Origin: Octopus sinensis
Lineage: Eukaryota
Direction of reading: 5' to 3'
Length of the DNA stretch: 64,000 nt
Assembly (NCBI RefSeq): GCF_006345805.1
Contig: NC_042997.1
Location: 54,560,001-54,624,000 of the forward strand
A program made the translations under genes and the position numbers. Every line of letters starts with the position of its first letter. Within the stretch, counting starts at the first letter, position 1. Positions 1 to 64,000 of this stretch are shown here, in pieces. The notes under the pieces were generated by a model. The model did not search any database. It was not told the DNA's origin and was given only the letters and a program-made list of their open reading frames with translations.

Positions 1-944
1 TTAATATGTATCATTAACCTTCATTTTCTGAAGAAAAAAATGTCTAGATGGGCTATTTTTATTCAAAAGCTATTAGTGTTCAACCAAAAACGGAAGAATC
101 TGAAATAAAAAATATAGGACGATACACCGAATAATGAAAAAAACAATGGTGTTGCCATAGTGTGCCAACCAGCTGGGAAAAGTTTTATCAAAATCAGTTC
201 ACAGAAAACCGAGAAATCCTAAATTTCACTCCTAAGCTTTTAGCATGGTTCTGGGTATAGTGTGAAAGTTGGGAAGAAAGTTTTCTGTGATATACGATAA
301 TTAACTCATTATGTACAGTGAGAAACATTCTGCATATTTTATAGTTTGTATATAGTTTATTTTAAAAGTTTAACATTTTTATCAAATTACCTGTACTATT
401 TTCATCCAATTACCTGTTAGATTAGTCATATGAAGAAGAATGTTGCTTGTAAGAGTATCCTAATTTTAATTGTAACTAAATCTTAAGTATAGAATGATAA
501 AGATTCATGTCAATAAATCTAGGTTGGCTTTCTTAGGTTGTTTGGACAGCACTGAAGTTTTTATCTTTGTCATGTTTCAGGAGAGGATGTAATAAAATTC
601 ATCTCTCAATTCCCTCTCCAGATCAACGATGCAATTTCAATTGCAAACTACAAGCTATCAAATTACTTATTTATTACACATGCTCTTGTTGGTTATAGCT
701 GACAGTTGTGTCTTCACATGCTGTACATTTACTAATAACTGAACTGATTTATTGGGGGTTAAGTATCTTTCTCAAGAACATGATACAGTACCAATGTTGA
801 GAGTTGTACCATCAATCTTTTCTCAATTCCTCCAGTGGCAAGTTTCTATTTGGTATTAATAATTTGAAAACAAAAAAATAGAAATCTTATCCAAGATTAA
901 ACAGAAAGTTATAGGATGTTTATTCAACATGTTTACTTAAATCT

Positions 945-1130
945 AAGGTGGCAAGCTGGCAGAGTTGCTAGCATATTGGGCAAAATGCTTAACATTTTGT
1001 CTCTTTATGTTTGGAGATTAAATTCCACTAATATCACTTTTCCCTTTCATCCTTTTGGAGTTGATAAAAGTAGTACCAATTAAACACTGGGGTTGATTTA
1101 ATCAACACTCACCCTCCCCCAAACTTAAAT
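945..1130 (+). mobile_element. tRNA-derived SINE, family B (central domain ...ttccctttcatccttttggagttgataaaagtagtacc...)
   Basis: Matches copies at 11510-11875, 36850-37025, 41823-42040, 43445-43850 and 59190-59375. The central domain resembles MetaSINE/Sauria-type SINEs from memory. Confidence 0.65.
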
Positions 1131-1524
1131 CATAAATGCTGAATAAAAGTGAACTTTCGAAAATCTTCCTACTCAGTATAATAGGTGAATGAGTTATTTT
1201 TTGTTTTGATTGATTTTGACAAAGGATATAATGAAATCAACATAGTTATTATTAGTTGTACAAACATACTTTAGAAGGTGAAACTATATATATCTTGTCT
1301 CTAACAGGTTAGAAAACTAATGCTAAATGTCACCTATCAAGTTCCTCAATATGCTGTCTATAATGAAAGTGATAGGATGATATTTAATGATATTTACAAG
1401 TGAAAGTAAAATGAATCAATATATCAATAATATAATATGTGTGTGTTTGTGTGTATGTATATATATATGATCGTTTTAATGTCCACTCTTTCATACTTGT
1501 ATATGTGTGGTGTGTTTGTGTGTG

Positions 1525-1567
<43 letters not shown>

Positions 1568-1635
1568 AAAGAAATGGCAAGACAACAAAAGAAGGAAAGA
1601 GACCTCAATATTATGTTAATAGAGGAATTTATCTG

Positions 1636-1782
1636 TAAATATAATATGTGACAATTATTTGGTAGCGATGATAAAACGCCGAGTTTCAGATGTTGGGGCA
1701 GAAGAGATGCTGGCGTGGGTTTCCGTCCCGACATCCAAAACTCAGAGTTTTATCATGGCTACCAAATAATTGTCACATATTA

Positions 1783-1788
<6 letters not shown>
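1636..1788. repeat. Fold-back (palindromic) element, MITE-like
   Basis: Arms 1636-1677 and 1747-1788 are reverse complements with 1 mismatch in 42, and imperfect pairing continues inward. A (TA)n tract follows on the right. Confidence 0.8.
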
Positions 1789-1829
<41 letters not shown>

Positions 1830-2328
1830 AGAGAGAGAGCAATCTGTGGGAATTATAGCTATTTTACTGTTCCTGCTAGAGCATTGTGAATTCACACATT
1901 TCAATGTAGTGTGTTATTGCAACTTATATGACTGGAAGGCTCAGCAACTGATGAAAACAGTATAAAACTACTGATATTCTGTATTCAGCTATTAAGCACT
2001 GCTCCCTGTAGAACAATCAGCAACATCTCAAACACTAAGTTTCCTAAGAGTTATTCAACTTTGACCTCATGGCAAGAATGTAAGTGTCTCTAGCTTGTGA
2101 GGTCAGGTTAGAGCTTTATTTATTAATGCCAACTCAGAGAAGTTTCCTCACTCGTCATCATCAAGGTGTTTCTGGATAGGTGTTGTTGTATGTTTATATT
2201 TGTAATTGTATTGTATTTGCCATTTTTATTACTTTAATTTATGATTGTATGTTGTAATGGTAAATGATTTAAATTAAAAGGTCTTAATCATTAGTTCTGA
2301 TGTTATATATATATATATATATATATAT

Positions 2329-2721
2329 AGGAGTGGCTTTGTCGTAAGTAGCTTGCTAACCAACCACATGGTTCCGAGTTCAATCCCACTGCGTGGCATC
2401 TTGGACAAGTGTCTTCTGCTATAGCCCTTGGCCGACCAATGCCTTGTGAGTGGATTTGGCAGACGGAAACTGAAAGAAGCCTGTCGTATATATGTATATA
2501 TATATATGTATGTGTGTGCATGTGTTTGTGTCTGTTTGTCTCCCTAGCATTGCTTGGTAACCGATGCTGGTGTGTTTACGTCCCCGTCACTTAGCGGTTC
2601 GGCAAAAGAGACCGATAGAATAAGTACTGGGCTTACAAAGAATAAGTCCCGGGGTCGATTTGCTTGACTAAAGGTGGTGCTCCAGCATGGCTGCAGTCAA
2701 ATGACTGAAACAAGTAAAAGA

Positions 2722-2722
<1 letters not shown>
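2329..2722 (+). mobile_element. tRNA-derived SINE, family A (about 390 bp, full length)
   Basis: A-box-like and B-box-like (GGTTCAATCC) motifs, an internal (TA/TG)n tract and the end gactgaaacaagtaaaag. Near-identical to 45622-46005. Confidence 0.85.
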
Positions 2723-2756
<34 letters not shown>

Positions 2757-3721
2757 CATTTCCTTACAACTTGAAATGTGTACTACTTTAGATGTATATT
2801 CTTATTTAGGCTCAAATTATCTGGCTGTTGTCAGACAAGTCACTTGACTTTTCATGATCTGATGCATCTAAGAACAGATGATCAGTTATATATGTCATCA
2901 GTGGGATCCAGTTTTCCTTCTTGATTCTCACCTGAAAGATGAAGAGTTGAATTTGCAATTATAAATGAATGGAACTCTTCTCACTTTTACAGTGTACTGC
3001 TGCTACTTGCATTACAAGCTATTGAATCTCTCTGTTTCTCTCTACGCCTAGGTGGACTGAACTGTTGTATTTTTTTAAAAGCTCTATTGCTAGAGCTGCC
3101 TGTGGAAATCATATTTGTATTTAATGGGACTGAATTTAAATAAAGATGTGACAGTTAATGGACAACATATTAAGAATTGCAGTCTATTTTTAAAAATAGA
3201 GCTTAATTTTCTTTTGCACACCTTTCTATACTACAGTTTACCAGAAAGAGTTAGAAGTTATTGCTGCTTATTCCACTTTTCAAAGAAAATTGGAAGCTGT
3301 GATGTATGATATGCTTCTGGATAACTCAGATGGTTTGAGCGATTGAAAGCTGAGTACTTAGTATTATTGGTGACGAAGTTCATACTCTGAATTCTTTAGC
3401 CAGTAGACTGGTAGTTGTCAGTTTGGAAAGCTGGGACTCTTGAAGACTAACAAGAATATAAAATAAAATTAGTGACAGAAAATAGATTTTTTGTATTAAT
3501 GACAGCATATATCAAGGAAAATTAGTTGTTAGAAAACATTGATATATGTATGTAAGTGTGCATGCATTGTGTGTATTTTATGTTGATTTGTTGGACGGAG
3601 TGAACTAATGTACAGCAGAAACATTTGATCACTATAAACAAAGCATCTGTGTGGTTGTTCAGTAAGAAATCGCAGAACCCTCATCTGTTGTGTATGGTAG
3701 GAAAGTTCACCATACATACAT

Positions 3722-4205
3722 ACATGTATGTTAACAAAAAGCTAAAGATCAGCAAAAAAGAAAATACCTATGCTGAACTGTTAAGGAATCTACAACTACT
3801 CTATCCAAATTACAAGTTCAAGTTTATACCTGTAATTATTGGGGCATTAAAATATGTAACACTACCAAAAAAAAAAAACAATCTTAAGAAATTAGGCTTT
3901 TCAAAACCAGAAAGGAGAAAGCTGATTTGAAGACTACAGATCCAAGCCATCACTGGAACTGTAAAAATCTGTAAAAATTTCGAGAAGTTTATCATTTAAG
4001 TATATATGAGCTTGTCTAGACATGCGATTATATGCATGAGAATAGATACATAAAACAAAATATACAAATCTGCATGTATACATACATACATACAAAGATA
4101 CCCTGTTGATGTTGGGGAAATTCTAATGAAGGAGCCTTGGATCTAGGTTAGAAACTAACTCTTTCTCTATTGACGAGAAATCTTGAAATAAAACTGAATA
4201 ATGAT
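3722..4205 (+). mobile_element. 3' end of a non-LTR retrotransposon with restriction-like endonuclease (R4/Dong/HERO-type), 5'-truncated
   Basis: Translation KKENTYAELLRNLQLLYPNYKFKFIPVIIGAL...LKKLGF...LI*RLQIQAITGTVKICK fits the C-terminal RLE region (K..KY..L...P++IGALG). A 3' UTR follows. Confidence 0.65.
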
Positions 4206-5307
4206 ATACACACATGTAAGTATGTATTTCTAGATGTATCTGTGTGTGTGTGTGTCACAGTAGTTACATTATTTATATCCTGCATAAACTAAATATCCAG
4301 TACCTCAGTGGTCCAATGTGAAAAGAGGTGGAATGAAATATCTTATTTAAAAAGCAAGGCTTGGTGTCATGATGGACATGCAGCCATAGAATATGGCCAC
4401 AAGAAATCTCATTCAAGCAACAACAGTAAAAGTAAGCATAAAAAAGAAGAAGACAATGATTGTGATGGTGGTTGTGTTGGTGTGTGTGTTTGTGTTTAAA
4501 TATAAATGAGTAGTATTTTGAAATCAAACCGGTAAACCTATTGAAATAAAAATTTGACATTTGATTAAAAAGAAAATTTATTGGAATAATGGGAGAAAAA
4601 AAAATTAAAGCACTGTGAAGCAGTAAAAGATTTCTTGTCAACCAATAAATATAAAACACACACACACACACATTGTAGCACAAAATTACCTTTTAACATG
4701 AGGTGGTAAACAATAGATAATTTTTTCCTTGCTTCAGCATGACCACACCTGCATGGCTGAAACGAGTAAAGAAATAAAAGAATAATGTGTATAAGTCTAT
4801 AAGAAATAAGAGTTTAATTTCTCATAAATATAAGACTAGTAATGTAGTTGGGGATTTGGGTTATTCTGATTGAAAGTCTGGTTATGAAATATTTCTAGGT
4901 GATAATAGCAAATAAACGTCAAAGAAAGTCTAAAACAAGCTAATAAATGATAAATTTTGAATATGTGCCAAAATTACCTCCCTTGAATATAATTATCTCC
5001 CTTACAAATTTTTTCTAAGCTAGGTTACACTTAAACCATAAAACATTAAAAAAAAATCACTAAAATTTATATTAAAATAGAATTACTACAAAAGTAACAT
5101 AAACCAATCTGGGCATGTTATTAGATCATATTTTACAAGTTTCCTTCAATGCAGCATAATTCATAATCAAATGTCAGTTGCCTGAATGAAAAGAATAAAA
5201 TATGATGTAATACAATACGTCATACTTGGATTGATTCATGTTTCCATTGTAACAATTCGATTTCGATGCATTGAAGAATGTGTATGTATGTGTCACTCTT
5301 TCTCCCG

Positions 5308-5352
<45 letters not shown>

Positions 5353-5353
5353 A

Positions 5354-5388
<35 letters not shown>

Positions 5389-5447
5389 CATACACACACA
5401 CATGTAAAACTACTTCCTTATCACTTAAAGATGTGAAGTATATAACA

Positions 5448-6465
5448 TTATCATCATCATCATCGTTTAACATACTGGCATGGGTTGGACAGTTCAGTAA
5501 TATTCAATGAACTAGGAGACTATGTTAAGATCCATTGTCTGCTTTGGTATGGCTTCTCCAGTTGCTTTTCCTAAGGCCCACCATTTTACACACGGTACAG
5601 GGTGCTTTTTTCATGACATCAGCACTAGTGTGATCACCTAGTAACTTACAAAACAAGATCACTTAACAGAATGAGGGTGCTGTATTAAGAGAGGTGGTAT
5701 TGTGCCGGGTGTTGAAAGGCTAAAGCCTAATGGAGGGATAGGAACAGGTGTCTTGTTGTTGAAGGGATATATGGCTACCTCAGCAGGAAAGGGAGAAAAG
5801 ATGGAGGTGAGGTCCCAGGACGTACTCTCAGGACACAAGAAGGTGGATAAAGGGAGGATAGGGACAAAGAATTAAGGATGGATGGGTAGGTAGGTAGATG
5901 TGTCAGAATCTGAAAGGAGATTGACAGTCAGATGAAGATAGAGGTGAACACAGTGAATGACAAACATGGATAGAGGCATGGATAATGGTGAATCTCAGTT
6001 TGGGGGAAGGTGTAGGAAACTAGAAATAGCTTGGGGAGGAGGATGTGATATGTGGCAATATATGAAATGGTGTGGTGGTGGACAGCAACAGTATGATGAA
6101 AATGTAGACAGATGAGAAATGGGAAGGTGATGTGAAGTGTAGTGAAAAGAGAAAGTGCATACTAACAGATATGGAGGTCAGCAGCATATTGGGGGGGTGG
6201 ATATAGCGAGTAAAAAAAGTGGGGGGACTGATGCTGATGGCAGATATGAGAGGGTGTTCAGGAGAAAAGAGGCATTCAGTGGAATAAAGTAGAAAGGGAT
6301 GATACTGAGAATCGGGGATGCGTCACAAGGTAAGTGATTCCAAAGAAAGGGGTAACAAGTAGTACAAAAAGCAAGAGTGAAATATGTGCAGTTCTACTCT
6401 CATATAATTACAGCTTATGAGGAAATAGCACCATAGTTAGCAGGGTGAAAAGAAGATGGGTGTTA
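5448..6465 (-). mobile_element. Degenerate non-autonomous element with an RTE 3' tail and a long pyrimidine-rich 5' region
   Basis: (CAT)n tail at 5448 followed by the RTE 3' UTR motif. The purine-rich body on + is similar in character to 16865-17270 and 46645-46955. Confidence 0.5.
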
Positions 6466-6489
6466 TGCAGCTTAGTATACTCTCACCCC

Positions 6490-6536
<47 letters not shown>

Positions 6537-6584
6537 CGTATGTACGTACGTATTCATATATATTATGTATATATAAATATATAG

Positions 6585-6681
6585 TCATGGCTGTGTGGTT
6601 AAGAAGCTTGCTTTGCAACCCTGTGGTTTGGGGTTCAGTCCCACTGCATGGCATCTTAGTTTTTGAGAGAATTTGTAGACA

Positions 6682-6712
<31 letters not shown>

Positions 6713-6935
6713 ATTTATGCGTCTTTGTGTTTGTCTTCACAACTGTTTGGCAACTAGTGATGGTTTGTTTACATCCCTGCAACTTAGCAGTTCATAAAAA
6801 AAAAGACCTATAAATTAAGTACGAAAACATAAAATAACTACTAGGGTTGATTTGTTCTACTCCTCAAGGTGAAGCCCCAACATAGTTGCAGTCTAATGAC
6901 TGAAACAAGTAAAAGACAACAGTTAAAAGACAGAA
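6585..6935 (+). mobile_element. tRNA-derived SINE, family A (diverged)
   Basis: tggctgtgtggttaagaag...ggttcagtcccactgcatggca...gactgaaacaagtaaaag. Confidence 0.75.
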
Positions 6936-7240
6936 ATAGTGTAAGATAAGGAAGATTCAAGTAAAGAGATAGTGAAAGACTGATAGTTGTAACTGAGCAG
7001 TAATATCTTCTCTTTACTTCATACTAATTCTTCCCCCTTTTCATAAATATAAAACATACACCATAGATATACATTCTCATTCATTTCTCTTAGACAACAC
7101 TGTAAAGACAGTAGTATATATTGGAATACTGTACTTATTATAATTCTACATTTTAAAAAATTGTATCTTTGAAAGGTTAGTTTGTATGGTAGATTATAAT
7201 CTGTGATCTATTTTCTAACTCATCAACAAATGCTAATATA

Positions 7241-7757
7241 TCTATATATATAAAACTGTAGTTGTGTGAGTGTCTGTCTCCTACGATTTAGATTCCTAAC
7301 TCCTCCCACATTTTGCGGTGCAGTTTAACCAAATTCGGGTATCTTATAGTCGTGATTAATATCAAGCCCGTCTGGCTATTAGCGCGCGTCTACGATGAGT
7401 CTACGATTTTAAAAATAATTTAACATCATTTTTTATTCCATTTTAATGCATAATTTTTCGTGTGTCGATGGCGGCGGAATTGGCGTCCACGCTCAAACAC
7501 CTGCACCTGTGTTTGCTTCTCCCCCTTCTTCCCTCCCTCGTGAAGCTGTGGGGAAGGGAGTTTAAGGAAATCAATGTCGTAATGCGTTGTCAAGGAGACC
7601 AGCGTTCTTTTAGAACAACGACTTCATGGCTTGAAGACACCAAAACAGAAATGGCTAAGAAAGCCCGAATTGGCATCTATAAGGGAAGTAACTCTCTAAA
7701 AATGCTTATATAGTTATTTCCCTTACAAACCCAAGCAACGCCGGGCGATACTGCTAG
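7241..7757 (+). mobile_element. Non-autonomous Helitron, copy 1 of a head-to-tail pair
   Basis: Starts TC (tctatatatataaaa) after A7240 and ends with a GC-rich hairpin (cccaagcaacgccggg) plus CTAG at 7754-7757. Confidence 0.8.
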
Positions 7758-8152
7758 TCTTTATATATAAAAGTAAGGTTGTGTGTCTGTCTCCTACGAT
7801 TTAGATTCCTAACTACTCCCACATTTTGCGGTGCAGTTTAACCAAAACCGGGTATCTTATAGTCGTGATTCATATCAAGCCCTTCCGGGTATTAGCGCGC
7901 ATCTACGATGAGTCTACGATTTTAAAAGTAATTTACCATAATATTTTTCCATTTTAATGCATTTTTTCGCTATTATATAAGGGAAGTAACTCTCTAAAAA
8001 TGTCTACGATGAGTCAACGATTAAAAAAATATTTACCATAATTTTTTTTCCATTTTTAATGCATATTTTGCTATTTTTTGGCCATAACTCTCTAAAAATG
8101 CTTTATAGTTATTTTCCTTACAAACCCGAGCAACGCCGGGCGATACTGCTAG
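7758..8152 (+). mobile_element. Non-autonomous Helitron, copy 2 of a head-to-tail pair
   Basis: Starts TC (tctttatatataaaag) directly after the first CTAG, ends cccgagcaacgccggg...CTAG at 8149-8152 followed by T. It has an internal duplication. Confidence 0.8.
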
Positions 8153-8477
8153 TTTGATATATGGAAGTCAATGAAGCTATTCATTCAACTATCTCAATCT
8201 GGTGACTAAATCATACAAAGTTTAAAATCTGTAAAATCAAAACTTCATGTTTTATTATTTCCTAAATTTTAGAATGGCTGACCTCATAATTTAGATGGAT
8301 TGCTAGGAAGCTGACATAGTTTAATTGGAACTAACTTGCTAGATATCTTACATCTGCACACCTCTATAATAACTATGGTGCTGTACCTATTAGTTGCTTC
8401 TTAGGAATTTGTTGAGTTTATTCCTGTACCATCAGTCTACTTTATGTAAAGCCGATGAAAGCTATGAACAACATAAA

Positions 8478-9433
8478 ATAATAATAATAATAATAATGAA
8501 ATTATTGTATACAGTGCTCAGGTGCACCACAACTTGTCAGAAAGTGCATATAAAGTACATGCAGTAATGTAGAAATGTCTGGAAAGCGAACAATGTATGA
8601 GTCAGATACATGCTTGTGTGTGTATGGAGGGGAGAAAATCAAGTGTAGTGTTGGCGAATCTCAGGAAGCATGGAAGTTTTGAAGGATGCAGTGCTCCGAC
8701 AACTAACAACTGATGCCGGCAGTTTGTTCCATGCTTCAGCAACTCTCAGCGTGAAAAAATGTTTCCTGAAGTCATGGGAGCTGTGCTTTTTCTTACTTTG
8801 TAAATATGTCCACGGGTGTTAGATGGTGGAGTTTGAAAAGGTGCTCAGAGTTATTGTTTGTACGATGGTTGATAATTTATGGGTGTCTGCCAAGTCAGCT
8901 GCCAGACGTCGGAGTTTCAATGTGTCCATGCCCAAGGAAGTAAGGCATTCAGGATATGGCAAATGCCTGATGGAGGGTATTCTTTTGGTTGCACGTCGCT
9001 GAAAGCTTCCAGACGATTGATATCCTGGGCAAGATAGGGGTTCCAGACCGGTGATGCAAATTCCAGGTGAGGTCTTACCATAGCTATATAAAGCCGCAGA
9101 TAGATAGCCGGAGAGCGGCTCACAAAGGATTTGGTGAGTGATGCCAAGACACCCTCAGCCTTCTTGACAATTTTAGCGATGTGTTTTGTCCAACGCAAAT
9201 CACTGTCGACAATAACACCCAGGTCACGTTCACATGAAGACTTTTTGAGACTAGTGTTGTGGAGGGAGTAGGTGGACGCTGGGTTTCTCCTCCCAAAATG
9301 CATGGTGGTACATTTGTCCACAGCCAGCTTGAGTTGCCAGTCCATGATCCACTGCTGCATTGTGTCCAGGTCTGCTTGCAATAGAGATCTATAGTGTACA
9401 GGATTTGACCTCTTTATTTCGAGGTACAGCTTA
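8478..9433 (-). mobile_element. 5'-truncated CR1-type LINE (RT C-terminus, 3' UTR, (TTA)n tail)
   Basis: ORF 8917-9381 reads QADLDTMQQWIMDWQLKLAVDKC...ERDLGVIVDSDL...VRPHLEFASPVWNPY. The 3' end is GTGCACCTGAGCAC...(ATT)n at 8478-8530. It lies antisense in a GLYCTK intron. Confidence 0.9.
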
Positions 9434-9555
9434 AGCTACTCAATATTGTGCAGAAAGGCAATTTTTGTCTCATCTAAATTAAAAGTTCTAATTTAGTAAA
9501 CAATTTTTGAAGAGAAAGTAATTTGTAAACAATTTTTCATCTTTTTCTGTTTTAG

Positions 9556-9704
9556 TTCTCTATTACCAACTTCATCTCAGATTTTATTATATGAAGGTGC
9601 AGCAGACAATGTTCTAGATGAAAATGCCCATGCTACTGCTTTGAAGATTCAAGAACTTGTATGTGCCTTACAGAGTTCTGATATTCTGATTGTCCTTATA
9701 TCTG
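9556..9704 (+). CDS. GLYCTK: Glycerate kinase internal coding exon (xSLLPTSSQILLYEGAADNVLDENAHATALKIQELVCALQSSDILIVLISG)
   Basis: Acceptor ctgttttag ends at 9555 and donor gtaagt starts at 9705. The frame is open and matches the GLYCTK segment FEGAEDNLPD...DLLLVLISG. Its phase joins the next exon to make the LISGGGSAL motif. Confidence 0.93.
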
Positions 9705-9894
9705 GTAAGTTAACAGCTTTGTGGTAACTGGACACTAGGAAATAGTAAAGAATGCTTCTAATTATATTGGAGAAAGAAACAATTAAAACATATCTATGCA
9801 ACCAAAATAATAGAAACCTTCCTGTTCAGTCTAAAATGAATTTAATAATTTCATTTTGAATATATCTTCATAAAAAATAATTTTATAGCCTGTT

Positions 9895-10216
9895 TTGAAG
9901 GCATCGATGTGGCTGTCATCCTGTTTCAGTCAAATAAAAAAAGTGATTGTTATTTACCAACGTCGCTTCACTGGCACCTGTGTTGGTGGCACGTGTAAAA
10001 AGATTCGAGTGAGGTCATTGCCAGTACTGCCTGACTGGCCCCTCTGCAGGTGGCACGTAAAAAGCACCCACTACACTCTCGGAGTAGTTGGCGTTAGGAA
10101 GGGCATCTAGCTGTAGAAACTCTGCCAGATCAAGACTGGAGCCTGGTGCAGCCATCTGGTTGCCAGCCCTCAGTCAAAACTGTCCAACCCATGCTAGCAT
10201 GGAAAACGGACGTTAA

Positions 10217-10245
<29 letters not shown>
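9895..10245 (+). mobile_element. RTE LINE 3'-UTR/tail fragment
   Basis: Matches the 3' end of the RTE at 59970-60500 and ends acggacgttaaa(tga)n. Confidence 0.85.
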
Positions 10246-10247
<2 letters not shown>

Positions 10248-10549
10248 ACTATGATATAAATATTTGTTGATTAGGAAGAGATTACTTCACCATTATAGTT
10301 TTGTATTTATTGCTGAATGGTAAGTTGAAACAAGTCTTGTTGCTCTGCCTGGTTTGAGTTACTTGTTATTTTTACCATGTTGATTATATATTGTGCTTTG
10401 AGATCATTGATAGTAAAGGCTGAGTTTTCGTTTTCTGAGACTCTGTAGAAAGTTGCTTTGGTAGAGGGGAAGACATCAATACAAAAGCATGGTATCAATG
10501 TAACAAAAATACTAAATGCAGATGAATTTTTAATTATTATCTCTTTCAG

Positions 10550-10725
10550 GTGGTGGTTCTGCCCTTCTACCAACACCGTGTCTTCCAATAACGCTTGAAG
10601 AAGAAATCATTCTGACCAAACTCATGTCATCTCATGGAGCAACAATAACACAACTTAATACAATCAGACAGAATATTGAACATTTGAAAGGAGGTGGCCT
10701 TGCTCATCTTGCTTATCCAGCTCAG
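10550..10725 (+). CDS. GLYCTK: Glycerate kinase internal coding exon (GGGSALLPTPCLPITLEEEIILTKLMSSHGATITQLNTIRQNIEHLKGGGLAHLAYPAQ)
   Basis: Acceptor ctctttcag ends at 10549 and donor gt starts at 10726. The 176 nt fit the phases of both neighbours. Contains the family motifs GGGSALL, GATIxxLNTIR and KGGGLA. Confidence 0.95.
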
Positions 10726-10842
10726 GTTTTTAGCTTGCTTTTCATTCTTTCTTTGTTAGGAAAAGAAACAATTTCATTCACCTTTGTATGAACCTAAATC
10801 CTAGAGCTTGTGTAAAAATATTAATATTTTTGTTGTTTTTAT

Positions 10843-11250
10843 CATCATCATCATCATCGTTTAACATCCGTTTTCCCTGCTAGCATGGGTTGGACGGTTC
10901 AACCGGGGTCTGGGAAGCCAGGAGGCTGCACCAGGCTCCAGTCTGATCTGGCAGTGTTTCTACAGCTGGATTCCCTTCCTAACGCCAACCACTCCATGAG
11001 TGTAGTGAGTGCTTTTTACATGCCACTGGCACAGGGGCTAGAAGAGGCCGGCAATGGCCAGATCAGTTGGTGCTTTTTATGTGCCACCGGCACGGAAGCC
11101 AGTCAAGGTGGAGCTGGCATTGGTCACGTTCAAACAGTGCTTTTTACGTACCACCAGCATGGGTATCACAACTACAATTTCCATTTGATTTTTATTTTGA
11201 TGTTGCTGTACTTGACTCAATAGGTCTCCTCAAGCACAGTAGGTCACCCA
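10843..11250 (-). mobile_element. RTE LINE 3'-UTR/tail fragment
   Basis: (cat)n cgtttaacatccgttttcc...; reverse complement of the 9895-10245 copy. Confidence 0.85.
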
Positions 11251-11509
11251 AGTTTAAATATGCAAATCATTAGAATTATTGTACAGGAAGGGATGTAAGT
11301 TTGTACTATTCATACCCTTTCTGGATATATTTAGCACTGTAGGTGAATTTATAAAATAATATTTACTAAGAAATATGTAAGGCAACGAGTGAGTCTTTGC
11401 ATGGTCACTTGATTTGCTAGATATATCAGCTGAATCTCCTGAGTAGTGGTGATTCATCTGCTGTATCTAGCAGGATGAAATATTAGTTTCAAAATTTTGG
11501 CCAATGGTC

Positions 11510-11875
11510 AGTAAGTTTGGGGGAGGAGGTAAGTCTAGTACATTGACCCCAGTTTTATCGACTGTGAAACGATGAAAAACAGAGTTGACCTCAGCAGAAT
11601 TTGAACTCAGAAAGTAAGGTTGGACAAAATACCTATTTCTTTACTTCCCACAAGGGGCTAAACACAGAGAGGACAAACAAGGACAGACAAACAAATTAAG
11701 TCGATTATATTGACCCCCCAGTGCGTAACTGGTACTTATTTAATAGACCCTGAAAGGATGAAAGGCAAAGTTGACCTCGGTGGAATTTGAACTCAGAACG
11801 TAGCAGCAGACGAAATACTGCTAAGCATTTCGCCCGGCGTGCTAACATTTCTGCCAGCTTGCCACCTTAGCAGGA
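11510..11875 (-). mobile_element. Two adjacent SINE family B copies
   Basis: ggatgaaaggcaaagttgacctcggtggaatttgaactc...gccagcttgccacctt is the reverse complement of the family B head and centre. Confidence 0.65.
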
Positions 11876-13829
11876 TGAAATATCGACACATTGAATAATG
11901 AAATCATTCATATATTTTTGCCCTTCCAAATGATATGGCCATAGCTAGTATACTTTGATAACTTTTCTTGATCATTTTTGACCTGGGGCTAAGCAGTAAC
12001 AACTGAGGACTTAGTACAGTGCCATACTCTTGCCATACATATCTGAAAATAAGGATGTATAAAAATATGTGTAGTGATAAATTATTGACAAAGTATTTTG
12101 ATTAATTTCATTGATGTATGCAATACTATATTTCTCCTCCAAATTTCTAAGGAGCATCTTAAAGCTGTTTGGGGGTTCCTCTTGTTGTTTAGTCCCAGGG
12201 CAGCCCTGATTCAGTCAAAACTTTCCTGTTTTGACTATTCTCTTTTTTTTTTCTCAGATGTGGTTTGTATCTAGGACTACACTATTCAACACCTATTTCT
12301 ATGATAAAAGGGTGTGATTTGAGGAGATTGCACTAATATTTCTGTCAGTGTCAGAGATCTCAAAGACACTCCCTCAGTGGCTCATGTTGATTCTGGTTTT
12401 TAGACTTCAAACTGGAAATTAGTGATCAAATACCTCATTTACTCAGCTACTTTCTTTCTGTAATAGAATAAGAAATTATATCTCCTGTTTGATTAGAGAT
12501 AAATGTCTCCTGGATAAGTGAGAAGTCTTTGGCATGTAACTCTACCTGATGGGCAAGGAGGGAATTCTAGAGGGTTGAGTAAGGAGTGGGCTTATTGGTT
12601 TATTAAGGACCTAGATGAGTGAACACAGTCTAGGTGATAAAAGGAAGAGAGCTGAGTGAGTTGACAGTGATTGAGAGGAGATGGCATGAGATGAGCTAAC
12701 TCTACTGAGTAGAAGCCACTGTATTAGCAGTAGAAGGGGAAGAGGTAAGAAAGCAGCTTATTTGAGGAGCTCCAGTCAGATTGTCTTTCTTGTGTAAGAC
12801 TTCAGTGTGTGTTTAAGAAGTCAATATTTATAGGAAATGAAAATGCTCCCAAGGGACCACCAAGAATCCCTTTCTGTGAAGGTGAGAGTATTGTGAACAT
12901 CAATGATGGCAGAGGTGGTTTGGATGTTTTGTAGTGTCTTTTCCGAGGAAAGCAGAAATTGATAAGAGTTGTAGTCTAATAGAAGTGGTATTTCTGGTGT
13001 TGTAGACAGTAAATCATGAATGTGGTAGTTGCAGCATTACTGATAGAGGGGTTAGTAGTAGTGGTGGTAGCAGATAAATAGATGTGATAGTGATGGTAGG
13101 TCAGTGGTGATGTGGCTATGGAGGGATTGGTTTGGTAGCCGTGATGGTATGGTTCTTTAATGATGATAATTATAATTATGTTAGAGATAAAAAAGGAGGA
13201 GGAAGGTCAGAGTGCTGACAGGAGTGGTAAAAATATCAAGTGGTGGTGATTATAGTGAATTTTTTTTTATTTCAGTGTCTTTGCTGTGGTAAAAATAAAT
13301 TCCACTAACATTTGAGTGGTGCTTAAAATCTACTTCTTAGTTTGGGCTTTATGTCTTCAAGTGGATGTGAGATAAATCTCCTTTAGACAAGTTACCAGTA
13401 TATTACAAGTAACATTTACAGTTGATCAGACACCTTTCCTAACTGATTGGTAAATCAAGGTACTTAGAATAAAGTGTGTTGCAAAGAAAATAATTAAAAT
13501 ACCTACAATTCATTAACTATAAGTTGTTAGTCCTATACCTTATCTATTTTGCCATTTCATCTGCTCTCTTCAATAATAGATGATAATATATATGAATGAT
13601 TGATTTGTGCAGAGCAAGTCATTAGGTTAAGATTCTTTGTAAGTAACCTAACTTACAAGTAGTTGATTTTTCCTGAAATCATTTTCTTCTACCTAAAGTA
13701 ATAGAACACACATTCCATGTACTAATATATTTTCTCTTGGACTGGTTGAAGAGTTGCTGATTTGTATTTCATCATTGGTATTGTACAGCTTATTTGGCAA
13801 TGATATTAGTCTGCCTCACTGAAAATAGA

Positions 13830-14415
13830 TACAGGGTGTAGTAAAAAAGCATCCGACCTTCGGCCAAAAAACAAGTAATATTAAAAACTCACCATTTTGA
13901 TTTAGTCTCCTTCAAAGTATTTGCCTTGAGAGTCTACACACTTCTGCCAGCATTACTGCCACCACTAGAAACATTTCTGGAAATCACTTCTTGGGATGCT
14001 GTAGAGCTGTGCCATCAAATTTTGCTTAATGTCCTCTATTGACTCAAATCTTCTCCTTTTGAGAGTTTTTTTGAGCTTTGAGAATATCCAAAAGTCATGC
14101 AGAGCCAGGTCTGGGGAGTAGGAAGCCTGACGAACAAGTGGTGTGTTTTGCTTGACGAGGAATGCTTGGATGACGTGGGCGGGATGAGTGGATGCATTGT
14201 CATGGTGGAGTTGCCAGTTCTTTGCTGCCCACAGATCGGCTTGTTTTCGCTGCATTGCTTCATGAAGGTGACGAACCTCCAGGTAGTATTCTTTGTTAAT
14301 TGCCTGCCCTTGTGGTTCATATTCATGATGCACAATATCTTTGTAGTCAAAGAAACTGGTCATTATCAGTTTAACATTGCTGTGCACCTGTCTTGCTTTT
14401 TTTGGTCTTGGACGC
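13830..14415 (-). mobile_element. Mariner transposon 3' fragment (degenerate DD34D transposase)
   Basis: ORF 13965-14498 includes FFDYKDIVHHEY, WQLHHDNASTH and YSPDLALHDFWIFSKLK. Terminus TA|CAGGGTGT at 13830. Confidence 0.85.
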
Positions 14416-14439
14416 ACCCACCTAATACCCATGTGGATT

Positions 14440-15275
14440 TTGCTCATATTTGGAGATATGCTGTGCTTGAGAAGACCCGACAAGCCAAGTGAGATCATAG
14501 CCCATGGCCTATGCTAGTGGGTGTAACCAGCCCATTTATGAATACCTCTCATTCATTGGACAATAAACCTTGCTTATGAAGACCTATTGAGGCAAGTGAA
14601 ATCAAAATCAAAATTGCTGACGTGGCCAATGATAGAACCGCCTGATTGGCACATGTGCCAATGGAATGTTAAAAGCACATTCAAATGTGGGGTGTAACTG
14701 GCCCACTTATAAGTATCCCTCATTCATTGGACAATGAACTTTGCCTGGGAAGACCTATTGAGGCAAGTGTAAACAAACCAAAATCACTGATGTAGCTGAT
14801 GACAGTACCGCCTGATTGGCACTTGTGCCAATGGAACATTAAAAGCATATCCAAGTGTGATCATTGCCAGGGCCACAGATGTCTCCCGTACTGGTGACAC
14901 GTGAAAAGCACCATTCAAGTGTGATCACTGCCTGTGTTGCCTTACAAGCATATGTACCAGTGGCATGTGAAAAACAACATTCAAGCGTGGTCATTGCCAG
15001 TGCCGCCGGACTGGCTCCCATGCAGGTAGCACGTAAAAACACCTTTTGGGTATGGTCGTTGCCAGTACTGCCTGACTGATCCTTGTGCCAGTGGCATGTA
15101 AAAAGTACCCACTACACTCTCTGAGTGGTTAGCATTAGGAAGGGCATCCAGCTGTAGAAACTTTGCTAGATGGAATTGAGCTTGGTGCAGCCTTTGGCTC
15201 ACCAGTCCTCAGTCAAGCCGTCCAACCCATGCCAGCATGGAAAGCAGATGTTAAACGATGATGATAATGATGATA
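14440..15275 (+). mobile_element. RTE LINE 3' UTR (long fragment with an internal ~180 bp tandem duplication)
   Basis: Matches 62505-63122. The block attcattggacaat...gaagacctattgaggcaagtg...attggcacatgtgccaat is duplicated, and the copy ends in a (tga)n tail. Confidence 0.8.
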
Positions 15276-15720
15276 ATTATCATTTTGTGCCCCAAAAATC
15301 AACTTTGGATACATTTTGACTACACCTTGTATTTGTTAAAAGTAGTGGAAACATTACATAATTGACAAATATTTTGTTCATACATAAAGTTCAGCTCAAA
15401 TTCTATTTTGGGTATAGATTACTGTGGGCGGCCGAATCTTAAAAAAGATGATTTGCACTATATATGCTACATGAAATTGAAATCTTCAGGTCAACTGCAG
15501 TGATTTGACAAGTTATACCATGAAAGATATACAAGCAACTGCTGGATGGTAATACTTTAATCCATGATAAAACTAATTTTAACCTGAATGTTGATTGATT
15601 TTTATCCCGAAAGTTACAGACTGTTTAGACCAATATTGATATCTAAATAATCATAAATCATAAATTTCTTGAATTCAAAACTTTCAATATTAATGTTAAC
15701 ATTTTTTGTTGTTGTTGTAG

Positions 15721-16592
15721 GTCATTTCTTTGATTTTATCAGATGTGATTGGTGATCCTCTTGACAAAATTGCCAGTGGTCCAACTGTATCGCAAACCTC
15801 AGAGCCACAGGATTGTTTAAAAATATTTGATCATTTGAACATTTCTCACAAGGTCCCAAAATCAGTCTTTGAAGTGTTACATGAAAAGCAATTGGAATAT
15901 GAAAAGAACAGAAGTAAATTCAAAAGAATGAATGCCTCGAAAGTTTTTAATTTCATTATTGGAAGTAACAGTATTGCTGTGGAAAGTGCTCAGATGAAAG
16001 CTGAAGAACTGGGATATCAAAGTATTGTTTTATCTACATATCTCGAAGGTGAAGCTAGAGATGTTGGTTGTCATTTTGTAAACCTTGCCATCTCTGTTTG
16101 TAACCAATATATCAACAAGTTCATGGCTAAAAAGTTAAATGAATGCGACTTTCCAGAATTTTCCAACAGTAAACTAGATGAGCTGAAAATGTTAATTAAA
16201 TCTGCTGCTTCAAACTCAAATCCAATCTGTATTTTGTGTGGGGGTGAAACCACAGTTACTATGAAAGGAAACGGTAAAGGTGGCCGGAATCAAGAAATGG
16301 CTCTTTCAGTTGCTGTTATGTTGCAACAAATATTTACTAATGATTTAAAAAGGAATTTATAGTTGAATTCCTCAGTGCTGGGACAGATGGACAAGATGGT
16401 CCTACAGATGTTGCTGGAGCAATGGTATCATCTGAGATGGTTGTAGAAAGTTCTGCTAAAGACTATTTGAATAACAATGATTCTTATAATTTCTTTAAAT
16501 CATATTTAAATGGTCAGCATTTTGTTTGGACCGGTCTAACAGCAACTAATGTGATGGATATCCAGTTATTAATAATTAAACGTAAAAAGTAG
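15721..16592 (+). CDS. GLYCTK: Glycerate kinase terminal coding exon (MOFRL-type C-terminal region), with a -1 frame discontinuity near 16344-16362
   Basis: Acceptor gttgtag ends at 15720. The first frame reads [22 protein letters not shown]...[22 protein letters not shown] to TAG at 16360-16362. The -1 frame continues [19 protein letters not shown]...NNDSYNFF...[20 protein letters not shown] to TAG at 16590-16592, matching the GLYCTK C-terminus. Confidence 0.93.
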
Positions 16593-16864
16593 AAATCAGG
16601 ATATATTTGAAAGTGTCAGCATTTGCTTGGCCAATTAAATGGAAATTAACATTATTAGAATACATCAGATTATGATTCACCTTTTAAGGGAACAAATAAT
16701 TCACCTTTTAAGGGATCTTTGTTTCTAGTCAAAAGATTTTGATAATTAAGCAAATATAAAAATCAATGACAAAATTTGAAGACATTTGATAAAAATTATA
16801 TTAAAAAATGTTTCATTCAAATAATTTTTATAATGTGTTTTTTTTTCTGTTAAGTACTCCTGAT

Positions 16865-17430
16865 AACATCTTCATTCATCTCTTAATCTACAATGACCCT
16901 CTCCTCACAGCTTCTCTGGATCACCCTTATCTCTTTTTCTCATGCCCCTTTCCTCCCTCACCTTCTACCCATAACATGCACTGGAATCCCTCTCTCCACC
17001 CTATCCCACCTCACCACTTTTCCACTGTGTCCCTCTCTCTTTTCTGCTGACCCCAAATACTGCTTCTTTCTTTCCTCTTTCCTTTCCATATTCCACTCGC
17101 AACACTACTCTGTTACTCTCATACTACCACTCTCTCATAACAATAAAACTGTTCCTCTTATATTTCACCCTTTCATCTCCTCTCCTAAAATCATCACCCA
17201 CTCTCTCATACTCTGTTTCTTTTGTGTTGCTAGTTACAAGGTGGCCTCTCTAATACTGATGACTTGACACAAAAAAAAAGCACTCACTACATTCTGAAGA
17301 GTCATTGCTATTAGAAATTGTACCCAGCTATACAAAACTGATACATCGGACTCATTAGCTTCTGTCAAAATGTCCAACCCATGCCAGCATAGAAGGCTGG
17401 TGTTGAATGATGATGTTGATGATGATATGC
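16865..17430 (+). mobile_element. Degenerate RTE-tailed non-autonomous element just downstream of the GLYCTK stop
   Basis: A pyrimidine-rich body is followed by gtccaacccatgccagcat...tgatgat. Confidence 0.5.
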
Positions 17431-17574
17431 CTAAATATTTCAATAGAGTTATGAGTAATGTATGTAGAGTGATGGCTCAAACTGTTGAACTTTAATAGAT
17501 TTGAATCCAATTTCTTTTTAATGGGTTAATCTGTTTGTCCTCAGGTCATTGTTTTAAAGAACCTACATTCAGAG

Positions 17575-17965
17575 AGACTAGTGTGACTGTGTGGTTAAGA
17601 AGCTTGTTTCCCAACCATTTGATTTTGGGTTCAGTTCCACTGTGTGACACCTTGGTCAAATGTCTTCTACTACAGCCTTGAGACAGCCAAAGCTTTGTGA
17701 GTGGATTTGGTTGACAGAAACTGAAAGAATCCCATTGTGTGTGTGTGTGTTTATTTCTGTGTAACCTTGACATGCTTGTCTAGAGATCATGTGATTGTTG
17801 TAAACAAGCATCACTGTCATACAAGCGAAAACATGTTTGGCCATGGAGAAATATTTCCCTTATTTGGAAACAGGTGAGAGCTGGCAACAGGACAAACATC
17901 AGACTGTTGAAAACCTGCTTCAACAAATTCCATCTGACTTGTGTAAGCGTGGAAAAGTGGATGAA
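17575..17965 (+). mobile_element. SINE with a family A head and an alternative, RTE-like tail
   Basis: The head gtgtggttaagaag...ggttcagttccactg...gtggatttggttgacagaaactgaaagaa is followed by a different 3' half ending gtggaaaagtggatg. Confidence 0.6.
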
Positions 17966-18852
17966 TGAATATCATGTGACTTCTTTCTTTGACCAATCAC
18001 CAGCGAGTATTGTATCTTCTCTTATTTATTTCTTGTACTCTCAGCATTTCCTACATCTCAGGTTATGGGGATCCTCTGAGTCAGATTCTTCTTCATTTAT
18101 TCCTTGATCCACCACATTACTATATCTCATACAACTCAATAACTATGAAGTTAAGGTGCTAAGTTATTCACAACACAGTTCATGCTGCAGGCGTTTTTTA
18201 TGTTACCTGTAGTGAAGTTTGCAATTATGAACTCTTCTTGTCTCAGATTGCCTTTTAAAATTTTGATGTTATTCAGACATTATGGTTGAATCTCTTTAGA
18301 GAAAATGTGTAAAAATCTCATAAACATTATAGATTGGAAGATTGGAATTTGCAAAATCATCCCTCTCATGGTTTCATGGAAAAACTGATGGAAAAAATAT
18401 TTTAAAAGTTTCTCATCAATTTTCTGGTTTTCTGAACTATGTTTGTTGTTGAATCAACTTATCTTCACAATATTCTTTTGACAATTATACTTGGAGTACT
18501 GAATTAAGTGGAAATTGCTGAGATGTTTGCTGGTGAACAGTACTGAAAGTGAATCCTTTCATCTGAGAATAATTGAAGAGTGATTATTCCACATAAAAAT
18601 GTGATATGAACTTGTAATGGACGTAGCAGTGTTTTGGGTTGATTGTAGAAGCCCAGCAGGGACAAAAATAGGATCAAACATTGCAAAATGATGCATGACA
18701 ACTGAAATACTGAGAAATATGCTACAGGCTACACTCCTGATCCATCTAACATATGTCAGCATGAAAAGATAAATATAATCTGATAATGATCATAGTAATT
18801 TATATTTATTGCTTTGTACCTGAAAAGAATTATAAAGGATTATTAAATAGAT

Positions 18853-18887
<35 letters not shown>

Positions 18888-20654
18888 ATATACAGTATTT
18901 TACATTTGTTTTATTAAGCTGGGATTGGTTTTGTTAAAGCAATTACTTTGATGCTTTTATAACTGCTAATCACTCAACCATGAAGTAGGAAGTGAAACTG
19001 ACTTCATGGTCCTAGGAGAATAATGTTTGTTTCTGCGCACAACATGCTGGTTGTAGTTTGAACTCCAATCTTTTGTTTCACAGCCTCTGTGTCTCTCATT
19101 ATACACAGACAGATGTAAACAGATAGATTGTGTTCTATTTATTTTCTATCAACCTTTTAACTCTACATGTACCTCTCCATATACATTACATGTCTGTATT
19201 TCTCATATTCTTGTTTAAGCTAATTACTCTTCAAGTATACTGACTGAAATTCCTAACAGTATATTTACACTTGTGAGGTTGATGTTGTTCAGCTTGACCT
19301 TCTGTAAGGTGACGCATGTAGAATAAATGTTAGCAAAATGGGGTTTCTAGAGGGCGCAGACCTTATCTGTAATCTTGTTTAACACCACCACTTAGTACTT
19401 TTGTAATTTTAGTGGAATCTAATTTGTTGCAAGCATTTGGACTATTTCTCTGGTCTAAGGCTTACTAGATATCTTGGTCTACTTGTTCCTATTGTATTTT
19501 TCTTTTTTATAGTACTTCTGTTTGACAGAGAGTACAGGTGAAAGTGCTTTTCCACCTAAGGTCCACTGTCAAATAAAGTAGGAATCCTTGCCCCATAAAT
19601 ATTGCCTTGGGAGACTGTTCTCTTTCCTGGCAAGTCCACCTGTGGCCATTGACTCCTAGTTGGGCTACACATAAAGATCAAAGATTAACAGCAATTTATG
19701 AGCTGTAGATTTTTCCTTCCTTTCCCCACTACCTCAGAGTTTTACAAAAGTTACAAAAAGTTTGGATGCAGGCAGACCAAGAAAAATATTTGTTGGGAAG
19801 GTAGTACATAACTTGTTTATTCAGAGGTGTAAAAAAAATGTTGAAGTAGCATTAAAAGAGGAGTGGAGAAACTGCATATGTGAACCAGCAACTGTAGCTT
19901 GTTGGTAAGTGTTTGTCAATCAACCAAATTGCCTTTTAGATGTGGCATTTTATCAGCCCTGGTCAAACTGTTCAACCCATGCCAGCATGGACAACAGACA
20001 TTAAGTGATGATTATGATGATAATTTAGTAATACTCAATTGTAAGTTTTACTTGAGCTATTTACAGGATCAGTAACTGATTAGAGCTGAAGTATCTTCTT
20101 ATCTTGAAGAGGAAATCTAAAGTTTGGAATCCAGTTTTGGCAATATTATGAGTTCACCAATGGTCAATTAACAGTGATTATGAGTAGTAATATTCATAGT
20201 AACTTTGAGTGCTTTAGTTGCATATTCTCATGCAAAGAGAGGTATAACTCAATCTCTTTGATGCGTGTAATCATCTTAGTTTATAGCTGTTGCAAGACAG
20301 CTTTATATTTATAGAAACAGTGCATGTCTGTTTTAAGATGTTTCCTTATGTATGTGTATTGCATATAATGTACAGAGTGTTGTTTAACAAATTAAACAGA
20401 TACATGATCAAAGACATCCTTTTTTTTTAATGGTTTGTAGGATTACACTATCAAGTGTGTCCTTTCCTTATTTAAAATATTAAGGTGTGATTTGAGAGAC
20501 ATCTGGCTGCTGTTTGTAGCACATTGTGAGATAAAATGGAGATGCCTTCTTTCATTTGTAACGATAAGCTTATTGGATATGTGGATCTATATTTGGTTGG
20601 TATGAGTGGTGATCACACAAACATGTTTCTAATGAATTGTGCATGGAAACTATA

Positions 20655-21051
20655 TTAGACAGAAGGTGCAAAATGCCCCCCATCCAATAGATGGTGCTGA
20701 GTTGTCAAACATTTAAACCAAATTTTCTCAAAACAACTTGTTCGACCGTCCCATTTTGTGGCATTATTTCAAGCCAGCCAACTTTTTTTGCACAAACTGC
20801 ACGTGCATTTTTCTCGCGTATGTGTAGTATCGATCGCAACAGCTGATGTACTTGCATGTACAAATGCACGTTCCCATGGCTTCATCGATTGCATTCTCAC
20901 CTGGAATCGATTTTTGTAATTTTTTCAAGACTTAAACATGCCCTGATACCGTCGGTATCTACATATCAAATTTGAGTGCAATCGGATGGAGGATGCCTGC
21001 GGTCCTAGAAGACACACACACAGACAGACAGAACAGATTTTATATAAGAGA
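20655..21051 (-). mobile_element. Non-autonomous Helitron/Helentron-like element
   Basis: On - it starts TC (tctcttatataaaa...tctgtctgtctgtgtgtg) and ends with a weak hairpin gggcattttgcacc plus CTAA, between A and T. Confidence 0.55.
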
Positions 21052-22352
21052 TATATTATCAACCAAAAGTAAAAGTAACAAAAATGAAATATAGTACAAA
21101 ATAAGATGCAATAATAATAAAAGATAAAATAGTATCAGGGCATATAAGAAAACTGATTGATATATATAAGAATTTAAGTTATCCAGTTATATTACACACA
21201 CATTTTTAGGTATACAGAGGAAAACTTGTTACCAGAATACACAAAATACTGAAATATTTCTGAATTACAGGAATGTCTTGCATTATGGGAGTAATTTTTT
21301 CCTGAAAAACTTATGTAACATGAAATTCCAAATGTGAAATTGGTTTTCCCATTACAAAATGATAATAGTCAGGAATATAGGAATGTGATTAAGACAAAGT
21401 GAATTACCATAAAGAATTTTCATTATACACACACACACATGTGGCGGCGGCAGCAGCAGCAACTATTTTGTTTATAGTGTAAGATAATCAACAAGACCTT
21501 TGATTTAGAGTTGCCCCTTATATCTTGTGAATGACTATATTTTCTCACTTTTACATGAGTGGTCACTGTCATTTGCCTGTAGTCCATAACGAAAGTATGT
21601 TCTGGTTTCATCAGATGTCTTGATATATTATGCACTGCATGTTAGATTCATACAAATGGTGTTGTTTGTTTTCAGTCCTCTGTGAAAGCATACCTGGGCC
21701 GTTCATTGTCCAATAGACTGGAGGATTTATCTTGCTTGGAAACAAGTAAAGATTGGCATCAGCAAAAGCATCCAGGCATAGAACACTGTGCCTCAATTTA
21801 GTCTCATCTGACCCTTGCAAACACAGAGAAAGCTGATATTAAAACTATGACATGTATATGTGTGTGTGTGTGTGTGTGTATTGTATTTTTCCATAACCAC
21901 CATGCACCAGAAGTCATTTGTAATGTTTTTATCAAACCACTTAATCTTTCTTGCAGTCTTTTATGCACCAAATTTAATTAAATAAATGAAAGAAAACAAA
22001 AACAAAAACAAAACATTGTTATGAAGCCATCAGTTCAAGTTGTTGGTCAACACTCATTACAATAATTAGCAATGACATATATATGTCTCCGCTAAATAAC
22101 ATATATCTAATGTCCATCTAATTGCAGAATTATGCTAATCTAGAAAATTTCTCCAGAGACATTTTAAAATTTTTATGTAGCGAATCATGTGATTTTGTTT
22201 CTCAGCCAATAAGACTTAAATTCTTTACTTTTTACATTAAAAGTATTTTGCAATTTTGAAATACTGCCTTTATATGAATGTGTGTGTGTGTATGCATGTA
22301 TGTATGTGTATATGTGTATAAATATATGTGTGTGTGTGTGTGCATGTACATA

Positions 22353-22520
22353 TCATCATCATCGTTTAGCGTCCGCTTTCCATGCTAGCATGGGTTGGAC
22401 GGTTCAACGGGGTGTGGGAAGCCAGAAGGCTGCACCAGGCCCAGTCTGATCTGGCAATGTTTCTACGGCTGGATGCCCTTCCTAACGCCAACCACTCCAG
22501 CATAGGTGCCAGACGAGTCT
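22353..22520 (-). mobile_element. RTE 3'-tail fragment
   Basis: (cat)n cgtttagcgtccgctttccatgctagcatgggttggacgg... Confidence 0.85.
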
Positions 22521-22909
22521 GGCAAACAGCCACGATCAGATATATATATATATATATATCATCATCATCATCATTATCAACATTTTAATGTCCCCTTTTC
22601 CATACTTGCATGTATTAGTTGGAGTTTATTGAGGCAACCTTGTTTCCAAGCAGGGTAATATTTCTCCGTGGTCAGAAATGTTTTCATACAATACTGGAAG
22701 GCACTGACAATCATTTTAGATCAATGCAAGGAGATGCAAATACACACACATGCACACATGCATGCACGCTCGCACACACACACGCACACACTGAGCTTCC
22801 TTCAATTTCCATCTTCCAAATCCACTTGCCTAAGGTGCCATACAATGGGACTGAACTATGAACAATGTGCCTGGGAAGCAAACTCTTACCACACAACCAT
22901 GCCTGCACC

Positions 22910-23580
22910 TACATACACACCCAAGCACTCCACACTCGCACACACACACATACATACACACACACATACATACACACATACATACATACACACATACATA
23001 CACACACATACATACATACACACATACACACACACATACATACACATATACATACATACACACATACATACACACACATACATACACACATACATACACA
23101 CATACATACATACACATACATACACACATATACATACACACATACATACACACACATACATACACACATATATACACACACATACATACATACACACACA
23201 CATACATACATGCACATACATACACACACATACATACACACACACATACACACATACACACATACATACACACACATACATACACACACATACATACACA
23301 CATACATACACACACACATACACACATACATACATACACACATACATACATACACACACATGCATACATACACACATACATACATACATACACACACACA
23401 TACACACACACACACACAAAATAAATGCATATACATACACATGTATGTATGTAAGCATGTGTATATATATATATATATTGGAAACATCATTGGGCTTTCT
23501 CCTTCTTTCTCTCCAACTTGTACACACACACACACACACACACACAGATAGACAGACAGATACACACACACACACTCATG

Positions 23581-23612
<32 letters not shown>

Positions 23613-23640
23613 TGCACACTCACGCACACACATGGACACA
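22910..23640. repeat. Long compound (CA)n/(CATA)n microsatellite
   Basis: Directly visible; it generates the spurious H/T/Y/I and C/V/M ORFs. Confidence 0.95.
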
Positions 23641-23784
23641 GTCATGCACAGAAATGAATCTACTGCTGCACATATTTCCGAGGTGTCAAATGACTCACAT
23701 TTATTAACACAAGGAACTTCACTAGACACCTTAATTACATCACATTTATGTCTCACCCTACAACTATCTGCACCAGCGCACTAA

Positions 23785-23864
23785 CTACTATTAATACCTC
23801 ACAACCATTACTATGATTACTAATAATACTACTATTACTGAAACCACCACCACCACCACCACAG

Positions 23865-23910
<46 letters not shown>

Positions 23911-23950
23911 AACTACCACCGCCGCCGCCGCCGCTGCCACCACCACCGCC
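23785..23950. repeat. Compound trinucleotide repeat (ACT)n/(ACC)n/(GCC)n
   Basis: Directly visible. Confidence 0.9.
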
Positions 23951-24489
23951 CCTATAGTTTCTTACCTATTGTTCCTTGTTTATGAATTTGGTTGTCATTA
24001 AGTTCAACTCAGCTTAATAGTATCATCTCTCTCTTCTCTAAATGTCTGGGCCATTATGAGAGTAGTACCTGTGCTATTGATACAGTGCTGTACCTGTGAT
24101 TGAATATATATTTTTACCCTTTAGCCTATAGGCCACCAACTATCAACTCAACTATTGACAATGAGTCATACACATGCATGCTATGAGTCAATGAAGGAGC
24201 GTCTACATGGTCACATAACTTGCTAGAAATAGTTGCCAAATCTCTTTTAGAATATGTATTATCATGTTGAATAAAGAAGGACGCATTAGTTAATGTAGTC
24301 CCAGGTGTCTGCTAAAAAGATAGGATGGTTATGACTGAAAGGCCTTTGATCATAGGTCAGATTGATCAACAACCAACCGACATTAACACAAGTATAAATT
24401 TTTCACTGTAAGTACTGTTCGTTTTTACTCTCATATTTTTTATTAGCAATTGATATTGTATTCTATTCTTAGTTAAATTTTTACCCATT

Positions 24490-24995
24490 GACCCAGCTTG
24501 CTGACTTTCTGATGGCATGGTTGAATGACCAAATCCAAACTTCTCTGCTAGTTCCTCAACAGTTACGATGAAATTTTGTTCCACCAGAGTTTGCAGCATG
24601 TCCTCGTCGAGCTCTACAGATCTTCCAGGATGAGGCTCATCTTGTAGACTGTAGTTTCCAGCTTGGAATTTCTGGAGCAATTATTGACACTGGCTTATGT
24701 TTATTGTCTGCATATACTGCATTGATATTTCTCACACTTTCTGTTGTATTGTTGCCTTTATTGAACTCATAAAGCAAAATATGTCAAATATGCTACTTTG
24801 TCACTTCCATTATAGCTTTGAAAAAATAACTGTTAAAATCAAACTGCACTCTTCAAAACTTGCACTTAGTATAAGTACAAGGTAAAATTATTACCTGCTT
24901 TTATATCAAGTTGATACAAGTAGTTTATCCTTTCCTCCTATAACTTTTAGTTCAAGCAATTGAAAAAAATGCATTATTTATGGGCTGACCCAATA
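24490..24995 (-). mobile_element. Mariner 5' half (same family as 30365-31628)
   Basis: TIR gcattatttatgggctgacccaata at about 24971-24995. ORF 24366-24680 reads FQAGNYSLQDEPHPGRSVELDED...EELAEKFGFGHST. Confidence 0.85.
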
Positions 24996-25070
24996 TAAAG
25001 GAAATAGTAGGTAGTTGATTCTAGTGTCAAATGATATTTCAAATGAAGATATTACTAGAAATTATATCTA

Positions 25071-25663
25071 CAGGGTGTCCTAAAAGTCTCCAGTTTGTTG
25101 ATGTAAACCCTCTCTTTCAGGTATCTATGATTGAGACCTTTTTGCACCTGACCATTCAAAGTAGGCTTCACACATGATTCCAGCAAAATGGGGCAACTGC
25201 TCATACCACAAGAGAAACAATGCAGTTGCTATGGCAGTGTTTTGGAGAGAGAATAATCTCCTGCTATGGAAATGCCAACTGGTCTTCACGTTCCCCAGAC
25301 TTGACTAACCCAGATTTTTTCTTATGGGGATACCTGAAAGAGAGAGTTTATGTCAACAAACTGGAGACCCTGGTGCAACCGAAGGAGAACATCATTAGAG
25401 AAATCCGTAAAGTGGGGTCTGAAATTCTTGAAGGTGTTATGGTGCAAGTTTTGGAAAGAGCACAGGCGTGCGAAGCCAAAACATGGCTGCCATTTAAGCA
25501 ATGTCATTTTTTCCTATGTATTGTAGTGGTGTTGCAAAATTTGACTTGTGCGTATTAATTACTATTATGTCCTTTATATTGTATCAAAATTTCATGCATT
25601 TATTTCTGATGTTAAGGAAGTTATTAAAAATTGAAACCCATCAGTGACTCTTGGGACACCTTG
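25071..25663 (+). mobile_element. Internally deleted Tc1/mariner-superfamily element (maT/rosa-like transposase C-terminus)
   Basis: TIRs cagggtgtcctaaaagtc and gactcttgggacaccttg with TA on both sides. Translation FQQNGATAHT...WSSRSPDLTNPDFFLWGYLKERVY. Confidence 0.85.
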
Positions 25664-25807
25664 TATATATGAAAATTTCAATGAAATAAGTTGTTTTCTC
25701 ATAATGCTCCCCATTCAATTTGGAAGTAAATTTATTGTCATTTAAATCACAAGATTGATATTCTGCTTGAGATGATGACTCTCAGAGTATTAAATTAGAA
25801 CTATGAT

Positions 25808-26600
25808 GTTCACCAAATAAAGATCATTTAGAATCAAAGCCAACAATTATTGGAGTATTTTATAATCCAGTCATGGGCAAATTGCGGCCTACTGGACTTC
25901 CTGAAAGGTATGCTTAATGAAAATAAATTTTTGTAGTGATTCTTAATTATGAGCCATGTTTCATGCATTCTGCTTCTTGAAAAAGGGTGCCTATGCCTGT
26001 TATAATTTGTAGTAATAAAGAGGTCTTTGCTGATTATGTATTATTGGATGAAAATCTTAAATAAATTTTTGCTTTTCCACTGTATGGTTGTAAGCTCCTA
26101 GCAAACTAAATCTGTATTATAAATTTGATTCTAGGCTGTGTATTTTTCTGTAGTCAATTGTATTCAATTGTGTAGATGCGAATGGCTTCTACCAGGTTGT
26201 CTTGCTTGGCACATCACATGAAGAGAACACTTATTCATTTTTCAACAATCCTATTTTGAGTCATAGATCTAATTTTTATTTGTAAATGTAATCTAGTATC
26301 CTGCTCATTTTAACACTGCCATATCACCATCTGTCACTTGAGTGGCTATAGCAGAATTCAATCTATTAAAATTATTTGCGCCAAATTTGGGTTTGAAGCT
26401 AACACTCTATCTTGATACATTGCTTCCTGTGACACCTTTCTTTGCATAATGCTACTGTTTGTTAGAAAATACAAAAGAAGTGATTTTTCATTAAAGGCCA
26501 GGCACTAAATATTGAGTGATTATAGCCCCATGAATAATGTTGTAGAAGCTTGATCTTGTTTCTTGGTAGGCCAGCCTGTAGCCACTAAGCCCAAGCGAAC
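25808..26600 (-). mobile_element. Possible highly degenerate hAT-type element
   Basis: Terminus-like cagtcatgggcaaattgcggcc at about 25809 and only weak transposase-like traces (TDG..AV; F...CMK) on -. Confidence 0.3.
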
Positions 26601-27079
26601 ATACTAACAGTGTAACCTACTAACATCACTGTTAGTAGGTTACATGGTTTCATGATACATGGTTTCTTCTCTTTAAAGCTCTGCAAAAGTCATAGATGCC
26701 TTCCTTTTTTAACTGAACCATTAAAAAATGGTCATTAAATTTTATGGACTGTTTACAATTCAGTGTATTCTTTACTGATTAAAAAAAACCCAAACAAGCA
26801 AACAAACAAACAAAAACCAACCATTCTCATTTCATACTGCATCCAGAACTGTGTCTTTTTGAAATGAATTGGTTCAAAGATTTTCTGGATTTGATCAAAG
26901 AAGAAGTGTAAGACAGAATATATGTAGGTTTCTTTTGAAGCAATTGAATTCAAATTGTTGAAGAATTAAGAAAAACTGTTATTGAGTATGCAGTAGGTTA
27001 GTACATAATGTACAATTTGATCATATGCAATCAAGTTCAAACCTTAATTACTTGACATTATGATATATTTTATTGATTT

Positions 27080-27275
27080 TCATAAAAAAAGCACCCACAA
27101 CACTCACAGAGTGGTTGGCATTAAGAAGGGCATCCAGCTGTAGAAACACTGCCAGATCAGACTGGAGCCTGGTGCAGCCTCCTGACTTCCCAGACCCCGG
27201 TCGAACCGTCCAACCCATGCTAGCATAGAAATCGAACTTTAAATGATGATAATGATGATGATGATGATGATGATG
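27080..27275 (+). mobile_element. RTE 3'-tail fragment
   Basis: aagcacccacaacactc...gtccaacccatgctagcat...(tga)n. Confidence 0.85.
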
Positions 27276-27969
27276 ACATTTATGCATATATTAACATAAT
27301 TTTTAATCCAAACTCAAGATAGTGTTATTTTCATTACTTGTAGCAGAACTAGAAATGATTTTCATGAAATTCCTATGATTACATTTGATCTTATACTAAT
27401 ATATTTCTTTAAATATGACCAAAATATTAATAAATTTTGGGATTTAATAAACAGTCTATGTACTTATTTTAAAAGTTGGTGGTTAAACAACATCTTTTTC
27501 TTACTCCTTGTTCTAGCAGCTGAAACTGAATCTTCCTTCAATAGAACTAAGTTATAGACTTTCTTTAAAAGAATTCAAGAAATTAATTATTGTATTTGAC
27601 ACCTTAGGGTGTATAGTAAATCACTACTTAGCAATACCGCTACTAATTCCCTTTTAAATTAACATATTTTTCATTGGTATCAACATTAGCTTCATTTAAT
27701 TGATTAATTATCAGATTATTACAGTGGTGCATTAATCTGTCATAGATAATTTTTTAACAGCTTTATTGACTAATCAGTTAATGTTATTGACTATATCCAG
27801 AGCTGTACATTATACTTGCTTTTTTTGTTGAAAGTACATTAGACAAATGATTATTCAGATATGCTTCTATGCCTAACAATAGTGTTGTGACACAGTTTTT
27901 CTAGTGCATTTATATAGAAATTTCTAAGCTAAGTGTTAAGATTTTCATTGTCTATTTATTTATTTTAGT

Positions 27970-28500
27970 ATCATCATCATCACCCGTCGCCATCATCATT
28001 AGCATCATCATTTTATACCAGTTTTTCCTTACTTCCTGAGTACATCTTGCCTCTCAATGCAATGCTTTGTTATTTTCTTTATGAGGTTCAGCCTTCTGAG
28101 ATTAGCTTTCACCACTTTTCATGTCTTTCTTGATCTTCCACTTGCACAGGTTAATTCAACTTGGATTGCTTGGCACTCCTTTACTTTGTTGTCTTCTATG
28201 AACTCATGTACCTGTATGAGCTCAGTCTTCTGTCTTACACATTATATTTAATTCTTCCTCATATTTTCAGCTTTTCTTTCAGCTCAGTTGTGCATGAGTG
28301 TTGATGCACATTAACATTATACATACAGTGAAGTATGTTTGAATCATTTCCTTTTAGCTGTCACACATCTTCTGCATTTAATGACCATATTTTGTAACCA
28401 TACAACATTGCACTCTTTACACCAACATCATATAATTTACCACACACTCAGAAACCATTTTTGTGACCATCAGAGGTAAAAGCTTCTAAAATGTTTCTAC
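27970..28500 (-). mobile_element. Degenerate RTE ORF2 C-terminal remnant
   Basis: On - it reads approximately TCASGRSRKT*KVVKANL, compared with GTCGRGRPRKTWDEVVKHDL at 60717-60790. A (cat)n tail lies at 27970. Confidence 0.55.
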
Positions 28501-29040
28501 TCTGTTCTTACTCTGGCTGCTATGGTTTCGGTTCACCCTCCTCCACTGCTAAATCATCTAGTTAGCAAAAGTCATTAACTACTTCTGGAGAGACTTTCAG
28601 TAATTTGAAACACTATATTTCATGGATGGTTTGTGTTAGGAAGGGCTTCCAGCTGCAGAAAACAAACCAAAACAGACTATGGAACCAGGTGTGGCCTCTG
28701 GTGTGGCCAATTCCTGTCAAGCCATTCAACCCATACCAGCATGGAAAATGGACGTTAAATGTTAATGATAATGATTTTCAAGAAAATCTTTGTTAGGATT
28801 AGAATTTAACGCATCATGTTATCAGTAAGCAGAAACATGACTGATGATGCACCAAGGTCCAAAGTCATTACACTTGACCAAATGACTGGCCTGTATTCAT
28901 GTAACTTTATATGTATTTTATGTTACTATATATATTTTTCTTTATTAATTCATTCATACCGGTCTTCATTTATTCATTTTTTTGCTTTTGTTACTTTCTA
29001 TCTGTTATTACTATTTATTTATATTACTTTGCATGACCAT

Positions 29041-29215
29041 AATTATGTATCTTGTTTTTATTAGAATGGCAACAAGAAGATATGAAAGTAAGATATCCAT
29101 CCACCTCAAACTTTGAAAAATGAACACAGTATTTACTTCTCAAAGTTTGCAGCAACTGGATATCTTAGTTTCATGTCTTTTTGTTGCCATTCTAATAAAA
29201 ACAAGGTACATATTT
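29041..29215. repeat. Long fold-back hairpin / MITE-like element
   Basis: Arms 29051-29099 and 29157-29205 pair at 46 of 49 positions; inner arms caaactttga and tcaaagtttg. Confidence 0.85.
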
Positions 29216-30364
29216 ATACTTATGCAAAGTAATAAAATAATTTATTTTTGATAAGGTAAACTGATGGGCTGGGCTGCAATAGATTGTAATTTGATATATT
29301 TCTAAAGAAGTACTGGTTTCACACAAATAGCACCCATGCTGGTGGCACATAAAAGCACCCATTACACTCTTGGAGTGGCTGGTGTTAGGAAGGGCATCCA
29401 GCTGTAGAAATCATGCCAAATCAAACTTGAAGTCTGGTACAGCCTTCCACTTTGCCAGCCCTGGTCAAACTGTCCAACCCATGCCAGCATGGACAACAGA
29501 TGTTTGATGATGATGATGATATATACATACATACATATATATGTAAATATTTTCTTTCCTATACCATTCCCCTTCTTGTCATGTTTCTTTACCTGTCTAA
29601 CTGTTGCCATTTACCAATAAATTTGTTTTATGAATTTTAGACTATTTTATTAGATTCTATCACCAGCAGTTCTTAAATTCTTTTCACTGTAATTTTTACA
29701 ACAAATGTAAATTACTTCCAAAATCTACAAGCCTGAACAGTGCTCTCAACCAATTATGACAATAATGAGTGACACAGTGAACTCATTTGATGCTCAAGTG
29801 TCACTCATAACCATTGCTTGACTCAGAAAGCTATTTAAGATCTTTCTGAAAGTCCCCAAAGCAGTACATCTACTAACAGCTTACATCCAAAATTCTTCTG
29901 TTGACAGGGCCTTGGATTCTTCTAATGGCCCTAGTGATGAAGTGCCTCACTTTGATTTTGCTCTGCTTTCCTTTAGGTTGCCCATCAGTTGTGTTGATGG
30001 AGAAAACATGTCACTAACAATATAAACACCAGTGTGTTGAGTTTTTTCCCAGCTACTGATTCTAAAGATTCTAATATTTTTTATTCAAGTGTGTGCCCAT
30101 TGTCCTCTACCACCAATGTTGATTAAGAGCTTGCTTTGGTGGATGTATTTCGTATTAGTCAGAGCAGTATCCTCATCTTTTGTTGCATTCACAATGTTTC
30201 GGCTGTGTAATGCTCCAGCCTTCTTCATGTGTCTTGTGGTTCACTTTTGTGCCTTGCTTGAGATTGACTTCAGGACCTCTGAGGTGTCACACAATGGGAT
30301 TGAGCCTCTCGCCATATGGTTAGGTAACACACTCCTCAATTACACAGCCACAACTATTCCTATA

Positions 30365-31628
30365 CATAAATAATGTGGGTTTTTTTCAATTGTATAAACT
30401 AAAAGTCAGAGTGGGGTGGGATAAGCTACCTGTATCAACCTGCTACAAAAGTAGCTAGTAATTTTACCTTGTACCTATTTTTAGAGCAAGTTTTGAAGAG
30501 TGCAGTTTGATTTTAACAAGTTGTTTTTTAAAAGCTACAATGGAAGTGACAAAGGAGCATATTTTGCATATTTTGCTTTATGAGTTCAATAAAGGCAACA
30601 GCGCAACAGAAAGTGCAAGGAATATTAATGCTGTACATAGGGATCAGACGACAAGCATAAGCCAATGTCAACAACTGTTCCAGAAATTCCAAGCTGGAAA
30701 CTACAGTCCAGAAGATGAGCCTCATCCTGGAAGATCTGTAGAGCTCGACAAGGGCATCCTGCAAGCCCTGGTGGAACAAAACTTCATCGTAACTGTTGAG
30801 GAACTAGCAGAGAAGTTTGGATTTGGTAATTCAACCATTTATTGATACCTGCATACCATCAGAAAAGTCAGAAAGTTGGGTTAATGGGTTCCTCACAAAC
30901 TTTCTGAGTCTAATCATGTGCAGAGAGTGAATGTATGCTCTTCTTTGCTGTGATGTCTAATGAATGAACCCTTTGTGGATTGAATTGTGACTGGTGACAA
31001 GAAATGGGTTCTCTATAAAAATGTCAAGCACTGAAGACAGTGGGTAGGGAAAGGAGAAACACCAGGGACCCAGGTTAAAGGTCTTCACCGATGTAAGGTG
31101 TTGTTATCTGTTTGGTGGGATATGAAAGGTTTAGTCCACTTTGAACTTTTAAACCTAAACCAAACGATAACAAAGGAGATCTGCTGTGAGCAGCTTGAGC
31201 ATCTTAAGTCAGCGCTAGAAGGAAAACGACCATCTTTGGTTTCAAGATGAAAGGTGTTCTTCCATCATTGGGTACATACAGCAAGGATGACATTCCAAAA
31301 GCCAGAGGAGTTTGAATGGGAAACAATGCCTTCCCTACCATATTTGCCAGACATCGCCCCATCTGATTATCATTTATTCTGCAGTCTTCAAAATCATTTT
31401 GACGGAAAGAACATGAATTCTGTAGATGAGGCCAGAACAGTATTGGAGGAGTATTTTCCTACACAGATGAGTGAATTTTGGAAGAGGGGCCCTGTAAGTC
31501 TACCAGATAGATGGAAGAGCATTGTAGAAAATGAAGGGGAGTATATTTTAGATTAAAAAAGAACTTTATCTAAATTTTGAAAAATAAAAGAAGTATAAAA
31601 AAACGCATTATTTATGGGATGACCCAAT
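30365..31628 (+). mobile_element. Near full-length mariner element with a degenerate DD34D transposase (about 30540-31556)
   Basis: Contains an HTH region, WVPHKL, IVTGDKKWV and PDIAPSDYHLF. The right TIR is cgcattatttatgggatgacccaata|TA and the left TIR is partial (cataaataatg). Multiple stops and frameshifts. Confidence 0.92.
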
Positions 31629-31804
31629 ATATATATTGCTCTGTACTCACTTAACACTTTGTTCAGAAGCATATGTATATTGTGTTCTACACCAGGTCTC
31701 ATGGTGCCTAAGCAATATATAGATGTGAGTGTGTAGATAAATGAAAGAACAAGGCCCACAACACTTAAGGTAGGAGTCACTTGGAGCCAAATCAAACTAT
31801 TTTA

Positions 31805-33135
<1,331 letters not shown>

Positions 33136-33435
33136 TCCTACTAATCATGCCTTCAAAAATTTACCACATACACATGCTTACACACACATACATAAAAACA
33201 CTTATAAGCACACACATATAGATTCAAAATAAAAATCTCAGATAACCACTCCTCTCTAAACATCCTCTTTCCAAAATCCAAGAAAACAAATTCAACTCCA
33301 GATTTTATTTCAACTGACTCACATATATATAAAAGATATAAATTTTTTGCTAAAAAAACATTCATGATAAATCCTGAAAGGGCCGAAAGAATTAAATAAA
33401 TAGTTTTTATCCAAATCCTGACTACCTTCTTTTTC

Positions 33436-33482
<47 letters not shown>

Positions 33483-35223
33483 AGAACTGCACCAGGCTAT
33501 GATTGTCTGTTTTGGCATGGTTTCTATGGCTGGATGCCCTTTGTAACACCAGTCACTTTACAGAGTGTACTGGGTGCTTCTTGTGTCAGTAAGGGTACTT
33601 TTTATGTGACAAATACTTTTAATGTGACAACAACATCTATGAGCATGGATCAAAACCGTCTGATTCAAAATATAAAATATTTTACAAGTGAAAGGCCTGC
33701 TCGCTTAGCCAGCGGGGTGGCGTCATTTGAAGGCTAAAACAATGCGAAGCGCATTGTGACCAGCGATGTGTAACAACATCCGATGGCCTGGTCGGTCACG
33801 GTCACGGTGATATATATATATATATATATCAGCATCATCTAATGTCCATTTTCTATGCTGACATAAGTTGGACTGTTTGACCAGAGCTGGCAAGCTGGAG
33901 AACTGCACTAGGCTATGATTGTCTGTTTTGGCATGGTTTCTATGGCTGGATGCCCTTTGTAACACCAGTCACTTTACAGAGTGTATTGGGTGCTTTGTAT
34001 GTGCCACCAGCACCAGTACTTTTTATGTGACATTAGTATGGGTGCTTCTTGTGTACCAGTAAGGGTACTTTTTATGTGACAAATACTTTTAATGTGACAA
34101 CAATATCTATGAGCATAGATCAAAACCGTCTGATTCAAATTCATTGATACTCTTCAGTACTCTTTTATATAAAATAAAAGAAGGAAAATGCTCACAGTTT
34201 ACATAATTTTAATATAATTTTTAATATATTTTACAAGTGAAAGAGTATTGGGTTTGTCAACTGGTTTTGCTTTTGATAATCATGACATTGAAATTATAGA
34301 AGATTTTAGTCCATGTTGTGTGTGGAGAAGGGGTTGGACAAAATAATGGAAACACCTTAAAATTTCAAACAAATTAATTTTAATATGGGGCAGGACTGCC
34401 TTTGGCAGTAATTACAGCTTGAATTCTACGAGGTATGGACTTGTACAAAGTTTTAATTGTTTCCAAAGTGATTTTTGTCTATTCTTCAGTTAAAACAGTC
34501 TCCAGTTCTTGTAGTGATGATGGTGGAGGATATCAATTCCTTACTTGTTTTTCTAAAATGCACCATAAATATTCAATAATATTGAGATCTGGGAGTTGTG
34601 GTGGCCAGATAAAATGTTCAACTTCACTATAATGTTCCTTGTGCCATTCAGTAACCACTTTATCTGTGTAAATTATCATCCTGAAAGATTGTGTCTCCCT
34701 CTGGAAACAGTTCCGCAACCATAGGATGAATTTGATCATATAAAATGCTTAAATAGTCTTGACTAATAATTCTGCTATAAAGGGAAACCATTGGGCCAGA
34801 GTATTTCCAAGATATAGTCACCCAGATCACCACAGATCCACCAACATTTGGAGGAAGGCAGTTTGAGTCAAATGCTTCTTTTGGCTGTCTCCACACATAT
34901 ACTCAGCTGATGGTTGAAAATAAAGTAAAGGATGACTCATCCAAGAAAATAACATTTACCCACTGCTCTAGGGACCAATTCGGTAGGTTTTTACTCCACT
35001 CTAAATGCTTTGTAACATTTGTTTTTGAAAGTAGTGGTTTTCTGATTGCAGCCCTCCTGTGAAATCTGGCTTTGTGCAGCATCTGGCAAACAGTTTTTGT
35101 GGAAACTGGGTTCTCGAGGTAGTCATTAAACTCTGCAGTAATTTTAGGGGCTGTACTTTTGTGATCCTTTCTAACAATTTGTGTAAGAGTTTTGGTTTTC
35201 TTCCAGAGTTTTGTTTAAAAAAA

Positions 35224-35269
35224 ATATAATAATGAAATTATTGTATACAGTGCTCAGGTGCACCACAAC
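35224..35269 (-). mobile_element. Isolated CR1 3'-terminal stem-loop plus (TTA) tail
   Basis: ataataatgaaattattgtatacagtgctcaggtgcaccacaac matches the CR1 end at about 8491-8534. Confidence 0.9.
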
Positions 35270-35288
35270 AATCAGACCAGCCACCGGA

Positions 35289-35331
35289 TGCCGAAACCTG
35301 GGAATGAACCAGGGACCTTTAGATCTTCAGT
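35289..35331 (-). pseudogene. tRNA-Phe(GAA) 3'-half retrocopy (positions about 31-73), not a functional tRNA gene
   Basis: ACTGAAGATCTAAAGGTCCCTGGTTCATTCCCAGGTTTCGGCA matches the canonical metazoan tRNA-Phe at 40 of 43 nt. The D-arm and 5' acceptor strand are missing and there is no CCA. Confidence 0.9.
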
Positions 35332-35707
35332 TTTGATGAGGAGGTTTTTCCCTCTTTCTCAAAGGCTGTCATTACTTTCGAGACAGTACTTCTTGATACA
35401 CCAAACATTTTGGCTGTTTTTGTTACGCTAGTGCCTGCTATACAAGCACCAACAATTTGACCTTTTGAAAGTCCGATAGATCTATCATTTTAATGAATTT
35501 TAATTACCTTTTTCTGATGATATCTGAAAAGAAACAGCAATTTTAGCCAAACTTATTAAACATCACTAATAATAAATAAATAAAAACATAAAAAGAAACA
35601 AGCTTTTGAGGGTTTTATAGATATTTCAAAATTATGATGCTATGATGCTAGGTGTTTACATTATTTAGTTCAAACCCTGTATATGTGTGGTAGTGGTGGT
35701 GGTGGTG

Positions 35708-35739
<32 letters not shown>

Positions 35740-36359
35740 ATGTATAGCTATGTGTGTATGTATGTATAGCCATGTGTGTATGTCTTTGTGTCTGTGTCAT
35801 TTCTTGACAACTGATGTTGTTGAGTTTATGTCTCCATAACTTAACATTTCGGCAAAAGAGACTGACAGAATAAGTTCTAGGCTTAAAAAGATAAGTACTG
35901 GGGGTTGATTCATTTGACTAAAAATTGTTCAAAGTAGTGCTGCCACATGACTGCATTCTAATGACTTAAACAAGTAAAAGATAAAAGATACACACATACA
36001 TGTGTGTGTGTGCATATATATGTGTATTATGCATGTGAACCTTGGCCATAAATGTGTTCTACTTTTTTGTGTATAAGCTTAAGTGGCTTAGCTACAGGAG
36101 ATAGGGTCAGACAATTGTACTGTTGAAATATATTGAAGTAGCAACACTTGTCCATGCCTATCCTCTTATCTCCAACTTATCAATACTGTGATGCTACTCA
36201 TTGCATACCTCAGTATTTTGCAATACCAACAAATTTACTGATCTACTGTGAGACCACTGTTGTTTATGTATGGTCTCTGTTCACAAAACAAAGCTAAATA
36301 TATCTTCATTAAACATATACATGTAAATCTATTTATAAACATATTTATATACACTTTTT

Positions 36360-36758
36360 TCTCTTTTACTCTTTTACTTGTTTCAGTCATTTGACTGTGG
36401 TCATGCTGGAGCACCCCCTTTAGTCGAGCAAATCGGCTCCAGGACTTATTCTTTGTAAGCCTAGTACTTATTTTATCAGTCTCTTTTGCTGAACTGCTAA
36501 GTTACAGCGACGTAAAGACACCAGCATCGGTTGTCAAGTGATGTAGGGGAACAAACACAGACACTCAAACATATACATACATACATAAATATATATACAT
36601 ATATGTGACAGGCTTCTTTCAGCTTCCATTTACCAAATCCACTCACAAGGCTTTGGTCAACCCGAGGCTATAGTAGAAGACACTTGCCCAAGGTGCAACG
36701 CAGTGGGACTGAACCCGGAACCATGTCATTCATATGCAAGCTACTTACCACACAGCCG
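36360..36758 (-). mobile_element. tRNA-derived SINE, family A
   Basis: Reverse complement of 45622-46005. Confidence 0.85.
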
Positions 36759-38729
36759 AGTTTTTAGGAAAAAAGAAGTGAAATTTGTGACACTCATGCT
36801 CTTCTCAAAAAAGCAAAATAAACAATATCCATGAATGAAACAGCGATTTTGGAGGAGGAGGTAAGGTGATTAAATTGACCCCAGAATCTGATTGATACTT
36901 ATTTTATTAACTCTGGAAGGATGAAAGGCTAAGTCCAGCTTGGCAGCATTTGACCTCAAAACAAAGTTGGAAGAAATGTCACTAAGCATTTTTTCCCAGG
37001 GATTCTTTCAGCTTGCCACCTTTGGTTCTCATTTGATATTAAAAATAGATTATGGACTTAGATTATCAACCGATCACATTACTTGTCCATAATTATCATT
37101 TCCATTCTTTTCCTTGGAATACCTCTAAACAGGATGTTTATTGTATTCCTTTTAGAACCTTTCCTTTGAATAAATTAATTCACACTCTCATTTCACTTAA
37201 CAATTATTGCTCATTGTTAGAAGTTGCAATGATGTAATAACTATCTTCTGAAAAGGCCATGGGTACCAGCCTTCTCCGCCTTTCTGACTAAGTTATGTAA
37301 AGCATAAAGCAAAGAGTTTAAGCTATATTACAAAAAGACATTCACAATTTTATATATTCAGTAACGGAAGAGAAAACGTATGTGTATATTTTCACAGTTC
37401 AATAGTTTCTGTGCTTATTCAGTTTTCTAAATTAAGCTATGACATCAACAAAAGCTGTTTCTGGCACTTTCCCAAATTTCTTGAACATTTTTGTAAATTT
37501 TTCACATAATGAGAATGTTTTCCATTACTAGTATCATCACAAATTTATTCATCAATTACTCAAACCGATGAGTGAGCTGTCATGTAGTTGTTCAACTTAC
37601 TAGAAATAGCTGCTAAATATCCCTGTAATCACATAATAATCATCATCATCATCACCATCATAATTTTTTAATGTCTGCCTTCCATGCTGGATTGGGTTGG
37701 ATGGTTTGACAGGAATTGGCTTGGCAGGAGCTTGCCCCAGACTTCTGTGTCTGTTTTGGCTGAATGCCCTTCCTACTGATATTTTCTAAGCAACACTTCC
37801 TTAGGGTTGAGATTTTGCTAAGGTGTATCAGATTATTAAAGAGAAACCAGTGTCAATGTGCTGTTTCGCTATAAAAATACAAGACACATTTAGGTTACAT
37901 ATTCCTAGATACTGCTGAATAATACCTTGAGATGGTCATGATAGGAATGCTCTTGATCACTTTGATCCACTCAATCAAAATGACTTGAGCTTAATCAACA
38001 ACAGAACTTTCTCAGCTGTTCAAGGTCTTCCAAATTTCTTTTATGGCAAATATTTATTGCTAACTTCTGCATTATTGCTCTTTGCAAGTATATCATGTTT
38101 TATTCCATTTCTTGCTATAGATCAAAATGAAAGTGATGGAAGGAGGTAGAAACATGTATCACAATTATCAACTTTTAATGTATTTGATTATGTTTTTATG
38201 TTTTAGTTATTCTTTAATCTATCAGAGAATTCAGTTGACACTGCTGAAATGTTATGCCATCTTATTAACCATATAGTTAGGGTTGTTCCTCTCTGAAAGA
38301 ATTCTCAAAACCTATTTTCATCATTACCTATAAATTAGGTTTTATTTTTCAAAGTCCATTTTAGGTGACAACATAGCTCTGAGGAATGCTTTACACCTAC
38401 TTAATTTATGGAGAAATTTTAATTTCACACAAGAATGTGATATTCATCTGAAAGATTAGACAGGCTAATAACTAATGGATGAATGGAACCTAATAAGTAA
38501 TCTCAAGCAAAGATAGTCTGTAGTCATTTTAATATTTCACATAATTTAGAAGGTGTAAAGTTACAATCAGTAAATAAACACATGAGTTGTACACATTTGC
38601 AAGAACAACTCTGTTTTTTATGCAGCACTTCCTTCTTCCTTCCTTTATGCATTATAAGCCATTTTCAAGAATACAAAAATTTAGGTTAGTTGTTTTTCAT
38701 TTGTATAGAAATTTCTATAGGTAACTACA

Positions 38730-38940
38730 TTGTGTGGTTGTACATGGCTTGTACTGCTCTCATTAAACATTCTTTAACTCCTATGTTTGTTAGTGACCTC
38801 TCCATTTTAGATCATATTACTCTGCCAAAGGCTTTCTTCAAAGCAGCCAATGCTATGTAGAGGGTATTACTCTTGGCTAGAAACTTCTCTTGCAGTTGTC
38901 TCACTGCATAGACAGCATAGGTTGTAGTACAAATCTAAAC
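38730..38940 (-). mobile_element. Degenerate RTE reverse transcriptase fragment
   Basis: TTYAVYAVRQLQEKFLAKSNTLYIAL..LKKAFGRV matches STTDAIFLVRQLQEKYLAKDKPLYLAIVDMDKAFDRV at 61830-61940. Confidence 0.75.
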
Positions 38941-38977
38941 TATATCTCTAAATGGATTCTCTCTTTAACCAATTGTA

Positions 38978-39010
<33 letters not shown>

Positions 39011-39381
39011 TGTATGTATGTATGTATGTATGTATGTATGTATGTATGTATGGATGTATGTATGTATGCATGTATGTACGTATTTATGTATGTAACTGCG
39101 TGAGGGTATATATGTGTGAGTGTGTGTGCATATGTATGTGAGTGAGTGTGTATGTATGGGTGTGTGTATATATATACACACACATATATGCGTAGCTATG
39201 GTTGCGCAGTTAAGAAGATCGCATCACAACCACTTGGTTTTAGGTTCTGTCCGACTGTATGGCACCTAGGCCAGTGTCTTCTATTATAGTCCTAGCTAGG
39301 TAATGCCCTATGAGTGAATTTGGTTGATAGAAACTGTGTGGAAGCCCATAGTATATATACATACATACATACATACATACA

Positions 39382-39414
<33 letters not shown>

Positions 39415-39604
39415 TTGTGAATAAATAATACCAAAAATTTTTCCCATACCCTGTTTTGTTATGTAATTACTATGTAAAAATATTTTTTCCAGTGGTTTTC
39501 AACTCTTATGCATATCTACATACTACTTTGGAGTACTGGAATAAATAGATGAGCTTCAAGAGGGCACAACTATCTACATAATTATATATCAGAGGATCAG
39601 AATC

Positions 39605-40000
39605 GAAATCGATCAATGGAAATCGATCAATGGAAATTGCAGATGTGTTACCAGTGCCGGTGGCATGTAAGAGAACTTTCCGTTTCGCGACCGTTGCCAG
39701 CACCGCCCCGTTTCGTGTCCGTTGCCAGCCTCGCCTGGCCCTCGTGCCGGTGGCACATAAAAAGCACCATCCGTTCGTGGCCGTTTGCCAGCTCTGTCTG
39801 GCACCAGTGCGGGTGGCACGTAAAAAGCACCCACTACACTCACGGAGTGGTTGGCGTTAGGAAGGGCATCCAGCCGTAGAAACACTGCCAGATTTGACTG
39901 GGCCTGATGAAGCCTTCTGGCTTCACAGACCCCAGTAGAACCGTCCAACCCATGCTAGCATGGAAAACGGACGCTAAATGATGATGATGATGATGATGAT
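39605..40000 (+). mobile_element. RTE 3'-UTR/tail fragment
   Basis: Same tail family; ends acggacgctaaa(tga)n. Confidence 0.85.
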
Positions 40001-41745
40001 ATATATAAGTAAAAGTAAAAAAATGATATCTACATATGTATACTGCGTATACAGAGAAAGAGGTGGTGAGGTGGGGCAGAAGGTGGATCCATCATGTTGA
40101 TAGAAAGATGGTAGGTAAAACTTGCCCATTTTCATATGATTTAGAATGTTTGTGTGCGTATGGCAGCTGCACTCTCTCATATACATATGTAGTATACCAT
40201 ATACTAATGTTAAAACCCTATGAGGGACAGCAATTACTCAGAGATTAAATATTTTCTGGTACTGAAAAAAACAAAAAAGATCTAGTCTCAAAAATAGTTT
40301 TGTTTTGTATTATAAAAATATAGTCATGGCAAAAAAAAAAATAATAAAGAAAGAAAGAAATAAGAAGAGATTAAAAAAGACCTAGCAGTTATAGAGTGTG
40401 GATAATTTTAGCAGCATATTATTCATGAGTAAGAAGGGCGTGGTGTGTTTTCTTGATATATGTATGACTGTATCTTATGACTGTTGAATAATACTAAGTC
40501 ATTACATTACATGATACAAGGTTACCATGCAAATTAGTTACAAAGACGTTACATGTGTTGCAGAGGTCACCAAGCTTGTTTTTGTGAAAAGAATCATCTA
40601 TATAAGAATGTGTATAATTATAGAATAGTGTGTAATTAGAGATAACAAAAAACTGGATGTTAATAAACACTTAGATGTATGGGCAAACGAATAAAACCTT
40701 GAGGTACACCAAAGTTGACAACGGTGGGCAGGAAGAGCTCTACTGATATATATTACAGTGAACAAACAAAACTCCAGATCAAAGAGATAAAAGATCACTG
40801 AGATTCGTATGTCAGTAACTCGTCTCTTAATGTATCAGTCAAAAAGTTTTCCTAAACAATATTTCTACAAGTTTAAAATTTAAATTGAAAGTAACTCATG
40901 AACTAGTTTTATTCATTTTTAATTTTTCTTTGTGCGGTTATACTATCTCTTTAAGCCTGTTCTGATTGTATCTGAAATATAACAAAAAAATTCATGGTTC
41001 TCCACCACCCCTTCTCATCTTCTATTCTCACTATGTTATATATGACACACAATATCTCTAATTGTATAGTACTGCATACAATATCACTAGTTGCTTTCTA
41101 TTGCACATGATCTAGTTGGTGTGTGAGTCATAGGCTATAAATAGTTATTTTCTCTCTTCTAAATCTTGTCTGTTGTGTCCAATTTTACTGTAAATGCTAT
41201 GTGGACAATTCCAAAATCCTATATAATAAGTTGCTTCAATGAAAATGATCTAAGAAAAAAAAAAAGAGAACTTCATTATTAATAATTTACAGAAGGGTAA
41301 CAACCTACAAATTATTTTGACAACCATGAAAAACTGTTCCTTTTAGTACTCCAGTCATCATCATCAAAATCATTTCTACATCCTGTTGTCCATGGGTCAG
41401 ACAGAATTCACTGAGGCAGATTTTCTACAACAGATGTCCTTCATGTGAGCATCACTCAGCTGCTTCCTAGCAGAGACATGAGTAGTTTAAGGGAATATTA
41501 ACTCCTATAACTTTGATTACTGTTATTGAGAATATGGGAAATGGTTGAGTCAATAGAGTGCCAAGCACAATAGTTTTCACCATTTGGTTTTGTTTTTTTT
41601 ATGTTCCTAGTTCAAATACTACTGGGACTGACTTAGCTTTCATCAATCCAGAGTAAATAAAATGTCCATTTTGATACGATTACATCAGTATACTCCTTCT
41701 CCAAAATGTGCTATTTTAGGTTAATGTAAGAATTTGTTGTTGTTG

Positions 41746-41813
<68 letters not shown>

Positions 41814-41822
41814 GCTTCTAAA

Positions 41823-42040
41823 AGGCAGCGAGCTGGCAGAATCATCAGCACACTGGACGAAATGCTCAGCAGTATTTTGTCTGTCTTCACATTCTGAGTT
41901 CAAATGCCGCCAAGGTTGACTTTGCCTTTCATCCTTTTGGGGGTTGATAAATTAAGTACCAGTGGAACACTGGTGTCGATGTAATTGACTAATCCCCTCC
42001 CCTAAAATGGCTGCCGTTGTGACAAAATTTGAAACCATTA
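41823..42040 (+). mobile_element. tRNA-derived SINE, family B, next to a (TTA)n array (41737-41814)
   Basis: ggcagcgagctggcagaatc...gagttcaaatgccgcc (B box)...gcctttcatcc...gataaattaagtaccag. Confidence 0.8.
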
Positions 42041-42789
42041 TTGTTATTGCTTTAGTAGATCTTTCACTTCCCAGTTCCAAGTGCTCAGACTCCCCACACT
42101 CTTCTTATTGTTCTTTTATCTTTGGGAGGAGTAAAATCAATCCTTAAATATTACCAAAATGAAGTAGATTGAAATGATTATTTTGAACTTGTGGAAGACA
42201 TACAAAATATTGAAATATTGATCATTCGATAACAGTCACACTCTTCTTGTATTATTATTATTATCATATTTTAAAAGGATTGATGTAACTCTTCACAAAG
42301 GTAAACAGACAAGATGAAGAGTGTGATGTGATTGTAAAAGTCATAATTTTTAGTCGTCTTTCTAGGAGTAATCCATTTCTGGGTGGGTGATAGAAAGTGA
42401 GTGACTTGTGATTTTTGTAGGCATTTGAAAAACCTTTACTTTTGAAGAAGGAACAAATTTATTGTTTACGAGGTAAAATTTCTCACATTTTTGACTGATC
42501 AAATAAAAACTTCTCTGGAGCGTTTCCAATGAATTATGTTTGTTTGTGGTGAGTACAGTTATTAGCACAAATAACAGTGTCATACTCACCACAAACAAAC
42601 ATGATTCCTACAGTTCAACAAATTCATATTACTAATCCCTAAGTTGACGCATAGAATTGTGGCCTTTTTGTCCTGGTGTATGCATTTGAACTGGTCATTG
42701 GAAATGCTCTAAGAGAAGTTTTTATTTCGTCAGTCAAAAATGCAAGCACATTTAAGATTTTGCCTTGAAAATGTTATGGTTTATATAGA

Positions 42790-43085
42790 AGGTGGGACAT
42801 GTAGAGATTTCCATTTGGTGTACGTGGCAGAATGCATGAAATACAACTTGATTTATGTTGTTTGTACAACAGAACAATTAAACAAAAGATTTAATGGGCA
42901 CAGATACTATGTCAGGCACAATAACAGTAGTTTGACAGATCTTACTGAACATTTTGCTTCAAACAGCTGCAATTTTGAGAAAGACTAGAAAATGCATATT
43001 CTCAGAAAATATTCTGAATCTGCTACACTTTTGAGACTCAAAATGTGTGAGGAGAAATATTAACATCATGCCCTAGAGGAATGAA
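42790..43085 (+). mobile_element. Penelope-like element GIY-YIG endonuclease remnant
   Basis: TCRDFHLVYVAECMKYNLIYVVCTTEQLNKRFNGHR...LTEHF...F fits the PLE pattern TC.S.N+VY+..C..C...YVG.T...L..RFNGHR. Confidence 0.65.
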
Positions 43086-45019
43086 TAAAATGACAGGAGG
43101 ATTTCATCAAATTTACACAAAAACTGATTAAATATTCTTCTTCTTTTTCCTTTTCTTTTTTCTTTTCTTTTTTTCTGTCTTCTTTTTGCCAGTTATAAAA
43201 TTGAAGCTTAAAGACTGATGATGTCATTCCATCAACATGTGGATGCTGGTTGCTCTCGTTCATATTTTAGATTTGAATTTCTACAATTTTGATTTTTTAT
43301 CACTTTTTATTTTGAACTCAACAAAGACAGGCTTGCTGTCGAAGTATCGTTCAACCAATCCTTCAAACACTCATATTATGAAAATGGACAGGAGAGACTA
43401 CCATCGTTGTCATCATCATTATTATTAGTAGTAGTGGTAATAAAGGGCAGTGAATTGGTAAAATTGTTAGGGCATCAGATAAAATACCTTGTGGTATTTC
43501 TCTTAGCTCTTTACTTTTTGAGACCAAGATCAGCATTGCCTTTCATCTCTCCAAGGTCAATAAAGTAAAGTACAAGTCAAATACAGGTTAATTCAATAAA
43601 CTAATCTACTCTCCCTAAAATTGCTGGCCCTGTACCTAAATCAGAAATGATTATTTGGGTAATATTTGCAATTGAACCACAAATTTGTATGGAGCATGGG
43701 GTAAAGTCAATTGAATTGACCCCCAATATATGCTAGGTACTTATTGACATCAAAAGGATAGTTAGTGTAATATTTCTGATAAGATTTGAACTCAAAGCAC
43801 TGAGGGATAGAACTAAATACTGAAAGGTATTTAGTTTGATACATCACTATTTTTTTACCTTTCCATCATAAGCCACTGAGGGAGTCTTTATGTGGTTGCT
43901 TTGAAATAACAACCACATCTCCTTCAAAATTATACTCCACTGTCTTATTTTAGGACAAAATACATTAAACAATGTAATTACTACATGCTTCAAAAAAGGT
44001 GTGATGGTCATGAGTGGAATGACTCAGATAAAAGATTTGCTTGCTTCAGGAGGGTTAACCTGGAACTAAACAATAGCTACAACAGACAACAACCATCTGT
44101 TTTCTTATTTGAAAAATGTTAACATCACAAAAGTCATAAATCAGGTAAGAGAAACATGTCAAATAAACTTTTCCTAAGTAAGGATGGAGATAGCCAAGAC
44201 ATTAAAACTCTGACCAGGATACTTTACTATAACTATCCAATCCTAATAGAATATATGAAACAAATGTCTATTTAAAGAAAGGGAGTAAAAGATATACTGG
44301 GTATAATAGAGGGAGAATAACTGTCCAGTTCACAAATGCTTAATTGGAAGGGGTAATGTTTCTTCGGTTTTTTTTTTTTTTCTTCTTTGGCTTGAAATTC
44401 CAAATTGAGAAAAACAAATTAGCAGAAGAGTATAAAACAAACTAAATAATTAACATTTTTTGAAATAGTTTTACATAAAAATTCAGATTTTATTTTAATA
44501 TGAAACGAATTTTGATCTCAGTTTTTTTTTAGTTTTAACAGTTTGCTATTTCAAACTAAGAAAGAAAGAAATTACATCCACAATTAAAATATTATTAGCC
44601 TGTTTAGTTATCAATTATTTTAAGGTGATTACAAAATTCAATTGACCTGATCAGTAAGTTACACAAGTTAAGCTGGTTGCAGCACCAGAGACTCTCCAGA
44701 CCTCTCAATGATTTTGACATTAATATTTTGTGTTCAAACATCGTTGATAGTCAAACCTTGCCTGTAAACAGGGATTATCTCCCCTACCTACTAATAGTAA
44801 TTCTGTAGTTTATCAGGAGTAATAAACATTTGGTTATTCCTAAGTCGATAAAGCTTAACGACTTCTTACCTTCCCCTCGTTTTTTCCTTATATCATTGTA
44901 ATCAATTGAGGCAGTGGTGGTGAGGGATTGGATTTGTTTCTTTTGCTTATAATTTTTTTTATATAGTTTTCACATAATTGTGTAAGAAGGAATGAAGAGA
45001 ATGAGAGACTAAATTTCCA

Positions 45020-45165
45020 TCATCTCTTGCAAGACTTCGCCAGTCTACGCATGTGTCGTTCTACAACAGATTTAAGTGGAAATATAACAACATGTTTGTC
45101 AAGACGAACGGGACCCATTTCTTTGAATTTTGGCCCAGCTTTCATTCGCATTAAGACTCGACGTC
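45020..45165 (-). CDS. Candidate terminal coding exon of an unidentified gene (xRRVLMRMKAGPKFKEMGPVRLDKHVVIFPLKSVVERHMRRLAKSCKR*)
   Basis: Non-repetitive sequence after a good acceptor (tttgcgtttcatttcag). One frame is open for 47 codons with protein-like composition, while the other two stop early. I do not recognise a homologue. Confidence 0.4.
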
Positions 45166-45621
45166 CTGAAATGAAACGCAAAAGGCAATTTTAAGTGAGG
45201 AGTTAATTTGACATCACTAAAAGTACAGAGGTAACGGTGGAAAGAGAAGTAAAGATAATAATGTATTTAGACTATCAAATTTCAAAAGGTCTTGGAGTTA
45301 ATATTTACACATAGGAAGATATTTTATAGACATAGCCATCTCAATTCTTGATGGTTATCTGTAAGGGACTTGTCAAAACAGGTGATTGGCTTGCCATCTT
45401 GTCTGAAGAATGTTCCAAAAGCATTACATTTCAAGCTTGTTGATATGGAGAATTTTGAAACTGTCACATAATTTAGTACCTAAATTTTACTGCCATATGT
45501 CAACAACATTCTGATTTACAGAGTAAAGAAATCTTTTTGCTAATGGAAGCAGCAGTTTCCCAAACCCCTCTTATCTATTTAATACTTAAATTGCTGTACA
45601 ATAAATATAATTATCTTAACC

Positions 45622-46005
45622 AAGGCGCAGGAGTGGCTGTGTGGTAAGTAGCTTGCTAACCAACCACATGGTTCCGGGTTCAGTCCCACTGCGTGGCATC
45701 TTGGGCAAGTGTCTTCTGCTATAGCCCTGGGCCGACCAATGCCTTGTGAGTGGATTTGGTAGACGGAAACTGAAAGAAGCCTGTCGTATATATGTGTGTT
45801 TGTGTGTCTGTTTGTTCCCCTAGCATTGCTTGACAACCGTTGCTGGTGTGTTTACGTCCCCGTCACTTAGCAGTTCGGCAAAAGAGACTGATAGAATAAG
45901 TACTGGGCTTACAAAGAATAAGTCCCAGGGTCGAGTTGCTCGACTAAAGGTGATGCTCCAGCATGGCCGCAGTCAAATGACTGAAACAAGTAAAAAAAGA
46001 AAAGA
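45622..46005 (+). mobile_element. tRNA-derived SINE, family A (young, full length)
   Basis: GGCGCAGGAGTGGCTGTGTGGTAAG...GGTTCAGTCCC; CpGs retained; A-rich end. Confidence 0.9.
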
Positions 46006-46644
46006 GTAAATGAAAGAGGATTTTTTTTTTTTTTTGTGGTTGCTTGATCCATTACAAAGTGCAGGGTGCAATTTGAGACCAATTTGCTACTATTTAAAAG
46101 GAAAATGGGTAAGTCAAGGCTTGAATGTCTTTATCTATAGGAGTATGTCATCATCTGACATATTTGACTTTAAATCAAAAGCCATATGCTCATGAATTGG
46201 GTTTTTATTACAGTTGCTGCTGTAAGCTTTAGTTGCTAGACTAATGGCTACATGGTCAGATGTTCAAACCTTAGTATAGTTAAAGTATTTAATTCCATTC
46301 TATTTGTGAGCTTATTGAAGAACATATAAATAAACTGGTTAAGGGGTATTTAACTGGTAGAGATGCTATGGTATTTCTAAATAAAGCTCACATTTTTATG
46401 GGAGAAATAGAATAAATTCAAATAAACATCCACAAAGATGCTGAAATAGTATAAGTATACTAGTATTGTAATTAGGAATGTTCATACTTCACATTGTATA
46501 CATCATCAAAAGCCATAGCTTTACAGATTTCAAAGAAAACAATGCACTACAAGTATTAAGTCAAATCTGATTAGTCTGCATTATTCTGTAAGGAGCATAA
46601 TGCTGGTTTCTCTAATGTATGTGTATATATATATATTTATCAAA

Positions 46645-47210
46645 TTTCTCTATCTGGCTATCTTATCTAATCTTATTCATTTCTCCTCTCGTCCTCGTAT
46701 GTAATCAACATTCGTATCTTCGCGGTGCACCCGCCCTACCCACCACCAATACCGGATATCTATATTTTGCTCCATCTATACCGGATGTCGCTTCTCCCAC
46801 CACCATTATAGGTGTCTACTCTTCGAACCCCCCCTCTTCAATACGCTATTTCACCATGCATTACCCCTCTCTCGATATCCTACGTTCTACTTGCCTAGAA
46901 CCTGTCATCATTTCTCTGAACCACCCCTCCCCACTGGTGCTCCCCTATATTTCTGCACCCCCCCCACATAAAAAGCACCATCCGAACGTGGCCGATGCCA
47001 GACCCCTCTGGCACCTGTGCAGGTGGCACGTAAAAAACACCCACTACACTCGCGGAGTGGTTGGCGTTAGGAAGGGCATCCAGCTGTAGAAACACTGCCA
47101 GACTAGACTGGAGCCTGGGGCAGTCCCGAGCTCCCCAGACCCCGGTCGAAACCGTCCAACCCGTGCTAGCGCGGAAAACGGACGTTAAATGATGATGATG
47201 ATGATGATGA
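46645..47210 (+). mobile_element. Young RTE-tailed non-autonomous element (CpG-rich pyrimidine body joined to the RTE tail)
   Basis: The body 46645-46955 joins at a C-run to acataaaaagcaccatcc...acggacgttaaa(tga)n. Confidence 0.65.
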
Positions 47211-48734
47211 GATCAATGCCTGATCAGACTAAATCTTGCTACTGAATGTGTGTGTGTGTGTGTGTGAGTGTGAAGAGGGTTGATAAAATATACAATAAGA
47301 ATGTACTGAAGTTGACTCCACTAACTATACTGAAATTGGCCTTGTATTTAGTGAAAAGAAATCTAGGTTATGGTGGAGACCTGTACTTACGCTTATTATA
47401 ATTAAACAGAATAGATGACTGCAAAGTTATTGTTGCTTATATACAAAGCAAATAATGGCATTATACTTTGTCTTACTTGATCGACTAAAGTTTTCAATAA
47501 TATCATTTTCTTATATATTCTTTACAAGAGATTTGATTTGAAATTGTGTTTTGAAATAAAAAATAAAAAATGTTTATTTTGAATGATAAAGGAATGTCTT
47601 ATTTTGTTACTTTGCCAATTAATAAAAACACAGTTATTTATTGAGTTTATTCATTAGTGTTATCATCAGAGTATTTCATCACATCCTATGACCTATCCGG
47701 TGATAGCTAGAGTATCTCTTCCTATAAAGATTGCTATATAGATCACAGGAGTATCATGATGATAATTGTAACACATAAATCTCAATCTTTAAAGATCAGT
47801 GAACAGAGATGATGCAGATAAGTATTAAAAAATGCTGAAATCTCTAAAGACAAAAATAGAGAAAAATAAAACAGAGAAAGAAAACTACCTCCATTACCTT
47901 TGGTTATAATTTGTTTAGAGAAAATGTGAGGTTTTCTTTAAATGATATAATGATATTGGTTAGTAATTGTTAGCATGGAACCTTATTGTTGAGAAAGTTC
48001 AAGGATTGTTGAGCTAACGCACATATCAGATAACAATGGTCAAGTGTTTGCAACAATGGCATCAACACTTATAAAATATTGGCACAATACTTATGCAATA
48101 TGGTTGATAAGAAATATTCTGAATTGATAACAAGAATAGCAATCAATAAATATATATGAGACCTCTTAATATATAAAGACAGCTGTTGCTGGATTTGTTT
48201 TTCAATGGTCTATGCGAGTCTTCAGACATTACATGAAACAACAAAGAAAAATATTGATAAAGATAAACAAACAAGCAATCATGTATTTAATAAAGATAAT
48301 TTTTTCTTTAATACATATTTTTTCTTCAAACTGAGTTCTGAAATAAAGATTATTTTTTTGATTTTCAGCTCCCTTTTAAAATATGTGCTAAACTATTTTA
48401 ACCTTTGCTTCCATTATTTATTTAATTATATACAGTACCAGAATTATGGCTCATTAGTTAAACATCTGGTAAGCACTCCAAAGATTGCTGATCTAAATGT
48501 CAGACCTATTCCACACACTAATCATGTATAGGCAGAAATGAGCTGTTGTAGTACCAACAAGGTAGAGTATGTTGTGAATAACAAACCTTTACTGATGCTT
48601 AGCAAAAGTGCTTGCCTTAAGCAAAGTCTTGCATGCTACTTATATGGAAAATTCAAAAGCAGCTAAAATAAAAGAGTGGAAGTAAGATATAAAACCTTCA
48701 TTACTCAAATTCTGAAAATATTAGACACACACAC

Positions 48735-48816
<82 letters not shown>

Positions 48817-49016
48817 ACACACACACACACAGTTCAAATTTACAGGCAAACAAAAGATGAAGACAGGTGTTGCAACAAGAAGCAGATGTATTAGTTTAAC
48901 ACTTGGGCAAACAGGAAAAGTCTTTCACATTTCAAGCCTATGCTCTTCGACTGAAAGAGTGAAAAAAGGAGAGAGAAAAAAACAGTGTAGAGTTCAGCAG
49001 TCCAATATGGTGTATG

Positions 49017-49068
<52 letters not shown>

Positions 49069-49089
49069 ATATATATATATATATATCTA

Positions 49090-49124
<35 letters not shown>

Positions 49125-49277
49125 CCATAGAAGATGGACGTTAAATGATGATAGCGTTGATGATATACATATATACCTGCATACATACATTCGTACACAC
49201 ATACACACACATACATATATACATACATATGTACATACATACTTACATACATACATTCATATGTATATATTTATACG

Positions 49278-49340
<63 letters not shown>

Positions 49341-49735
49341 TATATATACATACATATATGTATATATTATACGTATATATATATATATGTAAATATATGT
49401 TGAACTCTTTGTGGAAGACAATGAATGAGTTTTTCAGCTTTTTCTGAATGACCTGCACGAATGATTTGTTTATAGGGATTAAATGCTTGTGCTGCACATT
49501 AGCGCACTCACTCCATCAAATCAACATTGTCTGAATAGATATACTGTGAACCATGTGTCAAGAGTTGAAGTGATTGCAGAGCAATGTGCGATGAAGTGCT
49601 TTGCTCAAGAACACAACACACCACCCAGTCTAGGAATTGAAATCACAATGTAGCGATTGTGAGTGCAACACCTTAACAACTAAGCCATACATATGTATGT
49701 ATGTACGTATGTATGTATGTATGTATGTATACATA

Positions 49736-49814
<79 letters not shown>

Positions 49815-49819
<5 letters not shown>

Positions 49820-50560
49820 AAGTGCATTTCAGAAGTTTTGAGACATTTATTAATTCCAATACAAACTCTAATATCTGTCAAAGAAGGATTCTCTGACTTC
49901 AATGCATTTGTTGTAGCACTCCAGTCACATTGTGAAGGACCCATGGAAATCCTCCAAAGTGGAGGTGTCCAGGACTTTTGCCACAACTTCATCTTCTTCA
50001 GCTTGGGGAACAACCAAAAGACACAGGGATTGTTTCCCATCTCCGTCGAGTAGTTAGTTACCAGGATGGTATAGTGGGATGGTGCATTGACTTGGTGTAG
50101 GTGGTCTGGTCTTTTGCAATGAAATCTTTTTCTGAACTTACTCAAAACCTCTATGAAGTACACTTTGTTTAGTGTTCCCAGAGGGAACTAAGTGGATGTA
50201 GATGATGTTCTTGCTGTCAAACAGGGAGATCATGAGCTTATAGGTGGATTTGCTTTGCCTGGCCACATGTGCCAGAGAAAAAATATGCTTGACTTATACA
50301 AGTTAATCCTTAAGCAGACTGGAACATTTCATAAGTTTCTGCAGCATTTTTGCCCTGTTTAATACAAAATGCTATTGCATAACATGCATCCAAATTGTTT
50401 TCACATCCCAACTGTATTCTGCAAACTAGTAGCTGTGGTAAGCAGTGTTTAGTGTTCAAAGTGCTGGTACAGTTGTCTCCTTCAATCTGGAATAATAAAA
50501 GTTGGCAGGGAGGGTTATTGATGTATAGTAGTGATATACTAAAATTATAATAATCTGGGA
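49815..50560 (-). mobile_element. Fragmented mariner remnants
   Basis: Translations CIKQGKNAAETYEM (HTH start) and FWLFPKLKK. Confidence 0.55.
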
Positions 50561-50636
50561 TGGTTATAACTGCCTCTCTTACAAAGAGTCTCAAACCATC
50601 TGGAATGTACCCTGTACACCACACACACAACCCAAA

Positions 50637-50668
<32 letters not shown>

Positions 50669-50789
50669 ACACGCACACACACATGTTTGGGCTAAATTTG
50701 TCAGTTTGCATAAAAAGAAGGCACAATATCCCATCTACGATTAAAATATTTTAAAAAGGAAAAAATATCAACTAATTTGTGACTGGGAG

Positions 50790-51185
50790 ACAGCTGTTTA
50801 CACAAAGCAGCTGCCTTCAGCTTCCACCACCACCTCAAGACAGCTCCAGAACCTGGCTCATGCATTCCTCATTAAAGCCCTGGCAAGATCTTCAAATACC
50901 TGCTTGATTATGGCCGCCAGCCTTGCTATGGTGTTGCAGACAGAGTGATTGGTGTCATTCTCAGTTGTGCACTACACATAGATTACGCTATAGGATTACA
51001 GTTAGGGGAATTAGGAAATCAGAAGTTGGGGCTGGTGAAGTCATAGAAATTTTACAACAATCACTTCTGACTTTTTCTGGAGCTCTGGCAAAGACCTGAA
51101 TCCTGCTGTCACACACTTGGCCTTCCAACAGCAATCCTCTCCAATCAGGGCTTAACTGCAGTCTCCAACAGTATTGTATTGCAAA
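50790..51185 (-). mobile_element. maT/DD37D-like transposase C-terminal remnant
   Basis: On - it reads approximately QQDSGLCQSSRKSQK*L..NFYDFTSPNF*FPNSPNCNP...KQVFEDL...LEVVVEAEG. Confidence 0.65.
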
Positions 51186-51359
51186 TAATTAATGACTCGC
51201 CCTCATACCCCCACCGCCAAACACACATACAAAGTGAGATAAATAAGTTGATACATTTTTAACAGGTGATTGATGTAATTCACAATAAGAAAGAGCTGTG
51301 TTGTAAACAGAGTATTGGTATTTATTGTCTTCTGACAACATGACCATATGTTATAGATA

Positions 51360-52085
51360 TATTGGGTGATTCGATAAATAATATGGTTTTTTTAATACTT
51401 CTATTGTTTTTCAAAATTAAGATAAACAAAGTTTTTTTAAAATCTAAAATATACTCTCCTTCATTTTCTACAATGCTCTTCCATTTATCTGGTGGACTTG
51501 CAAGGCCCCTCTTCCAAAATTCACTTGTTTGTGATGAAAAATACTCCTCCAGTCCTGTTCTGATCTCGTCTACAGAATTCATATTTTTCCCATCCAAATG
51601 ATTTTGAAACTGCAGAATAAATGATAACCAAATGGCACAATGTCTGGTGAATGTGGTGGGTGGGGCATTGCTTCCTATTCAAACTGCTCAAGCCTTTGGA
51701 ATGTCAATTATTGCTGCATGTGGTTGAGCATTATCCTGATGGAAGAACACTTTTCGTCTTGAAACCAAAGATGGTCATTTTCTAATGGACTACAGGTGTC
51801 AATGAATGGTTGAATGACTAAATCCACACTTCTCTGCTAGTTCCTCAACAGTTACAAAGAGATTTTGTTTCACCAGGGTTTGCAGGATATCCTCATCCAG
51901 TTCTACAGATCTTTCAGGATGAGGCTTGTCTTCCAGGCTGTAGTTTCTGGACCAGAAGTTCTGGAACCACTGCTGACACTGGCTTACTCTTATTGTCTGA
52001 TCCCCATACACTGCATTAATATTCCTCTCACTTTCCATTGCCTTTATTGAACTCATAAAGCAAAAATGCCAAATATGCGAATGGC
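51360..52085 (-). mobile_element. Internally deleted mariner (same family as 30365-31628)
   Basis: Right TIR at about 51361 (tattgggtgattcgataaataat). The HTH part (ORF 51799-52116) is joined directly to the C-terminal part (ORF 51322-51597). Confidence 0.85.
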
Positions 52086-52109
52086 AGTCAAATGTGGGCT
52101 GTACTGTAA

Positions 52110-52860
52110 AGGACATGTAAAAGCTTGAATGAAATGAAGCTAGTATGCTTCACTGGATGTGGAATGTCAGTGTGCATGAGTGATAGAGCGAGTGTCTTAA
52201 GAGAAAAAAATGGACATAAGACGCATCTAATGTGATGTGTGAGGGAGAATGTGCTGGTATGGTTATGTAATATGTATGGATGAGAAGAGTAGTGTAAAGA
52301 AGTGCTGATATCTAACTGTGAAGGGAACCAGTGGATGAAGTAGGCCCAGGAAGACATGAGATGAGGCAATGAATATTGGGCCTAATGGAGGCGATGACTA
52401 GTGACAGAGACCTTTGGCGATATTCTGTGCATAGGAAGACTTGTCAAGCTGAGTAAAATTGTAGTTGCAGCTGTGGCTGGCATCATGTAAACAGCACATG
52501 TGAAATTGTAATTGTGGTTGCTGCTGGTAGCATAATCTTCAAATGTTGGGCCTCACAGAAGCTATGACAAGTGACCAAGACTGTGGCAATATGCTGCGCT
52601 TGAGAAAACGCATCAAGCCAATTGTAGTTGTGACTGTTGCCAGTGTCATGTAAATGGCTCCCATACTGGTGGCACGTAAAAAGCACCCACTGCACTTTTG
52701 GAGTGGCCGGCATTAGGAAGGGCATCCGGCTGTAGAAACTATGCCAAATCAGACTGGAGCCTGGTACAGCTCCCCAGCTTGCTAGTTCTAGTCAAACCGT
52801 CTAACCCATGCCAGCATGAAAAGTGGATGTTAAGTGATGATGATGACGATGATGATGATC
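52110..52860 (+). mobile_element. Degenerate RTE 3' portion (ORF2 end, 3' UTR, tail)
   Basis: aatgaagctagtatgcttcactggatgtggaatgtcagtgtgcat corresponds to NEASMLRWMCNVSVH; (tga)n tail at about 52835. Confidence 0.75.
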
Positions 52861-53179
52861 TGTGGCTAAGCTGAAGGTTGAAGAATTCACAGTAATGCCA
52901 TAAATTGCTCTTTCTCCTCTTCCACAAACACTCTTCATAGTCTACATGATGATTTTACCTTTAATCAGGAAGGAAGATAGTGTCCATGACTCTTTTAAAG
53001 GCTTCCCAGAGTAGTGGGAGAGAGAGAGATAAGTACCCTCAAATCAATGATCTGACCTGAATGTTTGCAACTAAGTGGATACTGTCAAAGTTACGCAAGG
53101 TGCCATGAGGTAAAAATCTGGATGACAGATTAACTCTGCAAACCAAATAGGCCATGGTGATATTTGAACTCAGAATGCA

Positions 53180-53495
53180 TATCATCATCATCATCATCAT
53201 CATCGTTTAACGTCCGTTTTCCATGCTATCATGGGTTGGACGGTTCAACTGGGGTCTGGGAATCCAGAAGGCTGCACCAGGCCCAGTCTGATCTGGCAGT
53301 GTTTCTACAGCTGGATGCCCTTCCTAACGCCAACCACTCCGAGAGTGTAGTGGGTGCTTTTTATGTGCCACCTGCACAGGTGCCAGATGAGGCTGGCAAA
53401 TGGCCACGATCAGATGGTGCTTTTTAAGTGCCACCGGAACGGGGGCCAGACGAGGCTGGCAACGGCCACAATCGGATGGTGCTTTTTACGTACCA
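53180..53495 (-). mobile_element. RTE 3'-tail fragment with about three 60-bp subrepeats
   Basis: (cat)n cgtttaacgtccgttttcc... Confidence 0.85.
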
Positions 53496-53499
53496 CATG

Positions 53500-53533
<34 letters not shown>

Positions 53534-53537
53534 TGTA

Positions 53538-53569
<32 letters not shown>

Positions 53570-54109
53570 CGTATGCATACATGCATGTATTAATCAAAAT
53601 ATACAGTGTCATAGACCCATTACAGTTGATCTTAGCAATTAGTTTCACATTGGATATTAGGTAACTAGGCTGTTATCTAATAGACATGCTCTTCAAAGAT
53701 GGAAATAAAATTGTGATTCCTCTCTGGTATTGGAGGTGAGAAAGTATCACATCCAGTTTGTGGGTGCTGTGAAAGATAAAAAAAAAAGAAACAGAGTAAT
53801 GGAAGACAATCAAGAGATTTAACAAGAGTTATGTCCCTTGGCCCCCTAAATCTCATTGAGCTTGCTGTAATGCAGCAAGTTTCAAGTGAGTAAATGTATG
53901 TTGGAGGGGTTGAAGGGACTGGTGTGTGTGTAGGCTTGATATGTATGTAGGTAGGTAGTTTTTTTTTTGAGAGAGAGAATTGTGTGGGTGCTTGAACCTT
54001 TAATCCCATGTTTGGGTGCATATGCATATATATTTTCATGTGTGCATAATTTGGCCAAAACTTTGCAACATTCTCAGTATGCAATGACAGGACCAATGGT
54101 AGAGACCCT

Positions 54110-55027
54110 AGTGTTTATAACCTTGTAGAGGCCTGAAGGTAGACCATCATGTACATTCTATCATCTGGTCATGGGCTGAACATCTTGTTCCTGCAGTTTA
54201 AGTAGATATCAAGGTGATAAGAATTTTTTAACAATTTTTTTTCAGCAAGGCATAATCTGCATTTTCTGCTACTATTAAAATAAGGCTTGCATTTTTCCAT
54301 GATTTTTCACTTTATGTTGTAATCCATTGTATTTCCTTTCTATGACCATATATTCCTAGCTAGGGCTGTGACAGTGTAACTCTCCTAGATATTAAAGGAG
54401 GACTCATAGTCAAAGCATCTGGTCCTGAAAGAACCTTCAGAAAATTCTGCTCATACTTCAGTACCCATAAACTTCTGCATGTTTGACTGCTTGTTGGGGT
54501 CCTTTGATATTACTTCTGCCTCATACATGACTATCTCCATGTTGCAGTTGCTGTTAAGGGGACGTGTGGTGTTACCTCTGCTTGAGCATTCTGCTTCTAT
54601 TTCAGGTGTGGGCCTACCTACTAACATTTTCTTTTACATTAGGCACACAGCTAAAAGAAACTCTTAAAAATTTTATGAAGACTATTCATATTGAAGAAAG
54701 TATTCATCCACTAAGCTGAGGAAGACATTACCCATACAAGTTTTTGTGCTTAAGGAAAAGAAGGGTCTGGACTACATTTTCTTGGCGGTGCTTGGATAAG
54801 GCATGTAACTAATGATATCCTTAAAACTGCTGACAGCTAGATCCTTGTTTTAGTATGGAACAGCAACATTGAAAATCTCTTTACAAGAGGACATGCTGGA
54901 GATCCTTCTGCTGAACCTCTTCACTAAGTTCCTGGTCACTGTGGCTGAATGACAGGAAGCTGTGTTAATATATGGTAGCCGGTCATTTGGTTTCCTAAAG
55001 GATTTTATGTAGTGGATTCCAAGTTCA

Positions 55028-55030
<3 letters not shown>
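54110..55030 (-). mobile_element. Penelope-like element remnant (RT thumb, linker and GIY-YIG)
   Basis: KSFRKPNDRLPYINTASCHS...RRISSMSSCKEIFNVAVPY; GNVFLSLVDEYF; SCVPNV; RPLNSNC...+MYEAEV; KCKPY...KCRLCLAEK. These are colinear with the PLE consensus, with many stops. Confidence 0.8.
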
Positions 55031-55068
<38 letters not shown>

Positions 55069-55951
55069 CCCACACACATATTTTAATATTTGCTTTTATG
55101 TGAAGTTATATATAAAAACAATTTATTTTTAAATTGAAGGATCACTCAACACATCAGCTGTGAGCTAATGAAGGCAATTACATAACTCCAATTCATTTAT
55201 TAATTAATATTACACTTTTTATTGACCTTCTTAGTAGGTAATATGCTGTCAAATAGCATAGATACATCAATTAATGCTCAAATCAAATTTGTGCCTAAAC
55301 TCCAACTTTTAATGCAATTCTAAATGCATGTAGCTGCCAAAATAAAGACGAGCTATAGGCAATGTATCAGTCAAGCTTGTGCATGTATAACAGAACATAA
55401 GAGTAGACAAGCAAACAGCAGGTATTAGAGCAGATCATAGCATATCTATACAACATATAAGAAAAGTAAATGTATAAAGGAGTATAAATCACAGGAGGTC
55501 AGTAAAAGTTCCACTATGGGATGTTCTTAATAAATGCAATGTAAACAGGTGGAAGTTAAGTCTTGTGGTATTGACATGACAAAATTTTGTAGGTAAAATA
55601 AAGTCATCACAAGTAAAACATGAAAGACAAGACAAAATAGTGTATAGGTAGTCCCTTACAGCTGTTTCAAGAATAGTTGCATGATTGGCATAGTTCTCTG
55701 CATACTGCCTGCATCCAACATTTTTGTTGCAATCTATTCTGAAGATGGAATAGTTTCTATTTACCAAATCCACTTCACAAGGCTTTGGTTGGCCTTGAGC
55801 TATAGAAGAAGATACATACTCAAAGTGTCAAATAGTGGGTCTGAACCTGAGGCTATCCAAGTGGGAAGCAAGTATCAACCACTCAGTAACACCTCCATCA
55901 ATGTGTGTATATATGTATATATACATACATATATATATGTGTGTGTTATTG

Positions 55952-56003
<52 letters not shown>

Positions 56004-56004
<1 letters not shown>

Positions 56005-57233
56005 CAGGTCATTAAGAATGAAATGTTCGATTTTCTTATGCAGCAGGTTTGACAGTCGTTAACTCTAATGTTTTATCCTGACAATTTTTTTGTTTTATAA
56101 CATTGAGGAGTTACATCATCACTTTTCAAAATGCAATTCATGGTGTCTGATCATATTGTGAGTTTTCTCTTGTAAATCAATTTTTGTGAACCCATGGATA
56201 GATCAAGAATTTGTGTTGTTTATGAATATGAGTTCTGTCATGGAACCAATGCATCCGAGACATCTCGAAACATCAATGAGATGATTGTTGAAGATGTGGC
56301 GAATGAACACACTGTACATTGATAGTTTGAGAAGTTCCAGTCTGGTGACTTTACTCTTGAAAATCAGCTCTGTGGTAGACATGAGATCAAGGTGGATAAT
56401 GATGAGCTGGAAACTGTAGTGGAAGCGGATGCATCTCAAACTATGCATGAGTTAGCAGCAAGGTTTGATGTTTTGATTCCAACTGTATTGGACCATCTGA
56501 AATAAATCAGCAAGGCAAAGAAGCTGGACAAGTGGGTACCACGTGAACTGAACAAGCATCAAAAGACATGTCATTTTGAAACTTGTTGTTCTTTACTGTC
56601 ATGGCATAAAAGCAAGCCATTTTTGCATCATATTGTTACATATGATGAAAAATGAATTCTTTTCAACAATAGAGATGAAGTGCCAAAACAGAATATTCAC
56701 AAAAAAAGCTAATGGTGTCTGTTTAGTGCTGGCGTCATCCACTACAGCTTCATGAGACCTGGTAAGTCAATTACAGAGGATGTATGTATTGACCAATTGG
56801 ATGAAATGATGAGTGAACTTGCAGTTAAATCACCGAGATTGGTCAATAGAGTTAGGCCAATTCTCTTGTAAGACAATGCACAACTTCATGTTGCACAAAG
56901 AACGCTACTCGAGTTACAGGAATTGAACTTGGAAGTACTCTGTCAGCCATCATATTCATCAAACCTTGCACCAACTATCACATTTTCCAGGCATTAGACA
57001 ACTTTTTGCAAGGAAAAAACTTCAAATCTGAAGAAGATGCAAAAACAGCCTTTCGTGATTTCATCACCTCTTGCTCTCCAAAGTTCTTTGCTGCCAGCAT
57101 AAATAAGCTACTGATAAAATGGCAAAATTGTGTTGATAATCTAGGTGCATATGTTATCAGCGCATTGCTTTTTGTTGAGATAAAGTAAAATAAACTTTCA
57201 GTTCAAAATCAGACATGTCATTCTTAATGACTT

Positions 57234-57234
<1 letters not shown>
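56004..57234 (+). mobile_element. Full-length degenerate mariner (second family) inserted in (TA)n
   Basis: TIRs caggtcattaagaatgaaatgttcgatttt and aaaatcagacatgtcattcttaatgacttt. Transposase from ATG 56194: MDRSRICVVYEYEFCHGTNASETSRNIN...KKLDKWVPREL...QGKNFKSEEDAKTAF. Confidence 0.9.
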
Positions 57235-57264
<30 letters not shown>

Positions 57265-58616
57265 TATATATATATAGTATATATATATATATATATAGTA
57301 TATATATATATATATATAGTATATATATATATGTATGAGAGAAGCCTAACATCTATTGCTGTTTTTAAAGGTTTTAATTTTGTTTTATAAGGAGGGATGT
57401 AAGTGAAAGTTGTTTTAATTACATGTATGAAGATTGTGTTTTGGTGCTGTTCAAAGTTACTAATTTTTATATGTCCCACGTGGAAGATGTTTTTAAGATC
57501 CTTATTTGTAAAAAAGACTAATGTGTCTTGGTGTGAGGTGTCTATATTTCATGTGTATGTGGGATGTCATCTGCATAAGAGTGCATGTGTGATTAAAAGA
57601 AACAACAGGTAGGTCACTAGTGTTGAGAAGAAAAAAATGTGGGAGATAAAAATAGACCTCGATTTACTAAAGTTACTGGAATGTGTACTGGAGCATGCCA
57701 TTAAAGCACACAGCATTGTAGTAGTCTGATAGGAAACTTCTGATCCAAGAGATGAAAGACAGCTGAAGCACAAAGCTGGATAAATTAACAAGAAGCTTCT
57801 CATGCCAGACACTTTGAAGGTTTTACTGATGTCAAAGACACATCATTACTTTACCCAAAGTTTTCAATGTCAAGGAATCTCATAGTCACTGGAAGACATC
57901 TAAGAGGAAAGAGAGATTCAGAATCAGAAAGTAAGTATATATATTTTTTTCAGACAGTTCCAGTATGATATCTTCTTCATGAAGCATATTTTCAGTAGCC
58001 TGGACAGAACTACCAAGAATGGAATTGAGTAACCTGATGTATTTTGTCATCCATTCCTTATGCCATTAAGATCTTTTATTGATTATGTGGCTTTTTTTAA
58101 TCATTTAAGTGATACATTCCTAATCTAAAATGTGACATTAACTGATGACCAGATATATGACACAGTTATTAAATGATATCACATGAATAACTGCTTAGTC
58201 CATGCCTTCTCCTCCTCCTCCTCCATGATATACACACACGCATACATACATACATGCGTGCATACATACATACATACATACATACATACATACATACATA
58301 CATACATACATACATACATACATACATACATACATGTAAATAGATATAGATGTAAATATACATGAGCATACATATATCAATACACACATGTATGTGTGTG
58401 TATGGGTCTAATGATCTAATTAAGTCATTGTAATGATTCTGGTATAATTTGCTGCAAAAATTTACAGCACTTACTAGAGTAGGATGTAAATTAAAGATGC
58501 TATTATTGTCAACCAATCCATATCATTTGACAAATACTGTTTTATCCTTTAAAAGCTTAAAAAAAATTAGGGCTTGTTCATAGATCTGGTTTTGATAACG
58601 TTAAAGATACTAAAAA

Positions 58617-58666
58617 TAATTATAATAATAATAATGAAATTATTGTATACAGTGCTCAGGTGCACC
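58617..58666 (-). mobile_element. Isolated CR1 3'-terminal stem-loop plus (TTA)n tail
   Basis: ataataataatgaaattattgtatacagtgctcaggtgcacc is identical to the CR1 3' end at about 8488-8529. Confidence 0.9.
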
Positions 58667-59189
58667 GTACCATGAAATTGGATGCCAGTCCTATTTCATG
58701 GTATGACTGGTATTTCGAAATGATATTGTACATCTTCATTCTCCTCCTCCATATTATCCCTGTGATCATAATTTTACTTCTGCTTTTCTGTTGGATGGCT
58801 GTGTTCTTATTTGGAGTCACTGCTGTTCTAGATGAACTGGAAGCCATGACTCACTCATAAACTCAGTTCTGCAAGTTTTCTACGGTTGGATGCCCTTCCT
58901 ATTGCCATCCACTTTTCAGAGTATGTTGAATACATTTTATTGTGGTACTTGCACTTAGGAAGTTGTCATAATCTCAACAATACTAAAGAGTACTGTTTGT
59001 TCACCAACCAATTTACAGAGTTTACAGGGTTCAATTACTTATTTCAGATAACTAGGTGAACTGAAGCAATGTAGAGTACAGTGTATTCTATTTAGAAAAA
59101 ATGACAAGATAATCTCTGTAGATTTAAATAGACAACCTTTTAGTTGTAGTTTAATATTGATTTTAAATTTTGGCACAAGATTAGAAGGT

Positions 59190-59375
59190 TTTTGAAGGCA
59201 CTAAGTCAATTACATCGATACCAGTGCTCAACTGGTACTTATTTTTTTGATCCCAAAAGGATGAAAGGCAAAGTAGACCTTGGCAGAATTTGAACGCAGA
59301 ACATAAAGATGGACGAGAAGTCACTAAGCATTCTGCCCAGTGTTCTAATGATTCTGTCAGCTCATCACCTTACTG
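59190..59375 (-). mobile_element. SINE family B
   Basis: ggtacttattt...ggatgaaaggcaaagtagaccttggcagaatttgaac. Confidence 0.7.
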
Positions 59376-59969
59376 TAGTATAATATTATTTTACATCTAC
59401 AAAAACCTACAAGTCCAAGTGACTATGAATAGCTAATAAGGTTGATATTGAAGTACAACTCACACTTGTGGGTAGTACTGAAGACACAAAATACTATACA
59501 TACACTTCATTGATTATTTGCAGACTGAGCTGAAATACTCTCATAGGGTTGGATAAAGCAACAAGGAATCACTTTACTTTACTTTTCACATAATCACTCT
59601 ATACTAGCAAAATCATCAGTGGTTCCCAAACAAGCCAAAGTACTATGATGTAGAAAAGTGACAGTCTGCAGGAAATAAGGTATTCAAGTATATATGCTTC
59701 TAATTTATCAAGGGAAAAGATCAGGTGATGAAAATTCTACATACGTCACACACATACACACGCACGCACACATACACACACACATCACACATACACATAC
59801 ATATACAGGCAGGCATAAATACATACTTATATAGGTGTGGGCTATGTGGTAAGAAGTTTACTTCCTAACCACATGATACTAGGTTCTGTTCAACTTTAGT
59901 TGGACCAAAGCTTTGTGAGTAGATTTGGTAGATGGAAACTTAAAGAAATTTATATATATATATATATAT

Positions 59970-62290
59970 ATCATCATCATCATCATTATAATCGTTTAGC
60001 GTCCGCTTTCCATGCTAGCATGGGTTGGACAGTTCATCTGGGGCCTGGGAAGCCAGAAGGCTGCACCAGGCCCAGTCTGATCTGGCAATGTTTCTAAGGC
60101 TGGATGCCCTTCCTAACGCCAACCACTCCATGAGTGTAGTGGGTGCTTTTTACGTGCCTCCGGCACAGGTGCCAGACGAGTCTGGCAAACGGCCATGATC
60201 GGATGGTGCTTTTTAAGTGCCACTGGCGCAGGGGCGAGGCGAGGCTGGCAACGGCCACGAACAGATGGTGCTTTTTATGTGCCACCGGCATGGGGAACAG
60301 GCGAGGCTGGTAACAGCCACGAATGGATGGTGCTTTTTATGTGTCACCGGCACGGGGCCAGGCGAGGCTGGCAACAGCCATGAATGGATGGTGCTTTTTA
60401 CGTGCCACCGGCACGAGGCCAGTCAGAGTGGCGCTGGCAACGGCCACATTTGGATGATTCTCTTACGTGCCACCGGTACTGGTATCTCAGCTGCAATTTC
60501 CATTGATCGATTTCAATTTTGATTCTCACTTGCCTCAAGAGGTCTTCACAAGTAGAGTTTTGTGTCCCAAGAAGGGAAGGTATGCATAAGTGGACTGGCT
60601 ACATCCCGTGTAGAAGGCCACGGGTTATGGTCTCACTTGTCCTGCCGGGTCTTCTCATGCACAGCATACATCCAGAGGTCTCGGTCTCTAGTCATTTCCT
60701 CAGTGTGACCTAAAGTTCAAAGGTCGTGCTTCACCACCTCGTCCCAGGTTTTCCTGGGTCTGCCTCTACCACAGGTTCCCTCAACCGCTAGGGTGTGGCA
60801 CTTTTTCACACAACTATCTTCATCAATTCTCGCCACATGACCATACCGGTGCAAACGTCTCTCTTGCACACCACATCTGATGCTTCTTAGGTCCAGCTTT
60901 TCTCTCAAGGTACTTACACTCTGTCGAGTATGAACACTGACATTACACATCCATCGGAGCATACTGGCTTCATTTCTTGCGAGCTTATGCATATCCTCAG
61001 CAGTCACAGCCCATGTTTCACTGCCATGTAGCATGGCTGTTCGTACACACGCGTCATACAGTCTGCCTTTTACTCTAAGCGAGAGGCCTTTTGTCATCAG
61101 CAGAGGTAAGAGCTCTCTGAACTTTACTCAAGCTATTCTTACTCTAGCAGTTACACTTTCAGCACACCTGCCCCCGCTACTGACTTGGTCACCTAGGTAA
61201 CGGAAGCTATCAACTATTTCTACTTTTTCTCCCTGGAAAGTGGCAGAAGTTGGTCTCAGAGCATTTTCAGTGTTTATTGCTCCTGAGCACCTGCCACATA
61301 CAAAAACTATCTTCCTAGTTAGCCTTCCTTTGACATTGCTGCACTTCTTATGTGTCCATAGCTTACACTTGGTGCATCTTATAGAGTTTCTACCTACACC
61401 TTTTCTACAGATCGAACAGGGCCATCTACCTGAAGGCGTTTGTGATTTGTCTACCTTCCTACTTATTAGGACTTTGGTTTTAGCTAGATTGACTCTAAGG
61501 CCCTTCGATTCTAATCCTTGCTTCCACACCTGAAACTTCTCCTCCAGTTCTGATAGTGATTCAGCAATTAGAGCAAGGTCATCAGCATAGAGGAGCTCCC
61601 AGGGGCATCCTGTCTTGAATTCCTCCATTATTGCCTGAGGACTATGATAAATAGGAGGGGGCTGAGGACTGAGCCTTGGTGGATCCTACCTCTACCCGGA
61701 ATTCTTCACTGTACTCATTGCCAACCCTCACCTTACTAGCAGCGTCCCTGTACATGGATCGCACAGCTCTCACTAACCATTCATCTATCCCTAGTTTCCT
61801 CATTGACCACCAGATAAGGGATCGGGGGACCCTGTCGAAGGCTTTATCCATGTCAACAATAGCCAGGTACAGGGGCTTATCTTTGGCTAGGTATTTCTCT
61901 TGCAGCTGCCTTACCAGGAATATAGCATCAGTGGTACTTTTCCCTGGCACGAACCCAAACTGCATCTCATCTAAACTAACTCTCTCTCTAATTAGTTGGG
62001 CTATGACCCTCTCTGTAACCTTCATTACCTGATCCAACAGCTTGATACCTCTGTAATTATTTGTATCTAGGGTGTCACCTTTACCTTTGTAGCAGTTGAC
62101 TATTATGCTGCTACACCAGTCATTGGATATGACTCCTTCGTGTATCACCTGATTAACTATACGGGTGACCAGGCTATAGCCGACACTACCAGATATTTTG
62201 AGCATCTCTGCAGTGATTCCTGATGGGCCTGGAGCTTTCCCTGTCTTCATGCTTCTAATTGCCTTAACTACCAAGGAACTGTCATCGAAC
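59970..62290 (-). mobile_element. 5'-truncated RTE-clade LINE (about 2.3 kb): RT domain with frameshifts, 3' UTR and (GAT)n tail
   Basis: ORFs 61642-62442, 61128-61628 and 60717-61097 include KAPGPSG, NYRGIKLL, QFGFVPGKSTTDAIF, DMDKAFDRV, LLYADDL and GRGRPRKTW. Confidence 0.95.
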
Positions 62291-62457
62291 ATACATACAC
62301 AAGAAGTGTGTGTTGTTATTTCATGGGTCGGCTGTATTTTAGGTTTAAGAGAATATTTTTTCACTGTACCTAGTGTTAAAAACAACCGAAAGTAAGTCAG
62401 AAGCCAGTGAAACAACTCACATAAGTTCCCTTTTTGGACCAACAGACAATGATGTTT

Positions 62458-62494
<37 letters not shown>

Positions 62495-62504
62495 GTATAT
62501 ATAT

Positions 62505-63122
62505 GACCTTTGAACTTTAGGCCTCATCGAGGCAATGACTAGTGACTAAGACTTTGGGAAATATGCTGTGCTTGAGAAGACCCGGCAAGCCAAATGAGAG
62601 CATAACCTCGTGGCCTATGCCAGGGGCATAACCAGCCCACTTGTGCATACTTTTCCTTCTTTGAACACTAAACTCTGCTTGCGAAGACCTGTTGAGGCAA
62701 GTGAAATCGAAATAAAATTTGATGACTGGCATCCGTGCTAGTGGGGCGCTAAGAGCACCATCCGAGCATGATTGTTGACAGAGTGGCCAACTGGCTTCTG
62801 TGCCGGTGGCATGTAAAAGGCAACATTCGAGCGTGATCGTTACTAGCATCGCCTTACTGGCACTAGTGCTGGTGGCACATGAAAGAACATTTGAGCAAGG
62901 CTGTTGCCAATACACCCTCCCTGGCCCCTGTGCTGGTGGCACGTAAAAGCACCCACTACACTCTCAGAGTGATTGGTGTTAGGAAGGGCATCCAACTGTA
63001 GAAACTCTGTCAGATCGAGATTGGAGCCTGGTGCAGCCATCTGGTTCGCCAGTCCTCAGTCAAATCGTCCAACCCATGCTAGCATAGAAAGCGGATGTTA
63101 AATGATGATGATGATGATGATA
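62505..63122 (+). mobile_element. RTE 3' UTR fragment
   Basis: Begins gacctttgaactttagg (end of ORF2), is the reverse complement of about 59970-60725, and has a (tga)n tail. Confidence 0.88.
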
Positions 63123-63489
63123 TATAAAAATATATCGTAACATATAATTGCCAACTATGTGTGGCGTCATATATAGGACAGTGCTACTGACGTTTATAGC
63201 CCCAGGAACACATCTCTTCCAGCTGGTTAATGACACATTCTATGTCCGATTATTATTTGCAAGAGGAAGTCATTGCTCCCATCCCTAACCTTTTGTGATA
63301 CACATGGACTCAAGTGTCTGGGTGATTACTTGTCCTTAGCATGTGTTAATCACGAGTTAGTGATGAAACTCACTCCACTCACAAAATACTATATGCTTTT
63401 TCGAGCAACAAAATGCAACCGACCCATGAACTAACAACACAAACATCTTGTGTATGTGTGTTCGATTTTGTTTATATATATATATTCGA

Positions 63490-63745
63490 GTATGATCGTT
63501 ACCAGCGTTGCCTTACTGACACTTGTGCCGGTGGCACATGAAAAAACATTTGAGCGAGGTCGTTGCCAGTGCCGCTGAACTGGCTCCTGTGTAGGTGGCA
63601 CATAAAAAACACCATTTGAGCGTGGCCGTTGCCAGTACCACCTGACTGGCCCTCGCGCTGGTGGCACGTAAAAGCACCCACTACACTCTCAGAGTGGTTG
63701 GCATTAGGAAGAGCATCCAGCCTTAGAAACATTGCCAGATCAGAT
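63490..63745 (-). mobile_element. Partial RTE 3'-UTR fragment
   Basis: The RTE 3'-UTR subrepeats and aaagcacccactacactctc...ccagatcag read in the same sense as the 62505-63122 copy, so this fragment may be on +. The strand call is uncertain. Confidence 0.6.
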
Positions 63746-64000
63746 AATGTGTAGTCTTATCCATGGACTCTGTACTTCTGGTCAAGGTTCCTATTTTTGA
63801 GTTGGTAATTTCGCTACCAGAGCACATCCTCTGCAGTCTTTTACTATGTTTTTACTTCCTTGTCCATCTTCGGCCAATACACATAACAGTGCAAAAGCAC
63901 TTTCATCCATGCAATCCCTGAATGTCCAATATGGAATTCTTTCAACATTCTTTTTTGTAGAGTGTCTGGTATCACAACCCTTTGGCCATACATCAGTACA

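Follow-up and report, generated by a model that had tools for sequence, protein, structure and literature searches.

The GLYCTK locus and its surroundings

The window, a 64,000-nt stretch of Octopus sinensis contig NC_042997.1 (positions 54,560,001 to 54,624,000, forward strand), carries the last three exons of GLYCTK. By comparison with the O. bimaculoides protein, the O. sinensis gene was rebuilt as four exons, the first of which is situated upstream of the window (Table 1). The exon lengths in O. bimaculoides are 398, 149, 176 and 873 nt, and O. sinensis differs only in exon 4, which measures 872 nt. The four-exon organisation is common to three octopods, with slightly different lengths in Argonauta hians. 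All acceptors and donors of the O. sinensis gene are canonical, and both the start codon and the stop codon are intact.

As a member of the animal GLYCTK family the gene is ordinary, with DUF4147 followed by MOFRL. The DUF4147 exon matches score 46-78 bits, and both Pfam domains are above the gathering score and occur in order. GLYCTK was found in every animal group among the protein search matches. Searches of the O. sinensis assembly with the DNA and with both Pfam domains matched only the window locus; they revealed neither a second copy nor a haplotig, and by both routes the gene is single copy.

Table 1. Features of the O. sinensis GLYCTK locus. Positions refer to the window, except those prefixed C1, which refer to NC_042997.1.
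Feature	Position	Strand	Remarks
GLYCTK exon 1	C1:54,546,187-54,546,584		upstream of the window
GLYCTK exon 2	9556-9704	+	149 nt; SSLLPTSSQ...DILIVLIS; acceptor ttttag, donor GTAAGT
Leu codon CTA	9614-9616	+	exon 2; CCA (Pro) in O. bimaculoides
GLYCTK exon 3	10550-10725	+	176 nt; GGGSALLPTP...LAYPAQ; splice sites intact
GLYCTK exon 4 (last)	15721-16592	+	872 nt
Exon 4, first part, zero frame	15721-16359	+	end of DUF4147 and MOFRL positions 1-34; ends ...TNDLKRNL
Exon 4, remainder, -1 frame	16344-16592	+	MOFRL 39-106; contains NNDSY...TATNVMD; stop TAG 16590-92
TAA TGA, -1 frame	16338-16343	+	upstream limit for any frame change
T TTA AAA, slippery-type heptamer	16344-16350	+	in phase
A5 run, lesion site	16347-16351	+	orthologues with six positions: AAAAAA, AAAAAAA or AAAAGA
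Hairpin AGGAAUUUA-UAGU-UGAAUUCCU	16351-16372	+	9 bp, -8.1 kcal/mol
Premature zero-frame TAG	16360-16362	+	within hairpin loop
Indel-skew region	C1:54,544,822-54,578,000 (window 1-18000 and upstream)		compared with the O. bimaculoides assembly

Several mobile elements were observed in the window. Fragments of mariner/Mos1-type transposases (Pfam Transposase_1, DDE_3 and HTH_48) are present at 13965-14513 on the minus strand, within GLYCTK intron 3, at 30462-30845 on the plus strand and at 51799-52149 on the minus strand. A non-LTR retrotransposon remnant at 60717-62460 (minus strand) comprises RVT_1 pieces and a PHD finger spread over three abutting frames, which indicates that the remnant is itself frame-broken. 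Low-complexity stretches at 22659-23657 and 32194-33232 (TG/CA-rich, TTC/CTT-rich) produce, on both strands, spurious open frames that reach 332 codons. The interval 17000-64000 consists mostly of repeats, and no further host protein-coding exon downstream of GLYCTK is evident among its open frames of at least 110 codons.

The frame break in exon 4 and its orthologous context

At the break, the zero frame reads GAT TTA AAA AGG AAT TTA TAG and terminates at the premature stop. The -1 frame is open over 16344-16589, past the TAA TGA that closes it upstream, and runs into the normal stop codon; any frame change is confined to 16344-59. These features had all been described in the original prediction, which was made from the letters of the window, and each of them, from the zero-frame sequence and its TAG to the closure by TAA TGA and the open -1 frame to 16592, was read directly. 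The match to the Pfam MOFRL profile is split, with profile positions 1-34 in the zero frame and 34/39-106 in the -1 frame. The two pieces score 44 and 64 bits, and one added A converts them to a single match of 112 bits. The frame break is real and interrupts a conserved domain; the single uninterrupted frame across spliced exons that marks a GLYCTK gene is absent from the gene as assembled. With one A inserted, the junction peptide is identical to that of O. bimaculoides, and the mended protein has 531 residues, 14 of which differ from O. bimaculoides (~97% identical). Apart from the break in exon 4, the whole O. sinensis CDS shows no further stop or frameshift.

Comparison of the site among octopods reveals how the frame was changed. 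O. sinensis reads GAT TTA AAA AGG AAT TT, O. bimaculoides reads GAT TTA AAA AAG GAA TTT, Argonauta reads GAT TTA AAA AAA GAA TTT, and a third octopod, represented by Logan contigs of run SRR11869384, reads GAT TTA AAA GAG GAA TTT. The frame is continuous in O. bimaculoides, Argonauta, the third octopod and two squids. With Argonauta and the third octopod as the outgroups that polarise the deletion, the alignment shows that, in the sequence as assembled, one A has been lost on the O. sinensis side from an ancestral six-position (A6) run, so that exon 4 has 872 rather than 873 nt. The run is indeed A5, as had been claimed, and the cause preferred at that time, one missing A through either an assembly error or a null allele, gains support from the A6 of O. 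bimaculoides and from the outgroups that polarise the loss. Eight homopolymers of at least 5 bases are present in the O. bimaculoides CDS, only two of which reach 6, the lesion run among them.

The protein encoded after the break is identical to that of O. bimaculoides at 81 of 82 positions. Downstream of the break, the O. sinensis branch carries 0 amino-acid changes in 82 codons and 2-3 synonymous changes; the lack of amino-acid change indicates that there is no decay, in agreement with the earlier view that the gene is not an old pseudogene. Nonsynonymous and synonymous counts are 6-8 and 5-11 on the O. sinensis branch, and 3-4 and 3-4 on the O. bimaculoides branch. By these branch-wise counts, with Argonauta and the third octopod as outgroups and with low power for a gene loss younger than ~1-2 million years, dN/dS is not raised on the O. 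sinensis branch. The divergence from O. bimaculoides is 2.3% in the CDS as against 5.9% in the introns. A unitary pseudogene would be recognised by several lesions and a dN/dS near 1; one frameshift only is observed here.

A substitution was also noted in exon 2, where a Leu codon occupies a column at which all 168 homologues, a set spanning cnidarians to mammals, have Pro. The column aligns with HPIPDE of an archaeal glycerate kinase (PDB 1x3l) and corresponds to the latter Pro in the HP-x-PD motif. Across all 169 sequences 57 columns are invariant, and the Pro/Leu column is one further, with O. sinensis as the sole exception. The change is derived on the O. sinensis branch. A real damaging variant, a tolerated substitution and a miscalled base are all conceivable, and the change hints at relaxed constraint. 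Nevertheless, it weighs little, since 11 of the 168 homologues, all presumably working, carry a comparable singleton at an otherwise invariant column.

The slippery-type heptamer and the hairpin

The heptamer is directly abutted by a hairpin, whose stem pairs 16351-59 with 16364-72 and whose 4-nt loop, UAGU, consists of the stop codon and one base. The hairpin is AU-rich and starts at 16351, which leaves a spacer of 0 after the heptamer. The correct phase of T TTA AAA and the zero spacer had been recognised in the original prediction. Its 7-bp stem, AGGAATT/AATTCCT, requires amendment: the arms are present and the TAG lies in the loop, and the fold extends the stem to 9 bp.

Neither the heptamer nor the hairpin exceeds chance as a signal. 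Against its shuffles, the 77-nt region has z = -1.3 and shows no excess of structure, and ~2.2% of all positions in the window have a perfect 7-bp hairpin within the next 0-9 nt. In-phase X XXY YYZ heptamers number 4-6 per CDS in each of three octopod orthologues, including a second TTTAAAA, and none was found in the squid GLYCTK CDS.

O. bimaculoides (CDS 1347) and Argonauta (CDS 1332), both of which have continuous frames, carry this heptamer in the identical phase. The hairpin is encoded by GAA TTT ... GAA TTC (Glu-Phe ... Glu-Phe); its arms recur without change in O. bimaculoides and in the third octopod, and Argonauta lacks the hairpin. It follows from this distribution that both elements are older than the break and arise incidentally from the coding sequence; inherited from an uninterrupted gene, they lend no support to frameshifting. 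The heading of the original prediction, which sets the two side by side, oversells them; the idea of recoding that it conveys is not supported, as both elements are unchanged in O. bimaculoides, whose frame is continuous. With any one-base deletion in this run, a -1 slip automatically yields the ancestral DLKKEF....

Explanations for the missing base and known parallels

The O. sinensis assembly GCA_006345805.1 (Li et al. 2020) is chromosome-scale, with 13,516 scaffolds and 2719.2 Mb as listed in the O. vulgaris genome paper (PMC10700109). The assembly as analysed contains 2,719,151,902 bp. We take GCA_006345805.1 to have been built from PacBio reads and Hi-C. One-base homopolymer undercalls are the typical residual error of long-read consensus. 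A literature search for frameshift or indel errors in the O. sinensis assembly found nothing relevant among the papers covered. Protein searches with the full-length sequence, with the last exon and with 124 residues around the junction, along with exact look-ups of the open frames of the window, retrieved no O. sinensis or O. vulgaris protein or contig; as the collections may omit records of this or very close genomes, the absence carries no weight.

Over 22.7 kb of the locus, comparison with the O. bimaculoides assembly, which is short-read-based, reveals that O. sinensis is shorter at 87 one-base indels and longer at 34 (p = 1.6e-6). In runs of at least 6 bases, O. sinensis is shorter at 6 and longer at 0. 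Most of the one-base skew is situated outside homopolymers (51 shorter vs 19 longer at run length 1), and multi-base indels are likewise skewed (75 shorter vs 50 longer). In the 3' flank, O. sinensis carries deletions of 6, 15 and 19 nt at 16920, 17214 and 17346 that neither O. bimaculoides nor the third octopod shares; judged by this alignment, they are clearly real and lineage-specific. The skew outside homopolymers, the skew of the longer indels and these real deletions together indicate that the skew is partly biological. Consensus undercalls and a genuine bias towards deletion may both contribute to it, and it is supportive of an artefact, not decisive.

Actin genes were inspected elsewhere in the assembly. 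On unplaced contigs (C8911, C8460, C12602, C6094 and C9737) they are present as adjoining out-of-frame pieces with internal stops, which suggests either poorly corrected contigs with uncorrected indels or clusters of pseudogenes. The 16 long actin exons on chromosome-scale scaffolds (~15 kb coding) show no frame break, and coding error on these scaffolds is therefore not high, with an upper bound of ~0.2 per kb.

We infer that the shortening from A6 to A5 is most likely a base missing in the assembly only. The hallmarks of an assembly homopolymer error, namely a one-base change in a run, a long-read consensus and an otherwise intact conserved gene, are found together at this site. This explanation is ranked first on indirect evidence and on the general expectation that, gene for gene, indel errors of long-read assemblies are commoner than genuine frameshift alleles of conserved genes present in single copy. 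The base would then be missing from the consensus only, and the animal would make a normal 531-residue enzyme. Nothing unusual would take place at the ribosome. The heptamer and the hairpin arise from the codons for Asp-Leu-Lys-Lys and Glu-Phe-Ile-Val-Glu-Phe. A real deletion, either a null allele in the sequenced animal or a unitary pseudogene that arose very recently in the O. sinensis/O. vulgaris lineage, is a possibility to be kept in mind, and clearly the less likely one. The product would have 452 residues, ending ...TNDLKRNL and lacking the last two thirds of MOFRL, and would probably be inactive, or its mRNA degraded. Homopolymers are also the commonest sites of genuine one-base deletions, and the run is among the two longest in the CDS. 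Genuine deletions of the O. sinensis lineage are situated nearby, GLYCTK bears another suspicious alteration in the Pro to Leu change, the clean actin exons on chromosome-scale scaffolds mean that coding errors are not rife, and a single-copy gene has no back-up copy to hide the loss. However, the lesion is the single disabling one, with no other stop or shift and with intact splice sites, and the dN/dS that is not raised, together with the 82 post-break codons free of amino-acid change, would make the loss very recent. The Pro to Leu change is weak in view of the singletons in other homologues, and GLYCTK is present in every animal group among the search matches. From general knowledge, the prior for a real frameshift on the sampled haplotype, in a metabolic gene that is conserved and single copy, is also below the per-gene indel error rate of long reads.

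Recoding would require that A5 is real and that the full-length enzyme is produced by -1 ribosomal frameshifting on U UUA AAA or by RNA polymerase slippage that adds an A to the run, and we consider it very improbable. The attraction of this proposal is evident: the heptamer is correctly phased and included in the obligatory shift interval, a -1 slip there would give the ancestral protein letter for letter, a hairpin comes after it, and the downstream frame is perfectly preserved. Yet O. bimaculoides has both heptamer and hairpin unaltered, Argonauta has the heptamer, and in either species a shift would destroy the protein; their occurrence in relatives with a continuous frame indicates that neither evolved for frameshifting. 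Known stimulators of -1 frameshifting lie ~5-9 nt beyond the heptamer and have considerably greater stability, whereas the present hairpin has no spacer, reaches only -8.1 kcal/mol, is AU-rich and belongs to a region with z = -1.3. In-phase heptamers are, moreover, found several times per CDS in the octopod orthologues. Among the features of a programmed -1 site, the heptamer is present; an adequate spacer, an adequate structure and conservation of the break along with the signals are missing. Useful polymerase slippage involves runs of roughly 7-9 or more, and the run at this site, A5 followed by GG, is far shorter. In the absence of a stimulator, the expected yield would be only at the per-cent level. 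The original prediction had likewise placed recoding below the loss of an A and had named six As in orthologues as the observation that would speak against it; orthologues do show six As. Even more doubtful is a self-suppressing mutation, in which A5 would be true and homozygous and the deletion inside the ancestral U UUA AAA would be suppressed by accidental slippage, in which a fraction of ribosomes move back one base and produce exactly the ancestral protein. Least probable of all is a frame mended otherwise at the RNA level, whether by a small intron over the break, by use of another last exon or by A-to-I editing at the TAG. TTTATAG at 16356-62 resembles a splice acceptor, and cephalopods are generally known to edit mRNA heavily; against this, the same four-exon structure is observed in three octopods. 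A micro-intron or alternative acceptor was rejected because all 61 frame-restoring GT-AG intervals delete invariant motifs (e.g. GKGGRNQE) and are themselves exonic in orthologues. A-to-I editing of the TAG was also rejected, as it leaves the length unchanged, and with the TAG read as Trp the wrong frame merely runs on for another 26 codons before it meets a TAG.

If the assembly error is true, GLYCTK is truncated in the O. sinensis reference by an error of one base, and the gene model calls for a flag or for read-based correction, and not for annotation as a pseudogene or as a case of recoding. When a deletion hits an A run in an AT-rich CDS, a "correctly phased slippery heptamer" often remains, and the repeated Glu-Phe codon pair makes the hairpin. 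Together the two mimic a frameshift signal, and the mimicry is exposed by an unbroken orthologue with the same "signals". A true deletion would amount to a natural glycerate kinase knockout in an octopus, of modest interest for serine and fructose catabolism. Recoding, if true, would be the only reading to interest specialists, and the self-suppressing case would represent an accidental frameshift mutation, perhaps in transition to a fixed recoding site, in a housekeeping gene of an animal.

The gene shares with animal GLYCTK, which has the glycerate 2-kinase fold (PDB 1x3l, 2b8n), both domains in the same order. It differs from intact animal GLYCTK in that the frame, as assembled, is broken inside MOFRL, and in the Leu that replaces an invariant Pro in exon 2. 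Programmed -1 sites, such as U UUA AAC of coronaviruses, retroviral gag-pol and mammalian PEG10, are similar to the present site in that an in-phase heptamer is situated at the only possible place for the shift, a stem-loop follows, and a slip would give a sensible protein. This is in contrast to the lack of a spacer, the weak hairpin and the break that is not conserved in relatives of O. sinensis. Known -1 sites are conserved together with the frame overlap, unlike GLYCTK, where heptamer and stem occur in orthologues that need no shift. In the G-string mutants of herpes simplex thymidine kinase, which carry leaky frameshifts in a homopolymer run, a little activity is recovered when ribosomes slip. 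If A5 is real, the likeness to these mutants consists in a mutation in a shifty run, at which a small fraction of ribosomes could restore the frame by accident; any slippage in GLYCTK is hypothetical in comparison and would be adventitious, not programmed. Homopolymer errors of PacBio CLR and nanopore assemblies offer a further comparison. Unlike typical homopolymer errors, much of the local one-base skew is found outside homopolymers, and the actin exons on chromosome-scale scaffolds are clean. The likeness to such errors extends to the loss of one base from a run, to a conserved single-copy gene split into adjoining frames, to a long-read assembly, and to a locus with an excess of one-base "deletions" relative to the short-read assembly of a sister species.
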